Source: Escherichia coli (GTDB taxonomy: Bacteria > Pseudomonadota > Gammaproteobacteria > Enterobacterales > Enterobacteriaceae). From it: 64,000 nucleotides of DNA. The stretch is from assembly GCF_011045215.1 (NCBI RefSeq), contig NZ_CP049201.1. One strand, given 5' to 3'. A program made the position numbers and the translations under genes. This document shows, one piece after another, positions 1-64,000 of this stretch (positions within the stretch are counted from its first letter, which is position 1; each line of letters starts with the position of its first letter). Below the pieces are notes generated by a model. The model had not been told where the DNA came from and did no database searches. It saw nothing but the letters and a program-made list of their open reading frames with translations.

Positions 1-196
1 TGGAACGGAAAATGTTCACAATCGCAGAAACGGTACGATACAGCTTCGCGTTAGCAATAATTTGCCCCGGACGCGTGACATAAAGCAGGACGCCAACCGG
101 CAGACCAATCACAAACCCAAAAAATCCGGATACGAAGGTCATTGCCAGCGTTTCCCATACGCCACGAACCAGCAGCCACATCATCGGCTCAGACAT
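1..196 (-). CDS. metI: Methionine ABC transporter permease MetI, 5' part only (gene runs off the window start)
   Basis: Reverse-strand translation from the ATG at 194-196 gives [21 protein letters not shown]..., matching the MetI N-terminus; sits immediately downstream of metN on the minus strand as in the metNIQ operon. Confidence 0.85.
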
Positions 197-1220
197 AACC
201 CAGTACCTCTACTTTTACATGGTGTTCCTGCAGCCAGGCAATGGCGGCTTGCGTATCTTGTTGTGTGCCGTGCATTTCAGTCAGCATGATGCCGAATTTA
301 ACGCCACCAGCGTAGTCCATCTGCGCGCTAATAATGTTGTTGTTGACGTTGAAACGACGCGCGGTTTCAGAAAGCAGTGGGGCATCGACCGATTGACCGG
401 TAAACTCCAGACGCAGCATCGGCACGCAGTCAGTGAATGGCTCCGCTTGCAGACGTTCCTGGTAATCTTCCGGGATATCCAGATGCAGGGTTGACTGAAT
501 AAACTTCTGCGCCAGCGGCGTTTTCGGATGTGAGAACACTTCACTTACCGTGTCCTGCTCGATTAGTTCGCCATTGCTGATGACCGCCACGCAATCACAA
601 ATACGCTTCACAACGTCCATTTCGTGGGTGATCAACAGAATCGTCAAACCCAGACGGCGGTTGATGTCTTTCAGCAGTTCGAGAATAGAACGTGTCGTTG
701 CCGGGTCCAGCGCGCTGGTGGCTTCATCACACAGCAATACTTTGGGATTGCTGGCTAATGCACGGGCAATCGCCACACGTTGTTTCTGCCCACCGGAAAG
801 ATTCGACGGGTAGCTATCATGCTTATCGCCAAGACCAACCAATGACAGCAATTCCGTCACGCGACGTTTGATCTCGTCTTTCGGTGTATTGTCCAGCTCC
901 AGCGGCAGAGCCACGTTGCCAAAAACAGTACGCGAAGAGAGCAGGTTAAAATGCTGGAAAATCATACCAATCTGGCGACGAGCTTTGGTCAACTCGGATT
1001 CTGACAGCGTGGTCAGTTCCTGGCCATCGACCAGCACGCTACCCTCGGTTGGGCGCTCCAGCAGGTTTACACAACGTATAAGCGTACTCTTACCCGCGCC
1101 TGAGGCACCGATAACGCCATAAATTTGTCCAGCTGGCACATGCAGGCTGACGTTGTTCAACGCCTGGATGATGCGGGTGCCCTGGTGGAACACTTTGGTG
1201 ATATTCGAAAGTTTTATCAT
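189..1220 (-). CDS. metN: Methionine ABC transporter ATP-binding protein MetN
   Basis: 343-aa ORF with Walker A (GASGAGKST), ABC signature (LSGGQKQR) and a C-terminal NIL-type regulatory domain; conserved position upstream of metI. Confidence 0.92.
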
Positions 1221-1407
1221 TGATTATTTATTATCGTCATTAAGTTAGTCGTGGCATCTCGAATGCCTGAAACGGGCAACGCCGTCAATGAAATGGATGT
1301 TAAGGCATCCAGACGTCTAAATCAATCAGGTTTATGCGAAGAGCACTTTCTTGCAGGTCGAAACATGCGATACTAGCGTCACATGCCTTATTAAGGAGCT
1401 ATAAAAG

Positions 1408-1983
1408 GTGGCGAAGAGCGTACCCGCAATTTTTCTTGACCGTGACGGCACTATTAATGTCGATCACGGCTATGTCCATGAGATCGACAACTTTGAATTT
1501 ATCGACGGTGTTATTGACGCCATGCGCGAGCTAAAAAAAATGGGCTTTGCGCTGGTGGTAGTAACCAACCAGTCTGGCATTGCTCGCGGTAAATTTACCG
1601 AAGCACAGTTTGAAACGCTGACCGAGTGGATGGACTGGTCGCTGGCGGACCGAGATGTCGATCTGGATGGTATATATTATTGCCCGCATCATCCGCAGGG
1701 TAGTGTTGAAGAGTTTCGCCAGGTCTGCGATTGCCGCAAACCACATCCGGGGATGCTTTTGTCAGCACGCGATTATTTGCATATTGATATGGCCGCTTCT
1801 TATATGGTGGGCGATAAATTAGAAGATATGCAGGCAGCGGTTGCGGCGAACGTGGGAACAAAAGTGCTGGTGCGTACGGGTAAACCTATTACACCTGAAG
1901 CAGAAAACGCGGCAGATTGGGTGTTAAATAGCCTGGCAGACCTGCCGCAAGCGATAAAAAAGCAGCAAAAACCGGCGCAATGA
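1408..1983 (+). CDS. gmhB: D-glycero-beta-D-manno-heptose-1,7-bisphosphate 7-phosphatase (HAD family)
   Basis: 191-aa ORF with HAD motif FLDRDGTIN; conserved position between metN and the rrnH operon. Confidence 0.9.
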
Positions 1984-2019
1984 TTAAAAGATGAGCGATT
2001 GAAATAAAAATGCATTTTT

Positions 2020-2165
2020 CCGCTTGTCTTCCTGAGCCGACTCCCTATAATGCGCCTCCATCGACACGGCGGATGTGAATCACTTCACACAAACAGCCGG
2101 TTCGGTTGAAGAGAAAAATCCTGAAATTCAGGGTTGACTCTGAAAGAGGAAAGCGTAATATACGC
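2020..2165 (+). promoter_or_regulatory. rrn tandem promoters P1 and P2 with AT-rich upstream region
   Basis: TTGTCT (2025-2030) with TATAAT (2046-2051), and TTGACT (2134-2139) with TAATAT (2156-2161, 16-bp spacer), both upstream of the 16S gene; AT-rich tract upstream of P1. Confidence 0.6.
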
Positions 2166-2201
2166 CACCTCGCGACAGTGAGCTGAAAGCCGCGTCGCAA
2201 C

Positions 2202-2214
2202 TGCTCTTTAACAA
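2202..2214 (+). promoter_or_regulatory. boxA antitermination element in the rrn leader
   Basis: TGCTCTTTAACAA matches the rrn boxA consensus in the leader upstream of the 16S gene. Confidence 0.7.
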
Positions 2215-2345
2215 TTTATCAGACAATCTGTGTGGGCACTCGAAGATACGGATTCTTAACGTCGCAAGACGAAAAATGAATACCAAGTCTCAAGAGTGAA
2301 CACGTAATTCATTACGAAGTTTAATTCTTTGAGCATCAAACTTTT

Positions 2346-3887
<1,542 letters not shown>

Positions 3888-3955
3888 CCTTAAAGAAGCG
3901 TTCTTTGTAGTGCTCACACAGATTGTCTGATGAAAATGAGCAGTAAAACCTCTAC

Positions 3956-4032
<77 letters not shown>

Positions 4033-4074
4033 AATTTGCACGGCAAATTTGAAGAGGTTTTAACTACATGTTAT

Positions 4075-4150
4075 GGGGCTATAGCTCAGCTGGGAGAGCG
4101 CCTGCTTTGCACGCAGGAGGTCTGCGGTTCGATCCCGCATAGCTCCACCA
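4075..4150 (+). tRNA. alaV: tRNA-Ala (TGC anticodon) in the 16S-23S spacer
   Basis: GGGGCTATAGCTCAGCTGGGAGAGCGCCTGCTTTGCACGCAGGAGGTCTGCGGTTCGATCCCGCATAGCTCCACCA, 76 nt. Confidence 0.95.
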
Positions 4151-4334
4151 TCTCTGTAGTGATTAAATAAAAAATACTTCAGAGTGTACCTGCAAAGGTT
4201 CACTGCGAAGTTTTGCTCTTTAAAAATCTGGATCAAGCTGAAAATTGAAACACTGAACAACGAAAGTTGTTCGTGAGTCTCTCAAATTTTCGCAACACGA
4301 TGATGAATCGCAAGAAACATCTTCGGGTTGTGAG

Positions 4335-7236
<2,902 letters not shown>

Positions 7237-7329
7237 ACAACGCCGAAGCTGTTTTGGCGGATTGAGAGAAGATTTTCAGCCTGATACAGATTAAATCAGA
7301 ACGCAGAAGCGGTCTGATAAAACAGAATT

Positions 7330-7449
7330 TGCCTGGCGGCCGTAGCGCGGTGGTCCCACCTGACCCCATGCCGAACTCAGAAGTGAAACGCCGTAGCGCC
7401 GATGGTAGTGTGGGGTCTCCCCATGCGAGAGTAGGGAACTGCCAGGCAT
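7330..7449 (+). rRNA. rrfH: 5S ribosomal RNA
   Basis: TGCCTGGCGGCCGTAGCGCGGTGG...GGAACTGCCAGGCAT, 120 nt. Confidence 0.96.
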
Positions 7450-7501
7450 CAAATTAAGCAGTAAGCCGGTCATAAAACCGGTGGTTGTAAAAGAATTCGG
7501 T

Positions 7502-7578
7502 GGAGCGGTAGTTCAGTCGGTTAGAATACCTGCCTGTCACGCAGGGGGTCGCGGGTTCGAGTCCCGTCCGTTCCGCCA
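7502..7578 (+). tRNA. aspU: tRNA-Asp (GTC anticodon) distal to the rrn operon
   Basis: GGAGCGGTAGTTCAGTCGGTTAGAATACCTGCCTGTCACGCAGGGGGTCGCGGGTTCGAGTCCCGTCCGTTCCGCCA, 77 nt. Confidence 0.95.
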
Positions 7579-7588
7579 CTTATTAAGA

Positions 7589-7618
7589 AGCCTCGAGTTA
7601 TCGCTCGAGGTTTTTTTT
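7589..7618 (+). terminator. Rho-independent terminator of the rrn operon
   Basis: Inverted repeat CCTCGAG-N-CTCGAGG followed by a run of T residues directly after the tRNA-Asp. Confidence 0.7.
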
Positions 7619-7740
7619 CGTCTACATTTCTATTATTGCTAAAATCGCAAAAATCCTCTGCATTTTACGCTCTTTTTCCGCAACAGTCTGAAGCCCATAA
7701 TCACCTCAGTTAACGAAAATAGCATTAAAAGAGGCATATT

Positions 7741-8544
7741 ATGGCTATCCCTGCATTTGGTTTAGGTACTTTCCGTCTGAAAGACGACGTTGTTATTTCA
7801 TCTGTGAAAACGGCGCTTGAACTTGGTTATCGCGCAATTGATACCGCACAAATCTATGATAACGAAGCCGCAGTAGGTCAGGCGATTGCAGAAAGTGGCG
7901 TGCCACGTCATGAACTCTACATCACCACTAAAATCTGGATTGAAAATCTCAGCAAAGACAAATTGATCCCAAGTCTGAAAGAGAGCCTGCAAAAATTGCG
8001 TACTGATTATGTTGATCTGACGCTAATCCACTGGCCGTCACCAAACGATGAAGTCTCTGTTGAAGAGTTTATGCAGGCGCTGCTGGAAGCCAAAAAACAA
8101 GGGCTGACGCGTGAGATCGGTATTTCCAACTTCACGATCCCATTGATGGAAAAGGCGATTGCTGCTGTTGGCGCTGAAAACATCGCTACTAACCAGATTG
8201 AACTCTCTCCTTATCTGCAAAACCGTAAAGTGGTTGCCTGGGCTAAACAGCACGGCATCCATATTACTTCCTATATGACGCTGGCGTATGGTAAGGCCCT
8301 GAAAGATGAGGTTATTGCTCGTATCGCAGCTAAACACAATGCGACTCCGGCACAAGTGATTCTGGCGTGGGCTATGGGGGAAGGTTACTCAGTAATTCCT
8401 TCTTCTACTAAACGTAAAAACCTGGAAAGTAATCTTAAGGCACAAAATTTACAGCTTGATGCCGAAGATAAAAAAGCGATCGCCGCACTGGATTGCAACG
8501 ACCGCCTGGTTAGCCCGGAAGGTCTGGCTCCTGAATGGGATTAA
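7741..8544 (+). CDS. dkgB: 2,5-diketo-D-gluconate reductase B (aldo-keto reductase)
   Basis: 267-aa ORF with aldo-keto reductase character ([15 protein letters not shown]); conserved position after rrnH. Confidence 0.9.
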
Positions 8545-9455
8545 GCCTCTCTGACAGCTCCTCCGGGAGCTGTTTTTACATGCTCGCTAAGGAAATCGAT
8601 AAAAGCCCGGATGCGCGTACTTACCGCACGGTCGCTGTAATAGACTGCACTGAATGGCATTTCCACTGGCAACACTTTATCTGCCATTAACTCCACCAAT
8701 TCTCCGCGAGCGATTTCTCTGTCGATCATATAGTCGGACAAACACGCAATCCCGTTGCCACTCAGGCAAAGCTGTTTCAGTGTTTCCCCACTATTGGATG
8801 ACAAACCGTACTTCACCTCATGTAATTGTCCATCGCTACAGGCTATCGGCCAGGTATTGAGGGAAGCGGGTTCAGTGAATCCCAGGCAAACATGTTGCTT
8901 TAAATCGTCGATCGTTTCTGGCTTCCCGTAGCGGGAAATATAATCGGGGGAGGCGATAATTTTTCGATAACTGTTAAATAACGGCCTGGCACGTAAGCTG
9001 GAATCCGTTAACGTACCAGCGCGTATCGCGACATCCACTTTTCTTTCGATCAAATTAATAATCGTTTCGGAGGAGACTAGCGACAAAGTGACTTCCGGAT
9101 AGCGTTCACGGAAAGGCTTAATTAACGGCATCAGAAAGTGCAGCACCACTGGAGTTGCGGCATCGATCCGTAACAGTCCACGCGGTGTATTACGCGTCTC
9201 CATAATTTCTGATTCTGCCGCTGCCATCTCCTGCAAAATTGACTGTACGCGACGGAAATAACGCTCGCCTTCTTCCGTCAGGCTAAGTTGTCGCGTGGTC
9301 CGATTAAGCAGGCTAACGCCAAGTTTCATCTCCAGCTTTTTCACCGCCCGGCTTACCGCTGAGTTTGCTTGCCCTAATTGTTCCGCTGCCCGGCTAAAGC
9401 TGCCGCTTTCTACGACCGAAACAAAAATGGCGAGTTCTTCCGAAGTGGCTTTCAT
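8541..9455 (-). CDS. yafC: LysR-family transcriptional regulator
   Basis: 304-aa ORF with N-terminal LysR-type HTH ([36 protein letters not shown]) and a LysR substrate-binding domain; divergent or convergent neighbours as in K-12. Confidence 0.88.
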
Positions 9456-9644
9456 TTTTGCTCCTGTTGCAAAATAGAAGAGATATTTTGAATTTATTTG
9501 TCATTAAACCATCAGGATGCGTGATATGTCATCCGATTTAATGTTCTCAATAATGAGCAAAATTCTGACCGGTGTAAGCACTTGCTTACATAACAATATA
9601 CAATTGCTCGTTGAAAGAGTGAGCTAAAATCCCTATAACAGTAG

Positions 9645-10496
<852 letters not shown>

Positions 10497-10573
10497 GGTA
10501 TGTCAGGTCTGCCACAGGGCAGACCAACGTTTGGCGCTGCCCTTTTATACTCAAATAACAAAAGGACAGCGCA

Positions 10574-11344
10574 ATGACAATACAATCCCACCATGACCAT
10601 GTAGAAAAGCAGTTTAGCTCTCAAGCCAGCGAATATCTGACCAGTACCGTACATGCATCCGGACGAGATTTACAGCGCCTGGCGGTGTGTCTGGCTGATT
10701 ATCCTGATGCAAGTGTACTTGATATGGGCTGCGGAGCAGGGCATGCCAGCTTTGTCGCTGCGCAAAACGTGAGCACGGTGGTGGCGTATGACTTATCTGC
10801 CCAAATGCTGGATGTCGTGGCACAAGCTGCCGAAGTCCGGCAACTGAAAAATATCACCACCCGCCAGGGTTATGCCGAAAGTCAGCCATTTGCCGATAAC
10901 GCATTTGATATTGTTATCAGCCGTTATTCTGCCCATCACTGGCATGATGTTGGTGCAGCACTGCGTGAAGTGAACCGGATATTGAAACCTGGCGGTAGGC
11001 TGATTGTGATGGACGTAATGTCTCCGGGCCACCCAGTGCGCGACATCTGGTTACAGACGGTAGAAGCATTACGCGATACCTCTCACGTACGAAACTACGC
11101 CAGCGGTGAGTGGTTGAGGTTAATCAATGAAGCCAATCTGATAGTTGATAATTTAATTACAGATAAGTTACCGCTGGAATTTTCTTCATGGGTCGCGAGA
11201 ATGCGTACGCCAGAAGCGTTAGTAGACGCTATTCGCATTTACCAACAGAGCGCATCGACAGAGGTGAGAACGTATTTTGCCTTGCAGAATGATGGCTCTT
11301 TCACCAGTGATATCATCATGGTAGATGCACATAAAGCGGCATAA
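10574..11344 (+). CDS. yafE: SAM-dependent methyltransferase
   Basis: 256-aa ORF with methyltransferase motif I (VLDMGCGAGH); conserved position. Confidence 0.85.
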   Translation: MTIQSHHDHVEKQFSSQASEYLTSTVHASGRDLQRLAVCLADYPDASVLDMGCGAGHASFVAAQNVSTVVAYDLSAQMLDVVAQAAEVRQLKNITTRQGYAESQPFADNAFDIVISRYSAHHWHDVGAALREVNRILKPGGRLIVMDVMSPGHPVRDIWLQTVEALRDTSHVRNYASGEWLRLINEANLIVDNLITDKLPLEFSSWVARMRTPEALVDAIRIYQQSASTEVRTYFALQNDGSFTSDIIMVDAHKAA

Positions 11345-11352
11345 ATAAAAAA

Positions 11353-11380
11353 GGCACCGGGGGAATCGGTGCCTTTTTAT
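11353..11380. terminator. Bidirectional rho-independent terminator between yafE and mltD
   Basis: GGCACCGGGGGAATCGGTGCC hairpin flanked by an A-run upstream and a T-run downstream, between convergent genes. Confidence 0.7.
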
Positions 11381-11391
11381 TATCTGGTTTG

Positions 11392-12750
11392 TCAGGAATC
11401 TGGCATGTTGTTGTTTTTCACAAACAACGTCAGCTTATCGCCTGGTTGCAGATTCGCAGTGTCGCTGTTCCAGCGCATCACATCTTTGATGTTCACGCCG
11501 TGGCGTTTAGCAATGCTTGAAAGCGAATCGCCTTTGCGCACACGATACGTAATGCTATCGCTGTTGTTTGCCAGTCGCTGTGCGCTACTGCCTGCACCAA
11601 TCGTCAAACTTTGGCCTGGCTTCAGCTTAGATCCGCGCAGTTTGTTCCACTGCTGCAAATCTTTGGTGCTTACGCCGAGACGTGAAGCGATGCTTGAAAG
11701 CGTGTCGCCAGAGCGTACGGTGTAAACACGGCTGTTAAGCGGCGTATTGTCGACAACCAGCGTCGACTGTACAGCAGCAATCTCGCCTGAAGCGAGAGAT
11801 TCACGCAGTTGATCTGCATGCTTCTTTGGCACCATCACGTACTGCGGACCACTTGCGCCCAGCGTGGAGCCTTTCACGCCAGCGTTGAATGTCTTCAGCT
11901 TGCTGACGGAAATCCCCGCCATATCTGCAACCTTCGCCATTTCAACCGGGCTGCTCAGGTGCACACGCGCCAGAGCACGGCTTTCATCGGTCGTTGGCAG
12001 ACGTACGCCATAACGCTTGCTGTTTTTGAGAATATCACTCAATGCCAGCATTTTAGGCACGTACTGCTTCGTTTCCTGCGGCAACGGTAACGACCAGAAG
12101 TCCGTGGATTTCCCACGCGCTTTGTTCGTTTTAATTGCCTTCATGACCCGACCTTCGCCGCTGTTATAAGCCGCTACGGTCAGAAGCCAGTCGCCGTCAA
12201 ACATTTTGTTCAGACGCTGCATCATGTTCAGCGCGGCAGTTGTTGAAGCAACAACATCGCGACGCGCGTCATAATTGCGGGTCTGTTTCAAACCATAATT
12301 GCGCCCCGTGCTCGGAATGATCTGCCAGATGCCTGCGGCATTGGCGCCAGACGTTGCGTGAGGATCAAAAGCGCTCTCCACTATGGGTAGTAGTACCAGT
12401 TCCATAGGCATGTTACGTTTTTTAACTTGCCCGGCTATCCAGTACATATACGGCTCTGCCCGTAAAGTTACATCGTGGAGATAGCTCTTATTGCGTAAAT
12501 ATTTCTGTTTCTGTTCGCGAATCCGGTCATTTTCCGGAATTCCCATCTTTAGCTCGTCGCCAATGAAAGCCCACAAGTCACCATCTGGCGCGATAGACGT
12601 CCCATCGTCCATCCATCGTGCCTGACTTGTAAACTTTGCTGCTTCCCCTTGACCAGCTGCAGAAAGGCTCTGTGCGTGCTGTTGTACGTTGCCGGTACTC
12701 TGGCAACCCACGAGCAGGACAGAGGCGAGTAATATCGCTTTTGCCTTCAT
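11392..12750 (-). CDS. mltD: Membrane-bound lytic murein transglycosylase D (lipoprotein with LysM repeats)
   Basis: 452-aa ORF with signal peptide and lipobox (LVGCQS), a transglycosylase core and two C-terminal LysM repeats (YTVRSGDTLSSIA..., YRVRKGDSLSSIA...). Confidence 0.9.
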   Translation of the reverse strand: MKAKAILLASVLLVGCQSTGNVQQHAQSLSAAGQGEAAKFTSQARWMDDGTSIAPDGDLWAFIGDELKMGIPENDRIREQKQKYLRNKSYLHDVTLRAEPYMYWIAGQVKKRNMPMELVLLPIVESAFDPHATSGANAAGIWQIIPSTGRNYGLKQTRNYDARRDVVASTTAALNMMQRLNKMFDGDWLLTVAAYNSGEGRVMKAIKTNKARGKSTDFWSLPLPQETKQYVPKMLALSDILKNSKRYGVRLPTTDESRALARVHLSSPVEMAKVADMAGISVSKLKTFNAGVKGSTLGASGPQYVMVPKKHADQLRESLASGEIAAVQSTLVVDNTPLNSRVYTVRSGDTLSSIASRLGVSTKDLQQWNKLRGSKLKPGQSLTIGAGSSAQRLANNSDSITYRVRKGDSLSSIAKRHGVNIKDVMRWNSDTANLQPGDKLTLFVKNNNMPDS

Positions 12751-12821
12751 GTGTGTGTCAATAGTTGCTTAAAAGACGACCGATCATAACGGCGAACGGA
12801 GCCGATGACAAGAAAGTTTTA

Positions 12822-13580
<759 letters not shown>

Positions 13581-13592
13581 TTACCTCTCAGT

Positions 13593-14333
13593 GTGAAACG
13601 GAAGGTTGTGATGAAACCGGCAAGAGTCCCTCAAACTGTCGTGGCTCCTGATTGCTGGGGCGATTTGCCCTGGGGAGAGCTTTATCGCAAGGCGCTGGAG
13701 CGCCAGCTCAACCCGTGGTTCACTAAAATGTATGGTTTTCATCTGCTTAAGATTGGCAATTTAAGCGCAGAAATCAATTGCGAAGCGTGCGCGGTTTCTC
13801 ATCAAGTGAATGTTTCTGCGCAAGGAATGCCCGTCCAGGTGCAGGCGGACCCACTTCATCTTCCTTTTGCCGATAAATCCGTTGATGTTTGTCTACTGGC
13901 ACATACATTGCCGTGGTGCACAGATCCGCATCGTTTATTGCGTGAAGCCGATCGGGTATTGATTGATGATGGCTGGCTGGTCATTAGTGGCTTCAATCCC
14001 ATCAGTTTAATGGGATTACGCAAACTTGTGCCGGTATTGCGAAAAAACTCGCCCTATAACAGCCGGATGTTTACTCTGATGCGGCAGCTGGACTGGCTCT
14101 CTTTGTTGAATTTTGAAGTGCTACACGCCAGCCGTTTCCACGTTCTCCCGTGGAACAAACACGGAGGAAAACTATTGAATGCGCATATTCCTGCGCTTGG
14201 TTGCTTACAACTTATTGTTGCCCGGAAACGGACTATTCCTTTAACGCTAAATCCGATGAAACAGAGTAAAAACAAGCCACGAATTCGCCAGGCGGTTGGT
14301 GCCACCCGGCAATGCCGTAAACCACAGGCTTAA
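13593..14333 (+). CDS. yafS: Methyltransferase-like protein
   Basis: 246-aa ORF in the conserved position between gloB and rnhA; the true start may be the internal Met (MKPARV...). Confidence 0.8.
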
Positions 14334-14797
14334 GCTTCGACTTGATAGCCCGTATCTTCCAGTGTGGGATTCATCGCTGCGGCACGAGCCAGTTCATCGC
14401 AACGTTCGTTTTCCGGGTGTCCTGCATGGCCTTTAACCCATTCCCATTTGATTTGATGCTGCCCCAATGCAGCATCAAGACGTTGCCAGAGATCGACATT
14501 TTTTACTGGTTTTTTGTCTGCGGTTTTCCAGCCACGTTTTTTCCAGTTATGGATCCACTGGGTGATACCCTGGCGGACATACTGGCTGTCGGTACTCAAA
14601 ATGACTTCGCAATGTTCTTTTAACGCCTCCAGCGCGACAATAGCGGCCATCAACTCCATGCGGTTGTTGGTGGTGCGGGTGTAGCCAGCGCTAAAAGTTT
14701 TCTCGCGTCCGCGATAGCGTAAAATAGCGCCGTAGCCCCCAGGTCCAGGATTACCCAGACACGAACCATCGGTGAAAATTTCTACCTGTTTAAGCAT
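14330..14797 (-). CDS. rnhA: Ribonuclease HI
   Basis: The ORF 14330..14908 contains [26 protein letters not shown]... beginning at an internal Met; trimmed to the 155-aa RNase HI length. Confidence 0.92.
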
Positions 14798-14861
14798 CTC
14801 TGGTAGACTTCCTGTAATTGAATCGAACTGTAAAACGACAAGTCTGACATAAATGACCGCT

Positions 14862-15593
14862 ATGAGCACTGCAATTACACGCCAGATCGTTCTCGATACC
14901 GAAACCACCGGTATGAACCAGATTGGTGCGCACTATGAAGGCCACAAGATCATTGAGATTGGTGCCGTTGAAGTGGTGAACCGTCGCCTGACGGGCAATA
15001 ACTTCCATGTTTATCTCAAACCCGATCGGCTGGTGGATCCGGAAGCCTTTGGCGTACATGGTATTGCCGATGAATTTTTGCTCGATAAGCCCACGTTTGC
15101 CGAAGTAGCCGATGAGTTCATGGACTATATTCGCGGCGCGGAGTTGGTGATCCATAACGCAGCGTTCGATATCGGCTTTATGGACTACGAGTTTTCGTTG
15201 CTTAAGCGCGATATTCCGAAGACCAACACCTTCTGTAAGGTCACCGATAGCCTTGCGGTGGCGAGGAAAATGTTTCCCGGTAAGCGCAACAGCCTCGATG
15301 CGTTATGTGCCCGCTACGAAATAGATAACAGTAAACGAACGCTGCACGGGGCATTACTCGATGCCCAGATCCTTGCGGAAGTTTATCTGGCGATGACTGG
15401 TGGTCAAACGTCGATGGCTTTTGCGATGGAAGGAGAGACACAACAGCAACAAGGTGAAGCGACAATTCAGCGCATTGTGCGTCAGGCAAGTAAGTTACGC
15501 ATTGTTTTTGCGACAGATGAAGAGCTTGCAGCACATGAGGCCCGTCTTGATCTGGTGCAGAAGAAGGGCGGAAGCTGCCTCTGGCGGGCATAA
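14862..15593 (+). CDS. dnaQ: DNA polymerase III epsilon subunit (3'-5' proofreading exonuclease)
   Basis: [19 protein letters not shown]... with Exo motifs; divergent from rnhA as in E. coli; start placed at the internal Met of the ORF. Confidence 0.92.
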
Positions 15594-15725
15594 TTACCTG
15601 TAAAAGGCGCTAAAAATAGCGAGTTGGGCGATTTTTGCAGCAAACGATTCAAAAGATGAGAAAAACCGTTGACGAAGGCCGAGTCAATTCGTAATATTCG
15701 CCTCGTTCCCAACGGAACACAACGC

Positions 15726-15802
15726 GGAGCGGTAGTTCAGTCGGTTAGAATACCTGCCTGTCACGCAGGGGGTCGCGGGTTCGAGTCCCGTCCGTTCCGC
15801 CA
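15726..15802 (+). tRNA. aspV: tRNA-Asp (GTC anticodon); island integration hotspot
   Basis: Sequence identical to the aspU copy at 7502..7578; followed by a terminator hairpin; foreign DNA begins immediately downstream. Confidence 0.95.
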
Positions 15803-15810
15803 CTATTCGA

Positions 15811-15842
15811 GGCCATGCTATTGATTAGCATGGCCTTTTTTA
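15811..15842 (+). terminator. Rho-independent terminator after aspV
   Basis: GGCCATGCTAAT-CAATAGCATGGCC hairpin followed by TTTTTTAT. Confidence 0.7.
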
Positions 15843-15934
15843 TGCTTGTTTTTTTCGGTATGCCATCCAGTATGCCATTGCCGTCTGGCTTGCACTGGCT
15901 CACCTGAGATAGCTTCGGACAACTCACTCACCTC

Positions 15935-16803
15935 TCATCTCGCTGGCAGTGCTCCCGGATAGTGTCGGGCGATGATGTTGTTCAGCTTATCAATCAACTC
16001 AGGTCGCTTGAATACGATGTGTGCAGTTCCCTTCTGAAAATACTTAATCACAAACATCTCATCCTCGTAACGGTTACTGTGCCTGTTCTCATGGATATGA
16101 TCGCTGAGACGACGGGTAACGTCAGCGCGGTTGTAGGGAACCGGTTTGCCATCAAGAAGCATCAGCATACGCTCAAGGTCAGCTAACCGGTCACGCTGCC
16201 AGCCCCAGTTAAGCCCAAATCCCCACCGATCGAACTTGACTAGTCCGGTAACGATAATTTTCGCCCCAAACTTGCAGGGGAATTTGTCTTAAAATTCCAG
16301 CTTAAACCTTTGAACACATTTATCACTCCGCGCTCAAACACCTCGCCCTTGTTCAGATGCAGTTGCTCAAACGTGCTGAGAATATTCTCTTCGCTGACGG
16401 CAGGAATGTCATCCTTTTCCAGACTGTTGTACCACTGGTCACGAGCCTGAGCATCCATGAGCGAAATCATGCCCGACTTCTTCATCAGGTCTCGCCATAT
16501 GCTGCGATCGAGATTACGGGTAATAGCTTTCATCGCCGCTTCTGGTTTCTCCATCAACCAGCAGCCGCAACGGAAATCCTGCTTCATAGCCCAGTCCAGC
16601 GCGGTTTTTCCCCCGATACTGCGGGTCAGCATCGAAACATCGTCCAGTTGTTGCATGAGCACTTCAATCTGCGCCAGCGCGGCATTACGTCCCGTGACAA
16701 TACGCTCAATGCTGGTGGAGCAAATCACGTCGGTGTGGCCGGTTAATACTTCGGGTTTGGTGAGAGTAAGCTCTGACATTATTTCGTTCCTTATATAAAG
16801 CAA
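15935..16803 (-). pseudogene. Island gene split into two ORFs (187 aa and 77 aa), probably one disrupted CP4-type hypothetical protein
   Basis: Two same-strand ORFs (16240..16803 and 15935..16168) separated by a short gap at the end of a CP4-like gene block; family not recognised with certainty. Confidence 0.4.
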
Positions 16804-16859
16804 AGCGCCAGCCGGTGAGGGCTGGCGATTATGAGTAAGTGATGAGTACTGTTCGGTGG

Positions 16860-17063
16860 TTAATCTGTACTGGTCTGTCGCAGAAGTTGAAGATGACGGA
16901 GATCGCGAACGTCCTGACGCGCACGTTCAATCCAGGGCAACAGCACTGCTGAATCGATGTTGTCTTCGTCGTTGTCGAAAATAATCATGTTCCCACAATC
17001 GATGTTGTCCTGCAGCCAGTCAATCAGAACGTTGAGAGCCACTTCGGTGGTTAATTTCTCCAT
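16860..17063 (-). CDS. Hypothetical small acidic protein (67 aa)
   Basis: ORF in operon-like array downstream of the toxin gene; no recognised motif. Confidence 0.4.
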   Translation of the reverse strand: MEKLTTEVALNVLIDWLQDNIDCGNMIIFDNDEDNIDSAVLLPWIERARQDVRDLRHLQLLRQTSTD

Positions 17064-17094
17064 GAGAATATCCTGTGCTTATTGGTGAGAAGAT

Positions 17095-17586
17095 TTACCA
17101 GTCGAAAATGTCAAATCCCGGCAGCACTTCGCCAAAGGCATCCAGATGAACAATGCCAACGGCGTAGCGACGGATAAGCGTCACTACTAACCGACGGCAG
17201 GCTTTCGACAGACCGAGACGTTTGAGGCGTAAGACCGGAAATGACCAGGCACCCAGGTGGAGCAGATAACCCGACCCGGTGTAACTAATCCATTCCGACT
17301 CACCAAAGTCTTCATTCTGGTGTGAAAGAGTAAACAGCAGAGCGTTGTCTTTCTCCGTAATATGCGCGGTACTGCACTGGATGCCATTAACGCGGGCGAC
17401 GGGTGGAAGCGGATCTTCAACGACCAGCTTTCCGGGGGAGTCAGCAACGCGAAGGGAATAACCGTTATCACAGACCACATCGATCAGCGCAGCCAGTTCA
17501 ATGCCGTCAATATCCACAGCGATCCGGCCCGCATTCAGGGCCAGAACGTTGATGGCGTCGGCTTCTACCGTCAGGGATAACTTCAT
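17095..17586 (-). CDS. Hypothetical protein (163 aa) encoded immediately downstream of the CbtA-like toxin
   Basis: ORF whose start overlaps the toxin gene stop by 4 nt (ATGA); no recognised motif. Confidence 0.45.
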
Positions 17587-17960
17587 CGATGCCCCCCACG
17601 GTATTTACCGGTGGTGATGTCGGTCACCGTTCTGTAATCGTTGCGAGCCATCAACCCGGTGGCTTTGCGGGCGCGGAGAATATCGATACTGGTGAGACGC
17701 GGCAACTGTGTTTCTGTACTGAAACCGTGACGATCGATGCGCACCAGATCGTACTTCTCCACAATAAAATTCACGGCGTCGCACAGTGATATACCGGCGT
17801 CGATATGCTCCTGAATCACACCGTCGTTGCCAAACGGCGTGTCGTTAAGCGTCAGACCGTAGTGACGATCCAACAGGTGGCTCAGAAGCCGTTGCCAGAT
17901 CTCCACCGGTGACGGGCGTGATGTAGCCTCCTGCGTTGAGGATAGTGGTTGGGTTTGCAT
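17583..17960 (-). CDS. CbtA/YkfI/YpjF/YeeV-family toxin (type IV toxin-antitoxin toxin targeting cytoskeletal proteins)
   Basis: 125-aa protein with [30 protein letters not shown]...[12 protein letters not shown]...[12 protein letters not shown], closely resembling K-12 CbtA-family toxins. Confidence 0.85.
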
Positions 17961-18010
17961 AGTGGGATCTCTTTGTTGATGGGTAAAACGAGGGTAAGTA
18001 GTAAGAAGCT

Positions 18011-18370
18011 TTACGCGGTTGCCGCTGGTGTCGGATAAATCGCCAGGTATACGTAACCATGCGAGCCGAGGGAGTCGGCCTCGCAGGTCAGCCCTTTTGC
18101 ATAGAGCGTGACACAGTGCTGATGGCGGGGAGTGAGTTCACCGCTGGTGAGCATCAGTTCAAGCTGTTTGAGCAGCAGTGGAAATGCCTGGTCGAGATGC
18201 CGTAAATCCCCGTCGCTGAACTGTCCGGTGATGCTGGCCCGGTCAGCGAGATAATGCAGACAGTTGCCCGACTGCACCAGCCGTGCGCCAAAACAGGGCG
18301 TGATACTGCGTTTAAGCCCCCACCAGGGTTCAGTGATATCGTGGTTTACTGTCGGTATTTTATTCGACAA
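18011..18370 (-). CDS. CbeA/YafW/YfjZ/YeeU-family antitoxin
   Basis: 119-aa protein with PWWGL...[22 protein letters not shown]...[21 protein letters not shown]...[15 protein letters not shown]...[10 protein letters not shown], a near-match to the K-12 YeeU family; located directly upstream of the toxin gene. Confidence 0.88.
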
Positions 18371-18393
18371 TTTTAGCCTTCCTTAAACGTGTG

Positions 18394-18615
18394 TTAATTC
18401 AGCGTGACGCTGCGTAATACGACATAGGGGCCGTTGCGGTTCTGACGGCGTTCAGCGAAGACCGCGAGCACACCGCTGATATCCTGAACCTCCTGCCCAG
18501 CGTAGTGGCAGATGCTGCCAGACCATTTGTATTTACCCGTGCAGAAGGGAAACAACCGGGACTGCGGATGTTGGCGGTATATCGCCATAGCCTGACGTTT
18601 ACTGATAATTTTCAT
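18394..18615 (-). CDS. YeeT/YkfH-like small protein (DUF987-type)
   Basis: 73-aa ORF in the conserved position between the RadC-like gene and the antitoxin gene in CP4-type islands. Confidence 0.6.
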   Translation of the reverse strand: MKIISKRQAMAIYRQHPQSRLFPFCTGKYKWSGSICHYAGQEVQDISGVLAVFAERRQNRNGPYVVLRSVTLN

Positions 18616-18635
18616 TGGGTTATTCTCCTGTTGTG

Positions 18636-19115
18636 CTACAGCCAGCCACGATCTGCAAACGAGGTGATCTCCATGCCGCCGACCACCAGGTGGTCCAGCA
18701 AGCGGATATCAACCAGGTCCAGAGCCTGCTGAATACGCGTAGTGACCTGACGGTCTGCCTTGCTGGGTTCAGCCTCCCCGGAGGGATGGCTATGGGCGAC
18801 AATGACAGCGGCGCAGTTATGCTTCAGACCTGCCTTCACCACTTCGCGGGGATGGACCTGCGTATGGTTGATGGTGCCGGTAAATAGCGTTTCGTGGGCT
18901 ATCAGGCGATGCTGGTTATCGAGAAAGAGCGCGGTAAACTCTTCCCGCTCCAGTGACGCGAGCTGCAGGCGCAGCCAGTCGCGGACGGCATGGCTGGAAG
19001 TAAATGACGCGCCGGTTTCACGTAGCTGGCACTCCAGCAGAGATAAGGCTTTCCTGACTGTCTGCTGGTCGGCAGGGGCTAATTCACGGGCAAACAACGG
19101 TAACTGTTGCTCCAT
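18636..19115 (-). CDS. RadC-like JAB/MPN-domain protein (YeeS/YkfG family)
   Basis: Contains [16 protein letters not shown] (JAMM-like HxHPSG motif); start placed at the internal Met (MEQQLPLF...) of the 193-aa ORF. Confidence 0.75.
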
Positions 19116-19126
19116 AGCGGCTGACC

Positions 19127-19597
19127 TCAGTCGATGATGTGCATGATGGCGTTGCATTCCGCGTGGTTGAGCGCGTAGTCCCGCAGGCGGTAGTAGTGCT
19201 CCGTCATGGCGTCGCATTCGGTACGGCAGGCATGGTGGCTGAAAGCCATCAGACAGACCGCAATCCCTGCAGCTTCGGCACTCATGTCACCGCCGTTGCC
19301 GTTCATCGTGTTAAACAGCGACCAGAGTTCATCGTTCTCCACTTCCGGGGCCATAAACGCGCCGCCGTTGCTCAGCGTGTAAAAATTCCAGATGCCGCCG
19401 CTGTAGTCCGTGCAGAAGCGGTCCATCCACGCGAAGATGGTCGGCTCAAGGATTATCCACTGCGGAATGCTGCCAAAGTGCTGCGGCCAGAAGCTGATGC
19501 GGTTCTCATCGGTTACCGGTATAGCGATAATCTGATGCTGAGCCGCAGCAGGAGCATCTGCTGCGGGTGTGAACAGTGGCAGAGTGTTATCGGTCAT
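19127..19597 (-). CDS. Antirestriction protein (KlcA/ArdB-like; YfjX/YafX family)
   Basis: 156-aa ORF with family-typical residues ([50 protein letters not shown]) in the conserved CP4 gene order. Confidence 0.75.
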
Positions 19598-19864
19598 GTT
19601 GTTTTTCCTCTTTCATTCATTGTGTTGGGGATACCGGTTCAATCGGAGTGACGGACAGGACTGCGCATAGCCGTCTTCATCACAGTGTGAGGGCCAGTGG
19701 CCGTCAGCGAGACTTAACCGGCAGAAACTGAGTTCACCGGGACGATAAAGAAGGTGTGAGCACAGGCGCACAGGTCGTCATCGGAGATGGGGCGGCTGCC
19801 GGGGTTGTTCTCCAGGGGGCAGGATTAATGGCGGCCGGGTGGGCGTTATCAGGCAGTGGTGGCA

Positions 19865-20683
19865 TCAGCTCAGCGCCTGCTGCAGTTTTTCCGCCATCAC
19901 CCAGAGTGCCCGGTTGAGCTTAACGTCGCCGTCGATGCCTTTCACCGCGCGGGTATGGCTGCGTTTGCCTTTGGCAGTACGTCCTGGCAGCCCCCCTTTG
20001 AGCAGGTTCTCCTGGCACCGATTAAAAACTGACCACAGGTCATCCTGACGGTCTTCATAGCGGCGGGGTGTCAGTATCTGCGCTTCCGTCACCGGCTGTT
20101 GCTCTTCCCCGAAGCGGTACGTCAGCGCGGCTCTGGCAAAAGCCTGTTGTGCCGGTGGCGGGAGTAAAAGCGACTGCATCGCATCACGCTTCTCTTCCAC
20201 CCGGTCGAACACACCGAGGACTTCGTAAGCGCCTTCAATCACTTTCTCCACGACATTTCCCCGGTGTGGCACTCGCACCTCGCCAAATGACTGCCCGCAG
20301 ACGAGACCGTTGGTACAGATGGCACGGAAATACCCCGGCAACATCTGGTAACTGGACGAACCGTCATGCGAATTGAGCAGGATAATTTCCGGCACCTGCT
20401 GACCGGTTATCTGCCCGGAGCGACGCAGGCGCAGCATATGTTTCGTATGCTCACGGCGGCTCTGGTCCCTGACGCGGGTCTGGCAGGCAAAGAACGGCTG
20501 GAATCCTTCACGCTGCAGGTTCTCCAGCAGGGTAATGGTCGGTATGTAGCTGTAATGGTCTGAACGGGACACGTGCTTACCTTCCCCGAAGACGCTGGGA
20601 ACAACCTGCATTAATTCTTCATGGGTTAAGGGACGGTCGCGGCGGATCTGATTGATACGGCCAAAGCGGCTGGCGAGTCGCAT
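19865..20683 (-). CDS. DUF932-family protein (YfjQ/YafZ-like)
   Basis: 272-aa ORF with the length and sequence character of CP4-island DUF932 proteins; conserved position upstream of the antirestriction gene. Confidence 0.65.
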   Translation of the reverse strand: MRLASRFGRINQIRRDRPLTHEELMQVVPSVFGEGKHVSRSDHYSYIPTITLLENLQREGFQPFFACQTRVRDQSRREHTKHMLRLRRSGQITGQQVPEIILLNSHDGSSSYQMLPGYFRAICTNGLVCGQSFGEVRVPHRGNVVEKVIEGAYEVLGVFDRVEEKRDAMQSLLLPPPAQQAFARAALTYRFGEEQQPVTEAQILTPRRYEDRQDDLWSVFNRCQENLLKGGLPGRTAKGKRSHTRAVKGIDGDVKLNRALWVMAEKLQQALS

Positions 20684-20802
20684 GGATAACTCCTTATTCT
20701 CTCGATAAAAATACGAAAGGCCACACTTCCCGAAGGAGGTGTGGCCTAGCTCTGTTTATAACATCGTTGCGGGTGGTATGCTGAAGGTAACGGTAGTATG
20801 TA

Positions 20803-21171
20803 TTACGTTGTGGCTCTGCGAATGCCATCGCTGGTGAGATAGCGGTTCAGCCAGTAACCCGCCTCCGGCTCAAAGTTCCTGGCCCGCCAGTGCATCCTGC
20901 CGTCGGTATCTCGGACCACCAGGCGAAAATGTGTGTTCTGGTCATCCTCTGTAGCAACGTTGGTGTATTGTGACGCCACAGCCGCTGACTGCTGGCGGGT
21001 AAACGGACCATCAGGCAGTACAGTAAGTTCTGGCATACAGATTGTTTCCTTAATAACAAAAAGCCCCTGTTGCATAAGCGACAGGGGCTGGAACAGCCGG
21101 ATAATGATGGCATCAGGATGCCTTACCCCCGGCAACCGACACCGGTAGTGGACGATAATACTGCGGGTCAA
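20803..21171 (-). CDS. Hypothetical protein (122 aa)
   Basis: ORF in the CP4-like block; no recognised motif. Confidence 0.4.
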
Positions 21172-21565
21172 ACACGGACAGCGGCAGGTCAGTCTGATAA
21201 CCCTCAGAGGCTTCCGTCGCCTTCATGATTTCGACGGAACTGACGTTTTCCACACATTCATGTTCCAGTGAGGCATCCTGAGTTCGGGAGGCATCGCTGT
21301 CGCCAAACGGCTCAACGCCCATCTCCCCCACAGCCAGTGTATTACCCTGTTTGTCTTTCAGGCGCAGGGAAAGGGTCAGTGGCCCGAAGCCTTCCCCGCT
21401 GCCGCCGTTGTCAAGGCGGAACCGGTAAACACAGATATTACCAGGCACCCACACAGTGTCCGTATTGCGGATACTGATATAACGTTGCTCTTCTGCATGA
21501 GCGGGTGTCAGCAGACACAGACTCAGGGTCGCAGCGGAAATAACACTTTTCAGCATGTTGTTCAT
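21113..21565 (-). CDS. Putative lipoprotein/secreted protein (150 aa)
   Basis: N-terminal signal peptide ([24 protein letters not shown]); resembles CP4-island small lipoproteins (YfjS/YafY-like). Confidence 0.5.
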
Positions 21566-21624
21566 TGATATTGTTCCTTGATTTAACTTGCCTGCTCATC
21601 CGGGCCGGACAGCGCTGATGCCGG

Positions 21625-22134
21625 TTATCCTGCGCCCAGGACTGTCACTGTCAGCGTGACCAGCCAGACCCAGAAGTAAGCCGGTTTCTGTCCGAGGGCT
21701 TTTGCCCGACGCCACAGATAAAACGGAACCAGCCAGGCCAGCCAGCCAAAGGCGGCGGTATCAACGCCGGATTTACGGAGCCGTCGTTCATCCAGATACC
21801 CCAGCGCAATATTCAGTATCAGTGTGATAAACCAGTATTGCCCCTCCGTCACGGCGGCATACGCCTCTTCAAATTCCATTCCGCTCAGCCCGGCCGTCCA
21901 CATCTCCAAGGCATACCCAATCAGGGGCGCAAAGGCCAGCGTCCAGACCACGCTTCCGGGGATACGATTGCCGGGCAGCGCGGGGGGAACCGCACATTGT
22001 TTCAGGACATCTGCCAGCAGCGTGGCTGACAGCGGCTGCCATTCCGTTAGCGGACGTTGAAGGAGCATACCGGAGTACAACAAACAATGGTTAGTGAAGC
22101 CATTGCTATTCAGAATTACTTTATACTCATGCAT
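21625..22134 (-). CDS. Integral membrane protein (169 aa)
   Basis: Several hydrophobic helices (WTLAFAPLIGYALEMW, WFITLILNIALGYL, FGWLAWLVPFYLW, FWVWLVTLTVTVLGAG). Confidence 0.5.
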   Translation of the reverse strand: MHEYKVILNSNGFTNHCLLYSGMLLQRPLTEWQPLSATLLADVLKQCAVPPALPGNRIPGSVVWTLAFAPLIGYALEMWTAGLSGMEFEEAYAAVTEGQYWFITLILNIALGYLDERRLRKSGVDTAAFGWLAWLVPFYLWRRAKALGQKPAYFWVWLVTLTVTVLGAG

Positions 22135-22700
22135 TTTTCCCTGAACATTTGGCCCATCAGCGAACCGGCACTCCGGAGTTCGTTGATCTCATTATTGAAA
22201 TCAAAGCCGCCTTCCGATGGGTGGGCCCGGCGTTCGACAGGAACCTTACTGGTACGCATCCCCGTAACCACAATATGCTGCAGCGTTACTTTTTCCAGTA
22301 CCTGTGCTTCATCAGGCAGAAGATAAGGGAGTAAACCAAACACTTTATGTTCCAGCTCTATTTGTTCTTCTTCTATTTTTTCATCAGAAACCCGCTTTGC
22401 AGGCATTTCCCCTCCATAATTTAGATCAGCTAGAGTCACTGTGTTGGGGTACCCCCTGTCAGCACGGAAAACAATCTCAGTTGCAAGAGAAGCACTTTGC
22501 TCAAGCTTCGTACAGTGCAACTCAGTCGCACGCCGTCTGGCATCTGCAAGTCGATTGTCCTCAGTTTCCTGCTTTTTTACGTCAAGCATGAAGAATGCAG
22601 ACAAAACGTTACCTAGCCCAGTAGCTATAGTTATCAATAAGGTAAATATTACTCCCTGAAGAAGCTTTTTCTTCGAAAATTCCTCAGTCATATTATGCAT
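22116..22700 (-). CDS. Membrane-anchored protein (194 aa) with one N-terminal transmembrane helix
   Basis: TM segment LLQGVIFTLLITIATGLGNVLSAFFML followed by a charged soluble domain; its 3' end overlaps the downstream membrane-protein gene by 19 nt. Confidence 0.45.
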   Translation of the reverse strand: MHNMTEEFSKKKLLQGVIFTLLITIATGLGNVLSAFFMLDVKKQETEDNRLADARRRATELHCTKLEQSASLATEIVFRADRGYPNTVTLADLNYGGEMPAKRVSDEKIEEEQIELEHKVFGLLPYLLPDEAQVLEKVTLQHIVVTGMRTSKVPVERRAHPSEGGFDFNNEINELRSAGSLMGQMFREKCMSIK

Positions 22701-23017
22701 TCCTTTATCTGATTTGATTTATCAACTAAACCGCACGCTTCTCGCTCACAGCGGACCTTTAGCTCGTTCGCTTCGTGCCAGAAACCTTGGCAAAGCCATG
22801 GCTGATGTTATTCAGCTCCAGAAATTGGCTGCGTATAACAGCCCGCTTGCCGTTTGGCTTTTCAGGGCGATTTCAGTAATTGTAACTGCTGCGATGTTCC
22901 CCGAACACGTGGCAGAGTGTGACCACAGGATACTGCGCTTTGAGTTTCCCGATTAATGAGAATTGTTCGGGGAGTCTGGCATCAGGATCGTGGCAGCCTT
23001 CCTGAGAAACTCCCGGT

Positions 23018-24376
23018 TCAAACACATAATTTAGGATCCTGCTGGAGAGAGTAACCCAGTGATTTTGCTCTTCGCTTAAGCCCATCGAGTACGCGACTAC
23101 GGTAGCGTTCTTCATAATAATCTGCGCCAGGATCGGCATATTTTTGACCATACTTCAGGGCATTGTAGAACAGTATTGCCAGTTTTCTTGCTGTTGCAGT
23201 GACTGCTTATGCTTTCCCGATACGTGATGATAATCGACGATAAAAAGCACCCAACGCGGTATCGCTCCGGCCAATTGTTGTAGCTGCCAGCCTGAGTGCC
23301 GCAGCAATTCGACTGGATGAACGCCGTGTTTTCGAGGACAGCACTTTTCCACCGGAGATCTTATTTCCCGGGGACAAACATAGCCACGAGGTAAAATGGC
23401 TCGCATCCGGCCAGCGGTTCATGTCAGTACCGCATTCTGCAATGAATTTTAGTGCCATATAAGGTCCGAACCCATGTATCTGTGTCAGATCTGCCCCCGT
23501 AATTTTCCAGAGTAATGGTCTGACATCAAAGGAAAGCTGATTGGGTTGCTTTGTACGATGTCTGGCGGAGGGCAATACCCCTTCCGGCTCTTCAATTCCG
23601 GTACTGAGCTGCAATAATGAGGTTTCGATTTGAGCATCACATTCGCGGATCTTTTCCTGGTAAAAATCGAAAAATGCAACCGACTGTTCAAGTGCAAAAA
23701 GATGCTCAGGCTGCCAGTTTCCTGTCAGTGCCTGCCGAAGTACTTCTGGCGTCTTTTTACATCTCACATCACGATACTGGATCAACATTGAAGGATCGCG
23801 CTCACCACTGACGATAGCTCTGACGATTGAAAGACCGGTAACGCCAGTGATATCCGATACTGCATGATGTAGTTGCACATTCATCTGCATCAGCGCCTTC
23901 TGCATATGTTGAATATGCGCAGCCCGGTATTCAGTCAGGCGTTCCCGTTGCCTCAGATAAGACCTGAGTACAGAAATATCGTGTTCAGGTCTGAAACTGG
24001 CACGGAGAAGACCAAATGAATGCAACTTCTGCAACCACTGGGCATCGTTGACATCGGTCTTGTGACCGGGAATATTTTTTGCGTCTCTTGCATTAACTAG
24101 GATCACCTTGAAACCAGCTGCTTCAAGGATTTCAAAAGCAGGCAACCAGTAAACGCCGGTAGACTCCATGGCAATGGTCGTAATGTGACAGGTTTTGAGC
24201 CAGTCAGACATCCGCTGAAGATCGCCAGTAAAACTTTGAAAAGTCCTGACAGGCCCGGTGTCAGCATCAGGCGGTACGGCGACAACGTGGAACTCAGCGC
24301 CAATATCAACGCCCGCAGCATGAGGATGGACAATAGACATTCGGGAGGATTTTTTCATGGAAATTTCCTTGCTCAT
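23018..24376 (-). mobile_element. IS110-family transposase gene (about 452 codons) interrupted by an in-frame TAA at 23207..23209; the uninterrupted ORF is 23207..24376
   Basis: Translation shows IS110-type features: VDIGAEFHVVAV near the N-terminus and ...HFTSWLCLSPGNKISGGKVLSSKTRRSSSRIAAALRLAATTIGRSDTALGAFYRRLSSRIGKA, then a stop, then in the same frame AVTATARKLAILFYNALKYGQKY... continuing to 23018. Element boundaries not determined. Confidence 0.7.
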
Positions 24377-25242
24377 TTTCGATGAACGAAGGAGGGGACG
24401 ACGGAGAAATTACCTTCCTGAACGGGATCAAAGTCACCACTGTCGGATCCGCCACAGTCCCTGAACCATGTTTTTTTACGGGGTCATACCACCAAAAGGC
24501 CGACGGCTGCTTCCTTCGCTAAATTATCCTGCCAACTTTTCCGGGGAGTTTCTGAGATTCAGGACGGGGTTTCATCCATGGACAGTTTTTTAATATTTCT
24601 ATTTCAATATGTTGTGGTTTTTTCTTAAGCTCGCGTATTTCGAACTGTTCCGGGTTATGGGGGAGACTTTTGGCATTTTTCCTGTCGTTCATTTCGCAAC
24701 TGCTTTACCCATCGCGTCATGGTAGAAAGACCAACATCCATAGCACTGACCGCAGCCGCAACGGTGTATAGTTCTGGTCAATGACCAGTTGAGCGGATTC
24801 GCGTTTAAACTCTAAGCTGAAATTTCTTCTTTTCATTGAGACATCTGTATCGTTCTGAGGTGAGCATATCACTTCTATGCAGTTGGCCAAATTCAGTGTA
24901 CCACCGCAGATTAATTGATTGTTTTTAAAGTTTTTTAAGGGAAATGCATCCTTTATTCAGTAATGAATTGCTGATTCAGAACAAAGTGAGCATTTTATAA
25001 GTAAGTGATAACTTGACATCATAGTCAGTTAACAAATCGATTTAACCTAAGGCAAACCTGTCAGTAGTTATTGTTCTGTTTCGATTTTTATTAAATTTAC
25101 GATCAGGAAATAACCAAGAGGCTAAAAGTAATAATATCAATACTATCCAACCGATACTTTTTCCTGATTGTATGTCCATTTAGAATACAACTTCGCAATA
25201 TAATGCTAATAGCTTTTCTGCCATGGATGATTGGCCAGATAG

Positions 25243-26790
25243 CTAACATTTAGAATTGTTTAGCATTTCGTTTTTTACAGCAGTTTCAGCAAGCCAGACC
25301 ATAAAATCAATCGCACTCATCGGTTTTGCATAAAGATACCCCTGAATAAATCCAACATCCTTACCAAGAATATATCGAAGCTGCTGTTGGGTACTGACAC
25401 CTTCGGCGATAACATCCAAACCAAGTTTCTGGCATAGTGAGATAATCGTATCCAGAATAGGTACATTGATACCGCTGGTGTCAATCGTATCAACAAAGGT
25501 ACGGTCAATCTTTAAATAATTAGCTGGCAACTGTTGTAGATAAGCAAGTGAACAATAACCAGTACCGAAATCGTCTATTGCTATTAATACACCTTTTTCG
25601 CGCAAAATGGTGAGTTTCTCAGCCACTAGCTCTGGCTGGGTAATCAAGATGCGTTCCGTAACTTCCAACATAAGCTGAATAGTACCGATAGCTGCCATCA
25701 GTGCTTCTACATCCGAAATAAAGTCGTCATGAATCAAATGCTGAGGTGAAATATTAACGCTGATGTAAAAACTTTTGGGCAGTTGCCACTGCTTTACATC
25801 TTGGGCAATAAGTTGAAACAGATGACGTGAGAGCGGAACGATCATACCCTCACTTTCTGCCGCAGTGATGAAAATATCAGGTGTAATAAAGTTTCCTTCA
25901 GGTTGAGGCCAGCGCATTAAAGCCTCAACGCCACCACAACATTTGTGATTGACATTCAATACTGGTTGGTAATGAACAATAAATTGATCGTTTTTCATTC
26001 CTTTTGTTATTTCTCGCGCTAAAGAAAATCTTATCCGGTACCATCGCCGATAAAGCATGATTGTCAGAAAAGATAAACAGATGGATAACGGGATAAAAAA
26101 AAGTAAATTCTGCATCCATCGTGATGTTAACGTTGTGATCGGCGTTGCAACGGCTAGAGAGATTTGCTGATTCGGCAAAGAGTAGTGCTGAGTCATAAAT
26201 ATTCTGGCACCTTCTTTAGGTTGGCTTACAAGTAAATCACCAGTACCAAATCGCAGAGTGAATTTTGCTGATCTTTCTGTAGCCAAGACGTCCATCAGTT
26301 CTTGGATGTACCTTGAGTCAACAATGACAAATGCAGTTTTATTGCCTGTTATCTTTTCTGCGTAGATCACGACTGGTCTTTCGGGACCGCCTGACATACG
26401 AATAAAAGAAGAGACCCATTTCTCAGATAATGGTGTGGGGATTGTTTTGCCTTCAGGCAAAGGAAAAAGCAGTTTCTTCGCACCCGTGACAAAAGAGCAA
26501 GTAATATAACCATTTTCCAACAGTCCAATATCACGAATATAGGGAGTGAAGGCTCGAGTGTGGTTGAGTTCCGCCAGCATACTAGGGCAAGTGACACTGT
26601 CAAGTTGCTTTGCTTTTGAAGTTACGCGCCATGAAGCAACAGACAAATCTTCGCCATAACGAAGCAGGGTATTGGCACTAAAATTAATATCCTGTTTTAG
26701 TTGCATAACACTGGCAAGCAGCGCCAAGAGAGTCATAGCAACCAACGGAATGAATATGGAACCAAGTACAAAAGACCGCTTTACTTTCAT
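25243..26790 (-). CDS. Membrane-anchored cyclic-di-GMP phosphodiesterase (periplasmic sensor domain plus EAL domain)
   Basis: 515-aa ORF with an N-terminal TM helix, a periplasmic domain with cysteines (CSS-motif-like), a second TM helix, and an EAL domain (QPVLNVN...GVEALMRWPQPEG ... IDDFGTGYCSLAYL). Confidence 0.8.
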   Translation of the reverse strand: MKVKRSFVLGSIFIPLVAMTLLALLASVMQLKQDINFSANTLLRYGEDLSVASWRVTSKAKQLDSVTCPSMLAELNHTRAFTPYIRDIGLLENGYITCSFVTGAKKLLFPLPEGKTIPTPLSEKWVSSFIRMSGGPERPVVIYAEKITGNKTAFVIVDSRYIQELMDVLATERSAKFTLRFGTGDLLVSQPKEGARIFMTQHYSLPNQQISLAVATPITTLTSRWMQNLLFFIPLSICLSFLTIMLYRRWYRIRFSLAREITKGMKNDQFIVHYQPVLNVNHKCCGGVEALMRWPQPEGNFITPDIFITAAESEGMIVPLSRHLFQLIAQDVKQWQLPKSFYISVNISPQHLIHDDFISDVEALMAAIGTIQLMLEVTERILITQPELVAEKLTILREKGVLIAIDDFGTGYCSLAYLQQLPANYLKIDRTFVDTIDTSGINVPILDTIISLCQKLGLDVIAEGVSTQQQLRYILGKDVGFIQGYLYAKPMSAIDFMVWLAETAVKNEMLNNSKC

Positions 26791-27344
26791 TATATTAGGC
26801 TCATTATCAATGCAGCTAATCGCTTAATATATATTGGTATCATCATAACAACATTTTTCTTCCATCGGACAGGTAGAATTATATAACCGTCCCTTAAGAG
26901 AAAACAGGTTAGCATACAGCCTCCGGCTTCCCTACCTTAAAAGAGTTACAGTCGAAACTGAAATCTTCGGTTTTTCTTACATCCACAGAGAGGCGCATCA
27001 CCGTAAAAAGAACAATTATATAGAAGTACAGATCGCTATGCATGCAGACAAGCATCCCTGAGCTAATTATTACAGTCGGAAGAAGCATTATACCTGTCTG
27101 GGTATAACAGAATTGTGGGGTCAGCCCAACTATAGGGTAGGATCGTCTACCGTGGTGGGGTCAGTCTAATTGACGACTCGATGCAAGGCTCATTGAGTCG
27201 CATGAAAAACAAGGCGGGGCACAAAAAGTCGCATTTTTAAAGATAATAAAGGGAAATATGTATATTTATCAATGGATATATGGGTTTGTTTCTCCGCATT
27301 TAATACGCGGCGACGTCACTAATCAAACGCCCCTTGCATGACAG

Positions 27345-30300
27345 TCAAAAAGTCACCCTTATCCCCAGCACGGCAGCTGTATCACTGTAGCCCTTATCAC
27401 CAACCTGCTGACCGATGGTACCCCACAGGGAGACATACTTCGACAGTTGGCCTTCAACGCCCGCTTTCAGCTCGCCCACATCGCGGGTGCCCGCCAGATT
27501 GATGTTGTCACCGTTCATCGATACGCCAAACTCTTTACTGTTGTGAAGCCAGTTCGCTTCGATGAACGGTTGGAAGGTACGAGCCATACCCTCGTCAAGC
27601 TGGCTATGCCCCTTGCCAAACAGACGCACGCCGATGCGGGTCTGCACGTTGCCATCACCCTGGCCTTTCACGCGGGTACCATTCGCTTCCTGATGATCGT
27701 CGGCTCTGACGCCCATCCACGTTATTTGCGCTTGCGGTTGGATGTACAGCGCATTACGCTCGCCGGTCCGCGCCAGTTTCCAGGTGTAGCCGGATTCCAG
27801 TGATGCAGTGAAGCCCTTTGATTCATACGCCTCCACGCCAACGCCACGACCGGAAACGGTGTTGTCAAACCAGTTGTACTGCGCCCAGGTATCGACGTAG
27901 GCGCCTTCTGGCGTTTGCAGCCAGGTGCCGTACAGGCCAATGCTGTAACCACTGATGCGGCTGTCGGCGCGGTAGCCGTTAAGCTGGTTTTCGGCCCGAG
28001 TTTTCTGGTTGGCATAGCCTGCCATCAGACCGAGACGGAAACGATCTGCGCTGTCAGATGACCACTCAAAAATGTCGCCGCCGAGCTGCGTCACATTACG
28101 GTTAGCCTGCATTCCCAACAGGCCGCTGCTGTCTTGCTGATGGGTGTGACCGCCAGCATTACGCAGCCAAAGGCTGGTGATGGCTTCCTTGCCCGTCAGC
28201 GTGTCGATATAGTGTGTTTCGCCCTGGCGATCGCGTAAGCGAGTCACAAACAGCGTGTTTGCCGCCGCAAGGTTTGCGATGTAGCTTCCCGCTTCCGGAC
28301 GCAGATCGTCATGCCTGTCTGGAGTAGGGGCCGGGTCTGGATTAGTCTTACCACTGGTCAGATACCAGTTGCCGCTGTTCTCCCCCTGACCGCGGCCAAG
28401 GCTGTAATCGTAAGCGCCTGCCACAATACGGCCAGCCTGGATAAATTCGCCGTCAGAGTGCCCATCAACATGGATCACTTCAATGCCGTTCAGCGTTTGC
28501 GCACCTGTGCCGCCCGCATTGACTACGCTCACAGTGGTTTCACCATGGGTATCCCCTTTTACCACCAGTTCATCGGTAACGGAATGGTCATCACCCAGTG
28601 CGGTATTTATCGTGAGATACCCCTTTCTGCCGGTATAATTACCATTAATAACCAGTTGGTTACCGGCCTGATGACCTTTGAACCCGGTGGCCAGCAAACC
28701 GCTGTTGATAAGGTCTCCGCCCACCGTAAACCGATGATTCTCCTCATGGTGGGCACCCACCTGTAGCGTCCCGGCATTATTGATATTGCCAGCTACACCG
28801 CCAATACCGGCGAGCATTCCCGGCTGAGCGATATCCACCTGCGAGCTGGCAAGCGTCGCCGGTGACGCGTTGTTACCCAGCAACAGGCCACCTTGCTTGA
28901 TGTCCGTCTGGCCCGTCCAGGCGGCGTTGTCGCCCAGCGCGATCGTCCCGGTCCCCAGCTTGATTACGCGACCGGAACCATAAACGGTATTATCCAGTCG
29001 CCAGTTGTTGTCGCCGTTCAGCACCAGAGATCCGCTGTTATGAACTTCCGCCGCGCCGAGGCTGTCAGCCGTTAACGCCGTCATTTGTGAACCCGTATTA
29101 ACGGTGAACTGCCCCGAGAATGCCCGATTAGTCCCTGCCAGCACGACATCGCTGTCGATTAACTCAACCTGTCCGGCATCGCTAAGGCTATTGTAGAGAC
29201 GGCCTGCGGCATATCTGACGGACAGCGTTCCCGCGGCCACGATATTGCCTGTACCCGCCCCCAGTGTATGATCCAGTACTACCTTCGCGCCCTGCATTAT
29301 CGCGGTCGTTGCTTGCAGCTCGGGATTGTTACCAGAGATAGATAAGGTTCCGCCCGCAACGTTGAGCTGCCCGTTACCCGCCAGTACGCCTGATGCCTTA
29401 CCGCCGTTGGTCAACGTGAGTTGGCCGCCATTCAAATGGGTTAGAGAGCCGTTTTCTGCCGTGAGCGTGGCGATGGTTTGCGAATGGCCGCGCATATCAA
29501 ACCCGGTGTCGCCAGCCAGCTTCAGCTCGCGGGTATTCCCGAGCACGTTATCGTTCAGCATCGCCAGATTACCGCTGCGCACGTTGGTGACGCCGCGATA
29601 GTCATTATTCAGATTCGACAGCGTTACCGTCTGGCCTTTCTGGCTGTCAATCGCCAGATCGCCGTCGCCGGTGAGTGTTGCGCTGAGATCGGCCGCATTA
29701 CCGCCTTTTCCGTTCGCATTGAGGATAAGCGCATCAGCTTCTTTGTCCATCAAATCGACATTGGTCAGAGCATAGTTGACGTACAGTCCGTCATCACGGT
29801 CACCGCGGGTAAGACGATAGTCGTAAGTTGCATTCGCAACCACGGCGCCATGCTGGGTAATGTCGGCTTCAGCTGTATCACTGATCACATGGGCGTTCTG
29901 GTCAGTTAACGTTAAGTTACCACCGTGACCGATAACGCCGCCGTCACTGGATACCAGTCGCACAAGAATATTACTCTCATCCTGTTCCAGTAAGGGGATA
30001 AGGGTATCAGGCATTGGCCTGTCATTACTGAAGGTGGTTCCTCTCGTTACCTGTACGGTTCCCTGACCCGAAATATCCAGCTGGCCGGTGGTATGTACCG
30101 TAGCAGGGGAGGTTTTTTGACCCGGGTTAACTTCACCAACAAGCAATGTTCCCCCCTCAAACGTGAGCCCGCCCAGGGTTTGCCGACCCTCGCCAACCTT
30201 CACCAAACTTCCCGATCCCATTTTCATCGACAGGTCTTTTAACGCTGCCGCATTCGTTTCGGCCAGCGAAAACGCCGTATCCTGAAGCGCCACCGTTCCC

Positions 30301-31556
30301 CGGAAGTTATCGGTCAAACGAGATGAGTCAAAAACAAAATCGTTGCCGTTTGTGTTAACGGAAAGCACGCCGTCTCCGGTTAATTTGTTCAGAAAACGCC
30401 AGCGCTGAGATGTCTCTATGGACAGCGTGCCGCCGTTAAGCAATACCGTGTTGGCGCCAATATTTTTTGGGTCCGTTATTAAGAGGCGGGCCGGAGAGTC
30501 GATAGAAAAATAGCCATGAAAATTCGAGTTATCACCGGCAAGCGCGGATAGGCCGTTCAACATATTGACGCGGCCCTTGCCACTCAAATTCGCCGACAGA
30601 GAAAATAAAGCGCTGGCATGATTAAATGTCAGAACGCCTTCCCTGAAGCCGAAAATAATCTCTTTGGTATTAATATTTCCGGCGGCGACAGCCTGCTCGC
30701 CGGCCCTTGCTCCAACGGCAAGCTCTCCTTTCCTGCCTCCTTTGGAAATGATAATTTCTCTGGCGCTTAGCAGGCCATTATCGGAGGCGATCGCTGTGGC
30801 TGTTCCATCCCAACCTACAATAAGCGTCGCGTCCGTCGAGATGACAGAGCCGGCCCCGGCTACCTGAAGCAGATTATCATAGCCGGCAGTTTCCAGCTGA
30901 TTCCCGACCTGAATATTCGCGTCAGCATGCGTCTTACCGCCATTAGTGGTTATCAGCGTGCCTGACCCATAGGTCCCGACTATAATTCTGCTTGCGGTTG
31001 CTAACTCACTTCCCGGACCATCAACATAGATACGTCCTGAGGTCGTAGATGACGGCGTTCTTCGGCTACCTATCCATATCCCGCTCCAGGTATTGTCCGA
31101 GCCGTGATGAAATAACTTTCCTCCCTGAGTAATATTTACCACGCCGCTTCCGTTTCCCATACCAACCTGTAAAGAACGATTTTTTTTGTCAATCGTAACT
31201 ATACTTCCTGGTCCGCTAATATTCAGTACCCCATAGCCATCAGGATTTTTTGAATCTGACTTACCGCCAACCAGTAAAGGATCGGTGTAAGTAGATTTGA
31301 TAATGTTCAGTCTGCCACCATCCGTTATATTGACGGTGCCTGTGGAGCCGTGTATCCCTATTTGAAAAAGCTCAGCTTGAACATAACCACCATTAGAAAT
31401 ATTAAGGGTGCCGTCAGTCTCATCACCAATAAAAATCCACGGTTCTTCCCATAATGAATCTATCTTTAACGCTTGGTTATCATTAATGGTTGCAGCTGGT
31501 GCACCGGTTGCACACATTGATGTGATAATAGCGATGAATAATTTACTTACTTTCAT
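27345..31556 (-). CDS. Type Va autotransporter (AIDA-I-like adhesin family, 1403 aa)
   Basis: N-terminal signal peptide, long Gly/Thr/Asn-rich beta-helical repeat passenger (repeated ...GG.L...G... units), C-terminal beta-barrel translocator ending ...VLGIRVTF with a terminal aromatic residue. Confidence 0.85.
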   Translation of the reverse strand: MKVSKLFIAIITSMCATGAPAATINDNQALKIDSLWEEPWIFIGDETDGTLNISNGGYVQAELFQIGIHGSTGTVNITDGGRLNIIKSTYTDPLLVGGKSDSKNPDGYGVLNISGPGSIVTIDKKNRSLQVGMGNGSGVVNITQGGKLFHHGSDNTWSGIWIGSRRTPSSTTSGRIYVDGPGSELATASRIIVGTYGSGTLITTNGGKTHADANIQVGNQLETAGYDNLLQVAGAGSVISTDATLIVGWDGTATAIASDNGLLSAREIIISKGGRKGELAVGARAGEQAVAAGNINTKEIIFGFREGVLTFNHASALFSLSANLSGKGRVNMLNGLSALAGDNSNFHGYFSIDSPARLLITDPKNIGANTVLLNGGTLSIETSQRWRFLNKLTGDGVLSVNTNGNDFVFDSSRLTDNFRGTVALQDTAFSLAETNAAALKDLSMKMGSGSLVKVGEGRQTLGGLTFEGGTLLVGEVNPGQKTSPATVHTTGQLDISGQGTVQVTRGTTFSNDRPMPDTLIPLLEQDESNILVRLVSSDGGVIGHGGNLTLTDQNAHVISDTAEADITQHGAVVANATYDYRLTRGDRDDGLYVNYALTNVDLMDKEADALILNANGKGGNAADLSATLTGDGDLAIDSQKGQTVTLSNLNNDYRGVTNVRSGNLAMLNDNVLGNTRELKLAGDTGFDMRGHSQTIATLTAENGSLTHLNGGQLTLTNGGKASGVLAGNGQLNVAGGTLSISGNNPELQATTAIMQGAKVVLDHTLGAGTGNIVAAGTLSVRYAAGRLYNSLSDAGQVELIDSDVVLAGTNRAFSGQFTVNTGSQMTALTADSLGAAEVHNSGSLVLNGDNNWRLDNTVYGSGRVIKLGTGTIALGDNAAWTGQTDIKQGGLLLGNNASPATLASSQVDIAQPGMLAGIGGVAGNINNAGTLQVGAHHEENHRFTVGGDLINSGLLATGFKGHQAGNQLVINGNYTGRKGYLTINTALGDDHSVTDELVVKGDTHGETTVSVVNAGGTGAQTLNGIEVIHVDGHSDGEFIQAGRIVAGAYDYSLGRGQGENSGNWYLTSGKTNPDPAPTPDRHDDLRPEAGSYIANLAAANTLFVTRLRDRQGETHYIDTLTGKEAITSLWLRNAGGHTHQQDSSGLLGMQANRNVTQLGGDIFEWSSDSADRFRLGLMAGYANQKTRAENQLNGYRADSRISGYSIGLYGTWLQTPEGAYVDTWAQYNWFDNTVSGRGVGVEAYESKGFTASLESGYTWKLARTGERNALYIQPQAQITWMGVRADDHQEANGTRVKGQGDGNVQTRIGVRLFGKGHSQLDEGMARTFQPFIEANWLHNSKEFGVSMNGDNINLAGTRDVGELKAGVEGQLSKYVSLWGTIGQQVGDKGYSDTAAVLGIRVTF

Positions 31557-31963
31557 AAAAAGCTCGGCGAATAATATGGATTGCCCCGTTGAGGAAAATT
31601 GACAGACGAGTCAGACCTGACAATGCTGCCGGTTCTGTGTGCTTTGAGCTGAAATCCTTATCTGGCAACGTATTAACAAGGTCTTTGTGCTAAGGAAAAG
31701 TTTATGGAAAAAGATCTGAAAAGTGCTTACTGCAAACTGAATAAATCTTACTTTTTTCTTACTTGTTTGACTTCTTTTTAGACTGAACGTAGGGTGCATT
31801 TGAATGAGAGGATAGTGCTGTTTGATTGATCAATAATAAAAATTCAGTACAGTGACGGAATATCTTATTTTATTATTGTCATACACTTCAGCGCGCCGGG
31901 CCGATCATTAGCAGAGAGAGATTATTCATAGAGATAACGAAGAAACCCTATCGTTAAAGTAGA

Positions 31964-32719
31964 GTGATAATGAATGCTACCAAATTTTTGTTAGACGGCA
32001 GAGTGCTATTTGATAGCGCCAGAATGACATTAAGTCGACAAGAGAAAATAGTCAGGCTCTCCGAGTCAGAGTGCCATTTACTGCTGGCTTTTTGGCTTGG
32101 ATTGTATAAAAAAGAAGAGATAATCAATTATGTCTGGAAAAATCGCAGCGGATGCGTTTCTGAATCGAGCTATTACAAACTTATCAATCAACTGCGAAAT
32201 AACTTCAATCGGGTGGGGCTTCACGCATCAGATATTGTTACACATCCCCGGGTGGGAATATCGTTATCGATAACGCTGACTTCCGCTGATGAAATGTGCG
32301 ACCTTCAGCAACAAAACGATGATGGGGCGCAGAAAATAAAATTCCGTGCCCTTTTGTCGCACCGGTTTATGGTTAAATGTAAAAACATGCGAGTACTTTG
32401 TTGCACCAGCGGTGTGGTATTGCTGATAGGTATTATCCTCATTTTTAGTTTTCCCAGCGATACAACATGGAATAAATCTGATAAGGAGTTCACCTCGCTT
32501 GGCGAGTTTGATGGTTATATTTTCTTTAAAATGAAGACGGATAAATTGACATTCAAGCAAGTCATCGCCGCATATACATCGATGACATTAAAACCTGACC
32601 CGCAAAATGGTCATTATCTTTATTACATCAGGGAGCCTGATATCAATCTTTTATTTCAGTGTTTAAATCCGATTGAAAACGTGGTGCCAAAATGTTTAAC
32701 CATAAAAGAACAGTACTGA
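31964..32719 (+). CDS. ToxR/CadC-like membrane-bound transcriptional regulator (N-terminal winged helix, one TM helix, periplasmic domain)
   Basis: N-terminal region FLLDGRVLFDSARMTL...ESECHLLLAFWL...EEIINYVWKNR..VSESSYYKLINQLRNNF...THPRVGISL follows the OmpR/ToxR winged-helix pattern; TM segment VLCCTSGVVLLIGIILIFSF; AT-rich gene. Confidence 0.7.
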   Translation: MIMNATKFLLDGRVLFDSARMTLSRQEKIVRLSESECHLLLAFWLGLYKKEEIINYVWKNRSGCVSESSYYKLINQLRNNFNRVGLHASDIVTHPRVGISLSITLTSADEMCDLQQQNDDGAQKIKFRALLSHRFMVKCKNMRVLCCTSGVVLLIGIILIFSFPSDTTWNKSDKEFTSLGEFDGYIFFKMKTDKLTFKQVIAAYTSMTLKPDPQNGHYLYYIREPDINLLFQCLNPIENVVPKCLTIKEQY

Positions 32720-33198
32720 TTACGATGACGGTCATTGCGCTGGTGCTGATCGTGATATTTGGCAGAAACGGGTGGAGTGTTCAGCGAAATGTTATGAATG
32801 TGGATAATTTTATTTGTACATCTAAATCAATAGTTTATATTGAACCTATGAAGATGAAACTGCGTGGTACGTTTGTGCTGGATCTTGAGTCAGACCGAAT
32901 CGCCATTCATTATGAAGTTGAACAGGCGGATCATAAGGAAAAACTTTTTTTCCAGGATGTTCATATCAGTAAATTACTCCGAACAGGTATCAGAACGTTC
33001 ACATTTAAAGTCAGCTCAGTAAATAAATTTTCTGCTGATTCAACCGGAGATATGTTTTCCTGGTTACGTCTCCTTCAACCCGGTACGGTGAATGAGTTGA
33101 ATATTGTCCAGATCGGTCAAAATGCATATCTGTATTCGTTGAACAGGCATTTATATAATATTTGTACGACAAGCACCAACGCGGTGAATACGCACTAA
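32692..33198 (+). CDS. ToxS/TcpH-like bitopic partner protein of the upstream regulator
   Basis: 168-aa ORF overlapping the upstream gene by 28 nt; N-terminal TM helix (VLITMTVIALVLIVIF) followed by a soluble, presumably periplasmic, domain. Confidence 0.55.
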   Translation: MFNHKRTVLITMTVIALVLIVIFGRNGWSVQRNVMNVDNFICTSKSIVYIEPMKMKLRGTFVLDLESDRIAIHYEVEQADHKEKLFFQDVHISKLLRTGIRTFTFKVSSVNKFSADSTGDMFSWLRLLQPGTVNELNIVQIGQNAYLYSLNRHLYNICTTSTNAVNTH

Positions 33199-33396
33199 TA
33201 GCTGTGTAATGGCCGGTCTATATGGGCATTGTGGCGGGTGTTGATAACGGAAGGGACTATTACATGTCCAATTTCGTCTGGAGCTGGCCTGTGTTAATAT
33301 GAACGCTGAAGGTTCCGTAAGGCTCTTAACTCAGTGCCTGGCAAGGCTGTACAACGGCAGAATCGGATACTCAATGAATAAATTGCAGAAGAAACC

Positions 33397-34137
33397 ATGA
33401 GCGAGCAAAAGTATCTTATCGACAATCGCGTGATATTTGATTCTGAGCGTATGTCATTGACTCACTCAGACAAAACGGTGAGCATTTCAGAATCCGAAAC
33501 GAATTTGCTGCTTGCTTTCTATAAGGGGTTATTCAAAAAGGATGATTTAATCGGCTGGGTCTGGGGGCGTAAGGGAGTCGTAGTTTCTGATGCCAGCTAT
33601 TATAAGCTCATCAATCAGTTACGTAATACTTTCGACAAAATAGGTCTACCGCCCTCATCTGTGGTGACGCGGCCCAAAGTCGGCGTTGAGCTGGTTTTAT
33701 CCATCACGCTCATTAAGCCTGCGACTCCCCGACAACCTGCTGCTGAACCGGTAGAACACTCAGCCGAATCCTTCAGCGAAACCCCGACAATACATGAACA
33801 CAATAAAACCGCTGTAGCAGGCCAGAGAGACTGGCTTTTTCTGGTATTGGCCGCGCTGTTGATGATCGCAGGATTTGGCGCCAGTCTGTGGGAGAGCCAT
33901 CCCTACTTTTCAGTGCCCGTTACCCATGACGGTTACTATTTTTATAAAGTAAGTAACGATAAAACGTCCTTCGAGGATGTGGCTGCGGCCTATGCAGAAT
34001 TGACAATTCCGGTGATTAAGCAGAATGGACGTCATATTTACTATATCAGAGTGCCGGATACCCATATTTTCGTCCAGTGCCTCAACCCACTCACCGTAGC
34101 GGAGCCAAAATGTATTACCCTAAAAGAACGTTATTAA
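33397..34137 (+). CDS. ToxR/CadC-like membrane-bound transcriptional regulator, paralogue of 31964..32719
   Basis: YLIDNRVIFDSERMSL...ESETNLLLAFYKGLFKKDDLIGWVWG...VSDASYYKLINQLRNTF...TRPKVGVEL is a clear paralogue of the first regulator; TM segment LFLVLAALLMIAGFGASLW. Confidence 0.7.
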   Translation: MSEQKYLIDNRVIFDSERMSLTHSDKTVSISESETNLLLAFYKGLFKKDDLIGWVWGRKGVVVSDASYYKLINQLRNTFDKIGLPPSSVVTRPKVGVELVLSITLIKPATPRQPAAEPVEHSAESFSETPTIHEHNKTAVAGQRDWLFLVLAALLMIAGFGASLWESHPYFSVPVTHDGYYFYKVSNDKTSFEDVAAAYAELTIPVIKQNGRHIYYIRVPDTHIFVQCLNPLTVAEPKCITLKERY

Positions 34138-34598
34138 GAATATTCACCGTGTTCTTTATTCTCGTCTCCGTGATGTTATGGGTACAGGTAATAAAGAAGC
34201 ACGCGGTCAGTCACCCCTCCGCGGGCAATTTTTTCTGTGCCACCAAAACGATAAGCAACATACAGGCGAAGGGGATAACCGTTGCGGGGGATATTGTCAT
34301 CGACTTCAAAACGCAACGTATTACGTTACAGCATGATGTGAAACAGCATAATAATGCGCATAGCCTGTTATATCGGGATGTTTACATGAAAAATCTGCGG
34401 CGCGTCACTGACGATCTTTTTACGTTTGAGATTGATTCTGTAAAGATATTTCCTGATGACAATGTCGGGAATTTTTTCTCCTATTTTCGCCTGCTCCATC
34501 CGGGGGGCCGCAACGAATTGCGAATTCAACGCATTGGCGAGAAAACCTATCTTTTTTCGCTTAATCGTCAGATTTATAACGTCTGTACAGCAAGTTGA
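34110..34598 (+). CDS. ToxS/TcpH-like bitopic partner protein, paralogue of 32692..33198
   Basis: Start placed at the internal Met (MYYPKRTLLRIFTVFFILVSVMLW) so that it overlaps the upstream gene by 28 nt exactly as in the first pair; C-terminal region paralogous (..YLFSLNRQIYNVCTAS versus ..YLYSLNRHLYNICTTS). Confidence 0.55.
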   Translation: MYYPKRTLLRIFTVFFILVSVMLWVQVIKKHAVSHPSAGNFFCATKTISNIQAKGITVAGDIVIDFKTQRITLQHDVKQHNNAHSLLYRDVYMKNLRRVTDDLFTFEIDSVKIFPDDNVGNFFSYFRLLHPGGRNELRIQRIGEKTYLFSLNRQIYNVCTAS

Positions 34599-34878
34599 AC
34601 TGCACAGGAATGCCCCGAGAGATTCTCTGAGGCCGTATGATAAGAGAGCGGTAAGCGGTAAGGTAACTGAAAGCTCATTACTTATTTAAATACATGGGTT
34701 TATATCAATCGTTCTGATTCTGTTCAACAGTGACAGAGTGAGATTATGATTTTTGTAAGATCTTCTTCCAGACTTTATCTGCCCTGATTAGCTATATTTT
34801 CGCCGCTGTAAACGGACATCAGAATACGTTTAAGTAGTCGTAATTAATGCTTTTTTCAATAAGATAAAGAGGGAGTAT

Positions 34879-35424
34879 TTGTCCATGTCTACGCGACTTC
34901 GTGGCGCTGCAATAATTTGTTTTTGTCTGCTAGCCTCATCTCAGAGTATGGCTAGTGGCACACATACGGTATCAATGGGGTATGCTCAAACACATCTGAG
35001 CGCATTAAAAAGCTCGAACAGCAAAGATCTTCATGGCTTTAATATAAAATATCGCTACGAGTTTGACGAACGCTGGGGCTTTATTGGTGCGTTAACGGCG
35101 ACTCGCCACGAAGTTGAGCATTATAGCTGGCAATCAGCAAAATTAAAAAAAGAGGGTACCGATACCATTGATTATAGTTCGGTAATGTTTGGCCCAACTT
35201 ATCGCTTTAATGATTACATCAGCCTGTATGGCAATGCAGGTATGGCGAGAATGAAAATGAAAAATACTCACTCAAACGAATCAACGGATGATTCGTTTGC
35301 ATACGGGGCCGGGGTAATATTTAACCCGTTAACCAACCTATCGCTTGATCTTTCCTGGGAAGCGTCAAAATTCTATTCTGTCGATGCCAATACGTTTGGC
35401 GTAAGCGTTGGCTATCGCTTTTAA
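34879..35424 (+). CDS. Ail/Lom/OmpX/PagC-family eight-stranded outer membrane beta-barrel protein
   Basis: Signal peptide, alternating amphipathic beta-strands, C-terminal ...FGVSVGYRF ending in Phe; family pattern GYAQT...FNIKYRYEF. Confidence 0.75.
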   Translation: MSMSTRLRGAAIICFCLLASSQSMASGTHTVSMGYAQTHLSALKSSNSKDLHGFNIKYRYEFDERWGFIGALTATRHEVEHYSWQSAKLKKEGTDTIDYSSVMFGPTYRFNDYISLYGNAGMARMKMKNTHSNESTDDSFAYGAGVIFNPLTNLSLDLSWEASKFYSVDANTFGVSVGYRF

Positions 35425-35485
35425 AAATTGTACTCCCAGGGAGTGGGGATAAGTAAAATCATATTAAAGAAATTAAGGTTTATCC

Positions 35486-35842
35486 ATGAAATATATATTA
35501 CCAGCTCTTTTTACGGTGTTTTTAACCGCCTGTAGCGCTAACTCATTACATTCGGGGGCGGAACGGGTTCGTGTGACTCATAACGAGCCTGGAAAAGAGT
35601 GTTCGTGGTTAGGCGACATCACTGGCAGCCAGGGCAACTTTTTTACCGGAGGTTGGACCTCGAACAGTAACCTCGAAACAGGCGCGCGGAATGATATGAA
35701 AAATCAGGCCTGGAAAATGGGTGGAAATGTTGTTGTGCTGCTAACGCAACGCGCAGGGCAAACAGGCAGTTCGTACAATGGCAGTGGTTCAAGTCAGCAA
35801 ACTAACGTGACGCTAAGCGGATCGGTCTACCGTTGCCCATAG
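35486..35842 (+). CDS. Small lipoprotein (118 aa)
   Basis: Signal peptide with lipobox (FLTACSAN), Gly/Ser-rich mature part. Confidence 0.6.
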   Translation: MKYILPALFTVFLTACSANSLHSGAERVRVTHNEPGKECSWLGDITGSQGNFFTGGWTSNSNLETGARNDMKNQAWKMGGNVVVLLTQRAGQTGSSYNGSGSSQQTNVTLSGSVYRCP

Positions 35843-36018
35843 TCTACTATATTTCATTGATGAACAGAGAGCAGATATCAACATTGACGATTGCGGTCTG
35901 CTCTGATTCATAAATGTCATAAAGGAATGATATTTCATTTTTTTGAAGGTTATTATGATAATTTCTTTTATGCCGGAAAATATATCTTATATTACTTGTG
36001 GGTATGTTGTTGTAAGGT

Positions 36019-36594
36019 ATGGATATACATTTTAAAGCACAATCTCCTGAGGCAGTAACGCTCGCCGTGTGGCCAGATAATAATCCTCTGTTCACTGACT
36101 CTCTTGCCCATTTGATCACCGAAATAAACGTAATAAATCGCGTAGAAGATTTTCTTTTCGTCAATTTTTGCATCGATAACTTTATATACTTTATTCATGA
36201 TGAGTGGCTTGAAAAGTTGAACAAGTCAGGCCTGAGGGGGGTGCTGGTTATTGACCGTTTTATGCATTCGCTGGCGAATTATTGGCGTGAAAAACAACAG
36301 GATATTATCTTGTTATCGGTTGGCGATCGGGACCTGACGTCATTTGTATCGGCCCTGAATAGCCTGTCTTATGGACAAAGCAGGGTGCTAGAAGATGTCA
36401 TGCCGATAACAGAAAAAGAAATTTTTGTGTTACGTAAACGCCTCTCCGGTATGTCCGTAAGAAATATCGCACTCACCCTTAATTGCTCGGTTAAAAGTAT
36501 TTATTATTGCCAGTATTCTTTATTAAAAAAATTGAGGCGTTCGTCACGAATAGGCGAGATTTATATCCATCACTCTCACGTGCATGAGACTTAG
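36019..36594 (+). CDS. LuxR/FixJ-type HTH transcriptional regulator (191 aa)
   Basis: C-terminal HTH EKEIFVLRKRLSGMSVRNIALTLNCSVKSIYYCQYSLLKKL fits the LuxR-type pattern; no receiver-domain motifs recognised in the N-terminal part. Confidence 0.6.
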   Translation: MDIHFKAQSPEAVTLAVWPDNNPLFTDSLAHLITEINVINRVEDFLFVNFCIDNFIYFIHDEWLEKLNKSGLRGVLVIDRFMHSLANYWREKQQDIILLSVGDRDLTSFVSALNSLSYGQSRVLEDVMPITEKEIFVLRKRLSGMSVRNIALTLNCSVKSIYYCQYSLLKKLRRSSRIGEIYIHHSHVHET

Positions 36595-36798
36595 TCGTTA
36601 GCCTGTTTTTTCTGGCGGAATGACGGCATAACCCGGAAGGGATATGCCGCCTGCTTCAGCCTATCACGCCATCAACGCAAAAACTCCCCAGCCAAAATAC
36701 TCCCGGCTGTAGGTAACATTACGCATCGGCGCCGCGCTTAACTCTGCCCGAACCTCAAGCGCGAAACCTGATCCTACCCACGTAATATGGACACAGGC

Positions 36799-37665
36799 CT
36801 AAGCGAGGTTCTGGTTTTCAAATTGTTCCGGACTGAGGCCGCCACACCAACTGTGCCGCCGCCACCGATTGTAATCACATTCGATATAATTAAACACCGT
36901 TGCCCGCATTATTTCCCGGCTGATAAAGTGTTCTCCATGGATACATTCCACTTTCAGCGAATGAAAGAAGCTTTCCACGCAGGCATTATCGTAGCAGCAA
37001 CCTTTTGCGCTCATACTTCCACGCAGATTATGCCGCTTCAGTTGCGCCTGATAATCTGCTGAACAGTACTGGCCTCCACGGTCCGTGTGAACGATAACGT
37101 TCCGGGGCCTCTTACGCCGCCACAGCGCCATCTGCAGGGCATCGCAGGCCAGTTGCGCCGTCATGCGTGGCGACATTGACCAGCCAATAACGGCACGTGA
37201 CCACAGGTCAATGACCACTGCCAGATACAGCCAGCCTTCATCTGTACGTAAGTACGTGATGTCTCCTGCCCACTTCTGGTTCGGGCCACTGGCGTAAAAA
37301 TCCTGCTCCAACAGATTTTCTGACACAGGCAGGCCGTGTGCGCGGTAGCTGACCGGGCTGAACTTCCGGGAGGCCTTTGCCCTCAGTCCCTGACGGCGCA
37401 GGCTTGCCGCCACGGTTTTTACGTTAAAGGGGTAACCCTGAGCACGCAGTTCATCCGTCAGGCGTGGGGCACCGTAACGCTGTTTTGACCGGGTAAAAGC
37501 CGCGAGGACAACGCTGTCGCAGTGTTGGCGGAACTGCTGACGCGTGCTTATCCTTGTCCGCCGCTGACACCACGTATACCAGCCGCTGCGGGCCACCCGG
37601 AGCACGCGGCACATTGCTTTGATGCTGAACTCAGCCTGATGTTTTTCAATAAAGACATACTTCAT
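36799..37665 (-). CDS. insF: IS3 transposase OrfB (DDE integrase-type catalytic domain)
   Basis: 288-aa ORF with DDE-domain residues (...WAGDITYL..., ...[10 protein letters not shown]...) inside the IS3 element. Confidence 0.9.
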
Positions 37666-37970
37666 TTCAGGCGCTTCGCGAAGTATGTCGCGGCCTTTTG
37701 GAGGATAGCCAGCTCTTCATCCCGTTCTGCCAGCTGGCGTTTGAGACGTGCAATCTCGGTAGACATCTCCAGTTCACGTTCAGAAGACGTCTGCTGATTT
37801 TGCTGTTTACTGCGCCAGTTGTAGAGCTGTGATTCATACAGGCTGAGTTCACGGGCTGCGGCAGTAACACCGATGCGTTCAGCAAGCTTCAGGGCTTCAC
37901 TGCGAAATTCAGGCGAATGCTGTTTACGGGGTTTTTTACTGGTTGATACTGTTTTTGTCATGTGAGTCAC
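37662..37970 (-). CDS. insE: IS3 transposase OrfA (HTH protein)
   Basis: 102-aa [55 protein letters not shown]... inside the IS3 element. Confidence 0.9.
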
Positions 37971-38042
37971 CTCTGACTGAGAGTTTACTCACTTAGCCGC
38001 GTGTCCACTATTGCTGGGTAAGATCACATCGCTATTAATATT

Positions 38043-38150
38043 TTGACGAATGATAAGGTATTCAAGGCAGGGTTAAGACGTAAGATGCGAAAAGCAGCCA
38101 TGGACAGAAACTATCTCGCGTCAGTACTTGCGGGGAACTGGCTTTCGTAA
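38043..38150 (+). pseudogene. 3'-terminal fragment of an ISAs1-family (H-repeat-associated) transposase gene
   Basis: Translates to [35 protein letters not shown], matching the conserved C-terminus of ISAs1/H-repeat transposases; truncated right next to the IS3 end. Confidence 0.75.
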
Positions 38151-38337
38151 TCTTGCCCTGATCCCGATAGCGGTCTAATTATTTATAGCACAAGTGGTTT
38201 TTCAATGAATGGGGAAGATCAAGTGAAAAATAATATTCATTAAAAATTGAATAAAATTGAGAGAAGTATATCTCTTTTTAAAAAAGATCCTATTACTTGA
38301 TAGAAGTAATGGTAATTTATGATATGTTCTTATTACA

Positions 38338-38589
38338 TTGAAGAGTATAACTCTTTCCAAAACAGAATTAACATCATCCGTTCTTAAGCAATATCGATTG
38401 GAACTTCTGAAGTATCATGTTGAACTTGTTGAGTTATTTAATAAATATTATATTGTGAATTATAATCCTCAAAGACCCTATCGTATGCATATGTTTCCTC
38501 CTGTGGATGCGGTAGATGGACTTGTGTTTGGTGAAGTGGACCTGAGTAGAATTAGAGATAATATGAATCAGATCTCAAGGAGAATATAA
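38338..38589 (+). CDS. Hypothetical small protein (83 aa), AT-rich, upstream of the PAAR gene
   Basis: ORF only; no recognised motif. Confidence 0.3.
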   Translation: MKSITLSKTELTSSVLKQYRLELLKYHVELVELFNKYYIVNYNPQRPYRMHMFPPVDAVDGLVFGEVDLSRIRDNMNQISRRI

Positions 38590-38906
38590 GAATTGGAAAG
38601 GAGCTTTCCTTTCAGGCTGCTTTAACTTCGGTAAAATACGTTCTTGAAGCACCAGATAATAAAGTCGGTAATATTGCCACTATTGAGTTTTTCATCAAGG
38701 TTAATTACGAGAATAACCCTTCTGATAAAGCTGAAGTTGAGAAGGTGCTTAATGAATCAGAACTGAAGAATGCTCTTAAGTCCAGAATTCTTGATGATAC
38801 TGTCAGGCAACACAGATGATTAAATCATCTGGATGTATTTAATGCATAAACATTTCTGAATGATACATAAAAATTGTATTTAATGTTTCCCTCCTGGAGA
38901 ATCTCT

Positions 38907-39191
38907 ATGCCCACAGCAGCCAGACTCAGCGATAAAGGCACCCAGCATGACGGTTATTATGAGACCACCATTATTGCAGGCTCCTCCACCGTCTTTATTG
39001 ATGGTATGCCCGCCGCCCGTCAGGGCGATCCGCTGACACCGCATTCCAAACCTGACCATCCCCCTCACCCCCGTAAAATCGCAGGCGGCTCTGCCACTGT
39101 CTTTATTGACGGTAAACCTGCCGCCAGAACCGGCGATGCCATTGACTGTGGCGGCGTGGTTATCGGTGGCGGCACGGTAAATATAGGCTGA
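38907..39191 (+). CDS. PAAR-domain protein (T6SS spike tip)
   Basis: 94-aa protein with PAAR repeats (DGMPAARQGDP, DGKPAARTGDAIDCGG); start placed at the internal Met preceded by GGAGA; immediately upstream of vgrG. Confidence 0.85.
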   Translation: MPTAARLSDKGTQHDGYYETTIIAGSSTVFIDGMPAARQGDPLTPHSKPDHPPHPRKIAGGSATVFIDGKPAARTGDAIDCGGVVIGGGTVNIG

Positions 39192-39211
39192 TTAATTATC
39201 AGGGAGGCTGT

Positions 39212-41611
39212 ATGCCCTCAGAAGGATTACGTTTCACGCTGTCGGTGGACGGTATCGTGGAGATGGCGACGGCGGTGGTGAGCTTCCGTCTGTACCAGCA
39301 CCACTGCACGCCGTTCATCCTGGATGTGGATATCGCCAGCGGGCTGTCTGACCTGACGGCGGAGGATTTTCTGGAGAAGAGCGCGGTGCTGACGGTCTGG
39401 CAGGGTGATATCCCGCAGCGTTACGTCAGCGGTATCGTGACGGAGGTGCAACTGGGGGAGAACAACGACTGGCAGATGCGTTATTCCCTGAGCATCAGCC
39501 CGCCGCTGTGGCGGGCAGGGTTACGGCAGAACTTCCGTATCTTCCAGCAGCAGGACATCCAGACGATATCAGCACAGCTTCTGAGAGAGAACGGAGTGAC
39601 GGCATGGATGCCGCTGTTTTATGAAGACCATCCGGCGCGGGAGTTCTGTGTGCAGTACGGGGAAAGCGACCTGGCGTTTCTGGCGCGGCTGTGGGCGGAG
39701 GAGGGGATTTTCTTCTTTGAGCGGTTTGCGGCGGACAGTCCGGAGCAGAAGCTGACGCTGTGCGACGATGTGGCGGGGCTGTCACAGGCGGGAGAGCTTC
39801 CGTTTAACCCGGACACATCGGCAGGAGCGGAGACGGAGTGTCTCAGTACGTTCCGTTATGAGGCGCATGTCCGCCCGTCGTCGGTGCAGAGTCAGGATTA
39901 CACGTTTAAGGTGCCGGACTGGCCGGGGATGTATGAGCAGCAGGGTGAGAACCTGAACGGACAGCTGGCGCAGTACGAGATATTTGATTATCCGGGAAGG
40001 TTCAAGGATGAGCAGCACGGCAAGGATTTCACGCTGTACCAGATGGACAGCCTGCGCAGTGATGCGGAAAAGGCCACAGGGCAGAGTAATTCACCGAAGC
40101 TGTGGCCGGGAACGCGGTTTACGCTGACGGGGCATCCGCAGAAGATGCTGAACCGTGAATGGCAGGTGGTACAGAGCATACTGTCAGGAAGCCAGCCGCA
40201 GGCGCTGCACGGCAGCCAGGGGAGGGGAACCACGCTGGGAAATCAGTTAGAGGTGATACCGGCAGACCGGACGTGGCGTCCACGGCTGCAAAGCAAACCG
40301 AAGGTGGACGGGCCGCAGAGTGCCATTGTGACCGGGCCGAAGGGTGAGGAGATATTCTGCGACGAACATGGCCGGGTACGGGTGAAGTTCCACTGGGACC
40401 GTTATCACGGGATGACGGAGGCGAGTTCATGCTGGGTGCGGGTATCGCAGGCGTGGGCGGGGCCGGGGTTCGGTAACCTGGCGATACCGCGGGTGGGCCA
40501 GGAGGTGATTGTTGACTTCCTGAACGGCGACCCGGACCAGCCCATCGTCACGGGACGGACCTACCATGAAGATAACCGCTCCCCGGGCGACCTGCCGGGA
40601 ACGAAGACGCAGATGACGATACGGTCGAAGACCTATAAAGAAAGCGGATTTAACGAGTTGCGGTTTGAAGACGCCACCAGTAATGAGCAGGTGTATATCC
40701 ACGCGCAGAAGAACATGGATACGGAGGTGCTCAACGACCGGACAACGGATGTGAAGCATGACCATACGGAGACCATTGGTAACGACCAGAAGATAACGGT
40801 GGTGAAGGGGCAGACGGTTGAGGTCGGGACCAGAAAAGAAGGAGGCCACGACCAGAGTATCACGGTGGCGAACGACCGGAGCATAACGGTACGTAACGAC
40901 CAGACGCTGAAGGTGACAAATGACCGGACGGTGAGCGTGAGTCACGATGACGGTCTGTACGTCAGAAATGACCGTAGGGTGACGGTGAAAGGGAAGCAGG
41001 AGCATAAGACGACGGGTAACCACATCAGCCTGGTGGAGGGGAAGCACAGCCTGGAGGTGAAGGGGGACCTGGCGGAGAAGGTGAGTGGCGCGCTGGGGAT
41101 AGAAGTGGACGGGGATATCGTGCTGGAGAGCAGCAGCCGGATAAGCCTGAAGGTGGGTGGCTCGTTTATCGTCATTCAGCCGGGCGGAGTGGATATTGCC
41201 GGGCCGAAGATAAACCTGAACGGTGGGGGCAGTGCGGGGACACCGGTGGGGACGATGCAGCCGGCGGTGCTGGAGGCTCCGGAGGATGAGAGCAGTGATG
41301 ATGGCAGTGATGACTCCGGAGAGGATAGTGGCAATCCCGCAGGGAGTGACGGAGGAGGTGATGGCGGTGACGATGAAGATGATCCTGAAAAATATACCCT
41401 CCAGTTCCATTTTACGGACGATGACGGGATACCGTATTCAGAGACGCAGTATATTGCCTTTTTTGAGGATGGCACACAGACGCGTGGTGAAACAGACAGA
41501 GAGGGATATACAGAAATATTTTATACAGATACAGCACAGGAAATTAAAGTCCAATTGTTATTTTCGGATGCTTTTTATATTGAGCCGGAGGGGCATTATG
41601 GCAGGGAATAA
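39212..41611 (+). CDS. vgrG: Type VI secretion spike protein VgrG (799 aa) with an acidic linker and a small C-terminal extension domain
   Basis: Gp27-like N-terminal region, gp5-like OB-fold and beta-helix (WAGPGFGNLAIPRVGQEVIVDFLNGDPDQPIVTGRTYHEDNR; repeated ...NDRT/ITV... units), then an Asp/Glu/Gly/Ser-rich linker and a roughly 70-aa C-terminal domain. Confidence 0.92.
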   Translation: MPSEGLRFTLSVDGIVEMATAVVSFRLYQHHCTPFILDVDIASGLSDLTAEDFLEKSAVLTVWQGDIPQRYVSGIVTEVQLGENNDWQMRYSLSISPPLWRAGLRQNFRIFQQQDIQTISAQLLRENGVTAWMPLFYEDHPAREFCVQYGESDLAFLARLWAEEGIFFFERFAADSPEQKLTLCDDVAGLSQAGELPFNPDTSAGAETECLSTFRYEAHVRPSSVQSQDYTFKVPDWPGMYEQQGENLNGQLAQYEIFDYPGRFKDEQHGKDFTLYQMDSLRSDAEKATGQSNSPKLWPGTRFTLTGHPQKMLNREWQVVQSILSGSQPQALHGSQGRGTTLGNQLEVIPADRTWRPRLQSKPKVDGPQSAIVTGPKGEEIFCDEHGRVRVKFHWDRYHGMTEASSCWVRVSQAWAGPGFGNLAIPRVGQEVIVDFLNGDPDQPIVTGRTYHEDNRSPGDLPGTKTQMTIRSKTYKESGFNELRFEDATSNEQVYIHAQKNMDTEVLNDRTTDVKHDHTETIGNDQKITVVKGQTVEVGTRKEGGHDQSITVANDRSITVRNDQTLKVTNDRTVSVSHDDGLYVRNDRRVTVKGKQEHKTTGNHISLVEGKHSLEVKGDLAEKVSGALGIEVDGDIVLESSSRISLKVGGSFIVIQPGGVDIAGPKINLNGGGSAGTPVGTMQPAVLEAPEDESSDDGSDDSGEDSGNPAGSDGGGDGGDDEDDPEKYTLQFHFTDDDGIPYSETQYIAFFEDGTQTRGETDREGYTEIFYTDTAQEIKVQLLFSDAFYIEPEGHYGRE

Positions 41612-42401
41612 TAATACTAGTGGGACTTCACAACCCGAGTCGCAAGTATGTGTAGTACCGCAAAAAATTACAAATAAATTTAAAATAATGATGAGTAAGG
41701 CTTGTAAAGCACAGAAAATGGTTTTATTGAAAAGAGCAGATGATATTATGTCATGGGAGGGGGAACAACAACGAGATTTTATTAAAGTTTTTGGCCTTAA
41801 AGGCGAGGACATTATAAAAATCAGAAAGGTTGGGGAAGATACTGGGAAACGAATGCAAGCGAGACTATTCATAATGGATGGCATCAGACAAATAATGACG
41901 ATTGCAAATGGTTTGACGATCGAAAGCTATAAAGATTATACGAACTGCAATGAATTTGCTGCTTTTATTAGTCCACATCTTGATCCTCCTTACATTGTAA
42001 ATATCGGAGCGCATTTTGAATACAGACATGGTATAAAACAGTCGGTTACAGGTAGAGACTCTCATGTAAGTACACTTTGCCATGAAATGTCCCATATATT
42101 TTGGTATTGGGGTGACAATCAAAAAGGTGGTATGTGGACTCAGGATTATACGGGTATTAATAAGTTCGCAACAAGTAATAAGGATGAAGTTAGCTATGAG
42201 AAACATGTTTCAGTGGCTAATGATCTGGTTACATTGCGTAAAGATCAGTTATTTGAGAATGCATATAATGTTGAAAGATATTTTTATATAAAATTAAATG
42301 ATGAAGATATTGAAGCTCAAGATGAGAATATGTTAGCAAAAAAAGTAGAGGATAAAATAAAAGAGATAGAAAAATGTTTTGATGAGTTGATGGGGAAATA
42401 A
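41598..42401 (+). CDS. Putative T6SS effector: uncharacterised protein with an HExxH zinc-metallopeptidase-like motif (267 aa)
   Basis: Start ATG lies within the last 14 nt of vgrG (translational coupling); contains CHEMSHIFWYWGDNQKGGMWTQDYTG (HExxH followed by conserved Asp residues); abrupt drop in GC content relative to vgrG; followed by a secreted-protein gene. Confidence 0.6.
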   Translation: MAGNNNTSGTSQPESQVCVVPQKITNKFKIMMSKACKAQKMVLLKRADDIMSWEGEQQRDFIKVFGLKGEDIIKIRKVGEDTGKRMQARLFIMDGIRQIMTIANGLTIESYKDYTNCNEFAAFISPHLDPPYIVNIGAHFEYRHGIKQSVTGRDSHVSTLCHEMSHIFWYWGDNQKGGMWTQDYTGINKFATSNKDEVSYEKHVSVANDLVTLRKDQLFENAYNVERYFYIKLNDEDIEAQDENMLAKKVEDKIKEIEKCFDELMGK

Positions 42402-42402
42402 G

Positions 42403-43242
42403 ATGAAGAGGTTGGCTTTCTATAATCTAAATTATGTTGTACTGATGGTTTTTTTTCTTTGTTTTTTGCCATTATCTATTGCAATTGCAATAGATAATGA
42501 GAATCTTTTTGTAAAAAAATACAGATTCGGTTTTGAACGAAGAAATGACAATGGGAAACCAATTATTTATCTTAGCCATAATTTAGCGCCAGAGGAAAAT
42601 ATAAGTAATGAATTAACAAATGATGTTGTTGTTAAATTGGTGGTTAAGCCACATGCTGAAAATATTTTAGCTACTATAACTTTTTATAACAGTAGTACTA
42701 AATCGTATTTTCTCCCCAGAATATATTATCCAAAGAACTTCCAAAAAGGAAATGGAGATGTATTTGATGCTTTGTGTGATGACGAATTCTTGATTACATC
42801 AGGAAATATTAGCTTAGACTATCTAGGAGGCTTTTGTCCCTTTGAGCTTGATTTGAATTTGAGCCGATGGGTGGAAATTACGGCAGGTAAAAAAATATCT
42901 TTTGATGTAAAATTGAATGATATGCATTCATTTCTCCCCAGTTTAAATAATTATCATATAAAAACATTAAACTACAAACTTGTTAGGAGAAAATGGTTTG
43001 TATTAAAATCAATTAATGAAACATTCCTCTCTATTTTGATGAAAAGATACTCATGTAATGAATATGATTTTAGAGCTATATCATTTAGTGGAGAGGGATG
43101 TGATAATTATGAATTTGATAAAAATACGTTTTTTTTTGTTAATCAAATATTAGATAAAGATGATGAGCAACATTCTGTTCATATTAGGTCTAATGAATTT
43201 TCCATCAATATCGATGGAAGCTTGGTAAAGCAACCTTATTGA
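42403..43242 (+). CDS. Putative cognate immunity protein (279 aa, N-terminal signal peptide or membrane anchor)
   Basis: Begins 1 nt after the effector stop; hydrophobic N-terminus (VVLMVFFLCFLPLSIAIAI) suggests periplasmic localisation; AT-rich like the effector gene. Confidence 0.5.
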   Translation: MKRLAFYNLNYVVLMVFFLCFLPLSIAIAIDNENLFVKKYRFGFERRNDNGKPIIYLSHNLAPEENISNELTNDVVVKLVVKPHAENILATITFYNSSTKSYFLPRIYYPKNFQKGNGDVFDALCDDEFLITSGNISLDYLGGFCPFELDLNLSRWVEITAGKKISFDVKLNDMHSFLPSLNNYHIKTLNYKLVRRKWFVLKSINETFLSILMKRYSCNEYDFRAISFSGEGCDNYEFDKNTFFFVNQILDKDDEQHSVHIRSNEFSINIDGSLVKQPY

Positions 43243-43304
43243 TTAAAATGTATCGCAGGTTTTATTTTCTGTAATGCTGGTGCATGTGCGTAAATATTTC
43301 TTAA

Positions 43305-43730
43305 GAGCCGGAAACACCTCTTCCGCCTTTATCGACGATAAACCTACCGCCAGAACCGGTGATGCCATTGACTGCGGTGGCGTGGTTAAAGGTGGAGGGC
43401 GATGTGGTGCTGGAGAGCAGCAGCCGGATAAGCCTGAAGGTGGGCGGCTCGTTTGTGGTCATCCATTCAGGGGGCGTGGACATCGTCGGGCCGAAAATCA
43501 ATCTCAATAGCGGCGGTAGTCCGGGAACGCCGGTGCCGACGCTGCAACCGGCGGTTCTGAAAGCGCTGGCAGATGATAAAAGTTTAGCGGCTGAGCAAAA
43601 TGATAGTAATGCATCGTCCGATCAGAATGATAACAACGATGAGGGTGAGGAAGCGCCAGAAAAATCGGTGTGTAAGGAGTGCCTGAAAAGGGCGCAAGAA
43701 GCCGCCGCCGTTTTTGCGCCTCGTGGATAA
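43305..43730 (+). pseudogene. PAAR-vgrG deletion-fusion remnant (3' end of a PAAR gene joined to the 3' end of a second vgrG)
   Basis: 43309..43392 closely matches the PAAR 3' end at 39092..39175 (...FIDDKPTARTGDAIDCGGVV...); from about 43393 the sequence matches vgrG at about 41110..41245 (VLESSSRISLKVGGSF.V.....GGVDI.GPKINLN.GG) and then continues into a different C-terminal tail. Confidence 0.8.
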
Positions 43731-43736
43731 GGGAGA

Positions 43737-44506
43737 ATGACAATGATAACAGTATCGCCACACGCTACCGATCAAGACAAATATATTATCTGGCTGAAGC
43801 AAGCTGAATCATTCTGTTCTGCCGCTGGTTTGGATTACATAGATGTGCTTGTTGACCAGGCTGGAACCGACCAACCTTTGCAAAATGATATGCTTCATCT
43901 GTCGCCAGCCATTCACTGGTATGCCCTGTTTGAAGGAACGCCTGAAGCTGAGACGATGGAGTATTCCCCTGTAGTGTTACGCCTGTACTTTGCGCTCAGT
44001 AGCCATCGCAAATTTCTGGCACAACTGATGGCGTCATTTGCTGATACGCCGCGTCTTACTTTGTTGATATCCCCTCTTACATTCGACCTGCTGGGCGGCA
44101 TCTTCAGGTATTGTCACAGGTTCAGTGGGAAGAACAGACCGGATTGCTGCGTTACTATGATAATCGGGTGTTCCCTTTACTGTTCACACATGTTTTGACT
44201 AACGAGCAGCAGGCGACATTTACTGATATTGCGTTGTTCTGGAGCTGGTTAGACCGTGATGGTGAGATTAACTGGAAATCAGGAAGTTTTTCACCAGAAC
44301 GCAGGCTTACTGACAACCCGGAGATGAATCGGGTGGATGATGTACAGGTGGGATTGATGGGCTGTATCTGCGACGCTGAAGTCCTGATGAAGGAGAAAGC
44401 AGTCAGTGAACTCAGTCAGGAAAGCTATTTTGCCCACTGTCTTGATATTGCTTTCAGGGCCAATGACGCGAAATATTTCGGAGCTTTGCGGGACTTCGAA
44501 GGATAA
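43737..44506 (+). pseudogene. T6SS adaptor/chaperone-like gene (DUF4123-type, Tap/Tec family), split across two overlapping reading frames
   Basis: Two overlapping ORFs (43737..44198 and 44111..44506) together span about 256 codons, in the adaptor position between a vgrG 3' end and a DUF2235 effector gene; family assignment is by position and recalled sequence character. Confidence 0.5.
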
Positions 44507-44819
44507 TATTGTGGTGATGTACGGGGAGATTTATCTGTTTAAAAGTCCGTAGCTGTTAATATCAAGAGATAATCGTGAAATAAACGGAAAATCAAGCTCG
44601 ACATGTAATGGTAGTATCCATCATGTTGCATTTGTGTTCGATCGTAATGTCAGTTCACTTGGCTGCAATATATTTTGCGTAATATCATCAATGCTCTGTC
44701 GATATTCCAATGTGTGACAATCGAAAGATATGCATTTTATTTGCTTCTATGTCAAAACTTTATTGTCGTAGAAACAATACCCATCAATTAAAATCTCTCA
44801 AAGTAAAAGAACCAGCAAC

Positions 44820-45362
44820 ATGTCCAGCAAAATAAGAAATGGAATGAATATAACAAAAGTAGTTAAAGGCTGTCTGGTATTAATTTTGATGGTGATTTCT
44901 GGTTGCTCAGCAGATAATTACGACGATTATACTGCAGGTGATCTCCGGGCAATAAATCATATTAAAGGTATCAGTATTAATTGGTTCACCGTAAATGGTT
45001 ATCGGGTCCATGGTTTGGGCGGTGGATATTGCTGCATAATGTTACCAAAGAAGTGGCATTCTGGATTAAAAGCCCGGATCGAGTGGGAAGTAGACCCGAC
45101 CCCCCTTGAACCTATTGCAATGAAAAAAGAAGGTTTTGGCTATGAAGAAGATGCTTATGCTAAACATGCTGCAAATTATCAAAAATATAAAGTAATTGTT
45201 GACATCCCGGAATACGGCGCTGAACGTTGTGGCCTGACCGTTCATTTTCTGCCGTGTAATCAGATTAAAGTGACAACCGTCTGCGAGGGCTATGGCACAC
45301 CGAATTATCCTATCAAAGAACCCCGCGAGATGAAGGAACCTGCAACATGTCCAGCAAAATAA
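44820..45362 (+). CDS. Lipoprotein (180 aa), candidate Tle1-associated immunity or accessory protein (DUF3304-like)
   Basis: Signal peptide with lipobox (LILMVISGCSADN); directly upstream of and overlapping the Tle1-like gene. Confidence 0.55.
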   Translation: MSSKIRNGMNITKVVKGCLVLILMVISGCSADNYDDYTAGDLRAINHIKGISINWFTVNGYRVHGLGGGYCCIMLPKKWHSGLKARIEWEVDPTPLEPIAMKKEGFGYEEDAYAKHAANYQKYKVIVDIPEYGAERCGLTVHFLPCNQIKVTTVCEGYGTPNYPIKEPREMKEPATCPAK

Positions 45363-47440
45363 GTGGTCTGGCTTTTCCGTGTTATGCCCCCCCGGTGTTC
45401 CCTGAAGATGGGCGATTAATATTATCTGAAGCGCAGGTAAACGCGAACTACCTAAAACAAATCAATAAAACAGAAGAGCACAAAACCAACTGTAGTAAAC
45501 AGGCTGGATTTAGAATTGGCTTTACGTGTAATCAAAGTATGCATATTAGTCTGTTTTTTGATGGTACAAATAATAATGAATATAATGACACTCCTGGACA
45601 CCCAACCAATATTGCCAAACTGTTTCATACGACCTATCAGAACGCAGAAGAACAGGGATATTTTAACTACTATATACCGGGTGTAGGCACACCATTTCCC
45701 AAGATAGGTGAAATGGATTACAGCAACAGCGGGCTGGAGTTCGCTACTGGTGGTGAAGATCGAATTAATTGGGCATTATTACGCCTCGTGGATGCCCTGA
45801 GCTATTCCATTGACCCTTCCCATAAGCGACTGGATGATAATGTGGCAAAAGAGCACATTCCTCTTATGCGCGCTCCCTGGCCTATGACTGGTGAAGTGAA
45901 TCGTCGCAATGTGATTAACCCCTACCTGGAAAAATTACAGGGACTGTTAGAGCAAGCCAGTCCGCGCCTGCTAAACGTAAAGCTGTTTATCTACGGATTT
46001 TCCCGTGGCGCAGCGGAAGCACGAACTTTTGTTAACTGGTTGACTCAGTTAGCTTGCCCGCAGGAGCAACAGGTGATGCTGGCCGGGTTAGCTGTCAGTA
46101 TTGAGTTTTTGGGGCTGCTGGATACCGTAGCTTCTGTGGGGGCGGCGCATGTTTTACCGGGCGCTGCCGGTCATATGGGATGGGCCGATAGTACTCAGCA
46201 ACTCCCTGATGAGAGGCAGTTTCCCGGCCTGATTAAATGCTGCCGCCACTTCGTTGCCGCGCATGAGCAGCGGCTGTGCTTTCCGCTGGATTCAATCCGT
46301 CGTCCAGACGGAAATTATCCTTTAAATGCAGAGGAAATTATCTATCCGGGGATGCACTCTGATGTCGGTGGTGGCTATCCCGTTCGCGATCAGGGGAAGT
46401 CCTGTGGTGACTCAGGCGAAATTCTTTCTCAGATAGCACTGCATGATATGTATCTTGCTGCATTTGATTCAGGAGCACCACTTGCTGTTTATTCTAAATT
46501 TGTTACTCCATTAATAAAAGGTGTGTCGCCTCTGCGAATTATGAGTCCTTCTAGCGTAAAGGAATTTACGATTGCTAATTCATTAACAAAACGCTTCAAC
46601 ATCTGGCGACAAACGCTGCTGAACACCACCTTGCAGGGTACAGAAGAAATGATTGATACGAGGGAAGGTTATCACTCCTATCAACTTGCCCAGGTTCTTG
46701 AAAGCGCAATTAGCGATCAGATCGGCTGGATCACCGCCTGGCGTATCGGTCGCTATGCGAATAACAGCCTTCTTGTGCAACCTTTTTATATTAAGGCGCC
46801 ACAGCTGGATAAAGATGGACTTGATAAAGAGGCTAAAGCGCGTAAAGAACAAATGGAAAATATTGAAAAAGAGCGGGCGAACAAGCAGAAAGGGAATGGC
46901 ACACTTGATGAAAGTAATCAGGGCATTCCTATCCTTGACCCAACCAATGCTCAGTATCAGTTGCGAGAGGCAGCCCGAGAATTTCAGAGCGATTATAAAG
47001 GATGGACGCGCGATATTAACGGCAGCGTCATGGAGAAAGCCATTCAGATTCTTGTGGATGTCATTCCTAAATATCCGGTGTATCTGATTAATGGCGATGA
47101 TGAAGCAAAAGAATATCAGCAAATTAAGGCTATGGGAGACGGACTCTATCCACAATTTTTTATTGATTCACTGGGAACGGGAACGCGTACTCAGCCATGC
47201 GCTGAATTACTGGCCCTCTATGATGACCAGGTTCACGACTCCCGCGCCTGGTTTATGCAAAGTTCGCTGGGTGGACGTGAACCCTGGGGCGGTTATTTTC
47301 GCTACCGCATGATTTACTTCGGTGATGAGGCTAATAAAGAGCTGAAGCTAATCTCTGCAGATGGCAAAGTTGTTGGCGATCAGCCCACATCCAACCGGGT
47401 CATTTATTGGATGGAATCGAAAACGGTGAGCCGAGGTTAA
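45347..47440 (+). CDS. Tle1-family T6SS phospholipase effector (DUF2235 alpha/beta-hydrolase, 697 aa)
   Basis: DUF2235 hallmark ISLFFDGTNNNEYND...; nucleophile elbow GxSxG (IYGFSRGAAEAR); vgrG-adaptor-effector gene order. Confidence 0.75.
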   Translation: MSSKISGLAFPCYAPPVFPEDGRLILSEAQVNANYLKQINKTEEHKTNCSKQAGFRIGFTCNQSMHISLFFDGTNNNEYNDTPGHPTNIAKLFHTTYQNAEEQGYFNYYIPGVGTPFPKIGEMDYSNSGLEFATGGEDRINWALLRLVDALSYSIDPSHKRLDDNVAKEHIPLMRAPWPMTGEVNRRNVINPYLEKLQGLLEQASPRLLNVKLFIYGFSRGAAEARTFVNWLTQLACPQEQQVMLAGLAVSIEFLGLLDTVASVGAAHVLPGAAGHMGWADSTQQLPDERQFPGLIKCCRHFVAAHEQRLCFPLDSIRRPDGNYPLNAEEIIYPGMHSDVGGGYPVRDQGKSCGDSGEILSQIALHDMYLAAFDSGAPLAVYSKFVTPLIKGVSPLRIMSPSSVKEFTIANSLTKRFNIWRQTLLNTTLQGTEEMIDTREGYHSYQLAQVLESAISDQIGWITAWRIGRYANNSLLVQPFYIKAPQLDKDGLDKEAKARKEQMENIEKERANKQKGNGTLDESNQGIPILDPTNAQYQLREAAREFQSDYKGWTRDINGSVMEKAIQILVDVIPKYPVYLINGDDEAKEYQQIKAMGDGLYPQFFIDSLGTGTRTQPCAELLALYDDQVHDSRAWFMQSSLGGREPWGGYFRYRMIYFGDEANKELKLISADGKVVGDQPTSNRVIYWMESKTVSRG

Positions 47441-47697
47441 GTTCATAAGATTGAGGGGTTGGTGACCGGGAAAATGTAGACATGTAGTGCCTATTCACCC
47501 CAGTTCAAACCCATCCGCATCCCGCCATGCCGGAAACTTCACACTGTACTCCCAGGGAAAAATCACGTAATGCTGTTTTTTTTGTACTAAATAATTCGCA
47601 TTTTATGTTCAATAATTGAGGTGTTCCTTATTACCTAAAGCTGTTTTTCATTGCTTATACATGATCAAATACTCATTGCATAATTAAGGGGGACAAA

Positions 47698-50480
<2,783 letters not shown>

Positions 50481-50648
50481 CTTACTCTGCAAGGGATGAT
50501 GAAAAGTGCAACTTTATTCCACGCAGCTATTTAGACAGCGTACAGTAAACAAACGAAAGTTGTTATTTCAATGGTCAGGGCAAGAGCATAAAGTGTTTAC
50601 TACACACTATGCTCTTGTCCTGGAGTCAGGTCTTGTTTGGAGGGATAA

Positions 50649-51152
50649 ATGGTAGATATTGTCGAGGCCGATAAAACGGATATTTATTTCATTCAGGAGA
50701 GTGTTTATGGCAAAATCGGGTTGCCAGCTTTTGGTAATACAATAGGACCATCCGCACAGCAGGTTGTTAAAAAGGTATTCGCTGTCGTTAAAGAACGAGA
50801 TAAAACACATGCAAAACAGAGATTATTGTTGGAATATAATGGTAACAAACTCTGGATGAATGCTATTGATGGCAGTGAAGCTATCCTACCAATAGAATTT
50901 TCTAAGCGATACGAACTTTCATTATTCAATACTACTAATTTTGGAGAAGATCCTTTTCCTGATGTTAATTTATATAATAATATGAAATCAAGTTTTTTTG
51001 TAAGGTTTGGTGGAACATCCCATCCCGAGGCTTGGGCTATTTATAATGCAAGTACGAAAGAGGTTAAATATATAGAAACTGCAAGAGAAATTGATAAAAT
51101 ATTCAGTGATTTTAACTTGAGTGGTGCATTGCCAATTCACATTGGTCAATGA
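50649..51152 (+). CDS. Hypothetical protein (167 aa), AT-rich
   Basis: ORF only; no recognised motif. Confidence 0.35.
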   Translation: MVDIVEADKTDIYFIQESVYGKIGLPAFGNTIGPSAQQVVKKVFAVVKERDKTHAKQRLLLEYNGNKLWMNAIDGSEAILPIEFSKRYELSLFNTTNFGEDPFPDVNLYNNMKSSFFVRFGGTSHPEAWAIYNASTKEVKYIETAREIDKIFSDFNLSGALPIHIGQ

Positions 51153-51218
51153 TTTTTTAAATTGTGTGATTAAATAATTGAACATTAATGATGATTTATA
51201 GCATCATTATTCTATAAC

Positions 51219-51731
51219 ATGAATAAACGGATTGAATGTGTTATGTTAAAAATGAGTTTATACGTAATAATATTGTTATTTTCCTTTCAGATTAGTGCAG
51301 CCATTACTAGCAAGGAAAGTGAGGTTGTTTCACCATTATTAATGGATGTTAATTCTTCACTAACAATGGAAAATATTTCTGAATTATCCACATCATCGGA
51401 ACCATCGCAACAGGGGGTATTTCCTGTAATATGTACTCGACTTCATCCTGGTTCCGTAATGAAACGCCAGTTATTAACCGGCTGGGGGCCTGTTTTTATA
51501 ATTGGTGATGATCCTTTTTCTCTGCGCTGGATGAGTGAACATCTGGAGATCCTTAAATCGCTAAATGCCCTTGGTTTGGTTGTTAATGTTGAATCAGTAG
51601 AACGAATGGAGGTATTACAGCAGCGGGCTGATGGGTTATTGTTATTGCCAGTTATCTGCGATAATTTCGTGCAAACTCTGCAATTAAATGCTTATCCGGT
51701 ATTAATCACAGAGATGGAAATATCACAATGA
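51219..51731 (+). CDS. Hypothetical protein (170 aa) with a probable N-terminal signal peptide, AT-rich
   Basis: Hydrophobic N-terminus (LKMSLYVIILLFSFQISAA); no recognised motif. Confidence 0.35.
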   Translation: MNKRIECVMLKMSLYVIILLFSFQISAAITSKESEVVSPLLMDVNSSLTMENISELSTSSEPSQQGVFPVICTRLHPGSVMKRQLLTGWGPVFIIGDDPFSLRWMSEHLEILKSLNALGLVVNVESVERMEVLQQRADGLLLLPVICDNFVQTLQLNAYPVLITEMEISQ

Positions 51732-51754
51732 TTAATAACATAATTACTGCAAAT

Positions 51755-51945
51755 AATATTGTAATTTTGAAAATGGTAATCCTGTTCACGACACCATAAT
51801 TAGAGTTATGTCTTGTATCCGTTCAGTATAATTTCACGAGTGCTTTATTAACTGGATGCGTGACTGCCATTCATCAAATGACAAAGACGTCATCGCGATT
51901 GATGGAAAAGCACTTCCACACTCCTATGATAAAAGTGGTCGCAGG
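51755..51945 (+). pseudogene. Internal fragment of an ISAs1-family (H-repeat) transposase gene (yafF-like remnant)
   Basis: Translates to FENGNPVHDTIIRVMSCI...[39 protein letters not shown], matching ISAs1 transposase codons about 55-118; lies next to yafV, where K-12 carries an H-repeat pseudogene. Confidence 0.7.
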
Positions 51946-52004
51946 AGAGCGGGCTTTCGTAGTCTTCCCCGACTCTCCCCAGCCCTAAACACAACCCCCA
52001 CTCA

Positions 52005-52781
52005 CTACAACCTAAACTCATCCGCATCCCGCCATGCCGGAAACTTATCGCGATATTCCCTTAACACCGCCATCGACAGCTCCGCATCAATGCGCGTTGC
52101 CTGATGCGCGTCGGCAGTAGCGATAATCTCGCCTTGCGGATTAATCACCCGGCTGTCACCGCGATAATGGCAGCCGTTGCCATCGCTGCCGACGCGATTG
52201 CATCCCGCCACATACGCCTGATTCTCAATCGCGCGGGCCGTCAGCAATGCCTGCCAGTGCAGAGAGCGCGGAGCAGGCCAGTTGGCGACGTACAGGGCGA
52301 GGTCATAATCGTTGAGATTGCGCGACCACACAGGAAAACGTAAGTCGTAGCACACCAGCGGCAAAATACGCCAGCCGCGCCATTCCACAATCACTCGCGC
52401 ATTGCCCGATTTATAATGTAGATGCTCATCTGCCATGCGGAACAGATGACGCTTATCATAAAAATGTACCGTGCCGCCCGGCTCAACCAGCAAAAAGCGG
52501 TTAACCGAACCAGACTCCGTTTGTAATGCAACACTGCCTGCAATCAGCGCATTGCACTGCTGCGCTTTAGCTGTCATCCAGTTCACTACGTCATTTTGTG
52601 CTAGCGACGAAGCTGCCGCTTCCATGGCAAAGCCGCTGGTAAACATCTCCGGTAGAACGATCACATCGCGCCCGGTAATACCTTCCAGTTGACGATCAAA
52701 ATGACGCAGGTTGGCAGGACCATCCATCCACACCAGTGGTTGCTGCAAAAGCGTAATCTTCAAACCAGGCACGGTGTACAA
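52005..52781 (-). CDS. yafV: Carbon-nitrogen hydrolase family protein (omega-amidase)
   Basis: 258-aa ORF with nitrilase-superfamily features (..VIVLPEMF.., ..LVCYDLRFP..) in the conserved position upstream of ivy. Confidence 0.88.
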
Positions 52782-52925
52782 CTCCTTTATGCGAAGGGTT
52801 TTATAACTTTAACACCTTATCAGGCAGTTGCCTTAGCGCAGAATAAATTGATAACAAATGCTGATATTGGAAATATCTGATTTGCAAATTATCGTGTTAT
52901 CGCCAGGCTTTAGGAGGTTAATAAC

Positions 52926-53399
52926 ATGGGCAGGATAAGCTCGGGAGGAATGATGTTTAAGGCAATAACGACAGTCGCCGCACTGGTCATCGCCACCAGT
53001 GCAATGGCGCAGGATGATTTAACCATTAGCAGCCTTGCAAAGGGCGAAACCACCAAAGCTGCATTTAATCAGATGGTGCAAGGGCATAAGCTGCCTGCCT
53101 GGGTGATGAAAGGCGGTACTTATACCCCTGCACAAACCGTAACGTTGGGAGATGAGACGTATCAGGTGATGAGCGCGTGCAAACCGCATGACTGTGGCTC
53201 GCAACGTATCGCTGTGATGTGGTCCGAGAAATCTAATCAGATGACGGGGCTGTTCTCGACTATTGATGAGAAAACGTCGCAAGAGAAACTCACCTGGTTG
53301 AATGTGAACGATGCGCTTTCGATTGATGGTAAAACGGTGCTGTTCGCGGCGTTGACCGGCAGCCTGGAAAACCATCCGGATGGCTTTAATTTTAAATAA
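52926..53399 (+). CDS. ivy: Inhibitor of vertebrate lysozyme (periplasmic)
   Basis: 157-aa ORF with signal peptide and the CKPHDC loop motif characteristic of Ivy. Confidence 0.9.
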   Translation: MGRISSGGMMFKAITTVAALVIATSAMAQDDLTISSLAKGETTKAAFNQMVQGHKLPAWVMKGGTYTPAQTVTLGDETYQVMSACKPHDCGSQRIAVMWSEKSNQMTGLFSTIDEKTSQEKLTWLNVNDALSIDGKTVLFAALTGSLENHPDGFNFK

Positions 53400-53441
53400 T
53401 TAGCGGATAAAGAAACGGAGCCTTTCGGCTCCGTTATTCAA

Positions 53442-55886
53442 TTACGCGGCTTCAACTTTCCGCACTTTCTCCGGCAACTTTACCGGCTTCGTCGCCAGCT
53501 CTTCCGGATCAAAGTCATCAACGTTAATACTGCGCAGACGGCTTTCTTCCGCTTTCACCAGAATAGCGGCTTCATCTTTATCAATCAGCCCCTTCGCCAG
53601 CGCGTTGTGCGCCAGTTCATCCAGACGGGTAAATGGCAGATTTTTACCCAGCTCTTTACAGATCCGCTGATGAATCGGGTCGGCGGCAATCACATCCACC
53701 AGCGCCTCTTCCAGTAAACCAACCGGGTTATGCTCGCTCGGCGTCAGGTACTGACCGCGACCAATACGTGAACGAGTGGCGTTCGGCACTTGTAAAATCT
53801 TCGCCACTTTATGATCCAGCTTGTCAGACGGTGCCAGATAATGACGTCCGGTCGGGAAGATCACCACATTCAGCAGCCCGGCAACCACGCGGTTCGGGAA
53901 GTTTTGCAGTAAATCGTCCATCGCCTGTTCTGCCTGATACAGCGCATCCTGTACGCCCCAGTGCACCAGCGGCAGATCGGCTTCATTACGGCCTTCGTCG
54001 TCATAACGCTTCAGAACGGCAGAGGCGAGGTAAAGCTGGCTTAAAATATCCCCCAGACGTGCCGAGATACGCTCACGACGTTTCAGGCTGCCGCCCAGCA
54101 CCGCCATCGAGACATCAGAAAGCAGGGCGAGGTTGGCGCTCAGGCGGTTCAGGTGTTGATAGTAGCGTTTAGTGGCATCGCCGGTTGGCGTGCTGCTGGT
54201 TAAACCGCGCGTCAGGCCCAGCCAGAAGCTGCGAACTTTGTTGCTACCGACGTGACCGATATGTTTGAACAACAGTTTATCGAACGCGTTAACGTCATTG
54301 TTCTTCGCTGCTTCCATCTCTTCCAGCACGTACGGATGGCAACGAATCGCCCCCTGGCCGAAGATCATCATGCTGCGGGTCAGAATGTTAGCCCCTTCAA
54401 CGGTGATGGCAATCGGTGCGCCCTGGTAAGCACGCGCCAGGAAGTTGCTTTGCCCGAGCATAATGCCTTTGCCACCAGTGATATCCATCGCATCAATAAT
54501 CGACTGCTGCCCGCGGTGGGTACAGTGATACTTAACGATAGCCGACAGCACGGCAGGTTTTTCGCCGAGCATAATGCCGTAGGTAATCAGCGATGCCGCA
54601 GCATCCATTACATAAGCGTTCCCGGCAATACGCGCCAGCGGCTCTTCAATCCCTTCCATCTTACCAATAGAAATTTTGAACTGACGACGAATGTGCGCAT
54701 ACGCACCCGTTGCCAGCGCTACTGATTTCACGCCGCCGGTTGAGTTGGAAGGCAGGGTGATGCCGCGGCCTACCGAGAGGCACTCCACCAGCATCCGCCA
54801 GCCTTGCCCGGCCATTTTCGGCCCACCGATGATGTAATCGATCGGTACGAAGACATCTTTACCGCGCGTCGGTCCGTTCTGGAACGGTACGTTCAGCGGG
54901 AAGTGGCGACGACCAATTTCCACGCCCGGCGTGGTGGTCGGGATCAGCGCACAGGTAATACCTAAATCTTCTGTGCCACCCAGCAGCTTTTCCGGGTCGG
55001 AGAGTTTAAACGCCAGCCCAAGCACGGTCGCAATCGGTGCCAGCGTAATGTAGCGTTTGTTCCAGGTCAGTCGCATGCCCAGCACCTGCTGGCCCTGCCA
55101 TTCACCCATGCAGACAATCCCGGTATCCGGAATCGCGCCCGCATCGGAACCCGCTTCCGGGCTGGTTAGTGCAAAGCAAGGGATTTCCTGACCACGCGCC
55201 AGACGCGGCAGATAGTGATCTTTCTGCTCGTCAGTGCCGTAATGTTGCAGCAGCTCGCCCGGGCCTAATGAGTTCGGCACGCCGACGGTAATCGCCAGGA
55301 TCCCGCTCACGCCGGAGAGTTTTTGCAGCACGCGAGACTGGGCATAAGCCGAGAACTCCAGCCCGCCGTACTCTTTTTTGATAATCATCGCGAAGAAACG
55401 ATGCTCTTTAAGGTACGCCCACAACTCCGGCGGCAAATCAGCCAGCTCATGGGTGATCTGGAAATCATTCGCCATCCGGCAGGCTTCTTCTACCGGACCG
55501 TCGAGAAACGCTTGCTCTTCTGCGGTCAGGCGCGGCTGCGGATAGTTATGCAGCTTTTTCCAGTCCGGCTTGCCCTGGAACAAGTCGCCCTCCCACCAGG
55601 TGGTGCCCGCATCAATCGCTTCTTTCTCAGTGCGCGACATCGGCGGCATCACCTTACGGAAACCGCGAAATACCGGCGCGGAAATCATCGACTTACGCAT
55701 AGGCGCAAAGTTAAATGGCACGAGGATAATGGCCAGAGGCACCAGTACCCACGCCGACCACAGACCAGCAACGCCGAGGGCGGCTGTCCAGGCGAGCAAA
55801 ATCAGACTGCTGATAAATAAGCTCACGCGGTGATAGAACAACGCGCCGAGCAGGAGAACCGTAGCGAGAATACTCAAAATCATCAT
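53442..55886 (-). CDS. fadE: Acyl-CoA dehydrogenase FadE
   Basis: The 840-aa ORF contains the FadE sequence from the internal Met ([21 protein letters not shown]...); trimmed to 814 aa. Confidence 0.9.
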
Positions 55887-56125
55887 AACGAAAAGCCCCT
55901 TACTTGTAGGAGGTCTGACCACTTGTGATGATATGGTTGTAGTGGATGTAAAAACATTTAGCAATGTGTTTACAATATAATTACAACAAAGCTCACATTG
56001 TTGCTGTTTTTATCCGCACTTCAGGTCAAAAAGTCCTGGTCATAGCACCTGCCCGTACTTCTCGCTTTTGGCGGTATCCGGTACACTGCATTTTGTCTAT
56101 TACATTTATGCTGAAGGATATCCTC

Positions 56126-56704
56126 ATGTACCAGGATCTTATTCGTAACGAACTGAACGAAGCGGCGGAAACGCTGGCTAACTTTTTAAAAGATGACGCC
56201 AATATTCACGCCATTCAGCGCGCGGCGGTCCTGTTAGCAGACAGCTTTAAAGCCGGTGGCAAAGTGCTTTCCTGCGGCAACGGCGGTTCCCATTGCGACG
56301 CCATGCACTTTGCCGAAGAGTTGACCGGTCGCTACCGTGAAAACCGTCCGGGCTACCCGGCGATTGCCATTTCTGACGTTAGTCATATTTCCTGCGTCGG
56401 TAATGATTTCGGTTTCAATGATATTTTCTCCCGCTACGTTGAAGCGGTAGGCCGCGAAGGCGATGTACTGCTGGGGATCTCCACATCTGGTAACTCTGCA
56501 AACGTGATCAAAGCGATCGCAGCGGCGCGTGAGAAGGGGATGAAAGTGATCACCCTGACCGGTAAAGACGGCGGCAAAATGGCTGGCACGGCGGATATCG
56601 AAATTCGCGTTCCGCACTTTGGTTATGCCGACCGCATTCAGGAGATTCACATTAAAGTGATCCATATCCTGATCCAGTTGATTGAAAAAGAGATGGTTAA
56701 GTAA
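56126..56704 (+). CDS. gmhA: Phosphoheptose isomerase (sedoheptulose-7-phosphate isomerase)
   Basis: [21 protein letters not shown]... with SIS-domain motifs; start taken at the internal Met of ORF 55964..56704 (192 aa). Confidence 0.92.
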
Positions 56705-56709
56705 GTCTG

Positions 56710-56850
56710 GCGTAGGCCGGATAAGACGTTTACGCCGCATCCGGCATTTGTGCGCTGATGCCTGATGCGACGCTGACGCGTCTTATCATGCCTACAAATC
56801 TGTACGCGAACCGTAGGCCGAATAATGCGTTCACGCCGCATCCGACCTGA
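56710..56850. repeat. REP/BIME palindromic repeats (intergenic)
   Basis: Repeated GCCGGATGCGGCGTAAACG..CTTATCCGGCCTAC-type imperfect palindromes. Confidence 0.8.
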
Positions 56851-56909
56851 AAATTCTTAAATCAATCTTCGCCGGGGGCCATGCGCTCCCGCTGTTGTGG
56901 AGGTTACCC

Positions 56910-57677
56910 ATGTGCGAATTGCTCGGGATGAGCGCCAACGTCCCTACCGATATCTGCTTTAGTTTCACCGGTCTGGTGCAGCGTGGTGGTGGAACCGGGC
57001 CACATAAAGATGGCTGGGGCATTACCTTTTACGAAGGTAAAGGCTGTCGCACATTTAAAGATCCGCAACCCAGCTTTAACTCACCTATCGCCAAACTGGT
57101 CCAGGACTACCCGATAAAATCCTGTTCGGTGGTGGCTCATATTCGCCAGGCTAATCGGGGCGAGGTGGCGCTGGAAAATACTCACCCGTTTACCCGCGAG
57201 TTATGGGGGCGTAACTGGACTTATGCCCATAACGGGCAACTGACGGGCTACAAATCACTGGAAACCGGCAACTTCCGCCCGGTAGGCGAAACCGACAGCG
57301 AAAAAGCCTTCTGCTGGCTCCTGCATAAATTAACGCAGCGTTACCCGCGCACACCGGGCAACATGGCGGCGGTATTTAAATATATCGCCTCACTGGCGGA
57401 TGAACTGCGGCTGAAGGGCGTTTTCAACATGCTGCTTTCTGACGGGCGCTATGTGATGGCATATTGCTCGACTAATTTACACTGGATCACCCGCCGCGCG
57501 CCGTTTGGCGTGGCAACGTTGCTGGATCAGGATGTGGAAATCGACTTCAGCTCGCAGACCACACCGAATGATGTGGTCACGGTGATTGCAACACAGCCGC
57601 TGACGGGCAATGAAACCTGGCAAAAGATTATGCCAGGCGAATGGCGCTTATTTTGCCTCGGGGAGCGTGTAGTTTGA
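56910..57677 (+). CDS. yafJ: Class II glutamine amidotransferase-like protein
   Basis: [10 protein letters not shown]... with N-terminal Cys nucleophile after the initiator Met; 255 aa; conserved position. Confidence 0.88.
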
Positions 57678-58388
57678 TGCCAGCTGTGGTTGCACAACTT
57701 CGTGGCTTAACGGCTTGCTGACCACGTAACGACCATTGACCACAGAAACGGTCGGTGGCTTACGGGTTTGCTCAAAGTAGTCGTAACCCGGCTTCAGTTG
57801 CTCCCAGAAGTCCTTAAAGTCGGAATATTTATGGCGCTTCATATTAGCGTCGGTCATGCGGAACGGGTAAATACTCACTTGCACGCTCGGCTGACCAAAC
57901 ACCAGCGCACCAGTAACGAACTGGAAGATCTCATCAATACCCTGATTGGTCATCGCGTAGCAGCCGATGGAAACACAATCGCCGTGGATCATCAGGTATT
58001 TCCCTTCATAACCATGCGCACGGTCATAGGCATTGGGGAAACCAATATTAATCGCTTTGTAGTAACGGCTGTCTGGTTTTAACTGATTACGCTGGACGCT
58101 ATAAAACCCTTCCGGGCTTTTGAAATCGCCCTGACGCTGTTTTGGCCCTAAGCCGCCGGAATATTTACAGATTTTATAACTGTCGAGCAGCTGATATTGC
58201 TCGCCCATTTTGACGTAGAGATCGAGCGTACGTTCTTCCTTGAAGATCTGGATGTAGACAGGGGATCCCATCAACTGCTGCTTATACTCTTTGCTCACTG
58301 GCGTGGTCGAGCTACTGCTGCCCAGCAAACCGGCAAACGAAACGCACGGGATCAACAACATCGCAAGAATTAATGCGATTTTACGCAT
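57648..58388 (-). CDS. yafK: L,D-transpeptidase-like periplasmic protein
   Basis: 246-aa ORF with signal peptide and YkuD-type catalytic motif ([12 protein letters not shown]). Confidence 0.88.
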
Positions 58389-58543
58389 ACTGCTTATTCC
58401 TTGATAAAACGGTTACACACGCCAGGACGGCAAAATGGATCCCAAATCGGAATAGTCTGGATTTGGAAGGCTCACATTATCACCAAAAGAGTTTTACGCA
58501 AGCCTGTCGGCGCAGGGTTTACAAATTTCATCGGAAGCGGGCT

Positions 58544-58822
58544 TTACCCAAAGAGCGCCGCGTGAGTTCCAGTTCTCTCAAATCGTAAAAGTTTATCGGT
58601 AAGTTTGTAAATCAGGATCCAGTCCGGTTCGACATGAGCATCGCGATAACCTTTCCATGAACCTTGCAGCGGGTGGTCTTTATAAACAGCTGGAAGCGGT
58701 AAAGTATTATTGATAAGAAGCGTCATAAGATATTTCAATTTATTCATATCCATATGACGCTTTTGTGCAAGTTTTACATCCTTTGAAAATTGTCCCGAGT
58801 ATTCAATATCCCTTTGAAACAT
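58544..58822 (-). CDS. yafQ: YafQ toxin (RelE/ParE-fold mRNA interferase)
   Basis: 92-aa ORF immediately downstream of dinJ in the conserved dinJ-yafQ operon. Confidence 0.9.
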   Translation of the reverse strand: MFQRDIEYSGQFSKDVKLAQKRHMDMNKLKYLMTLLINNTLPLPAVYKDHPLQGSWKGYRDAHVEPDWILIYKLTDKLLRFERTGTHAALFG

Positions 58823-58824
58823 AT

Positions 58825-59085
58825 TTAAATTCCTAATTTATCAAATAAATCATCGGCGTCTTTGGCCTTATGAACATCAACGCCAGCTTCGCTGTTTTTG
58901 ATTGATTGAATAGTTAATTGATTAGGCTCGCGTAAATCAAACGGCAATGCCTTTTCACGCGCGACCTTTGTGAGGGTTATGCGAACCAGGTCAGAGATGG
59001 TCAGCCCCATCCCGGCCAGTACGTCCGCCGCCTGATTCTTCAGATCTTCATCGATTCGTGCGCGAACAAACGCGTTAGCAGCCAT
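58825..59085 (-). CDS. dinJ: DinJ antitoxin
   Basis: 86-aa ORF MAANAFVRARIDEDLKNQAADVLAGMGLTISDLVRITLTKVAREKALPFDL...; LexA box upstream. Confidence 0.9.
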   Translation of the reverse strand: MAANAFVRARIDEDLKNQAADVLAGMGLTISDLVRITLTKVAREKALPFDLREPNQLTIQSIKNSEAGVDVHKAKDADDLFDKLGI

Positions 59086-59101
59086 TGGGGTATCTCCTGT
59101 G

Positions 59102-59117
59102 CTGTATATTTATTCAG
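59102..59117. promoter_or_regulatory. LexA box (SOS operator) in the dinJ promoter region
   Basis: CTGTATATTTATTCAG fits the CTGT-N8-ACAG-type LexA consensus. Confidence 0.7.
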
Positions 59118-59294
59118 CTTGAATTGTAGCTCAAATGAGCAACAGCGGCAATTCATGAGCAATTCAATAAACTGATGTATTTACATAATTCACTGAAATA
59201 TATATGTTAATTTTATAATAATGGTTTATTAAGTTTGTTCAGAAACGATCCGGGATACACTGCAACATTAAAGCATGACCAGCCATTATTGAGT

Positions 59295-60044
59295 ATGTCC
59301 TTGCCGTCGATTCCATCCTTTGTATTGTCGGGATTACTGTTGATTTGTTTGCCGTTTTCTTCATTTGCCAGCGCCACCACATCACATATCTCTTTCAGCT
59401 ACGCCGCCCGCCAGCGGATGCAAAACCGTGCGCGTTTATTAAAACAGTACCAAACCCATCTGAAAAAACAGGCCAGCTATATTGTGGAAGGCAATGCCGA
59501 AAGCAGAAGGGCGCTACGCCAGCACAACCGGGAGCAGATAAAACAGCATCCAGAATGGTTTCCTGCACCGCTCAAGGCGAGTGACAGACGCTGGCAGGCG
59601 CTGGCGGAAAACAACCACTTTCTAAGCAGTGACCATCTGCATAACATCACCGAAGTGGCGATTCACCGCCTGGAACAGCAACTTGGCAAGCCTTACGTCT
59701 GGGGCGGCACGCGGCCCGATAAAGGCTTCGACTGTAGCGGGTTGGTTTTTTATGCCTACAACAAGATCCTTGAGGCTAAGCTCCCGCGCACAGCCAATGA
59801 GATGTATCACTACCATCGGGCAACGATTGTGGCGAACAACGACCTGCGCCGGGGAGATTTGCTGTTTTTCCATATTCACAGTCGTGAGATTGCCGACCAT
59901 ATGGGGGTGTATCTGGGCGACGGTCAGTTTATTGAGTCAACGCGCACCGGGGAAACCATTCGGGTATGTCGGTTAGCTGAACCTTTCTGGCAGGATCATT
60001 TTTTAGGCGCGCGGCGGATTTTGACGGAGGAGACGATTTTGTAG
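59295..60044 (+). CDS. yafL: NlpC/P60-family peptidase lipoprotein
   Basis: Start taken at the internal Met (MSLPSIPSFVLSGLLLICL...); NlpC/P60 catalytic Cys context (GFDCSGLVFYAY) and His (HMGVYLG). Confidence 0.85.
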   Translation: MSLPSIPSFVLSGLLLICLPFSSFASATTSHISFSYAARQRMQNRARLLKQYQTHLKKQASYIVEGNAESRRALRQHNREQIKQHPEWFPAPLKASDRRWQALAENNHFLSSDHLHNITEVAIHRLEQQLGKPYVWGGTRPDKGFDCSGLVFYAYNKILEAKLPRTANEMYHYHRATIVANNDLRRGDLLFFHIHSREIADHMGVYLGDGQFIESTRTGETIRVCRLAEPFWQDHFLGARRILTEETIL

Positions 60045-60125
60045 GACGGATAAGGCGTTTACGCCGCATCCGGCAATTGTGCGCGGATGCCTGATGCGAC
60101 GCTGACGCGTCTTATCAGTATCTAC
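60045..60125. repeat. REP palindromic repeats upstream of rayT
   Basis: GGCGTTTACGCCGCATCCGGCA..TGCCTGATGCGACGCTGACGCGTCTTATC REP-type units. Confidence 0.8.
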
Positions 60126-60220
60126 AAATTTGTGCGTTTTTGCGAGCTGCTTTCCCGTTATTCCATCACCTCATTGTCGACCTTTCCTTTTCCTCTTACC
60201 GTTGAGAAAAAGGAGTCGCT

Positions 60221-60718
60221 ATGTCGGAATATCGTCGTTATTACATCAAGGGGGGAACATGGTTTTTCACGGTAAATTTACGGAATCGTCGAAGCCATCT
60301 TCTGACCACCCAGTTCCAGACGCTCCGTAACGCCATTATTAACGTTAGGCGAGACAGACCTTTTGAAATTAACGCCTGGGTCGTTTTGCCGGAGCATATG
60401 CATTGCATATGGACATTACCCGAAAGCGATGATGATTTTTCCTCTCGCTGGCGGGAGATTAAAAAGCAATTCACCCATGCTTGTGGATTGAAAAATATCT
60501 GGCAACCGCGTTTTTGGGAGCATGCCATTCGTAATACAAAAGACTATCGCCATCATGTTGATTATATTTATATAAATCCAGTGAAACATGGTTGGGTAAA
60601 GCAGGTGAGTGATTGGCCATTCTCAACGTTCCATCGCGATGTAGCGCGAGGGTTATATCCCATCAATTGGGCGGGAGACGTTACGGATTTGAGTGCCGGG
60701 GAGCGTATTATTTTATAA
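60221..60718 (+). CDS. rayT: REP-associated tyrosine transposase (RAYT, HUH superfamily)
   Basis: 165-aa ORF with the HUH motif (PEHMHCIW) and conserved Tyr region; flanked by REP arrays on both sides. Confidence 0.88.
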   Translation: MSEYRRYYIKGGTWFFTVNLRNRRSHLLTTQFQTLRNAIINVRRDRPFEINAWVVLPEHMHCIWTLPESDDDFSSRWREIKKQFTHACGLKNIWQPRFWEHAIRNTKDYRHHVDYIYINPVKHGWVKQVSDWPFSTFHRDVARGLYPINWAGDVTDLSAGERIIL

Positions 60719-60721
60719 TTG

Positions 60722-61135
<414 letters not shown>

Positions 61136-61137
61136 TC

Positions 61138-62865
61138 TTACATCAACGCCCCCATAATCTTCAACTCCAGCTCGTCCGGCACTTCATTATACGACAGCAC
61201 ATGCAGTCCCGGCGCAAACAATCTCGCATAGCGCGCCAGCAAAGGGCGAAGCTGCGGCGGCACCAGCAGCACCGGGTCTTTCCCCGCCGCTTTCATCTGC
61301 TCTTTTACCTGCGGCATCGTGTTCTGGAACTGGTTGAGCATATTCGGGTCGACCGGCACGCTGTCGAGCATCACTTTCCCGCCCTGTTGCGCCTGATTCA
61401 CCACGTTGGTCAGCAGATTTTCCAGCTCATTATTCAGCGTATACACCGTCAGCTCCTGCTTGCGAACAAACGGATGGGTAATGCTGCGCCGCAGCGCCAG
61501 GCGCACATCGGCTGCCAGCAGAATATGATCTTTGGTCACCGCGCTACTGGCGACCAGCACGGTGGCGATGGTGACGATATCGCGCAGGGAAACGCCTTCA
61601 GTCAGCAGCGCCCGGTACACTTTCAGCAACTGGCTGTAATTGAGCGCCGCGCTTAAATCCTCCGCCAGGCGCGGTGCCATCGACGACAAACGATTATGCA
61701 ACTGCGTAATATCATCATAGTTAAACAAATCAGGAATATAGCTACGCACAATCTTATTCACATGGGTGGCAATCACGCTGGCGCTGTCGATCACCTGATA
61801 CCCCATATTCAGCGCCTTCGCTTTCTGCGCGGGCTGGATCCAGGTCACCGGCATCCCATACGCCGGGTCGTTCCCCAGCACGCCGTCTATCTCGCCGTAG
61901 GTTTCGCTGGAGGGCAGGGCCATCAGTTTATCCGCCGGAATATCCGCTTCATCAGCCTTTATGCCGTTGATGAAAATGGCGTACTGGCTGGGCTTAAGGC
62001 GGAAGTTTTCCCGAATGCGGATCTCCGGCAGCAGCACGCCGTTGCCGTCGGATATCACCTGCCGCACGCCGCGAATCCGCTGGGTGAGCGGGTTGCCCTG
62101 TGCTTTATCGACCAGCGCCACCAGCTTGTAACCGAGGCTTAAACTGATAGGCTCAATCAGCGGTATCGTTTCCCAACTGACCTGCTGCTCGCTGGTTTCG
62201 GTGATGGTGCGGGTCAGCGTTTCGAGGCTTTTCTCTTCCGCCTCCGCCGCCTGCGGGCGTTTGCTCATCCGCCAGCCGGTAAAGCCAAGCAGGGCGCTGA
62301 ACAGCAAAAATGGCAGGTGCGGCATTCCCGGCACCACCGCCAGCACGAACATAATTCCGGTGGCGGTGTAGAGCACCGACGGGCTCGCCAGCAACTGGTG
62401 GCGCACGTCATGGGCGATATCGCCGTTGTCGCTGACGCGGGTAACGATAATCGCCGCCGCGGTGGAAAGCAGCAGGGAAGGGATCTGCGCCACCAGCCCG
62501 TCGCCGATGGTCATCAGCACATACTGCTGGAAGGCGGCATCGGCGCTCAGGTTGTATTTAAATATCCCGATACAGACGCCGCCGATCAGGTTGATGGCCA
62601 GAATCATCATCCCGGCGATGGCATCCCCGCGCACAAACTTCGATGCCCCGTCCATCGCGCCGTAGAAATCGGCCTCGCTGGCGACATCTTTACGCCGGGT
62701 TTGCGCCTGCGCCTGGTTGATCAACCCGGCGTTAAGATCGGCGTCAATCGCCATCTGCTTGCCGGGCATCGCGTCCAGGGTGAAGCGGGCAGAAACCTCG
62801 GAAATACGCTCGGCCCCTTTGGTGACGACGATAAAGTTGATTGTAAACAGCGTCAGTAAATCCGA
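61138..62865 (-). pseudogene. lfhA: lfhA: N-terminally truncated FlhA-family (lateral flagellar export apparatus) gene, Flag-2 remnant
   Basis: Reverse-strand translation matches FlhA from about residue 95 (NFIVVTKGAERISEVSARFTLDAMPGKQMAIDADLNAGLI...FVRGDAIAG...) to the C-terminus; no N-terminal membrane region; the ORF continues upstream as antisense lafU. Confidence 0.8.
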
Positions 62866-63607
62866 GCGTGAAAGCATTATCGCCGCGCTGCACGGGCAGT
62901 CGATTTTCAACGGTGGCGGGCTGTCGCCGTTAAATAAAATCAGTCCGACGCATCCGCCGAAACCTGCCACCGTGGCGGTGCCGGAAGAGACGGAGAAAAA
63001 AGTGCGCGACGTCAACGAGAAAACGGCGCTGCTGAAGAAGAAATCCGCCACCGAGCTTGGCGAGCTGGCAACCAGTATCAACACCATCGCCCGTGATGCG
63101 CATATGGAAGCGAATCTGGAGATGGAGATTGTCCCGCAGGGATTACGCGTGCTGATTAAAGACGACCAGAACCGCAATATGTTTGAACGCGGCAGCGCGA
63201 AGATTATGCCGTTCTTTAAAACGCTGCTGGTGGAGTTAGCGCCAGTGTTCGACTCGCTCGATAACAAAATTATTATTACCGGGCATACCGATGCGATGGC
63301 CTACAAAAACAATATCTACAACAACTGGAACCTTTCGGGTGACCGCGCGCTTTCGGCTCGTCGGGTGCTGGAAGAGGCCGGAATGCCGGAAGATAAAGTG
63401 ATGCAGGTAAGCGCAATGGCGGATCAGATGCTGCTGGACGCCAAAAATCCGCAAAGCGCGGGCAACCGGCGCATTGAGATTATGGTGCTGACTAAAAGCG
63501 CGTCCGATACGCTGTATCAATACTTTGGTCAGCATGGAGATAAAGTGGTGCAGCCGCTGGTGCAAAAGCTGGATAAGCAGCAGGTGCTTTCACAACGAAC
63601 GCGCTAA
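62866..63607 (+). pseudogene. lafU: lafU: truncated MotB-like (lateral flagellar stator) gene retaining the OmpA-like C-terminal domain, Flag-2 remnant
   Basis: ORF 62717..63607 carries a MotB/OmpA-like peptidoglycan-binding domain (ITGHTDAMAY...NWNLSGDRALSARRVL...NRRIEIMV), but its first 50 or so codons are antisense lfhA sequence, so there is no genuine N-terminus. Confidence 0.75.
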
Positions 63608-63645
63608 ATGCTGAATCTTTACGCATTTCTCAAACCCTGAAATCA

Positions 63646-63661
63646 CTGTATACTTTACCAG
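63646..63661. promoter_or_regulatory. LexA box (SOS operator) of dinB
   Basis: CTGTATACTTTACCAG located about 17 nt upstream of the dinB start codon. Confidence 0.8.
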
Positions 63662-63677
63662 TGTTGAGAGGTGAGCA

Positions 63678-64000
63678 ATGCGTAAAATCATTCATGTGGA
63701 TATGGACTGCTTTTTCGCAGCGGTGGAGATGCGCGACAATCCCGCCCTGCGCGATATCCCTATTGCTATTGGCGGCAGCCGCGAACGTCGGGGGGTGATC
63801 AGCACCGCCAATTATCCCGCGCGTAAATTTGGCGTACGTAGCGCTATGCCGACAGGGATGGCGCTCAAATTATGCCCGCATCTCACCTTGCTTCCGGGGC
63901 GCTTTGACGCCTACAAAGAAGCCTCAAATCATATCCGTGAAATCTTCTCGCGCTACACCTCGCGCATTGAACCGTTGTCACTGGATGAAGCTTATCTCGA
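63678..64000 (+). CDS. dinB: DNA polymerase IV (Y-family), 5' part only (gene runs off the window end)
   Basis: [34 protein letters not shown]... (Y-family polymerase N-terminus with the DMDCFFA motif). Confidence 0.92.

Follow-up and report, generated by a model that had tools for sequence, protein, structure and literature searches.

An aspV island of Escherichia coli that probably decayed in its native orientation, with the toxin-antitoxin end facing the tRNA gene

Why does a CP4-like prophage remnant of Escherichia coli begin, directly beside the tRNA gene aspV, with a toxin-antitoxin block and no integrase gene? The window analysed here is the whole 64,000-nucleotide stretch of DNA that includes this locus, and the first-pass annotation of positions 15803-22700 had read the arrangement as a sign of inversion, deletion or serial integration. 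The region is very probably a decayed aspV island in its native orientation, from which the integrase and attR have been deleted. This island type is already documented in E. coli.

In the alignment with K-12, homology is lost 6 nt past aspV, at 15808, and the start of the island therefore directly abuts the tRNA gene. Homology is regained at 51944, at the end of yafF and at yafV, and continues through ivy and fadE. The att core is formed by the last 14 nt of aspV (CGTCCGTTCCGCCA, 15789-15802). Beyond the core, an imperfect block of identity reaches 15808 (CTATTC), and the crossover point probably lies within TATTC, at 15804-15808. The native terminator of aspV is replaced by an island-borne hairpin, the sequence of which is unlike that of the downstream hairpin of K-12; it is identical in strains PapRG-06-5 and EcPF16, which carry full-length islands, and near-identical in CFT073. 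The island end also contains two tandem GTATGCCAT repeats, which account for two of the three matches to this motif in the 64 kb and may be arm sites bound by the integrase. The attL core and the end of K-12 homology at 15808 are thus both seen in the window, and no attR was found in it. The earlier statement that the tRNA 3' end has no copy elsewhere needs a correction, as a second full tRNA gene identical to aspV, aspU, is positioned upstream at 7502-7578; it holds downstream of aspV, where no partial att-like copy was found on either strand of the window down to 12 nt.

The block 3' of aspV is encoded entirely on the minus strand (Table 1). All the families named in the first-pass annotation (DUF932, antirestriction, RadC-like, YeeT-like, CbeA and CbtA) were recovered there as full-length Pfam matches. 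The same strand also carries genes beyond that list, namely DUF4942, DUF957, DUF5983, DUF905, IrmA and a 5'-truncated DUF4339 gene. The order DUF932, antirestriction, RadC, DUF987, YeeU antitoxin, CbtA toxin is colinear with CP4-6 and CP4-57, and the proteins are 59-81% identical to their paralogs in these elements, in agreement with the proposed CP4-like remnant abutting aspV. In the terminal gene, positions 1-91 and 117-189 of the Pfam DUF4942 profile are split over separate ORFs; RefSeq describes this gene as frameshifted in relatives and with an 'internal stop' in CFT073. The DUF957 gene has no match in Pfam or NCBIfam.

The antitoxin gene is positioned upstream of the toxin gene, with a gap of 50 nt, and each of the two encodes a full-length family domain. 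A promoter-like site at 18397-18370, recognised by consensus match only, is located just 5' of the antitoxin gene. Judged by these adjacent same-strand genes, the pair would be a type IV CbtA/CbeA system. CbtA/CbeA-family toxins halt growth, produce lemon-shaped cells and bind FtsZ, and CbtA also binds MreB; the antitoxins of such pairs, as known for CbtA, YkfI and YpjF, neutralise the toxin without degrading or binding it (PMC5624674, PMC5371832). Homology predicts that the toxin of the window blocks cell division and elongation that depend on FtsZ/MreB, and that it is neutralised by the antitoxin. Both genes look intact, and the view that a toxin-antitoxin module has been retained stands.

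Table 1 Features of the aspV locus in the 64-kb window
Feature	Position	Strand	Basis or remark
aspV tRNA-Asp(GUC), intact	15726-15802	+	ARAGORN, Rfam tRNA
Island-borne terminator-like hairpin, 12-bp stem and T-run	15809-15845	+	Terminator scan
Two tandem GTATGCCAT repeats, 12 nt apart	15858-15878	+	Putative integrase arm-type sites, attL P' arm
DUF4942 pseudogene, two ORFs (16240-16803, 15935-16168), terminal backbone gene	15935-16803	-	Pfam
DUF957 small protein	16860-17063	-	RefSeq name in 99%-identical relatives
DUF5983 (YeeW-like) protein	17095-17586	-	Pfam DUF5983_N and DUF5983
CbtA-family toxin, 125 aa, full length	17583-17960	-	Pfam CbtA_toxin 1-112/112, E 3e-50; 60% identity with YkfI and YpjF
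YeeU/CbeA-family antitoxin, 119 aa, TTG start	18011-18370	-	Pfam CbeA_antitoxin 1-100/101, E 5e-52; 66-68% identity with YafW/YfjZ
DUF987 (YeeT/YkfH-like)	18394-18615	-	Pfam; 73% identity with YkfH
RadC-like JAB protein (YeeS/YkfG-like)	18636-19115	-	Pfam RadC, E 2e-44; 60% identity with YkfG
Antirestriction protein (YafX/LfgA-like)	19127-19597	-	Pfam Antirestrict; 71% identity with YafX
DUF932 protein (YafZ/YfjQ-like)	19865-20683	-	Pfam DUF932, E 2e-50; about 80% identity with YafZ/YfjQ
DUF905 gene	20803-21036	-	Pfam; RefSeq name in relatives
IrmA-family gene	21113-21565	-	Pfam; RefSeq name in relatives
DUF4339 gene, 5'-truncated by internal deletion	21625-22047	-	Comparison with PapRG-06-5 RefSeq CDS
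3,757-bp deletion junction relative to PapRG-06-5	22047/22048		blastn of window against PapRG-06-5 (L001)
Variable cargo common to PapRG-06-5	22116-36765		99.9% identity to L001 23806-39784, RefSeq annotation, Pfam
IS911-like fragments split by IS110	22789-24904		Within variable cargo
EAL/CSS phosphodiesterase	25243-26790	-	Variable cargo
1403-aa autotransporter	27345-31556	-	Variable cargo
IS3, 1258 bp	36769-38026	-	End of colinearity with full-length island
Ancestral flank, outside CP4-like element	38027-51943		Pfam; 97.5% match to strain 32F4 and its annotation
PAAR	38874-39191		Right flank, preceded by ISAs1 3' fragment
VgrG	39212-41611		Right flank
IS21-family element	48342-50143		Right flank
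DUF2859 ICE-protein fragment	51219-51731		Right flank, with ISAs1 fragment

No integrase gene was detected in the 64-kb window, where tblastn with three integrases returned only matches with E>1, which bears out the observation that none adjoins the tRNA gene; nor is an integrase annotated in the matching sequence of 99%-identical relatives. Complete islands of 45-46 kb are present at the same aspV junction in PapRG-06-5 and EcPF16. Their distal end consists of a P4-type integrase, followed by a 14-nt direct repeat of aspV and the flank of the unoccupied site. The island of PapRG-06-5 has a length of 45,080 bp and an attL identical to that of the window. Its integrase, at the distal end, is formed of 402 aa with Arm-DNA-bind_3, Phage_int_M and Phage_integrase domains, and its attR is followed by a tssA flank, which directly continues from aspV where the island is absent, as in strain ETEC1717. 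The 46,039-bp island of EcPF16 has the same structure, but its attR is followed by a K-12-type yafT flank (76 of 80 positions, counted from the core, match K-12). In both islands the integrase is divergent from the core, with its start codon about 175 nt away, and three copies of the GTATGCCAT motif (GTATGCCWT repeats) are positioned in between, with spacing similar to that of the attL pair and in the same orientation.

The attL and backbone block of the two full-length islands are 99.2-99.5% identical to the window, and the cargo of PapRG-06-5 is 99.9% identical from 22048 to IS3. In contrast to the window, both islands keep a YfjI/AlpA-like module, the 402-aa P4-type integrase and the 14-nt attR. 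EcPF16 carries sil/pco cargo in place of that of the window. A GTPase-WYL segment is kept in PapRG-06-5, whereas the region of EcPF16 past DUF4339 is disrupted by IS elements. PapRG-06-5 is a relative and not a parent; where the window has VgrG/Tle1 cassettes, PapRG-06-5 has a different T6SS flank.

The conserved backbone ends at 22047/22048, short of the block end of 22700 given earlier; 22116-22700 is an unrelated hypothetical ORF. The DUF4339 CDS of PapRG-06-5 (L001 19626-20168) spans the breakpoint at L001 20048, and the 3,757-bp deletion took the N-terminus of DUF4339, a YfjS/YafY lipoprotein, two hypothetical genes, a WYL/HTH regulator and a YeeP/YkfA-type GTPase. Because of this deletion, the YeeP/YkfA/YfjP-type GTPase gene that is present upstream of the backbone in PapRG-06-5 and ATCC 8739 is absent from the window. 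In ATCC 8739, whose match to the window stops at 22048, the same genes follow DUF4339. No microhomology was found between the breakpoint sequences, and the junction was not found in other complete genomes of the collection. The cargo that follows also encodes wHTH regulators, Ail/Lom, DUF4156, LuxR and a methyltransferase fragment.

Except for this deletion the window is colinear with PapRG-06-5, but only up to IS3. The 19 kb of the PapRG-06-5 island past IS3, including a fimbrial operon, YfjI, an AlpA-like HTH protein, the integrase and attR, are absent from the window. The IS3 element of the window is flanked by ACC on its left side and CAT on its right side and thus has no target-site duplication. 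However, the copy in PapRG-06-5 likewise lacks one, and the missing duplication alone thus neither dates nor proves an IS3-mediated deletion here. IS3 may nevertheless have mediated the distal deletion. The right flank contains, in addition to the genes in Table 1, an M35 peptidase, DUF4123, DUF3304 and Tle1 (to 47440).

The following course of events would explain the locus. The region would represent the attL end of a P4/CP4-like element that was inserted into the final 14 nt of aspV through site-specific recombination by a tyrosine integrase. The att core in this type of aspV island would point opposite to the integrase gene, so that the complete tRNA adjoins the DUF4942/toxin-antitoxin end after integration; in the intact island a distance of 45-46 kb would separate the tRNA from the integrase, which would diverge from the short aspV repeat of attR, with the polarity of CP4-6. 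An illegitimate internal deletion of 3.76 kb would then have taken the GTPase-WYL segment, and the integrase, attR and the YfjI/AlpA-like module would have been lost distal to IS3, together with the remaining cargo and the T6SS core genes next to the island. Because the integrase and attR are gone, the element would be unable to excise and would form a locked-in remnant with an intact attL.

It is possible, although we consider it rather unlikely, that the integrase-less state was assembled by homologous recombination of variants of the aspV region and not by one IS3-associated deletion. A PapRG-like island would tentatively have supplied the left part and a strain with VgrG/Tle1 cassettes the right part, and the crossovers would have taken place at copies of IS3 or ISAs1. 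The sequence right of IS3 (ISAs1 fragment, PAAR and VgrG) has 99.8% identity with a cassette that occupies a different locus in ET350, the VgrG-Tle1 part matches 32F4-type strains and not PapRG-06-5, and the left end is common at 99.5% to strains that carry quite other cargo (in ATCC 8739, for example, sil/pco). However, the data do not separate recombination from deletion in situ; the integrase and attR were lost at the IS3 boundary either way, and the conclusion about polarity is unchanged.

The toxin-antitoxin end had been considered abnormally placed, as a distal end brought to the tRNA, but CP4-6 and the full-length aspV islands have exactly this polarity. In CP4-6 of K-12, thrW is on the plus strand, the toxin-antitoxin end (ykfI/yafW) is on the minus strand, and intF, also on the minus strand, is far off beside a 50-nt repeat of thrW. 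The integrase is divergent from the partial tRNA repeat, and the backbone genes are on the strand opposite to the tRNA. The backbone order from DUF932 to the toxin is that of the window, and the proteins are 60-81% identical. CP4-6 differs in its tRNA gene, in the length of the repeat (50 nt versus 14 nt), in IntF (466 aa), which is 19% identical to the aspV-island integrase, and in the lack of a DUF5983/DUF957/DUF4942 tail. It also keeps the integrase and attR, both missing from the window element, and is reportedly able to excise (PMC5371832). Panis et al. 2010 described ptwF-intF as a rare 'OD' integrase-tRNA shape (PMC2951348), in which the integrase gene diverges from the neighbouring tRNA-derived att and its promoter region overlaps the att arm; the full-length aspV islands, with an integrase divergent from the tRNA-derived att, would have the same geometry. 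In contrast, CP4-57, with homologous backbone and toxin-antitoxin genes (59-80% identity), has the opposite polarity, with intA beside ssrA and the toxin-antitoxin pair distal, which is the norm that the first-pass annotation had assumed. Of CP4-6 and CP4-57, only the latter has an integrase adjoining the tRNA-type gene. CP4-44 is counted in the CP4 family though it has no integrase (PMC5371832); a missing integrase thus defines a remnant and does not exclude CP4-type membership.

PAI-CFT073-aspV (PAI III of UPEC CFT073), listed in PMC7545054, occupies the same site with the same attL of core, hairpin and two GTATGCCAT repeats. Window positions 14172-16985 are 92% identical to its dnaQ-aspV-DUF4942-DUF957 segment, and its DUF4942/DUF957/DUF5983/CbtA end, encoded on the strand opposite to aspV, is the one toward the tRNA gene. 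The right boundary, with the ICE-protein fragment, the ISAs1 fragment and yafV, is the same in both islands (window 51197-55377, 97% identity), and neither an integrase nor an aspV core was found in the 12 kb inspected at the yafV-side end of the CFT073 island. With a length of about 100 kb, the CFT073 island carries pic, hma, tosA and fbp, whereas the cargo of the window includes the EAL protein, the autotransporter and regulators. Its backbone end is broken by IS66, IS110, IS630 and IS21, whereas the toxin-antitoxin block of the window is uninterrupted. With the attL junction and the yafV-side boundary in common, the window island is of the PAI-CFT073-aspV type.

It is highly improbable that an island of CP4-57 polarity was inverted, bringing its distal toxin-antitoxin end against aspV: the polarity of CP4-57 fits the expectation for one family member, but in the full-length relatives the 14-nt repeats are direct and the flanks on both sides match the unoccupied site exactly, a signature of simple integration that contradicts inversion, and the same polarity is found in CP4-6, with a 50-nt direct repeat, and in PAI-CFT073-aspV. 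Serial integration of two elements in tandem at aspV, with later loss of the inner integrase, is just as improbable: the intact core leaves aspV a possible target and the cargo is mosaic and IS-rich, but no internal aspV core (down to 12-13 nt) is present in the window or in the islands of the relatives, and PapRG-06-5 and EcPF16 each have a single backbone from the integrase to DUF4942. Of the processes proposed earlier, only deletion is upheld; the aspV island has very probably decayed, with neither inversion nor serial integration.

Among 5,426 complete E. coli genomes, the aspV-island junction is present in 287 and the integrase in 41, its location at aspV having been checked for part of the 41. 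The tRNA-proximal CbtA/YeeU end is thus retained in many more genomes (287) than the integrase end (at most 41). There is a slim chance that this asymmetry reflects addiction, with cells that delete the toxin-antitoxin block being killed; the pair would then hold aspV islands and their cargo in the chromosome while the islands decay. A simpler alternative is that deletions toward aspV and dnaQ are costly for other reasons. In aspV islands and CP4-6 the toxin-antitoxin end normally points toward the tRNA, with no integrase beside it, and this arrangement therefore warrants no rearrangement flag in genome scans. The relevance of the finding is small beyond correct annotation. It defines the att core, candidate arm sites and full-length references (PapRG-06-5 and EcPF16) needed for testing the mobilisation of aspV islands or their stabilisation by CbtA-family toxin-antitoxin pairs.

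The gene order of the window is rrnH-aspU-dkgB...rnhA-dnaQ-aspV, and its alignment with K-12 MG1655 continues unbroken through aspV, ends at 15808, six nucleotides past the tRNA, and restarts at 51944 with the end of yafF and yafV, followed by ivy and fadE. Therefore, about 36 kb of non-K-12 DNA follow aspV. The CP4-type gene block previously noticed on the minus strand beside aspV was confirmed by Pfam matches, which are full length for most proteins encoded in the first 6.3 kb, and by the 59–81% identity of the island proteins to their paralogues from the K-12 cryptic prophages CP4-6 and CP4-57. The names DUF957 and DUF4339 come solely from the RefSeq annotation of 99%-identical relatives. 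Ten island proteins had no match in NCBIfam, and Rfam identified only the tRNA in the 15–53 kb part of the window.

Features of the aspV region and of the DNA to the right of IS3 (window coordinates)
Feature	Position	Strand	Remark
aspU	7502-7578		identical to aspV; downstream of rrnH 5S
aspV	15726-15802	+	tRNA prediction; Rfam
Terminator-like hairpin, island-borne	15809-15837		within attL; terminator scan
Two GTATGCCAT repeats	15858 and 15870		within attL
Split DUF4942 gene, DUF957, DUF5983	first 6.3 kb after aspV	-	in order from aspV
CbtA-family toxin, 125 aa	first 6.3 kb, after DUF5983	-	
YeeU/CbeA-family antitoxin, 119 aa	first 6.3 kb, after CbtA toxin	-	
DUF987, RadC, antirestriction protein, DUF932	first 6.3 kb, after antitoxin	-	in order
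DUF905, IrmA, truncated DUF4339 gene	end of first 6.3 kb, after DUF932	-	in order
ISAs1 3' fragment, PAAR, VgrG, M35 peptidase, Tle1, IS21-family element, DUF2859 fragment	right of IS3		

The absence of an integrase gene next to the tRNA extends to the whole window, where tblastn searches with IntF and two aspV-island integrases detected no integrase remnant. When both strands of the window were searched for the aspV 3' end, down to 12 nt, the sole further copy was in the upstream aspU, which the first-pass annotation had overlooked when reporting none. Both genes are 77 nt long, 100% identical, and 8.2 kb apart. Given the gene content, the missing integrase, and the restriction of further copies of the aspV 3' end to aspU, the earlier description of the locus is therefore correct. 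The 14-nt core is present in both aspU and aspV, yet aspV alone is occupied; in almost every genome, the junction query hit about three tRNA-Asp places.

Among 5,426 complete E. coli genomes, 287 share the aspV junction of the window, and two of these, PapRG-06-5 and EcPF16, keep the whole element (45,080 and 46,039 bp, respectively). PapRG-06-5 is 99.2–99.9% identical to the window over 2000-38026, and its island backbone runs on to a YfjI/AlpA-like module and a 402-amino-acid integrase with Arm-DNA-bind_3, Phage_int_M, and Phage_integrase domains, encoded on the minus strand in the orientation of the window. About 175 nt past the integrase start codon, the last 14 nt of aspV, CGTCCGTTCCGCCA, are repeated in direct orientation, and the sequence from this core onward is the aspV-tssA flank, which directly adjoins aspV in strains without the island, for example ETEC1717. 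EcPF16 has a PapRG-06-5-type integrase and the core, followed by a K-12-type yafT flank that is identical to K-12 in 76 of 80 positions from the core. Such direct repeats, together with exact unoccupied-site flanks of two kinds, are what simple site-specific integration leaves behind. Therefore, the toxin-antitoxin end facing aspV is the native orientation. Inversion, one of the rearrangements proposed earlier to have reshaped the island, is contradicted by the same repeats and flanks and is not needed. Serial integration in tandem is likewise unnecessary and is contradicted by the lack of an internal att copy in the window and its relatives.

The attL sites (tRNA-proximal island ends) of the window, PapRG-06-5, and EcPF16 are identical save one SNP. 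The GTATGCCAT motif also occurs in three copies between the integrase start and the core of attR (the integrase-side end) in PapRG-06-5 and EcPF16, and the repeats are putative arm-type integrase sites. The unoccupied site attB, attL, and attR share an identity block of 14 nt, one variable base (C in attB and attL, A in the PapRG-06-5 attR), and then TATTC, which places the probable crossover within TATTC (15804-15808). The aspV gene itself remains intact; the island supplies its 3' end and predicted terminator.

A toxin-antitoxin block distal to the tRNA, assumed earlier to be the norm, is true of CP4-57 but not of CP4-6. In CP4-57 the integrase gene intA adjoins ssrA, unlike in the aspV island, and yfjZ-ypjF lie at the distal end. 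The toxin-antitoxin end of CP4-6 faces the tRNA as in the aspV island: in K-12, thrW (plus strand) is directly followed by ykfI, yafW, ykfH, ykfG, yafX ... yafZ, and ykfA on the minus strand, whereas intF, also on the minus strand, is 34 kb from thrW and is followed by a direct repeat comprising 50 nt of the thrW 3' end. Panis et al. assigned ptwF-intF to the rare "opposite, divergent" shape of integrase-tRNA pairs and demonstrated autoregulation of intF (PMC2951348). In the literature search on CP4-6, thrW, and intF, which retrieved this paper, the polarity of aspV islands was not described explicitly. In EcPF16, the HTH(AlpA-like)-YfjI-Gp2(YfjJ-like) block (L008 2269-6842) is on the strand opposite to the integrase; alpA-yfjI-yfjJ of CP4-57 (L009 1660-6674) have the same orientation as intA.

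The island cargo is variable. A sil/pco copper-silver resistance cluster is present on the aspV-island backbone of ATCC 8739 and EcPF16, and an EAL protein, an autotransporter, and regulators take its place in PapRG-06-5 and the window. Thus, the cargo was swapped while the attL/toxin-antitoxin end remained constant. ATCC 8739 has the junction and the sil/pco cargo without the integrase.

Deletion, the remaining rearrangement proposed earlier, did shape the island. Relative to PapRG-06-5, 3,757 bp are missing at 22047/22048, including the N-terminus of DUF4339, the YfjS/YafY lipoprotein, the WYL regulator, and the YeeP-type GTPase. The breakpoints show no microhomology, and the junction is in no complete genome of the collection. 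Nearby, an IS110-family element (transposase 23207-24376) separates two IS911-like fragments (22789-22993 and 24586-24904), which have 81–82% identity to IS911A/insN of K-12 CP4-6. The IS911 copy of CP4-6, split by IS30, is just past the GTPase/perR genes, a comparable backbone position.

Colinearity with PapRG-06-5 stops at the right end of IS3 (36769-38026), beyond which the window contains no PapRG-06-5 island sequence; in blastn, the distal 19 kb of PapRG-06-5 matched just IS3 and an EAL paralogue. The DNA to the right belongs to the T6SS region normally located between aspV and yafV, of which it forms the effector end. Therefore, the loss at the IS3 boundary comprised the integrase, attR, and the core genes of the T6SS. 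The loss may have been an in-situ deletion at IS3 or may reflect recombination between aspV-region variants. IS3 is flanked by ACC and CAT, without a target duplication; however, as duplications are likewise missing from the PapRG-06-5 copies, this is ambiguous. The only near-identical match to the right flank in the search for its un-deleted context was in ET350, where L010 20001-21375 is 99.8% identical to 38027-39400 of the window (ISAs1 end, PAAR, and VgrG start). This match is at the unrelated, rhsE-type yncG-pptA locus, and so it does not mark the far endpoint of the deletion. The match suggests that ISAs1-flanked VgrG cassettes are exchanged between chromosomal loci. The DUF4123 gene of the VgrG-Tle1 cassette (43737-44506) appears to be split into two overlapping ORFs (43737-44198 and 44111-44506) versus one 771-bp CDS in strain 32F4, so it is likely frameshifted in the window.

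Further right, rayT (60221-60718), a REP-associated tyrosine transposase gene, is directly followed by 3.9 tandem copies of a 101-bp REP/BIME-like unit (60747-61135, 93% matches), with more copies at about 60041-60136. The start of a second (Flag-2, lateral) flagellar cluster, with a minus-strand 709-amino-acid FlhA-like ORF, occupies 61138-64000; the cluster is annotated after rayT/yafL in ATCC 8739 and 32F4.

This island type is already known from its prototype, PAI-CFT073-aspV, listed as a 100-kb pathogenicity island at 248751-348573 (PMC7545054). Its left end is the attL of the window followed by DUF4942, DUF957, DUF5983, and CbtA on the opposite strand, interrupted by IS elements, unlike in the window. 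Its right boundary is also that of the window: an ICE-protein fragment, an ISAs1 fragment, and yafV. Neither an integrase nor the aspV core was found within the 12 kb inspected at the yafV-side end.

The toxin and antitoxin genes are full length in the window, with a promoter-like site, a consensus match only, just upstream of the antitoxin gene. CbtA, YkfI, and YpjF bind FtsZ, and CbtA also MreB; the toxins produce lemon-shaped cells and are neutralised by cognate antitoxins (PMC5624674; PMC5371832). At 60% identity, the same FtsZ-type toxicity and neutralisation would be expected of the pair in the window. The aspV-island integrase is present in only 41 of the 5,426 genomes, and the toxin-antitoxin end persists about seven times as often (287 versus 41). 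It is possible that the pair stabilises the island; the asymmetry could equally arise because deletions that extend into aspV/dnaQ are costly, or from shared descent. The remnant cannot excise, because the integrase and attR are both missing. The island is a decayed CP4-like island, as the earlier interpretation held, and its integrase was lost by deletion; its orientation, considered abnormal before, is the normal one for aspV islands and CP4-6.

What the first reader, a model, noticed from the sequence alone, without database searches (positions are those of the whole stretch)
23018..24376. IS110-family transposase gene carries a single in-frame TAA stop
The transposase ORF ends at ...RIGKA with TAA at 23207..23209, but the same frame continues as AVTATARKLAILFYNALKYGQKY... 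to 23018, reconstituting a typical full-length IS110-family C-terminus. This is a nonsense mutation rather than a frameshift, so the element is probably immobilised, unless the stop is a sequencing error.
Basis: seen in the sequence. Interest (0 to 1): 0.35.

Follow-up and report, generated by a model that had tools for sequence, protein, structure and literature searches.

The report
Nonsense-mutated IS110 element inside IS911
A mobile element of the RNA-guided IS110 family, nested inside an older dead IS3-family element, has had its recombinase gene cut short by a genuine, recent AAA-to-TAA mutation; this is ordinary decay of a mobile element, although its whole clade turns out to insert specifically at the frameshift site of IS3-family elements.

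Summary
The minus-strand recombinase ORF ends at TAA 23209..23207, and the same frame runs on to TGA 23020..23018.

Intact E. coli copies and all 29 aligned relatives have Lys (AAA) at this codon, residue 384 of 446. The change is therefore a single A-to-T nonsense mutation.

It is not an assembly error. The same TAA is found in E. coli PapRG-06-5, which differs from the window at 3 of 3152 bases, and in a separate short-read assembly.

All catalytic residues lie before the stop. The lost 63 residues hold 24 more invariant residues and two predicted helices of the Tnp domain, so the recombinase is very probably dead. dN/dS is about 0.05 on both sides of the stop, so the mutation is recent.

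The element spans 24585..22999 and is the only copy in the window. It has a 209-nt left end that encodes a bridge-RNA-like structure supported by covariation. It sits in the A6G frameshift site of a decayed IS911-like element.

Side finding: 28 of 37 distinct insertion sites of this clade, from many bacterial phyla, lie at the same IS3-family frameshift site. I found no description of this in the searched literature.

The finding itself is ordinary.

The parts
22999..24585 (-). Whole IS110-family element, about 1585 bp plus the AA core dinucleotide at 23000..22999, which is ambiguous with the A-run on the left flank
   Evidence: The joined flanks recreate GAAATATTAAAAAA|GGCTGCC, the uninterrupted site of an intact IS911-like element. 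The same element ends are seen in 40+ related loci.
23207..23209 (-). Premature TAA stop, codon 384 in 446-aa numbering. The wild type is AAA (Lys); the mutated base is at 23209
   Evidence: Lys384 is invariant in the 30-sequence alignment.
23207..24358 (-). Truncated recombinase ORF of 383 aa (alternative start at ATG 24376 gives 389 aa). It retains the DEDD residues D18, E65, D102, D105 and Ser335-Gly336
   Evidence: It is identical to RefSeq WP_250846162.1.
23018..23206 (-). In-frame remainder of the gene after the stop: 62 codons plus TGA. It encodes the conserved C-terminus ('AVTATARKLA...YYEERYR...')
   Evidence: dN/dS is 0.049 against the intact copy. The AlphaFold model places helices 383-406 and 410-433 here.
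24062..24064 (-). Codon 99 is CAC (His) where all 29 relatives have Arg, in the PGRKTD motif just before catalytic D102. This is a possible second lesion
24359..24585 (-). Non-coding left end (209 nt down to ATG 24376), which encodes the bridge-RNA-like structure
24464..24508 (-). Module 1, a target-binding-loop-like stem, internal loop and hairpin. The 5' side GCCUUUU (24500..24494) is complementary to target AAAAGGC. The 3' side UAAAAAAA (24478..24471) is identical to the left target plus core
   Evidence: Helices 1 and 2 are 99% paired with compensatory changes.
24395..24461 (-). Module 2, donor-binding-loop-like. The 3' side UCAGGAAGG (24421..24413) is identical to the right end, plus core, plus the first 2 nt of the right target. 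A candidate right-donor guide GACAGU lies at 24444..24439 and is weakly supported
   Evidence: RE position -6 matches column 195 with identity 1.0 and covariation; RT+1 matches column 201 at 0.76.
24411..24411 (-). G-to-A change in the module 2 loop at a position that is G in 33 of 33 relatives. This is a possible lesion of the RNA
   Evidence: shared with PapRG-06-5
24544..24553 (-). Left arm (AGAAACTCCC) of a 10-bp inverted repeat between the left end and the right end
   Evidence: It covaries with the right arm in 34 loci (RE -13 and -14 against columns 45 and 46, 97% complementary).
23005..23014 (-). Right arm (GGGAGTTTCT) of that inverted repeat, followed by CAGG and the AA core
24586..24908 (-). 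Left part of the host IS3-family (IS911-like) element: the left terminus and a frameshifted orfA that ends in the A6 run of the slippery site
22705..22998 (-). Right part of the host IS3-family element: the start of orfB, with an internal stop, truncated after about 290 bp

Best explanation
The locus holds one copy of an IS110-family, bridge-RNA-guided insertion sequence. It lies in the A AAA AAG programmed-frameshift site of an IS911-like IS3-family element that has itself decayed. In the lineage of this strain, a single A-to-T transversion changed the invariant Lys384 codon (AAA) of the recombinase gene to TAA.

Translation therefore stops 63 residues early. The product keeps the RuvC-like DEDD domain, the coiled coil and the catalytic Ser-Gly loop. 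It lacks the last two conserved helices of the Tnp domain and C-terminal extension.

The element most probably can no longer excise or insert, because no other copy is available to supply recombinase in trans. This last step is inferred, not shown.

The mutation is recent: the codons after the stop still carry the signature of strong purifying selection. Two further lineage-specific changes at clade-invariant positions may be additional hits: R99H in the protein and G-to-A at 24411 in the RNA.
For: Sequence and frame.

Wild-type codon: it is AAA in the intact copy of E. coli KFu019 (WP_172809872.1, 446 aa) and in the CFSAN061772 copy, and TAA only in the window and PapRG-06-5.

Reality of the stop: it is present in PapRG-06-5 (3 differences in 3152 nt) and in the Logan assembly of SRR11014969, which is identical to the window. 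The exact truncated protein is on 3 contigs.

Conservation of what is lost: the full-length protein is about 445-457 aa across thousands of homologues. K384 and 24 residues after it are invariant in 30 sequences.

Catalytic residues: D18, E65, D102, D105 and S335 are intact and lie upstream of the stop.

Structure: the lost region aligns with IS621 residues about 295-317, inside its Tnp domain (residues 189-326) (PMC11208158). In the AlphaFold model it forms helices 383-406 and 410-433. The best fold matches are the IS621 and ISCro4 recombinases.

Timing: dN/dS is 0.055 before the stop and 0.049 after it, with dS 0.34.

Copy number: one copy in the window and in the PapRG-06-5 genome.

Element anatomy: the ends, target and RNA rest.
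Against: No experiment shows that the 383-aa product is inactive, since all catalytic residues are retained. No raw reads were inspected directly. SRR11014969 may be the read set from which the window's own genome was assembled, so only PapRG-06-5 is clearly independent. I could not rule out an ochre suppressor in the host. Which of the three candidate lesions came first is unknown.
Confidence: 0.88

Rival explanations
1. The TAA is a sequencing or assembly error and the gene is really intact.
For: A single-base substitution is the kind of error that can occur.
Against: The same TAA is in the independently sequenced complete genome of PapRG-06-5, which differs from the window at 3 of 3152 nearby bases. 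It is also in a Logan short-read assembly.
Confidence: 0.02
2. The stop is programmed (readthrough or recoding), or the truncated protein is a selected regulatory or inhibitor form of the recombinase, as truncated transposases are in some other IS families.
For: All catalytic residues lie upstream of the stop. The downstream frame is still open and well conserved.
Against: The stop is not conserved: 29 of 29 relatives and all other E. coli copies examined have Lys at this codon. The allele is confined to one narrow lineage; only 1 of 553 matching genomes is >=99% identical. UAA followed by G is an efficient terminator in E. coli (general knowledge). The open downstream frame is explained by the recency of the mutation.
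Confidence: 0.04
3. The element was already immobile before the stop arose, for example through R99H or the G-to-A change in the RNA, so the nonsense mutation is a consequence of lost constraint rather than the inactivating event.
For: R99H replaces an Arg found in 29 of 29 relatives. G24411A replaces a G found in 33 of 33 relatives. E35G and V96I also fall at highly conserved positions. Other E. coli copies at the same nested site carry several frameshifts, which shows that decay in place is common.
Against: Overall dN/dS of about 0.05 leaves little room for a long period of neutral decay. The effect of R99H and of the RNA change is unknown, and IS621 has Asn at the position aligned with R99.
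Confidence: 0.25

Closest known systems
IS621 (E. coli, IS110 group): bridge-RNA-guided recombinase, PDB 8WT6-8WT9 (PMC11208160, PMC11208158)
   Same: It shares the RuvC-like DEDD domain, coiled coil and Tnp domain with a catalytic Ser-Gly. It has a long non-coding left end upstream of the gene that folds into two pseudo-symmetric stem and internal-loop modules. One side of each loop is identical to the top strand of the left partner plus core, and the other is complementary to the top strand of the core plus right partner. A core dinucleotide is present at both junctions.
   Different: The protein is 446 aa against 326 aa and about 20% identical, with a longer coiled-coil region and a C-terminal extension. 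The core is AA, not CT. In both modules the R-type guide precedes the L-type guide, whereas IS621 has LTG before RTG and LDG before RDG. A 10-bp covarying inverted repeat links the left and right ends, against a 2-3 bp STIR reported for the IS110 group. No sigma-70-like promoter was evident at the linear element or at the RE-LE junction (inspection). The target is an IS3 frameshift site, not a REP sequence.
ISEc21 (IS110 family, seekRNA; Siddiquee et al. 2024, PMC11187229)
   Same: It is an IS110-type element with an upstream non-coding region, and its natural target is a conserved coding sequence inside IS3-family elements.
   Different: [quoted passage not shown] This clade (about 450 aa) targets the A6G slippery site at the orfA/orfB junction. 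In ISEc21 the order of strand matches is bottom-strand match first; here the top-strand complement comes first.
IS1111 group (e.g. ISEc11, IS4321/IS5075, ISPa11)
   Same: [quoted passage not shown]
   Different: In IS1111 elements the non-coding region and RNA lie downstream of the gene in a long right end. Here the right end is only about 20 bp and the RNA is upstream. The left arm of the repeat lies 32 nt inside the element.
Intact allele of the same element (E. coli KFu019, WP_172809872.1; also found in Salmonella and Citrobacter)
   Same: It occupies the same nested position in an IS911-like element and has the same ends and RNA. It is 92.6% identical in DNA and 96% in protein.
   Different: It has AAA at codon 384, Arg99 and G at the RNA position equivalent to 24411. 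It lies in a different genomic island.

Membership tests
IS110 family (DEDD / bridge-RNA recombinases) | N-terminal RuvC-like DEDD domain (Pfam PF01548) with the four acidic residues | tested here: met
   PF01548 scores E=4.6e-20. D18, E65, D102 and D105 are invariant in the alignment and present in the window copy.
IS110 family (DEDD / bridge-RNA recombinases) | C-terminal Tnp domain (PF02371) with a conserved catalytic Ser-Gly | tested here: met
   PF02371 scores E=3.6e-13. S335-G336-G337 are invariant. The domain is truncated after residue 383 in the window.
IS110 family (DEDD / bridge-RNA recombinases) | Fold similar to solved bridge recombinases | tested here: met
   Foldseek top hits are IS621 8WT6/8WT9 (E=7e-9) and ISCro4 9T56. 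phmmer against PDB finds IS621 only. The model is of moderate quality (pLDDT 74.5).
IS110 family (DEDD / bridge-RNA recombinases) | Structured non-coding RNA in a long non-coding end, with two internal loops | tested here: met
   A consensus structure of 24 pairs holds in 34 sequences: 97.5% of cells are paired against 37-55% when the partners are slid, 68 cells show compensatory change, and 0 of 500 shuffles reach this. No Rfam family matches.
IS110 family (DEDD / bridge-RNA recombinases) | Loop sequences match target and donor on both strands, including a shared core dinucleotide | tested here: met
   The L-type target guide, R-type target guide and L-type donor guide are found, and the donor guide covaries with the right end. 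The right-donor guide is not resolved.
IS110 group sensu IS621 (as opposed to the IS1111 group) | Long LE with RNA upstream, short RE, only a 2-3 bp STIR, and L guide before R guide | tested here: inconclusive
   The long LE, short RE and upstream RNA are met. The short STIR is not met, because a 10-bp covarying LE/RE repeat is present. The guide order is R before L, which is not met.
IS1111 group | Bridge/seek RNA in a long right end downstream of the gene | tested here: not met
   Only about 20 bp lie between the TGA and the element end, and the RNA is upstream.
Autonomous (active) insertion sequence | Uninterrupted full-length recombinase gene | tested here: not met
   TAA falls at codon 384 of 446.
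Programmed stop-codon readthrough / recoding | The stop codon at the site is conserved among homologues | tested here: not met
   Lys occurs there in 29 of 29 relatives, and AAA in the other E. coli copies.
IS3 family (host element, IS911-like) | orfA (HTH), an A6G slippery site and orfB (rve) in the -1 frame | tested here: met
   The flanks are 87% identical to an intact E. coli IS3-family element annotated with a programmed frameshift, whose only A6G is the insertion point. In the window orfA is frameshifted and orfB truncated.

The most novel reading that the evidence does not exclude
The window's element belongs to a widespread clade of about 450-aa IS110-family recombinases that specialise in one target. 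Their bridge RNA directs them, always in the same orientation, into the A AAA AAG -1 frameshift site ('ERDILKK|AAAYFAKE') of IS3-family elements. Insertion there splits orfA from orfB and so disables the host IS. The RNA layout differs from IS621: the R guide precedes the L guide in both loops, and a 10-bp covarying inverted repeat links the left and right ends. Targeting of IS3 elements by an IS110-type element is known for ISEc21, but at a different site. I found no description of this clade, target or layout in the searched literature.
Probability: 0.4. Interest if true: 0.55.

Novelty: new member of a known kind. Interest (0 to 1): 0.25.

Why it matters
The flagged feature matters only for annotation. 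The gene should be marked as a pseudogene, where RefSeq currently gives a 383-aa 'IS110 family transposase', and the element as a non-autonomous relic.

The wider context is more useful. It gives bridge-recombinase researchers a natural family with a conserved, well-defined target (the IS3 slippery site), an AA core and a different guide order. It is also an example of one insertion sequence systematically parasitising and inactivating another.

Tried and rejected
Rfam scan of 22500..25000 at E<=1 returned no match, so the RNA could not be assigned to a curated family.

The sigma-70 and terminator scan found nothing convincing on the minus strand. By eye, the RE-LE junction gives TTGAAC-17-CTGTCC, a poor -10 element. 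The promoter of the RNA and gene is therefore unresolved. Read-through from the host IS3 promoter is only a guess.

The right-donor guide could not be settled. GACAGU matches the window's left-end start, but the equivalent columns do not track the left-end start in relatives, and mutual information with left-end start positions was weak.

A first mutual-information run was dominated by gappy columns and was discarded.

Literature searches for a prior description of IS110 insertion at IS3 frameshift sites found only the ISEc21 precedent. The library lacks most subscription journals and ISfinder/TnPedia, so absence is weak evidence.

The ISfinder name of the element could not be determined with these tools.

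The left junctions of 10 of the fetched loci could not be located by my A-run rule (mutated A-runs, truncated or rearranged flanks), and they were left out. The 37-site statistic is therefore conditioned on an A5-6 run at the junction.

Full report
**1. Observation**

On the minus strand an ORF runs from ATG 24376 to codon ...RIGKA, followed by TAA at 23209..23207. The start may instead be ATG 24358, which has an AAGGA box 7-8 nt upstream and is the start RefSeq uses. The same frame continues for 62 codons (AVTATARKLAILFYNALKYGQKY...LCV) to TGA 23020..23018.

**2. What the stop replaces**

The window is E. coli. Its closest complete genome is strain PapRG-06-5, at 99.7% identity over 24 kb. 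A megablast of the element found it in 553 E. coli genomes, full-length in 73, and nearly always as one copy per genome.

I aligned the window with PapRG-06-5, KFu019 and CFSAN061772. The annotated intact 446-aa copy (KFu019, WP_172809872.1) and the CFSAN061772 copy read GCA AAA GCA. The window and PapRG-06-5 read GCA TAA GCA. There is no indel between the window and the intact copy within the gene. The lesion is therefore a single A-to-T transversion, Lys384 to stop.

**3. Is it real?**

- PapRG-06-5 carries the same TAA and differs from the window at 3 of 3152 surrounding bases.
- A Logan short-read assembly (SRR11014969) is identical to the window.
- The exact 383-aa product (WP_250846162.1) is on record on three contigs.

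A sequencing artefact is therefore very unlikely. One caveat applies: SRR11014969 may be this isolate's own read set.

**4. What is lost**

The protein has Pfam DEDD_Tnp_IS110 and Transposase_20 domains. Its only solved sequence relative is the IS621 bridge recombinase. An AlphaFold model (pLDDT 74.5) best matches IS621 and ISCro4 synaptic-complex chains.

Homologues number in the thousands and are consistently about 445-457 aa. In a 30-sequence alignment reaching down to 64% identity:

- The catalytic residues D18, E65, D102, D105 and S335-G336 are invariant and lie before the stop.
- K384 itself is invariant.
- 24 of the residues after it are also invariant: A385, T387, A388, A390, R391, K392... 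Y414, Y415, E416, R418 ....

The lost segment aligns with IS621 residues about 295-317, inside its seven-helix Tnp domain (residues 189-326; PMC11208158). In the model it forms helices 383-406 and 410-433. Loss of function is therefore very likely, but this is inferred and not tested.

**5. Age of the mutation**

Against the intact KFu019 copy, dS is 0.34 and dN/dS is 0.054 overall. dN/dS is 0.055 before the stop and 0.049 for the 62 codons after it. The post-stop codons thus show no relaxation, so the stop is young relative to the divergence of these copies.

The lineage also carries:

- R99H, where 29 of 29 relatives have Arg, next to catalytic D102.
- E35G and V96I at highly conserved positions.
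- A G-to-A change at 24411 in the non-coding RNA, where 33 of 33 relatives have G.

These may be additional hits, and their order is unknown. Other E. coli copies at the same nested site have independent frameshifts. The protein cluster also holds many truncated forms. Decay in place is evidently common.

**6. Anatomy of the element**

The flanks are the two halves of an IS3-family, IS911-like element. On the left is a frameshifted orfA (about 24908..24586). On the right is a truncated orfB (22998..about 22705).

Joining the flanks gives GAAATATTAAAAAA|GGCTGCC. An intact E. coli relative, which RefSeq annotates with a programmed frameshift, has GAAATATTAAAAAAGGCTACC as its only A6G. The element therefore spans 24585..23001 plus an AA core, and lies in the slippery heptamer of the host IS, in the same orientation as its genes.

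The layout is:

- A 209-nt non-coding left end.
- The recombinase gene.
- Only about 20 bp after the TGA.

Left-end positions 33-42 (AGAAACTCCC) are the inverted complement of GGGAGTTTCT at the right end.

**7. The RNA**

I aligned 34 left ends from relatives fetched from public genomes. They fold into two similar modules, each made of an outer stem, an internal loop and a UGGUGR...YCCCG hairpin.

The structure has 24 pairs. In the window's register, 97.5% of cells are paired, against 37-55% when the partners are slid. There are 68 compensatory cells, against 7-20 when slid, and 0 of 500 shuffles reach these values.

*Module 1 (window 24508..24464)*

- The 5' loop side, GCCUUUU, is complementary to the target AAAAGGC.
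- The 3' side, UAAAAAAA, is identical to the left target plus core.

*Module 2 (window 24461..24395)*

- The 3' side, UCAGGAAGG, equals the right end, plus core, plus two target bases.
- This side covaries with the right end: C/T, G and A variants track perfectly at RE position -6.
- Its next base tracks the first base of the right target in 76% of sequences.

[quoted passage not shown] The order within each loop, however, is R then L. That is the opposite of IS621 and matches what is reported for IS1111-type seekRNAs.

The left-end/right-end inverted repeat also covaries, at 97% complementarity at two variable positions. The IS110 group is reported to have only 2-3 bp STIRs. Rfam has no match. 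I could not identify the right-donor guide or a promoter.

**8. Clade-wide target (side finding)**

I could define 37 distinct insertion sites of this clade. They come from Enterobacteriaceae, Burkholderiaceae, Pseudomonas, Rhodobacterales, Acetobacteraceae, Acidobacteria, Paracaedibacter and others.

The junction is ...Y-T-A6 | element | R-G-C.... Of the 37 sites, 28 have IS3-family OrfA to the left and/or OrfB to the right: 17 have both, 9 the left only and 2 the right only. The site is thus 'ERDILKK|AAAYFAKE', the IS3 frameshift window.

Two caveats apply. My junction finder required an A5-6 run, and 10 loci with unclear left junctions were excluded.

ISEc21 is a published precedent for an IS110-type element that targets IS3 elements, but at the DDE codons of orfB (PMC11187229). 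I found no description of slippery-site targeting. The searched library is incomplete.

**9. Verdict**

The flagged feature is a genuine, recent, lineage-specific nonsense mutation in the recombinase gene of a single-copy IS110-family element nested in a dead IS911-like element.

What is less ordinary is the family to which the element belongs: its conserved IS3 frameshift-site target, its AA core, its reversed guide order and its long covarying end repeat.

Noticed in passing
window 24586|24585 and 22999|22998; loci L004-L088: Relatives of this element (65-87% aa identity, many phyla) are nearly always inserted at ...YTAAAAAA|...|RGC.... This is the A AAA AAG -1 frameshift site between orfA and orfB of IS3-family elements, and the insertions share the orientation of the IS3 genes. 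28 of 37 distinct sites are of this kind.
   Followed up: yes
window 24395..24508 (alignment A3): In both bridge-RNA-like modules, the guide complementary to the top strand (R type) lies 5' of the guide identical to the top strand (L type). This is the reverse of IS621 and resembles IS1111 seekRNAs, although the RNA is upstream of the gene.
   Followed up: partly
window 24544..24553 and 23005..23014: A 10-bp inverted repeat links the left and right ends (AGAAACTCCC / GGGAGTTTCT) and covaries across 34 loci. Whether it acts in DNA (STIR-like), as an extra RNA-DNA guide, or as an RNA stem in a junction-spanning transcript is unexplained.
   Followed up: partly
window 24411 and 24062..24064: Two further lineage-specific changes fall at clade-invariant positions: G-to-A in the donor-loop region of the RNA (G in 33 of 33 relatives), and R99H next to catalytic D102 (Arg in 29 of 29 relatives).
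   Followed up: partly
L001, L002, L003 (E. coli PapRG-06-5, KFu019, CFSAN061772): The same IS911::IS110 nested composite sits in three different genomic islands: next to an EAL-domain gene and autotransporter; next to integrases and a group II intron; and next to nanX/nanY and queD/dpdE. Flank and insert have diverged together (dS 0.34 between two copies). It was not resolved whether the composite moved as a unit or the site was hit repeatedly.
   Followed up: partly
L003 (CFSAN061772 type, 88.9% identity; many E. coli genomes): This allele of the element carries several 1-nt deletions and is annotated as two separate CDSs. It represents decay independent of the window's nonsense mutation.
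   Followed up: partly
L020-L023, L032 (Cupriavidus necator UYPR2.512 plasmids): At least five copies of a relative are inserted at a repeated non-IS3 sequence (GGTAACTAAAAAA|CCGTTTGTGCT). This suggests a second repeated target that shares only the CTAAAAAA half.
   Followed up: no
L004 (Logan SRR14360283, 87% aa identity): The closest non-E. coli-type relative sits at TTTCTAAAAAA|GTGTAATG, near an H-NS gene and not in an IS3 element. Its right-target guide matches the flank only partly, so this looks like an off-target insertion.
   Followed up: no
window 24586..24908 and 22705..22998: The host IS911-like element is itself a relic. Its orfA has at least two frameshifts, and its orfB has an internal stop and is cut off after about 290 bp, where a 194-aa hypothetical ORF (22116..22700) begins.
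   Followed up: partly
many relatives, e.g. L005, L010-L014: In most relatives the recombinase ORF runs to a TAG formed by the element's last bases (...GGA GTT TCT TAG GAA), so the protein ends in '-GVS'. In the E. coli lineage the TAG is CAG, and the ORF stops 15-18 nt earlier at a TGA.
   Followed up: no

What the first reader, a model, noticed from the sequence alone, without database searches (positions are those of the whole stretch)
25243..31556. Island-encoded EAL phosphodiesterase adjacent to a 1403-aa autotransporter
A membrane-anchored EAL-domain protein with a periplasmic sensor domain lies next to, and on the same strand as, a large AIDA-like autotransporter, separated by about 550 bp. 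The pairing suggests local c-di-GMP control linked to adhesin expression or biofilm behaviour, carried on accessory DNA.
Basis: inference. Interest (0 to 1): 0.4.

Follow-up and report, generated by a model that had tools for sequence, protein, structure and literature searches.

The report
Imported adhesin module with c-di-GMP phosphodiesterase
A rare E. coli island carries an intact autotransporter adhesin followed by an apparently active membrane c-di-GMP phosphodiesterase, both part of an adhesin-regulation module shared with Citrobacter and Salmonella; this is a new member of known families, not a new kind of system.

Summary
ORFs 25243-26790 (515 aa) and 27345-31556 (1403 aa) lie on the minus strand, 554 bp apart, on accessory DNA at tRNA-Asp (aspV). 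Only 1 of 5426 complete E. coli genomes carries the block.

The 515-aa protein has the architecture TM1, periplasmic CSS domain, TM2, EAL. Both conserved periplasmic cysteines (C68, C98) and all EAL catalytic residues are present. It is 59% identical to the Salmonella STM0343-type phosphodiesterase. The 1403-aa protein is a classical AIDA-I/EhaA-type autotransporter.

The larger unit matters more than the pair. A 9.4-kb block is 95% identical in DNA to Citrobacter sedlakii. It holds the autotransporter, two ToxR/ToxS-like regulator pairs, an Ail/OmpX-like protein, a DUF4156 protein and an EcpR-like LuxR regulator. C. sedlakii has no EAL gene there. Another enterobacterial scaffold has autotransporter, 115 bp, then EAL, next to proBA. 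Relatives of the same EAL sit beside Stb-type or ECP fimbrial operons with no autotransporter.

So the phosphodiesterase belongs to a modular adhesin-regulation cassette, not specifically to the autotransporter. Non-orthologous EAL genes do recur downstream of related autotransporters (ehaA-pdeL and others), so a functional link is plausible but unproven. I rate it a new member of a known kind, of modest interest.

The parts
25243..26790 (-). CSS-domain EAL c-di-GMP phosphodiesterase gene (515 aa), STM0343-family
   Evidence: ORF. Pfam CSS-motif plus EAL. TM segments 7-25 and 229-247. C68, C98 and S99 are invariant in 16 CSS-EAL proteins, and catalytic E289, R293, N346, E376, E379, D406, D407, K427, E463 and Q483 are present. 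59% identical to the Salmonella cluster P0006. Aligns to the active PA3825 EAL domain, E 7e-49.
26791..27344 (.). 554-bp mosaic spacer between the autotransporter and the EAL gene
   Evidence: blastn divides the spacer into five segments. 27344-27325 is shared by all autotransporter loci. 27324-27285 is shared only with C. sedlakii L013 and L007. 27284-27120 has no relative. 27119-26896 is shared with L097/L098 (EAL beside the ecp operon). 26895-26791 is shared with L093/L099/L100 and L097/L098. There is a promoter-like site at 27272-27243 (-) and no terminator-like site in the spacer. No Rfam hit. The fold is not better than shuffles.
27345..31556 (-). Type Va autotransporter adhesin gene (1403 aa), AIDA-I/EhaA type
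   Evidence: ORF. Pfam AC_1 plus Autotransporter. AIDA-I 4MEE E 6e-95 over residues 963-1403. T5SS/PEP-CTERM repeats in the passenger. Short Sec-type leader MKVSKLFIAIITSMCATGAPAA. 97% aa identity to C. sedlakii. 55%, 45% and 30% aa identity to E. coli EhaA in C-terminal, middle and N-terminal segments.
31557..31969 (.). Divergent control region between the autotransporter and the first regulator pair
   Evidence: 91% mean identity across 6 loci, with long invariant blocks. These include three AGTAAG direct repeats at about 31723-31765. GC is 38%. The function of the repeats is inferred, not shown.
31970..32719 (+). ToxR-like bitopic winged-helix regulator 1 (249 aa), STM0341-like
   Evidence: NCBI annotation 'winged helix-turn-helix'. 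TM at 142-160 and a C-terminal periplasmic Cys pair. 49% identical to the Salmonella 254-aa neighbour of the STM0343-type EAL. Pfam Trans_reg_C is weak, only E 0.047.
32692..33198 (+). Small membrane-anchored partner 1 (168 aa), STM0342/ToxS-like
   Evidence: N-terminal TM. Its ATG overlaps the Cys codon TGT of the upstream gene with a one-nucleotide shift, the signature described in PMC9214523. 69% identical to the Salmonella fragment.
33397..34137 (+). ToxR-like bitopic regulator 2 (246 aa), STM0344-like
   Evidence: 39% identical to regulator 1. TM at 146-164. 54% identical to the Salmonella 247-aa protein downstream of the EAL.
34110..34598 (+). Small partner 2 (162 aa), STM0345/FidL-like
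   Evidence: 48% identical to the Salmonella 162-aa protein. Weak Pfam FidL_like hit, E 0.047. Same ATG/TGT overlap as pair 1.
34885..35424 (+). Ail/Lom/OmpX-like outer-membrane beta-barrel protein (179 aa)
   Evidence: Pfam Ail_Lom and OMP_b-brl. 70% identical to the Salmonella neighbour.
35486..35842 (+). DUF4156 protein with a lipoprotein-type leader (118 aa)
   Evidence: Pfam DUF4156, E 4e-29. Leader ends in LTAC. 80% identical to the Salmonella copy.
36019..36594 (+). EcpR-like LuxR-family regulator (191 aa)
   Evidence: Pfam GerE. NCBIfam EcpR E 3e-14, below its cut-off. An EcpR_N hit is recorded for the identical gene in L006.
23207..24376 (-). IS110-family transposase gene on the left flank of the rare block
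   Evidence: ORF. Annotated in PapRG-06-5 (window = L001 + 4999).
36799..37970 (-). IS3 element on the right flank of the rare block
   Evidence: Annotated in PapRG-06-5. ORFs. Homology to C. sedlakii ends at 36682.
15726..15802 (+). tRNA-Asp (aspV), the island integration site
   Evidence: ARAGORN. Annotated after dnaQ in related genomes.

Best explanation
Both genes are intact and probably functional. I read them as two components of a modular adhesin-regulation cassette that this E. coli lineage acquired horizontally, most likely from Citrobacter, rather than as a dedicated two-gene unit.

**The cassette.** Its conserved core is two ToxR/ToxS-like co-component regulator pairs (homologues of Salmonella STM0341/0342 and STM0344/0345), an Ail/OmpX-like outer-membrane protein, a DUF4156 protein and an EcpR-like LuxR regulator. 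The adhesin attached to this core is exchangeable. Here and in C. sedlakii it is an EhaA/AIDA-type autotransporter. In Salmonella and C. werkmanii it is an Stb-type chaperone-usher fimbria. In another scaffold it is ECP.

**The phosphodiesterase.** The STM0343-family CSS-EAL gene travels with the cassette but changes position within it.

**Proposed mechanism (inferred).**
- The divergently encoded bitopic regulators sense a periplasmic or gut cue and activate the autotransporter promoter, as MarT/FidL does for misL.
- The phosphodiesterase hydrolyses c-di-GMP when its periplasmic C68-C98 disulfide is reduced, as in PdeC.
- That lowers curli and matrix expression and favours motility, as reported for STM0343.
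- The cell therefore switches from matrix-based to adhesin-based attachment.

The EAL gene may be transcribed by read-through from the autotransporter, from its own promoter in the 554-bp spacer, or both.

**Shown versus inferred.** Gene integrity, domain and residue conservation, homology and synteny are shown here. Enzyme activity, redox gating, regulation of the autotransporter and any cross-talk are inferred.
For: **Architecture and residues.**

**Origin.**
- Window 27285-36682 is 95% nt identical to C. sedlakii NBRC 105722, where the block sits beside proA/proB.
- Only 1 of 5426 complete E. coli genomes carries the block.
- The block is IS-flanked at aspV.

**Cassette homology.**
- Every regulator, Ail and DUF4156 gene has a 48-80% identical counterpart around the Salmonella STM0343-type EAL and in C. 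werkmanii.
- PMC9214523 names STM0341/0342 and STM0344/0345 as ToxR/ToxS-like cassettes. It describes the ATG/Cys-codon overlap that is also seen at window 32692 and 34110.

**Adhesin exchange.** The adhesin is an Stb-like operon in L003/L004/L096, an ecp operon in L097/L098, and an autotransporter in the window, L013, L007, L093 and L099.

**EAL mobility within the cassette.**
- It lies between the two regulator pairs in Salmonella and C. werkmanii.
- It lies after the autotransporter in the window and in L093/L099/L100 (115-bp gap).
- It is divergent from a regulator pair in L097.
- It is absent in L013 and L094.

**Composition.** EAL GC (41%) matches the regulators (38-46%), not the autotransporter (54%).

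**Function of relatives.**
- STM0343 deletion raises c-di-GMP, biofilm and csgB expression and lowers motility (PMC11737180).
- PdeC is controlled by its redox state and by DegP/DegQ through C75 and C106 (PMC5897775).
- MarT/FidL activates misL (cited in PMC9214523).
Against: - Nothing here is experimental for these genes.
- The regulator proteins reach only weak Pfam scores (Trans_reg_C and FidL_like, both E 0.047). Their assignment therefore rests on homology to the Salmonella block and on gene-order correspondence with published STM numbers, not on a direct comparison with LT2 sequences.
- The third residue of the CSS motif is F, not S, in this subfamily. The effect on redox control is unknown.
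- Non-orthologous EAL genes recur directly downstream of related autotransporters. That fits a tighter, autotransporter-specific coupling better than this module-level reading does.
- No c-di-GMP effector was identified in the module.
Confidence: 0.55

Rival explanations
1. Dedicated autotransporter-phosphodiesterase unit. The EAL gene is co-transcribed with the autotransporter. It acts locally to tune the autotransporter's expression or function, or to suppress matrix that would mask the short adhesin whenever the autotransporter is made.
For: - The genes share a strand, with the autotransporter upstream, and no terminator-like site lies in the spacer.
- The same pair sits only 115 bp apart in L093/L099/L100/L095.
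- Related autotransporters are followed on the same strand by non-orthologous EAL genes. These are ehaA-pdeL (141 bp), L014 (68 bp), L045 (109 bp), L040/L049 (after a second autotransporter) and L008 (after a GerE gene).
- An HMM census found an EAL gene within 10 kb in 6 of 79 genome loci, all on the autotransporter's strand and five of them downstream.
- Among the 18 loci whose match starts within the first 121 residues, 5 have an EAL gene.
Against: - The closest autotransporter (C. sedlakii, 95% nt) and L094 (90% nt) lack the EAL gene.
- An 89%-identical EAL occurs without any autotransporter.
- The spacer here is 554 bp, mosaic, and contains a promoter-like site.
- There is a GC discontinuity between the two genes.
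- ehaA is an insertion upstream of a pre-existing pdeL. K-12 has pdeL without ehaA (my own knowledge, not checked here).
- The total EAL density within 10 kb (6 in about 1.3 Mb) is not far above a genome-wide expectation of about 3-4. That expectation is my estimate.
- Many loci are phylogenetically non-independent.
Confidence: 0.25
2. Fortuitous juxtaposition. The two genes were brought together by recombination and IS activity during island assembly and have no functional relationship.
For: - The spacer is a mosaic with different relatives for each segment, including a 165-bp stretch with no relative.
- IS110, IS3 and transposase fragments flank the block.
- GC content differs between the genes.
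- The EAL gene is absent from the C. sedlakii locus.
Against: - The same adjacency exists at a chromosomal site next to proBA in a different organism with no IS nearby (L099).
- The EAL family is consistently embedded in the same regulatory cassette as the autotransporter's neighbours.
- Autotransporter-then-EAL arrangements recur in other lineages.
Confidence: 0.15
3. The EAL protein is not an enzyme but a degenerate c-di-GMP sensor or trigger protein, like YdiV or the degenerate CSS-EAL next to the L008 autotransporter.
For: A homologous autotransporter (61% identical) is followed by a clearly degenerate CSS-EAL that lacks the DDFG, N and K residues. Some database names for the Salmonella cluster read 'YdiV'.
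Against: Every catalytic and metal-binding residue is conserved in the window protein. The Salmonella relative STM0343 lowers c-di-GMP in vivo.
Confidence: 0.05

Closest known systems
Salmonella Typhimurium STM0343 (CSS-EAL) with flanking STM0341/0342 and STM0344/0345 co-component cassettes, next to the stb fimbrial operon
   Same: The EAL proteins are 59% identical over their full length. The regulator pairs, Ail-like protein and DUF4156 protein are homologous at 48-80%. The ATG/Cys-codon gene overlap is the same. In both, an adhesin locus is transcribed divergently from the first regulator.
   Different: The adhesin here is an autotransporter, not chaperone-usher fimbriae. The EAL gene lies 3' of the adhesin on the opposite strand to the regulators, instead of between the two regulator pairs. 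Correspondence to LT2 gene numbers is inferred from gene order, not checked against LT2 sequence.
E. coli PdeC and the other CSS-domain phosphodiesterases (PdeB, PdeD, PdeG, PdeN, PdeT)
   Same: Same TM1-CSS-TM2-EAL architecture. The two conserved periplasmic cysteines, C68 and C98, align with PdeC C75 and C106. The EAL active site is complete.
   Different: Only about 40% identical to the best E. coli paralogue. It falls below the NCBIfam PRK10551 cut-off (292 against 461 bits). The motif reads C-S-F. It is accessory and extremely rare in E. coli.
EhaA autotransporter with downstream pdeL (E. coli O157 and other strains)
   Same: EhaA is the closest named E. coli autotransporter: 55% aa identity C-terminal, 45% middle, 30% N-terminal. 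An EAL gene follows on the same strand (141 bp).
   Different: PdeL is a cytoplasmic LuxR-EAL protein, not a CSS-EAL. The ehaA locus has no ToxR-like regulators. The two autotransporters are not orthologous.
MarT/FidL-MisL of Salmonella SPI-3
   Same: A ToxR-like bitopic regulator with a small membrane partner is encoded next to an AIDA-type autotransporter that it activates (PMC9214523). The MisL beta-domain matches (NCBIfam 442 bits).
   Different: The regulators are distant: FidL_like scores only E 0.047. There are two pairs instead of one. No EAL gene is reported in SPI-3. Regulation of the autotransporter here is untested.
Adhesin-operon-linked phosphodiesterases: SfaY/PdeY (S fimbriae), and MrkJ and FimK of Klebsiella
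   Same: An accessory EAL gene is encoded with an adhesin locus, linking adhesin expression to c-di-GMP. PdeY is mentioned in PMC5635171. MrkJ and FimK are from my own knowledge.
   Different: Those are soluble EAL proteins within fimbrial operons. This is a membrane CSS-EAL next to an autotransporter.
E. coli K-12 pdeG-ymgF-ycgH
   Same: A CSS-EAL gene and an autotransporter (pseudo)gene lie on one strand within 750 bp. The ycgH C-terminus is 47% identical to this autotransporter.
   Different: The order is reversed, with the EAL gene upstream. PdeG is only 29% identical. It is a core-genome locus, and ycgH is a pseudogene in K-12.

Membership tests
CSS-domain EAL phosphodiesterases (PdeC type) | TM1 - periplasmic CSS domain - TM2 - cytoplasmic EAL domain | tested here: met
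   Pfam CSS-motif at 32-228 and EAL at 259-490. Hydrophobic segments at 7-25 and 229-247.
CSS-domain EAL phosphodiesterases (PdeC type) | Two conserved periplasmic cysteines (PdeC C75 and C106 of the CSS motif) | tested here: met
   C68, C98 and S99 are invariant in a 16-sequence alignment. The motif is C-S-F in this subfamily. PdeC positions come from PMC5897775.
CSS-domain EAL phosphodiesterases (PdeC type) | Complete EAL catalytic and metal-binding residue set | tested here: met
   E289(AL), R293, N346, E376, E379, D406-D407(FGTGY), K427, E463 and Q483 are present. The domain aligns to active PA3825, PdeL and TBD1265 EAL structures.
CSS-domain EAL phosphodiesterases (PdeC type) | DsbA/DsbB-dependent inhibition and DegP/DegQ processing; measurable phosphodiesterase activity | not testable with these tools
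   Needs biochemistry and genetics.
NCBIfam PRK10551 (518-aa CSS-EAL equivalog; I take it to be Rtn/PdeN, from memory) | Score at or above the curated cut-off of 461 bits | tested here: not met
   291.8 bits. This protein is not an orthologue of that core E. coli phosphodiesterase.
STM0343 family (Salmonella/Citrobacter/Klebsiella cassette phosphodiesterase) | Full-length similarity plus a neighbourhood of co-component regulator pairs, Ail-like and DUF4156 genes | tested here: met
   59-66% identity over 98-100% of the length. The neighbouring genes are homologous. The position of the EAL gene inside the cassette differs.
Type Va (classical) autotransporters, AIDA-I type | N-terminal signal peptide, passenger, AC_1 autochaperone, C-terminal 12-strand beta-barrel domain | tested here: met
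   Pfam AC_1 at 962-1053 and Autotransporter at 1129-1380. TIGR01414 396 bits. 4MEE E 6e-95. The leader was read from the sequence. No signal-peptide predictor was run.
AIDA-I / MisL / YfaL / ECSE_1600 equivalogs | NCBIfam score at or above the curated cut-off | tested here: not met
   AIDA-I 359 of 1200 bits, MisL 442 of 1297, YfaL 184 of 1459, ECSE_1600 799 of 2335.
EhaA | Orthology to E. coli EhaA | tested here: not met
   Only 70% nt identity over 13% of the gene. Segmental aa identity is 30-55%. It is a paralogue-level relative.
ToxR/ToxS (VtrA/VtrC)-like co-component cassettes | Bitopic wHTH regulator with a periplasmic Cys pair, plus an overlapping downstream gene for a small membrane-anchored periplasmic partner | tested here: met
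   Single TM at 142-160 or 146-164 and a C-terminal QC...PKC pair. Partners have an N-terminal TM. ATG/TGT one-nucleotide-shift overlap, as described in PMC9214523. 48-54% identity to the Salmonella pairs.
ToxR/ToxS (VtrA/VtrC)-like co-component cassettes | OmpR/ToxR-type wHTH and a lipocalin-like partner fold, recognisable by profile or structure | tested here: inconclusive
   Pfam Trans_reg_C E 0.047 and FidL_like E 0.047, both far below cut-off. No structure was predicted.

The most novel reading that the evidence does not exclude
EhaA-family autotransporters may have repeatedly recruited a downstream EAL gene from at least four unrelated EAL lineages: STM0343-type CSS-EAL, a second CSS-EAL type, a degenerate CSS-EAL with a LuxR gene, and LuxR-EAL PdeL. 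If so, there is selection for an 'adhesin plus c-di-GMP sink or sensor' unit. Making this class of short adhesin would then automatically lower or read c-di-GMP, for example to remove curli and cellulose that would mask it. This would be a general and so far undescribed design rule for autotransporter loci.
Probability: 0.2. Interest if true: 0.55.

Novelty: new member of a known kind. Interest (0 to 1): 0.3.

Why it matters
- **A new accessory c-di-GMP enzyme in E. coli.** This adds a phosphodiesterase of the STM0343 family, previously characterised only in Salmonella, to the E. coli repertoire. It arrived by inter-genus transfer together with an adhesin and its likely regulators.
- **Modular cassettes.** The ToxR/ToxS-like co-component cassettes described in 2022 form a unit into which different adhesins are plugged (autotransporter, Stb fimbriae, ECP) and in which a redox-type phosphodiesterase is a recurrent passenger.
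- **A testable model.** This gives a concrete route to study how gut cues could coordinate adhesin choice with c-di-GMP-controlled matrix and motility.
- **Limits.** It does not change any established concept, and the pair itself is ordinary.

Tried and rejected
- **c-di-GMP riboswitch or other known RNA** upstream of either gene: Rfam at permissive threshold over 22000-38000 gave no hit.
- **Intrinsic terminator or structured RNA** after the autotransporter stop: none in the pattern scan, and the fold z-score was +0.45. In L099 there is only a weak hairpin. Co-transcription therefore stays open.
- **Tandem repeats** in the autotransporter or spacer: none.
- **Remnant of an STM0342-like gene upstream of the EAL**, which would show excision from a Salmonella-type arrangement: only a 32-aa match at E 0.29. 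This is too weak to use.
- **Assumption that the window equals PapRG-06-5.** This was wrong beyond 38 kb. Coordinates transferred from that record failed, and the window runs into T6SS genes instead.
- **VpsT-type W[FLM][TS]R c-di-GMP motif** in the LuxR, Ail, DUF4156 proteins or the 194-aa ORF product: absent.
- **E. coli relatives of the EAL at DNA level:** none apart from PapRG-06-5. On plasmids the best hit is 59% (Salmonella records).
- **Not attempted.** I ran no structure prediction because it would not decide the question.

Full report
**1. Observation**

The ORF list contains 25243..26790 (-) of 515 aa and 27345..31556 (-) of 1403 aa. They share a strand and are 554 bp apart. In the direction of transcription the large gene comes first.

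Pfam assigns CSS-motif (E 2e-21) plus EAL (E 1e-60) to the 515-aa protein. It assigns the AC_1 autochaperone (E 1.5e-25) plus the Autotransporter beta-domain (E 1e-41) to the 1403-aa protein. A hydropathy scan finds two membrane segments in the EAL protein, at 7-25 and 229-247, bracketing the CSS domain.

**2. Where the window comes from**

The window is E. coli chromosome:
- metN, gmhB, the rrnH operon, then dkgB through dnaQ
- tRNA-Asp (aspV) at 15726-15802
- a CP4-like island with cbtA/yeeU-type genes, up to about 22047

That part is common in E. coli. The next stretch, 22048 to about 38027, is not. A 7-kb query covering the finding matched 1 of 5426 complete E. coli genomes, strain PapRG-06-5 from a Gambian baboon. 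The EAL gene alone has no other E. coli relative at DNA level.

The block is bounded by IS110 and IS3 fragments on the left and an IS3 copy on the right. The window is not PapRG-06-5 itself. Beyond 38 kb that strain carries a fimbrial operon, a third regulator pair and a truncated second EAL gene. The window continues into T6SS genes instead. A Logan contig, L006, has exactly the window's arrangement. The exact EAL protein is recorded from two E. coli genomes.

**3. The EAL protein**

It aligns over its whole EAL domain to active enzymes of known structure: PA3825 at E 7e-49, plus TBD1265, PdeL/YahA and RocR. I aligned it with 15 other CSS-EAL proteins and searched the motifs directly. It keeps the following residues:
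- E289 of the EAL motif, and R293
- N346
- E376 and E379 (EVTE)
- D406 and D407 (DDFGTGY)
- K427 (KID)
- E463 (EGV)
- Q483

C68, C98 and S99 are invariant in that alignment. They correspond to the two periplasmic cysteines of PdeC, C75 and C106. The disulfide between those two, made by DsbA/DsbB, holds PdeC in a low-activity state, and its loss triggers DegP/DegQ processing (PMC5897775). In this subfamily the motif reads C-S-F.

The closest relatives are:

| Relative | Identity |
|---|---|
| Sequencing-read assemblies | 91% |
| Salmonella, Citrobacter werkmanii, Klebsiella | 64-66% |
| Large Salmonella cluster P0006 | 59% |
| Best E. coli paralogue | about 40% |

The NCBIfam equivalog for a core CSS-EAL is not reached (292 against 461 bits). 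At sequence level this is a competent CSS-type phosphodiesterase and not one of the named E. coli enzymes.

**4. The autotransporter**

The last 440 residues match the AIDA-I translocation unit (PDB 4MEE, E 6e-95). The passenger carries T5SS/PEP-CTERM-type repeats. The N-terminus is a short Sec-type leader. None of the curated equivalogs is reached (AIDA-I, MisL, YfaL, ECSE_1600). The nearest named E. coli protein is EhaA, with 70% nt identity over 13% of the gene and 30-55% aa identity by segment. 'AIDA-like' is fair as a type, not as orthology.

**5. The neighbours**

Seven genes are transcribed divergently from the autotransporter:
- two pairs, each of a 246-249-aa 'winged-helix' protein and an overlapping gene of 162-168 aa
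- an Ail/OmpX-like barrel
- a DUF4156 protein with a lipoprotein-type leader
- an EcpR-like LuxR regulator

The larger proteins have one central membrane segment and a C-terminal Cys pair. The small ones have an N-terminal anchor.

The same set surrounds the Salmonella P0006 EAL next to an Stb-like chaperone-usher operon. Identities there are 49% and 54% for the regulators, 69% and 48% for the partners, 70% for Ail and 80% for DUF4156. Kinch et al. (PMC9214523) list STM0341/STM0342 and STM0344/STM0345 as neighbouring ToxR/ToxS (VtrA/VtrC)-like co-component cassettes. By numbering these flank STM0343. They note that the partner's ATG overlaps the regulator's Cys codon with a one-nucleotide shift. 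That exact overlap (AAATGT) occurs at window 32692 and 34110.

STM0343 has been studied. Its deletion raised c-di-GMP by about 30%, increased biofilm and csgB expression, and reduced motility (PMC11737180). The same PNAS paper recalls that MarT/FidL, a member of this regulator class, activates the neighbouring autotransporter gene misL.

**6. Is the autotransporter-EAL pairing conserved?**

I scanned one genome per species with an alignment of autotransporter homologues and screened all loci by tblastn and an EAL HMM.

(a) Citrobacter sedlakii has the autotransporter at 97% aa identity. Window 27285-36682 is 95% identical in DNA to its chromosome. The block runs from 60 bp past the autotransporter stop to just past the LuxR gene and sits beside proA/proB. 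There is no EAL gene. Where another scaffold has 1761 bp with the EAL gene, C. sedlakii has 95 bp.

(b) Scaffold L099, with contigs L093, L100 and L095, carries the same module at about 90% nt. There the order is autotransporter, 115 bp, then a 515-aa CSS-EAL (92.5% nt to the window), followed by proA, proB, phoE and crl. The pair therefore exists at a chromosomal site with no IS elements.

(c) L094 (90% nt) has the autotransporter followed by yafT and T6SS genes, with no EAL gene.

(d) L097 and L098 carry an 89%-identical EAL. It is divergent from a single regulator pair and the ecp (MatB, EcpB-E) operon, with no autotransporter.

(e) In C. werkmanii and Salmonella the EAL gene lies between the two regulator pairs, next to Stb-type fimbriae.

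The window's 554-bp spacer reflects this history. Successive segments match all autotransporter loci, then only C. sedlakii and L007, then nothing (165 bp), then L097/L098, then L097/L098 together with L093/L099. GC content also separates the EAL gene (41%) and the regulators (38-46%) from the autotransporter (54%). I conclude that the EAL gene belongs to the regulatory cassette and has been shuffled within it, and that the adhesin is the exchangeable part.

**7. A wider pattern**

Other relatives of this autotransporter are followed on the same strand by EAL genes that are not orthologous to this one (19-28% identity in the alignment; PdeL, compared separately, is about 36% identical over the EAL domain).

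| Locus | Organism | Arrangement |
|---|---|---|
| L092, L068 | E. coli, E. whittamii | ehaA, 141 bp, pdeL (a LuxR-EAL protein) |
| L014 | Citrobacter sp. | 1440-aa autotransporter, 68 bp, CSS-EAL |
| L045 | Pseudocitrobacter | 2322-aa autotransporter, 109 bp, CSS-EAL |
| L040, L049 | C. amalonaticus group | autotransporter, second autotransporter, CSS-EAL |
| L008 | unidentified | autotransporter (61% identical), GerE gene, degenerate CSS-EAL lacking DDFG |

In the census, 6 of 79 genome loci have an EAL gene within 10 kb, all on the autotransporter's strand. Five of the 18 loci whose match starts within the first 121 residues have one. None of the loci that match only the barrel does. Other downstream neighbours are unrelated: HipA, MFS, CusF, LysR and DUF1161. 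K-12 also has pdeG-ymgF-ycgH.

Immediate-downstream EAL genes occur in 3 of 79 loci. That is well above my rough per-gene expectation of about 0.3%. However, the loci are not independent, total EAL density within 10 kb is only modestly above my genome-wide estimate, and ehaA is an insertion next to a pre-existing pdeL. I treat this as suggestive, not established.

**8. Transcription**

No terminator-like site lies in the spacer, and there is a promoter-like site at 27272-27243 on the minus strand. RNA folding of the region after the autotransporter stop is no better than shuffled sequence. There is no Rfam match in 22-38 kb, so no c-di-GMP riboswitch. Both read-through and independent transcription remain possible.

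The 413-bp region upstream of the autotransporter is 91% identical in six loci. It contains three AGTAAG direct repeats, which are candidate sites for the winged-helix regulators. This is inference only.

**9. Verdict**

The finding is real and correctly described. Its interpretation is partly right. The phosphodiesterase is very probably active, and its family is tied to adhesin loci. The tie is to a modular cassette shared with Citrobacter and Salmonella rather than to the autotransporter as such. The likelier direct regulators of the autotransporter are the divergent ToxR/ToxS-like pairs.

Both proteins are new members of known kinds. The most novel reading still open is a selected autotransporter-plus-EAL design. 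It deserves a tree-aware survey, but I give it about 0.2.

Noticed in passing
window 31970-34598: Two tandem ToxR/ToxS-like co-component cassettes (homologues of Salmonella STM0341/0342 and STM0344/0345). The partner gene's ATG overlaps the regulator's Cys codon (AAATGT) at 32692 and 34110. Periplasmic Cys pairs occur in the regulators, the partners and the CSS domain, so the whole module could be Dsb/redox-sensitive.
   Followed up: partly
window 31723-31765 (minus strand), within 31557-31969: Three AGTAAG direct repeats lie inside an autotransporter upstream region that is 91% identical across six loci from different organisms. They are candidate binding sites for the winged-helix regulators.
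   Followed up: partly
window 27120-27284: A 165-bp segment of the autotransporter-EAL spacer has no relative in any locus fetched. It lies between segments that match different loci, and its origin is unknown.
   Followed up: partly
L001 33557-44590 (PapRG-06-5, beyond the window's IS3): The only complete genome with this module also carries a chaperone-usher fimbrial operon, a third, more divergent co-component pair, and a truncated second CSS-EAL (P0012, 61% identical) next to another IS3. The window lacks these and continues into T6SS vgrG/Tle1 genes from about 39.2 kb.
   Followed up: partly
L013 versus L099: The adhesin module is about 90% identical in DNA between C. sedlakii and an unidentified enterobacterial scaffold. 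The adjacent core genes (proA, proB, phoE side) are only about 79% identical. This suggests the module is exchanged between species at the same chromosomal site.
   Followed up: no
L009/L010 10001-14597: A 51%-identical autotransporter in Citrobacter is carried as prophage cargo between lysis genes and the terminase (Nu1). It is followed by a 99-aa ORF with a faint GerE hit.
   Followed up: no
L008 2047-8571: A 61%-identical autotransporter is followed by a GerE/LuxR gene and a CSS-EAL whose EAL domain is clearly degenerate (no DDFG, N or K). It may be a c-di-GMP sensor rather than an enzyme.
   Followed up: partly
window 22116-22700 (-): A 194-aa ORF at the left edge of the rare block has no Pfam hit. 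It is annotated as hypothetical in PapRG-06-5.
   Followed up: no
window 15803-22047: A CP4-like island segment directly after aspV carries DUF4942 fragments, cbtA/yeeU toxin-antitoxin genes, radC, an antirestriction gene, DUF932 and IrmA. It is shared with many E. coli. The tRNA-proximal end is the toxin-antitoxin end, and PapRG-06-5 has its integrase at the far end next to T6SS genes.
   Followed up: no

Follow-up and report, generated by a model that had tools for sequence, protein, structure and literature searches.

Two paralogous ToxR-type regulator/partner cassettes in a conserved enterobacterial gene block with a variable adhesin locus

Gene arrangement around the two pairs

The window analysed here is a stretch of 64,000 nt from an Escherichia coli genome. 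It contains two successive regulator/partner gene pairs, A (31970–33198) and B (33397–34598), with all four open reading frames (ORFs) present on the plus strand and regulators of ~250 and partners of ~165 amino acids. The pairs and the genes around them are listed below, together with the evidence used for their assignment.

31970–32719, plus strand: regulator A (ATG start; alternative GTG at 31964); ORF, profile search against PDB sequences, AlphaFold model, hydropathy, alignment and synteny
32692–33198, plus strand: partner A; ORF, overlap, AlphaFold model and Foldseek
33397–34137, plus strand: regulator B; ORF, alignment with regulator A and synteny
34110–34598, plus strand: partner B (ATG start; the longest ORF begins at GTG 34077); ORF, overlap and alignment with partner A
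25243–26790, minus strand: CSS-motif EAL c-di-GMP phosphodiesterase, beyond the autotransporter
27345–31556, minus strand: AIDA-I/MisL-type autotransporter of 1403 amino acids (Pfam AC_1 and Autotransporter; NCBIfam ECSE_1600/AIDA-I/MisL-like); divergent, candidate target
34885–35424, plus strand: Ail/OmpX/Lom-family outer-membrane protein, corresponding to STM0346; candidate target
35486–35842, plus strand: DUF4156 lipoprotein, a conserved module member with 78–97% identity between genera
36019–36594, plus strand: EcpR-like LuxR/GerE-type regulator, in the position of STM0347 and the last module gene before IS3
36799–37970, minus strand: IS3 element, which ends the module

Counted from the ATG starts, each partner gene overlaps the 3′ end of its regulator gene by exactly 28 nt; the PGAP start annotation is the same in the identical locus of E. 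coli PapRG-06-5. The identical overlap was found in all 17 pairs from nine loci in six genera. In each of these pairs the partner ATG is embedded in the codon of the regulator's conserved C-terminal Cys (CCA AAA TGT), and a Shine-Dalgarno-like GGAG or GGTG precedes it by 5 nt. This arrangement of regulator and partner far exceeds chance, and the sequences indicate that the overlap constrains the reading frames of both. Because of the embedded start codon and the GGAG/GGTG element, the two proteins are probably co-produced from one mRNA.

Regulators A and B are 39% identical (E-value 9e-65) and partners A and B 36% (E-value 7e-37). An initial sequence-only reading had proposed two paralogous pairs with an exact 28-nt overlap in AT-rich DNA; the ORFs and alignments agree with this, and the GC content is 40–46% in the pair region vs 52–57% in the adjoining autotransporter gene. 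The same reading had regarded the pairs as a tandem duplication. Of this, the paralogy stands, but a recent local duplication can be ruled out, as identity between A and B is only 36–39% and orthologues specific to each occur in other genera. Judged from these comparisons, the two-cassette module is old, and distinct orthologues of A and of B exist in Salmonella, Klebsiella, Citrobacter and Proteus. Relative to C. sedlakii, dN/dS lay at 0.09–0.28 in five of the six genes; the value of 0.73 obtained for regulator A derives from few substitutions.

That an autotransporter and an Ail/OmpX-like gene flank the pairs, as had also been proposed, was confirmed by the Pfam and NCBIfam assignments. The C-terminal region of the autotransporter is MisL-like. 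The EAL protein encoded beyond it is 59–64% identical to the product of an EAL gene located between the pairs in Salmonella (STM0343), Klebsiella and C. rodentium; no trace of an EAL gene remnant was detected between pairs A and B of the window. On the other side, IS3 divides the module from PAAR/VgrG type VI secretion genes. A vgrG promoter had been suggested as a further target, but vgrG is not credible in this role because IS3 separates it from the module and it never adjoins the module in the other genomes compared; the junction also differs in the sister strain PapRG-06-5. The island is rich in insertion sequences and pseudogenes, and no Rfam families were found within 31000–37000.

Predicted folds of regulators and partners

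Scanning the four proteins with Pfam and NCBIfam neither confirmed nor refuted a winged helix, so profile and fold searches were needed; for the regulators, Pfam yielded a weak, sub-threshold Trans_reg_C match for regulator A alone (i-E 0.091). When the regulator profile was compared with PDB sequences, the best match was the DNA-binding domain of Vibrio cholerae ToxR (E-value 3.9e-12), followed by CadC (1.5e-3). The AlphaFold model of the regulator reached a pLDDT >90 over the winged helix (residues 10–100), with a helix at residues 122–160, and its top Foldseek matches were ToxR-DNA complexes (TM-score 0.81 on the target) and CadC (0.79). The TcpP transcription activation complex (9gdr) was listed in the same search. 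According to this model, regulator A consists of an N-terminal cytoplasmic ToxR-type winged helix (residues 1–105), a transmembrane (TM) helix (~139–160) and a small periplasmic domain, and regulator B has the same architecture. Hydropathy analysis gave a single strong hydrophobic segment per protein, at ~139–167 in the regulators and ~4–33 in the partners, and long helices occupy these positions in the AlphaFold models as well. The ToxR/CadC-type winged helix with one TM helix and the small bitopic partner, both suggested beforehand, therefore hold, and structure prediction, which had been named as a check on the winged-helix fold, came out in its favor.

The periplasmic domain of the regulator is modeled as a β2-α-β3 fold (strands 174–180 and 183–188, helix 195–203, strands 216–222, 225–231 and 242–245; pLDDT ~80–88). 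Two cysteines, C231, which is invariant in the alignment, and C242, which is nearly so, lie in its last two strands. The regulators differ from CadC-type one-component proteins in that this domain comprises only ~80 amino acids and each regulator gene is overlapped by a conserved partner gene. Regulators A and B differ hardly at all in their recognition helix (SYYKLINQLRN), consistent with one common DNA motif. A word-indexed search with the regulator profile returned 37 matches, all belonging to its own family, and did not reach PsaE, MarT or YqeI.

Partner A was modeled with a pLDDT of 86 and a pTM of 0.70 as an N-terminal TM helix followed by an eight-stranded, lipocalin-like periplasmic barrel. 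The conserved Cys42 and Cys158 are situated in the first and last barrel strands and could close the predicted barrel by a disulfide. Foldseek returned VtrC (5kew, 5kev) and the ToxS proteins of V. cholerae and V. parahaemolyticus (8alo_B, 8u2f_B) as top PDB matches, at modest E-values of ~3e-3 and TM-scores of 0.5–0.64. These matches, together with the ToxR profile match of the regulator, agree with the earlier view of the pairs as ToxR/ToxS-like. Neither partner was matched in Pfam scans, even at an E-value of 10, or in NCBIfam scans, and the partner profile found nothing meaningful among PDB sequences, including no ToxS or VtrC sequence. In terms of the models, the likeness to ToxS is structural only and does not extend to sequence.

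Searched against AFDB50, the partner model matched, after its own family, FidL, FidL-like and YqeJ proteins at E-values of ~1e-7. The partners of the window match neither Pfam FidL_like (PF15941) nor YqeJ_C (PF27292). Using hhalign, the core partner family was aligned to a distant group, two of whose four members match Pfam FidL_like, with 96% probability and an E-value of 1.8e-9. These results support the partners as remote relatives of the FidL/YqeJ barrels.

The pairs combine four features of VtrA/VtrC-like systems: a winged helix, a TM helix followed by a modeled β2-α-β3 domain, an overlapping barrel gene, and a partner start that overlaps a Cys codon. In Vibrio parahaemolyticus, VtrA/VtrC likewise combines a TM winged-helix regulator with a lipocalin-like barrel that is anchored in the membrane and whose gene overlaps that of the regulator. 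Among PDB structures, VtrC matches the partner best, but at 4–7% identity in the structural alignment and with no detectable sequence similarity; VtrA, unlike the regulators here, has no periplasmic disulfide. The ligand of VtrC is a bile salt, and the system targets vtrB and T3SS2. ToxR of V. cholerae is the best match of the regulator in both sequence and structure, and ToxS ranks among the three best structural matches of the partner, whereas the partner matches no ToxS sequence in Pfam or the PDB and toxR does not overlap toxS (PMC9214523). ToxR/ToxS and TcpP/TcpH share periplasmic cysteines with the pairs described here, but the periplasmic domain of the latter lacks the C-terminal helix.

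A conserved block and its GTAAGA repeats

In Salmonella, STM0341/2 and STM0344/5 have been described by computer analysis as neighboring VtrA/VtrC-like "co-component" cassettes in which Cys codon and ATG overlap in the same way (Kinch et al., PNAS 2022, PMC9214523). By synteny, protein lengths and published gene descriptions, the pairs of the window are not new but are orthologues of STM0341/STM0342 (A) and STM0344/STM0345 (B). Two Salmonella loci, L004 and L016, show the order stb operon, STM0341/2, the EAL gene STM0343, STM0344/5, the Ail-like STM0346 and the LuxR-type STM0347; the window proteins are 49–59% identical to theirs, and STM0344, with 247 amino acids, equals regulator B of L004 in length. 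Common to both species are the disulfide-containing overlapping partner, the partner ATG within the regulator Cys codon, and the Ail and LuxR-type genes in order. They differ in the divergent locus, a stb fimbrial operon there and an autotransporter here, and in the EAL gene, which lies between the pairs there and has moved away here.

New here are the conservation of the block across six genera, the swappable divergent adhesin, the GTAAGA repeats and the rarity in E. coli. The block comprises pair A, pair B, the Ail-like gene and the DUF4156 gene, usually with the EcpR-like regulator, and was found in C. sedlakii, C. rodentium, Salmonella, Klebsiella, Proteus and one gut Enterobacteriaceae genome. 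The divergent position is occupied by Stb-like chaperone-usher fimbriae in Salmonella, Klebsiella, Proteus and C. rodentium, and by an AIDA/MisL-type autotransporter in C. sedlakii and this E. coli. One locus (L018, MGYG-HGUT-00110) has kept pair B and the Ail-like, DUF4156 and EcpR-like genes without pair A or an adjacent adhesin. A single one of 5,426 complete E. coli genomes, that of a baboon isolate, carries the locus. Scanning 100,044 species-representative genomes by a peptide-pattern method yielded five loci only; the true spread is somewhat wider, because this method missed C. rodentium.

Alignment of the intergenic regions pointed to two operator-like blocks:

31726–31762, minus strand: GTAAGA-N5-GTAAGA (31746–31762) with a third in-phase GTAAG (31726–31730); intergenic alignment
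34744–34798, plus strand: block upstream of the Ail-like gene with a degenerate TTATGA-N5-GTAAGA (34744–34760); alignment, pattern scan and sequence

The first was the sole conserved block across eight divergent loci. Its distance to the start codon is 189 nt for the autotransporter and 207 nt for regulator A, and GTAAGA-N5-GTAAGA is exact in the window, C. rodentium and Salmonella, with one or two mismatches in Proteus and Klebsiella. Including the third element, three in-phase repeats precede regulator A at spacings of 11 and 21 bp. On the Ail side, the heptamer TGTAAGA is invariant in nine loci, the window's copy of the repeat being degenerate with two mismatches in the first half-site, and a −10-like TATATT (34793–34798) follows the repeat 32 nt downstream. 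In a Klebsiella locus of 20.9 kb (L010), just two matches with no more than two mismatches occur, and these are the regulator A-side and the Ail-side sites. The in-phase GTAAGA direct repeats, 11 bp apart, are candidate DNA sites for the regulators, with one set ~210 bp before regulator A, in the intergenic stretch common to it and the divergent adhesin gene, and a related set ~125 bp before the Ail-like gene. The TcpP and ToxR boxes are similar direct repeats about one helical turn apart.

The distance of the repeat is constant from regulator A (207–242 nt) and variable from the adhesin gene (189–478 nt), so the repeat may serve autoregulation only. An unbiased survey of 9-mers in both intergenic sets did not exceed shuffled controls (11 vs up to 10); what supports the operator claim is therefore the conservation seen in the alignments and the specific 17-bp pattern, rather than a motif found de novo. 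Scanning for the sigma-70 consensus detected no promoter in the two intergenic regions, and the total number of sites was below that in shuffled sequences. A GTAAG cluster at 34640–34673, one mismatch from the pattern, was discarded, as it is not conserved even in C. sedlakii.

Proposed function and alternatives

We consider it likely that the locus holds two paralogous cassettes of the VtrA/VtrC–ToxR/ToxS superfamily, the E. coli/Citrobacter sedlakii orthologues of STM0341/2 and STM0344/5, which act on nearby promoters. By analogy with characterized systems, the pairs would probably switch on the neighboring surface-adhesion genes. The periplasmic domains of regulator and partner would form a heterodimer, as in VtrA/VtrC, ToxR/ToxS, TcpP/TcpH and PsaE/PsaF. 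The partner barrel may respond to a signal in the periplasm, for instance pH or a hydrophobic ligand (bile, fatty acids), and may shield the regulator from proteolysis. The membrane-bound regulator would then activate nearby AT-rich promoters, with the regulators' own operon, the divergent adhesin (the autotransporter here, Stb-type fimbriae elsewhere) and the Ail-DUF4156 genes as likely targets.

Relatives with known targets provide the analogy. PsaE/PsaF of Yersinia, and also MyfE/MyfF, are described as an overlapping pair adjoining the adhesin operon that it activates, and PsaE resembles the regulators here in its two periplasmic cysteines near the overlap. PsaF protects PsaE from proteolysis (PMC8407435), and direct control by PsaE is confined to psaABC and psaEF, with sites ~300 bp upstream of the start codon (PMC8407435; bioRxiv 10.1101/782003). 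In contrast to the locus described here, PsaE/PsaF comprises only one pair, which shares its direction of transcription with the fimbrial genes, and PsaF, which senses pH, is histidine-rich (nine His, compared with four to five in the partners here). MarT/FidL (Salmonella SPI-3), GrvA/FidL and YqeI/YqeJ (E. coli) are enterobacterial co-component cassettes as well, with disulfide-containing FidL/YqeJ-type barrels, but their overlap geometry and periplasmic domain sequences differ from those of the window. MarT/FidL activates the adjacent autotransporter gene misL (cited in PMC9214523).

The pairs could instead be genuine co-component regulators whose main targets lie elsewhere (biofilm/cellulose, invasion, motility, c-di-GMP), with the adhesin and Ail-like genes as mere island passengers, which we regard as rather unlikely, though conceivable. 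Deletion of STM0341 in Salmonella has broad effects, with less biofilm, calcofluor binding, adherence (9-fold) and invasion (4-fold) (PMC2805695), STM0341 is a direct target of the SPI-1 regulator SprB (PMC5013294), a c-di-GMP phosphodiesterase travels with the module, and the relative GrvA acts on the distant LEE locus (PMC9214523). However, loss of an adhesin activator would itself cause adherence and biofilm phenotypes, and PsaE and MarT, the relatives studied in most detail, act on neighboring genes. Moreover, six genera preserve the arrangement with an adhesin locus and the Ail-like gene despite the change in adhesin type, and the conserved repeats sit in exactly the adhesin-side and Ail-side intergenic regions.

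A different objection concerns the independence of the two pairs. Regulators A and B might bind side by side on the in-phase repeats and have to cooperate, so that the locus would compute the AND of two periplasmic signals. ToxR and TcpP set a precedent by cooperating at the toxT promoter. The nearly identical recognition helices, the three repeats in phase upstream of regulator A, and the joint inheritance of A and B in nearly all loci would fit such an arrangement. Locus L018 speaks against it: pair B occurs there without pair A or an adjacent adhesin, which suggests that B is able to function by itself and that A is associated with the adhesin. Obligate cooperation is unlikely in our view.

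It is very unlikely that the pairs are silent or decaying, H-NS-repressed cargo of a horizontally acquired island, functionless in this E. coli: AT-rich DNA, an island full of insertion sequences and pseudogenes, the rarity among complete E. coli genomes and the truncated partner fragments common in Salmonella and Klebsiella databases would agree with decay, and STM0342 of LT2 was modeled as a deteriorated half barrel (PMC9214523), but in the window the four ORFs, the overlap and the cysteines are all intact, partner A models as a complete eight-stranded barrel, and dN/dS is well below 1 for most genes.

For two paralogous co-component cassettes acting on nearby promoters, the preferred reading, a further step can be proposed only tentatively. 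The block, usually including the LuxR/EcpR-like regulator and an EAL phosphodiesterase, may be a portable controller of surface remodeling, in which two lipocalin-type periplasmic sensors with different host cues converge on shared GTAAGA repeats while adhesins are exchanged at the divergent promoter. If true, a regulator module would here have been kept while its adhesin output cassette was exchanged, of which few cases are documented.

Co-component sensors such as ToxR/ToxS and VtrA/VtrC couple host cues (bile, pH, fatty acids) to virulence genes in several gut pathogens, and their enterobacterial members are almost entirely uncharacterized. For the biology of E. coli the effect is small, given an island present in one of 5,426 complete genomes. 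For the family, the STM0341–0345 double cassette belongs to a conserved, roughly seven-gene block that moves between genera and retains its regulators while the adjoining adhesin is swapped, and the locus supplies concrete candidate targets and a candidate operator.

Architecture of the two regulator–partner gene pairs

Two gene pairs, A and B, each with a regulator gene followed by a partner gene, lie on the plus strand between an adhesin gene and an Ail-like gene. The principal features are:

27345-31556, minus strand, autotransporter of 1403 aa
31964 (GTG) or 31970 (ATG)-32719, plus strand, ORF of regulator A
32692-33198, plus strand, ORF of partner A
33397-34137, plus strand, ORF of regulator B
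34110 (conserved ATG)-34598, plus strand, ORF of partner B; longest ORF from GTG 34077
34885-35424, Ail/OmpX-family gene
36799-37970, IS3 element, parting the module from PAAR/VgrG genes

The ATG starts used here agree with the PGAP annotation of E. coli PapRG-06-5, whose locus is identical. The regulators share 39% identity (E 9e-65) and the partners 36% (E 7e-37). In each of the four proteins there is one strong hydrophobic segment, around residues 139–167 in the regulators and 4–33 in the partners. The GC content is 40–46% in the pair region vs 52–57% in the adjacent autotransporter gene. The sequence-only reading was thus borne out in its two paralogous pairs, its single transmembrane helix per protein, its AT-rich DNA and its two flanking genes, as well as in an overlap of exactly 28 nt, which is true of both pairs when the ATG starts are taken.

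This overlap is a family trait, found in 17 of 17 pairs from nine loci. In all of them, the partner ATG lies inside the regulator P-K-C codons (CCA AAA TGT) and overlaps the conserved cysteine codon, hence cysteine and start codon are both frozen; GGAG or GGTG is located 5 nt upstream of the ATG. The arrangement fits coupled translation from one mRNA.

Pfam gave regulator A only a weak Trans_reg_C hit (i-E 0.091), and NCBIfam gave no match for any of the four proteins. A profile of 14 regulators (alignment A1), searched against all PDB sequences, matched the V. cholerae ToxR DNA-binding domain best (E 3.9e-12, profile positions 4–111), followed by CadC (1.5e-3). The AlphaFold model of regulator A displays a four-stranded sheet, three helices and a beta-hairpin wing at residues 10–100 (pLDDT >90), a long helix at 122–160 and a periplasmic beta2-alpha-beta3 domain at 174–245 (pLDDT ~80–88). 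In Foldseek against the PDB, ToxR–DNA complexes ranked highest (target TM-score 0.81), closely followed by the DNA-binding domain of CadC (0.79), so the proposed ToxR/CadC-type winged helix is supported by profile and by structure prediction. Within the last two periplasmic strands, C231 is invariant and C242 nearly so. The recognition helices of both regulators are almost identical in alignment A1.

For partner A, no Pfam match was found. A partner model built from 17 sequences (pLDDT 86, pTM 0.70) is an N-terminal helix followed by eight strands in a meander, with the conserved Cys42 and Cys158 in the first and last strands. Across the whole PDB it best matched VtrC (5kew, 5kev), V. cholerae ToxS (8alo_B) and V. 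parahaemolyticus ToxS (8u2f_B), at modest E-values of ~3e-3 and TM-scores of 0.5–0.64. Exactly these proteins serve ToxR-family regulators as partners, and together with the ToxR matches they make the earlier description of ToxR/ToxS-like pairs correct. Searching AFDB50 returned the own family first, then FidL, FidL-like and YqeJ proteins (E ~1e-7). Comparison by hhalign of the core partner family with four distant relatives from an exhaustive HMM search, two of which match Pfam FidL_like, yielded 96% probability and an E-value of 1.8e-9, pointing to a remote sequence link with the FidL_like-containing group.

Conservation and distribution of the module

The gene order is strikingly conserved in C. 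sedlakii, C. rodentium, Salmonella enterica, Klebsiella pneumoniae, K. oxytoca and Proteus mirabilis. Pair A is followed by pair B, sometimes with a gene for a CSS-motif EAL phosphodiesterase in between, then by the Ail-like gene and a DUF4156 lipoprotein gene. A LuxR/EcpR-like regulator gene is usually present, after the DUF4156 gene in the window and between the Ail-like and DUF4156 genes in Salmonella. Because A and B have separate orthologues in these genera, their duplication is old; the duplicated tandem pair of the sequence-only reading stands as two paralogous pairs but not as a duplication within this island. Judged by identity, the DUF4156 lipoprotein gene (35486-35842) is by far the most conserved of the module, with 78–97% across genera vs 47–58% for the adjacent regulators.

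An adhesin locus always forms the divergent neighbor of pair A. Salmonella, Klebsiella and Proteus have a five-gene chaperone-usher fimbrial operon there, and C. rodentium a chaperone-usher operon at the same position; this E. coli and C. sedlakii have the 1403-aa autotransporter, whose C-terminal region resembles MisL and AIDA-I. The C. sedlakii locus is chromosomal and adjoins proBA. On the far side of the autotransporter, the window encodes a CSS-motif EAL c-di-GMP phosphodiesterase (25243-26790, minus strand) with 59–64% identity to the one encoded between the pairs in Salmonella (STM0343), Klebsiella and C. rodentium. No EAL gene remnant is left between the two pairs of the window.

The window, which holds an rRNA operon and dnaQ, is from E. 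coli, and the island lies at tRNA-Asp (15726-15802) just after dnaQ. Its start (15726-22700) carries CP4-like genes, namely a CbtA/YeeU toxin-antitoxin pair, RadC, an antirestriction gene, DUF932 and IrmA. Among 5,426 complete E. coli genomes, the 2.9-kb pair region occurred in one, the baboon isolate PapRG-06-5; the best match of the window is a sister assembly. Compared with PapRG-06-5, the window has a 3.7-kb deletion (YfjS, WYL and GTPase genes) and different sequence beyond the IS3 element. There, PapRG-06-5 possesses a third, distant winged-helix/partner pair downstream of a chaperone-usher fimbrial operon (locus positions 33914-34624 and 34621-35097; 21% and 18% identity to pair A, 4-nt overlap, partner P0091). 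The window lacks this segment and instead carries PAAR, VgrG, M35 peptidase, DUF4123 and Tle1-like phospholipase genes (38874-47440), a type VI secretion cargo. Parts of this cluster were matched in 5,316 of the 5,426 genomes, and it is joined to the module through the IS3 element only. The vgrG promoter, earlier proposed for testing, is not supported as a linked target: the IS3 element intervenes, the sister strain has another junction, and the other genera have no type VI secretion genes there.

The whole family is small, with 37 regulators in a collection of 5.8 billion sequences, 31 partner representatives among 1.84 billion and five loci among 100,044 species-representative genomes. A half module exists in the human gut Enterobacteriaceae bacterium MGYG-HGUT-00110 (locus positions 10001-13193), where pair B alone accompanies the Ail-like, DUF4156 and EcpR-like genes at 86–94% identity to the window, without pair A or an adjacent adhesin. 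In the K. pneumoniae locus, a separate YqeI/YqeJ-type pair (15805-17095, minus strand; Pfam Trans_reg_C and YqeJ_C) directly adjoins the module and another fimbrial operon, so that this genome has its co-component cassettes clustered. Between the window (31970-34598) and C. sedlakii, nucleotide identity is 97–98% in pair A and 91–94% in pair B; this uneven divergence suggests a mosaic origin or recombination inside the module.

Relation to the Salmonella co-component cassettes

In a search of enteric genomes for VtrA/VtrC-like "co-component signal transduction systems", Kinch et al. (PNAS 2022; PMC9214523) described cassettes with overlapping reading frames, the partner ATG lying over a regulator Cys codon, and with disulfide-containing partners that are sequence kin of FidL, YqeJ and SF3507. 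For S. Typhimurium, their list includes two neighboring cassettes, STM0341/STM0342 and STM0344/STM0345. Our Salmonella loci follow the published order of an stb-type fimbrial operon, pair A, the EAL gene described as STM0343, pair B, the Ail/OmpX homolog STM0346 and the LuxR-family regulator STM0347, and their pair B regulator has 247 aa, as published for STM0344. This order and length strongly support orthology to the STM genes, so that the two pairs, in E. coli as in C. sedlakii, are in all probability orthologous to the double co-component cassette STM0341-0345. The class, its architecture and this orthologous group are therefore already in the literature, by computer analysis.

Experimental information on the regulator genes is limited to STM0341. 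Its deletion in SL1344 led to less biofilm formation and calcofluor binding, and the mutant was reportedly 9-fold less adherent and 4-fold less invasive, both given as "data not shown" (PMC2805695). The SPI-1 regulator SprB, moreover, targets STM0341 directly (PMC5013294). In addition, a transposon insertion in stbC raised expression of STM0346 and STM0347 17- to 18-fold (PMC3361161).

Candidate DNA sites and possible targets

The region upstream of regulator A is poorly alignable except for one block, kept in eight of eight loci whichever adhesin is present. It reads GTAAGA-AAAAA-GTAAGA on the minus strand (31746-31762), with a third GTAAG (31726-31730) lying 21 bp further along. The window, C. 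sedlakii, C. rodentium and two Salmonella loci have the 17-bp pattern without mismatch; Proteus deviates at one position and Klebsiella at two. The distance of the pattern to the regulator A start codon is nearly constant (207–242 nt), whereas that to the adhesin start codon varies (189–478 nt). Upstream of the Ail-like gene, the plus strand has another conserved block, with an invariant TGTAAGA heptamer and a variable copy 11 bp upstream: GTAAGA in Salmonella (an exact 17-bp match), GTAAAA in Proteus and Klebsiella, and TTATGA in the window, where the site (34744-34760) is degenerate. A -10-like TATATT follows 32 nt downstream (34793-34798). In the 20.9-kb Klebsiella locus, these two sites were the only matches at up to two mismatches. 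An unbiased k-mer survey did no better than shuffled controls, and a consensus promoter scan found nothing in these two spacers. We consider the repeat blocks new candidate DNA sites; a motif shared by A and B would fit their almost identical recognition helices.

Domain architecture, topology, partner fold, coupled gene structure and purifying selection are shown by sequence or prediction. By analogy with VtrA/VtrC, ToxR/ToxS, TcpP/TcpH and PsaE/PsaF (PMC9214523, PMC8407435, bioRxiv 10.1101/782003), the periplasmic domains of regulator and partner would pair up, the partner barrel would sense a periplasmic cue and shield the regulator from proteolysis, and the membrane-bound regulator would activate adjacent AT-rich promoters. 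We prefer local targets: the operon of the regulators themselves, the adhesin divergent to it and the Ail-DUF4156 genes. Synteny and the two repeat blocks, all conserved, speak for this, as do two precedents, the activation of the neighboring misL autotransporter by MarT/FidL (PMC9214523) and the direct control by PsaE of psaABC and psaEF only (bioRxiv 10.1101/782003).

Mainly distant targets, e.g., the biofilm or invasion genes to which the STM0341 phenotypes might refer, are unlikely. Somewhat less probable is that A and B must cooperate on the same repeats. ToxR and TcpP act together on shared repeats and offer a model, and the similar recognition helices would suit it; the half module from the human gut, a single case, hints instead that the adhesin belongs to pair A and the Ail-like gene to pair B. 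That the pairs are silent, decaying cargo is improbable, with dN/dS vs C. sedlakii at 0.09–0.28 for five genes and at 0.73, on very few substitutions, for regulator A.

The natural half module could reveal which pair controls which gene. Beyond the published cassettes, this analysis adds the conserved multi-gene module, the adhesin swap, a candidate operator, the predicted full-barrel partner A and the rarity of the system in E. coli.

Follow-up and report, generated by a model that had tools for sequence, protein, structure and literature searches.

An IS3 copy located within the 64-kb stretch of Escherichia coli DNA analysed here (the window) is a deletion junction in the variable region between aspV and yafV. 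At this place an ordinary IS-anchored deletion has probably taken out a secretion-system gene cluster together with the distal half of a genomic island, leaving the 3' stump of a methyltransferase gene on the left of the element and the 3' stump of an ISAs1-family transposase gene on its right, two fragments that were never neighbours. The junction may well have been produced by recombination between two direct IS3 copies, a reading to which we give an even chance, and the main rival is a deletion adjacent to one copy. IS3-anchored deletion without a target-site duplication is already known and common, and it raises no new mechanistic question.

The element is a complete IS3 of 1258 bp (36769..38026, transposase genes on the minus strand). 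It starts at 36769 with TGATCCTACCCACG... and ends at 38026 with ...GCTGGGTAAGATCA. Its terminal inverted repeats, of the TG...CA type, are imperfect, with about 28 of the first 39 positions matching between the ends TGATCCTACCC... and TGATCTTACCC... Both reading frames are open: orfA (37662..37970, minus strand, 102 aa) encodes an HTH_Tnp_1 domain (5.7e-10), and orfB (36799..37665, minus strand, 288 aa) encodes HTH_21 and the rve and rve_2 integrase core (rve 5e-28). The two overlap at 37662-37665, and the window-right end of the element, on the 38026 side, is the one upstream of orfA. The size, the TG...CA ends and the overlapping orfA (HTH) and orfB (DDE/rve) on one strand are those of IS3 of E. 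coli (IS3 family, IS3 group). The copy matches the annotated IS3 of strain FDAARGOS_944 at every base (100% identity), and shows 0-3 differences from seven IS3 copies of unrelated E. coli genomes. PGAP labels its counterpart in E. coli PapRG-06-5 'IS3-like element IS3 family transposase, programmed frameshift'.

In contrast to simple IS3 insertions, the window copy has no 3-bp target duplication, and its two flanks have never been contiguous. The triplet beside the window-left end is ACC (36766..36768) and the one beside the window-right end is CAT (38027..38029), with 0 of 3 bases matching in register; CAT occurs once at the same site in intact ISAs1 copies. Direct repeats of 3-5 bp were also sought with offsets of +/-3 bp at both ends, and none was found. 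The original prediction of a complete element with both inverted repeats, flanked by ACC and CAT instead of a duplication, was therefore borne out, a hidden duplication included in the search. It is the only IS3 copy in the 64-kb window, where no second copy with matching half-sites occurs. Among the seven unrelated copies sampled, four are surrounded by a perfect 3-bp repeat and three have no duplication, the latter including nfrB'-IS3-envY and pgaB'-IS3-ycdU, and the missing 3-bp duplication reflects the insertion event and is no feature of the IS3 element itself. As an internal control for simple insertion, an IS21-family element (IstA/IstB by Pfam; 48276..50229, minus strand) retains an intact 5-bp target duplication, GCCAC, and its site is empty in contigs L021, L022, L027 and L028.

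On the right side, homology to ISAs1 DNA begins at the first base after IS3 (38027) and extends to about 38160-38167, which corresponds to the last ~134-141 bp of the element. This 3'-terminal remnant of an ISAs1-family (ISEc1-like) element (38027..38160, plus strand) is 94-98% identical to ISEc1/ISAs1 transposase 3' ends and matches such ends in thousands of E. coli genomes, the match always starting at 38027. The transposase frame is open over 38028-38150 (40 codons, ending in ...GNWLS and a stop) and is conserved with the ET350 copy, so that ~124 nt are left of a 1137-nt gene. A complete ISAs1 (~1.3 kb, a transposase of ~378 aa and both ends) was looked for in vain at this place, where the 40 codons and the 3' end are what is left. 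The truncated transposase that had been predicted next to IS3 is thus real, but its extent has to be corrected: it was said to consist of 35 codons starting 17 bp beyond the element, whereas the homology starts at 38027 and covers 40 codons. The 35-codon ORF (38043-38150) does exist, but its TTG start is only a product of ORF calling, and an exact-protein look-up with its 35 residues returned no record.

Relatives with an intact ISAs1 had been proposed as a check, and they were found. ET350 and contigs L029 and L030 have a full-length copy ahead of the same orf83-PAAR-VgrG module; the two contigs are 99.7% identical to the window over 38025-39921 and encode an intact 378-aa ISAs1 transposase upstream. 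At the break point, the intact sequence of ET350 reads ...GGTACAT/CGCTATT. Compared with the intact elements of ET350, L029/L030 and many other contigs, the window keeps the last ~134-141 bp, and the rest has been removed at the IS3 junction. ISAs1-family elements (ISEc1/H-repeat) lie between VgrG/Rhs cassettes in E. coli, and the remnant, with its 94-98% likeness to ISEc1 3' ends, occupies the same place upstream of orf83-PAAR-VgrG.

The left flank is part of a CP4-like island whose left boundary is the tRNA-Asp gene aspV (15726..15802, plus strand, found by ARAGORN). The retained half (15803..36768) is 99.5-100% identical to PapRG-06-5, from which its annotation was taken; it encodes DUF4942, CbtA/YeeU, antirestriction and EAL proteins, an autotransporter, wHTH pairs, Ail/Lom, DUF4156 and an EcpR-like LuxR regulator, and no integrase gene was found between 15803 and 36768. 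It ends against IS3 in what is left of a yjhP-like gene for a class I SAM-dependent methyltransferase (36664..36768, minus strand), a 3' stump with the last 33-34 of ~248 codons, which PGAP describes in PapRG-06-5 as 'SAM-dependent methyltransferase, missing N-terminus'. Although Pfam gave no match for the 34-aa stump, tblastn against plasmid records identified it as yjhP-like, aligning it with 64-82% identity (best E 2e-10) to the C-terminal ends of class I SAM methyltransferases 248 aa long. An intact methyltransferase gene beside the LuxR gene was sought by sensitive blastn in 5,426 complete E. coli genomes and was not found; the left flank occurs there in PapRG-06-5 only. The exact LuxR protein is present in PapRG-06-5 and in Logan contigs of two other sequencing runs only, and those contigs break at IS3. 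Left-flank matches longer by 22 bp in LHM10-1 and CP52E were discarded as an unrelated IS3 in a CP4-44-like region.

The order in which the two junctions formed can be read from PapRG-06-5. The 15.8-38.0 kb part of the window is common to both genomes at ~99.95% with an identical left junction, and divergence sets in exactly at the IS3 end; in PapRG-06-5 the same IS3 has a different right flank, also without a duplication (ACC on one side, ACT on the other). Since the left junction is common to the two genomes and the right flank is different in PapRG-06-5, IS3 was in place before the right-hand junction of the window formed. The island of PapRG-06-5 runs ~19 kb further, up to an integrase, and IS3 is separated from yafV by ~62 kb, compared with 14 kb in the window, by a fimbrial operon, a second IS3, an integrase, a complete T6SS and Rhs. 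At the same IS3 copy, this sister island took another course. It also bears on the idea that IS3 inserted without duplication into a break or deletion that already existed, or while one was forming, which is the IS-at-rearrangement-centre mechanism proposed by Ngan et al. Such an event has a precedent in the IS5 copies without duplication at the centre of a one-step deletion in E. coli C (PMC11708052), but we regard it as very unlikely at this locus, where the left junction is older than the event, being common to PapRG-06-5 with its other right flank.

Measured against aspV and yafV, each flank of IS3 points the way it does in PapRG-06-5, 32F4 and GPT24-02, and because both have kept this native orientation the event was a deletion and not an inversion. 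An IS3-mediated inversion would have flipped one of the two flanks and was rejected on these grounds. Together with a simple insertion whose 3-bp duplication has mutated, it makes up the least credible of the explanations considered, with hardly any probability: the missing duplication is the one point in favour of either, and in the case of a decayed duplication the flanks come from two unrelated genes, each reduced to a stump, that were never contiguous. What we observe is a single IS without duplication whose non-contiguous flanks are collinear with the backbone, as for a deletion by recombination, and the same IS with the same left junction in a relative that does not have this deletion, PapRG-06-5, as for an adjacent deletion. 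The two stumps, PapRG-06-5 and the native orientation support the predicted IS3-associated loss of most of an ISAs1 and of neighbouring island genes; the same junction without IS3, named beforehand as a finding that would speak against it, was sought and did not turn up.

The region to the right of the remnant is informative as to what else may have been lost. It starts with the module that normally lies downstream of a full ISAs1 (38338..41611, plus strand), made up of orf83 (38338-38589), PAAR (38907-39191) and a VgrG of 799 aa (39212-41611), for which an exact-protein look-up returned no record. It is followed on the plus strand (41598..47440) by genes for an M35 peptidase, a hypothetical protein, a VgrG fragment, DUF4123 (Tla1-like) and DUF3304 (Tli1-like) proteins and a Tle1-like phospholipase, identified by Pfam and by the relatives 32F4 and GPT24-02. 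The variable region ends at yafV (52005..52781, minus strand), the first core gene to the right. On the right-hand core, the assemblies GCA_910665095.1 and GCA_910665105.1 match the window at 99.3-100% identity, the former at 100%. No T6SS core genes were found within the 64-kb window, where the effector genes of 41598..47440 thus stand without a core cluster. The aspV-yafV T6SS locus of 32F4, GPT24-02 and 23CRST031, with its VgrG-M35-Tla1-Tli1-Tle1 effector region, runs collinear with the window at 96-99% identity in the part from the C-terminal portion of VgrG to Tle1, in the ISAs1 remnants and in yafV. Those three strains, however, carry tssB-tssM and hcp immediately upstream, a place taken in the window by IS3 and an unrelated island; in 32F4 and GPT24-02 the T6SS core cluster with hcp directly precedes the VgrG-M35-Tle1-yafV order at this locus. 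We also considered the chimeric VgrG as a sign of a larger rearrangement, and dismissed this since GPT24-02 has the same PAAR-VgrG(799)-M35 order at the locus.

If two direct IS3 copies recombined, an island with IS3 already in its methyltransferase gene would first have integrated at aspV. A second IS3 in the same orientation would have been present in, or have inserted into, the ISAs1 further right, with CAT as its target triplet, and homologous recombination between the two copies would then have excised the intervening DNA and left one hybrid IS3 between ACC and CAT. Concerning the first step, the density of mismatches to PapRG-06-5 falls exactly at aspV, from ~1 per 40 bp to ~1 per 0.5-2.5 kb, and this switch in identity argues for site-specific integration of the whole island with its truncation coming later. 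The lost DNA would comprise ~645 bp from the 5' end of the methyltransferase gene, ~1.15 kb of ISAs1 and the part of the island nearest the integrase. From the gene content of the other strains, upstream VgrG cassettes and a whole T6SS core cluster, hcp included, were probably lost as well, which would bring the loss to tens of kb overall. IS copies that recombine with each other are a recognised source of missing target-site duplications (PMC11708052), and IS3 insertions in ISAs1 elements, in the same orientation, exist at other positions in other strains. In PapRG-06-5, moreover, a direct IS3 pair brackets a segment with matching half-sites, ACT...ACT, which points to IS3 x IS3 recombination in the history of the island.

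Polymorphisms within IS3 are consistent with a hybrid element. Three of the 1258 bases (IS positions 127, 748 and 1118) distinguish the window copy from the one at the PapRG-06-5 junction, compared with 0.68 differences expected from the adjacent 14.7 kb of island (Poisson P ~0.03). At each of the three the window copy has the allele found in 7/7 of the unrelated IS3 copies, the island-type alleles being T127/T748. All three differences lie beyond IS position 126, although with three sites the pattern could also have come from mutation within the PapRG lineage or from gene conversion between IS3 copies. Common alleles beyond IS position ~126 would be as expected if that part of the element came from a resident IS3, and the IS3 polymorphisms mildly favour recombination over adjacent deletion.

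Adjacent deletion supposes no second IS3: from the copy in the methyltransferase gene, the orfA-proximal end would have reached into ISAs1 on the same chromosome, by transposing within the molecule or by some similar aberrant event, and the DNA in between would have been deleted. Members of the IS3 family transpose by copy-out/paste-in through a circle, a route that by itself leaves the neighbouring DNA in place, and this general property weighs against such an event. The end product predicted is nevertheless the same, namely one conserved flank, one new flank and no duplication. That PapRG-06-5 has the left junction unchanged but another right flank, again without a duplication (ACC and ACT), fits a fixed IS with a variable neighbouring deletion, a pattern described for progressive adjacent deletions that counts against recombination. 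In the Lenski long-term lines, 14 of 14 deletions without duplication next to IS150, which belongs to the IS3 family, were adjacent deletions at a copy that was already there, and they often grew with time (PMC11708052). On the other hand, adjacent deletion should have left the island's original IS3, yet three differences are seen instead of the 0.68 expected, with the common allele at each, and it leaves the ACT...ACT half-site match around the IS3 pair of PapRG-06-5 unexplained. We hold adjacent deletion to be possible, with something over a quarter of the probability.

A further possibility is that recombination took place between strains. PapRG-like donor DNA consisting of aspV, the island and the methyltransferase stump with its IS3 would have replaced the segment from aspV to ISAs1 of a recipient, through crossovers at or near aspV and in an IS3 borne by the recipient's ISAs1. 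This model is a mechanistic variant of IS3 x IS3 homologous recombination, operating between genomes and not within one. It accommodates the ~99.95% tract that starts at aspV and stops at or within IS3, with core DNA on either side differing by 1-3%, and the alleles of the window IS3, which from position 127 onward are the common ones and not donor-type; both strains, besides, come from the same primate study, and contigs of SRR11014969 are 100% identical to the window. For a left crossover exactly at a tRNA gene, however, site-specific island integration is the simpler explanation, and the model needs an IS3 at the CAT site of ISAs1 in the recipient, a state seen in no genome searched. We therefore consider exchange between strains doubtful. 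Were it to hold, IS3 would have served as a portable patch of homology between co-resident E. coli in the wild primate gut, swapping the aspV island for the recipient's T6SS core cluster in one step, an improbable scenario in which IS copies set the boundaries of island exchange between strains, and not only those of deletions within a genome.

Returning to recombination between two direct copies, its predicted intermediate, with two IS3 copies or with IS3 at the CAT site of ISAs1 bearing its own duplication, was found neither in the 5,426 complete E. coli genomes nor in JGI metagenome contigs, and the same holds for the reciprocal junction, in which the 5' part of ISAs1 ending in CAT is joined to IS3. 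The right junction of the window was likewise absent from complete E. coli genomes, where the best joined matches have IS3 and ISAs1 56-1000 bp apart at other positions, and from JGI metagenome contigs. In its intact IS, its non-contiguous flanks and the presence of one junction in a relative, the case is like the IS copies without duplication that arose by recombination or adjacent deletion in the Lenski lines (Ngan et al. 2024, PMC11708052). It differs from them in coming from a natural isolate with no time series, and in the DNA that would have been lost, half of an integrative island and a T6SS cluster.

The junction adds a natural case to the IS3-anchored deletions already known, and it matters when T6SS content or island mobility is scored from this genome. 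Deprived of its integrase end, the aspV island would no longer be able to excise and would be locked in place. The PAAR-VgrG-M35-Tle1 effector genes, in turn, would have been orphaned at the aspV-yafV locus, without the T6SS core cluster that related strains have there.

The element at 36769-38026 is a complete IS3 of 1258 bp with imperfect terminal inverted repeats (left terminus TGATCCTACCCACG, right terminus GCTGGGTAAGATCA), and its minus strand holds two overlapping ORFs, one of 102 aa with an HTH_Tnp_1 domain and one of 288 aa with HTH_21, rve and rve_2 domains. It is the sole IS3 copy within the 64-kb window. Not a single base distinguishes it from an IS3 of strain FDAARGOS_944, and six other copies from unrelated E. 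coli differ from it by 1-3 bases. Just outside the element lie ACC on the left and CAT on the right, and re-examination within 3 bp of each end revealed no direct repeat of 3-5 bp at any offset. The original prediction of a complete IS3 with both inverted repeats, unequal flanks and no target-site duplication is thus confirmed by the ends, the ORF and domain content and the offset scan.

The lack of a duplication is not unusual, this phenomenon being already known and common. We fetched seven unrelated IS3 copies as a baseline: four showed a perfect 3-bp duplication inside one interrupted gene (pdeF, ynfN, yegI and a TonB-dependent receptor gene), and the other three had none and joined non-contiguous genes (nfrB'-IS3-envY, pgaB'-IS3-ycdU and a CP4-44-like region). 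The window itself offers a model of simple insertion, with its duplication kept, in contrast to the IS3: a 1954-bp IS21-family element (IstA/IstB) at 48276-50229, with ends TGTCAACG.../...CGTGACA, lies inside another ISAs1 remnant, is bordered by an intact 5-bp duplication GCCAC, and has an empty site in four relatives (L021, L022, L027, L028).

On the right of IS3, DNA homology to ISEc1/ISAs1 begins at 38027, the first base past the element, and extends to ~38160-38167, the ISAs1 transposase frame being open from 38028 over 40 codons. IS3 therefore abuts the ISAs1 remnant directly. It had been predicted that the transposase end starts 17 bp beyond IS3 and spans 35 codons; the remnant is real, as is a 35-codon ORF at 38043-38150, which is a mechanical ORF call only, but the spacer is absent. 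What remains of the transposase gene, 1137 nt when complete, is about 124 nt. In intact ISAs1, the break point reads ...GGATACGGTACAT|CGCTATTAAT and CAT is present once, which is what either an IS3 target triplet or the endpoint of a deletion would give. Related sequences do carry ISAs1 before the same orf83-PAAR-VgrG module (38338-41611): E. coli ET350, which matches window 38026-40903 at 96.5%, has a full-length but frameshifted element, and metagenome contigs L029 and L030, 99.7% identical over 38025-39921, have an intact 378-aa transposase gene upstream. Many assemblies contain the exact PAAR protein, and most of the places shown have an ISAs1-sized stretch before it, with ISAs1 transposase fragments called in several of them and another VgrG cassette further ahead. 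The stretch from Tle1 to yafV holds three more degraded ISAs1 fragments (47579-48275, 50230-50483 and 51755-51951), which are kept in E. coli strains 32F4 and GPT24-02; these and the stump at 38027-38160 together show ISAs1 elements interspersed among the VgrG cassettes.

On the left, the minus strand of the 105 bp preceding IS3 codes for the last 33-34 residues of a class I SAM-dependent methyltransferase, labelled by PGAP as a methyltransferase "missing N-terminus" in PapRG-06-5, a complete E. coli genome with the same left junction. By tblastn, this stump is 64-82% identical to the C-termini of 248-aa methyltransferases (best E 2e-10). One matched gene lies beside the sgc genes of an E. coli record and another beside a YjhX toxin gene on an Enterobacter plasmid, and these neighbours mark the stump as yjhP-like. 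Since both neighbours of IS3 are stumps of unrelated genes, the flanks were never contiguous, which excludes a simple insertion with a decayed duplication. Inversion is excluded as well, both flanks being oriented to aspV and yafV as in the comparison genomes.

The window covers a known variable region, with metN and an rrn operon, dnaQ, tRNA-Asp (aspV, 15726-15802), the island and then yafV-ivy-fadE at the right. A search of 5,426 complete E. coli genomes matched the island DNA to the left of IS3 only in PapRG-06-5, from a Gambian baboon. Divergence between the two genomes is 1-2% in the core to the left of aspV, 1.4-8% to the right of yafV (2-kb windows) and only ~0.05% across the island; this near-identity runs through the methyltransferase stump and IS3 and ends at the IS3 end. 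The window strain very probably comes from the same Gambian primate study, because SRR11014969 contigs match both its island side and its Tle1 side at 100.000%. Up to five sequence types were found within one baboon in that study (PMC7643976). An island (15726-38026) ~99.95% alike between strains whose core genes are 1-3% apart, together with the shared study, suggests a recent transfer of the aspV island between co-circulating strains. Mismatch density switches precisely at the tRNA gene, so the simplest account has the entire island arriving by site-specific integration and being truncated afterwards. An inter-strain replacement with IS3 as the crossover site would also yield such a junction, but the boundary at aspV makes it improbable.

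Several smaller features were observed in this comparison. The window is without 3.76 kb of the PapRG-06-5 island (L005 13526-17282) at 22047/22048, a junction with no IS; among the proteins encoded there are a GTPase-family protein, a WYL-domain protein and a YfjS/YafY lipoprotein. The cargo at 26000-36600 comprises two tandem pairs of a winged-helix regulator and a small hypothetical gene, an Ail/Lom outer-membrane protein, a DUF4156 lipoprotein, an EcpR_N/GerE regulator, a 1403-aa autotransporter and a CSS-motif EAL protein, a set not seen together in any other complete E. coli genome. At 60001-62000, identity to PapRG-06-5 falls to ~92% near the flhA'/lafU boundary (a lateral-flagella remnant), and short repeated matches of ~133 bp occur near 60778-61034.

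IS3 and yafV are ~62 kb apart in PapRG-06-5 vs 14 kb in the window. Right of IS3, PapRG-06-5 carries a fimbrial operon, an IS3-family transposase fragment, IS630, a second complete IS3 in the same orientation and a truncated phosphodiesterase gene, then yfjI-like genes, an integrase, a complete T6SS cluster, VgrG, Rhs genes, ISEc1 and yafV. The integrase end of the island is missing from the window, whose 14 kb hold the ISAs1 stump, orf83, PAAR, VgrG (799 aa), an M35 peptidase, a VgrG fragment, DUF4123, DUF3304, a Tle1-like phospholipase, more ISAs1 remnants, the IS21-family element, two small genes and yafV. Strains 32F4 and GPT24-02 share the VgrG-to-yafV stretch at 96-99% identity with tssB-tssM and hcp directly upstream, GPT24-02 having one further VgrG cassette there too. 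Draft GCA_910665095.1 is 100.000% identical over 9.2 kb of the right-hand core, is without the IS21-family insertion, and its contig ends inside VgrG. No T6SS core gene was found within the 64-kb window, despite PAAR-to-Tle1 effector genes at 38907-47440.

This locus is a deletion junction with IS3 as its anchor. The predicted IS3-mediated loss of most of ISAs1 and of neighbouring island genes is supported by the two gene stumps, the collinear flanks and the PapRG-06-5 comparison. As to its size and content, we infer that the lost DNA would comprise ~645 bp from the 5' side of the methyltransferase gene, as much as ~19 kb of the island, 1.15 kb of ISAs1 and, most probably, a T6SS core cluster together with hcp and VgrG cassettes lying upstream. 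Locally, the outcome is an island fragment locked in and, at the aspV-yafV locus, T6SS effector genes unaccompanied by a core cluster, which matters for strain annotation and raises no new question.

Such a product is known to arise in two ways, by recombination of two direct IS3 copies or by a deletion adjacent to an IS already in place (PMC11708052). We put recombination between two IS3 copies at about an even chance. Between the window IS3 and its PapRG-06-5 counterpart at this junction (IS3-A) there are three differences, at IS positions 127, 748 and 1118, against 0.68 predicted from the neighbouring 14.7 kb of island (Poisson P ~0.03). The window alleles are those of all seven unrelated copies, and T127 and T748 are common to both PapRG-06-5 copies. 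These alleles fit a crossover no further than ~126 bp into the element, which would have joined an island-borne IS3 to a resident IS3 in ISAs1; IS3 inserted in ISAs1 in the same orientation is found in other strains at other positions. Adjacent deletion beside the resident IS3 is possible though rather unlikely: the same copy has a fixed left junction and different right junctions in the two strains, neither of which shows a duplication, and a fixed IS with varying adjacent deletions was reported for IS150, of the IS3 family, in long-term evolution lines (PMC11708052). All other routes taken together are very improbable.

A further point in favour of recombination is that an IS3 x IS3 event seems to have left its footprint in PapRG-06-5, whose two direct copies (L004 37031-38288 and 47547-48804; L001 10501-11758) both lack a duplication. 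Their flanks are ACC|ACT for IS3-A and ACT|CTT for IS3-B, so that the 9.3-kb fimbrial segment between them is bracketed ACT...ACT. It looks as if a circle with one IS3 (duplication ACT) integrated into another IS3 by recombination. IS3-B truncates the phosphodiesterase gene.
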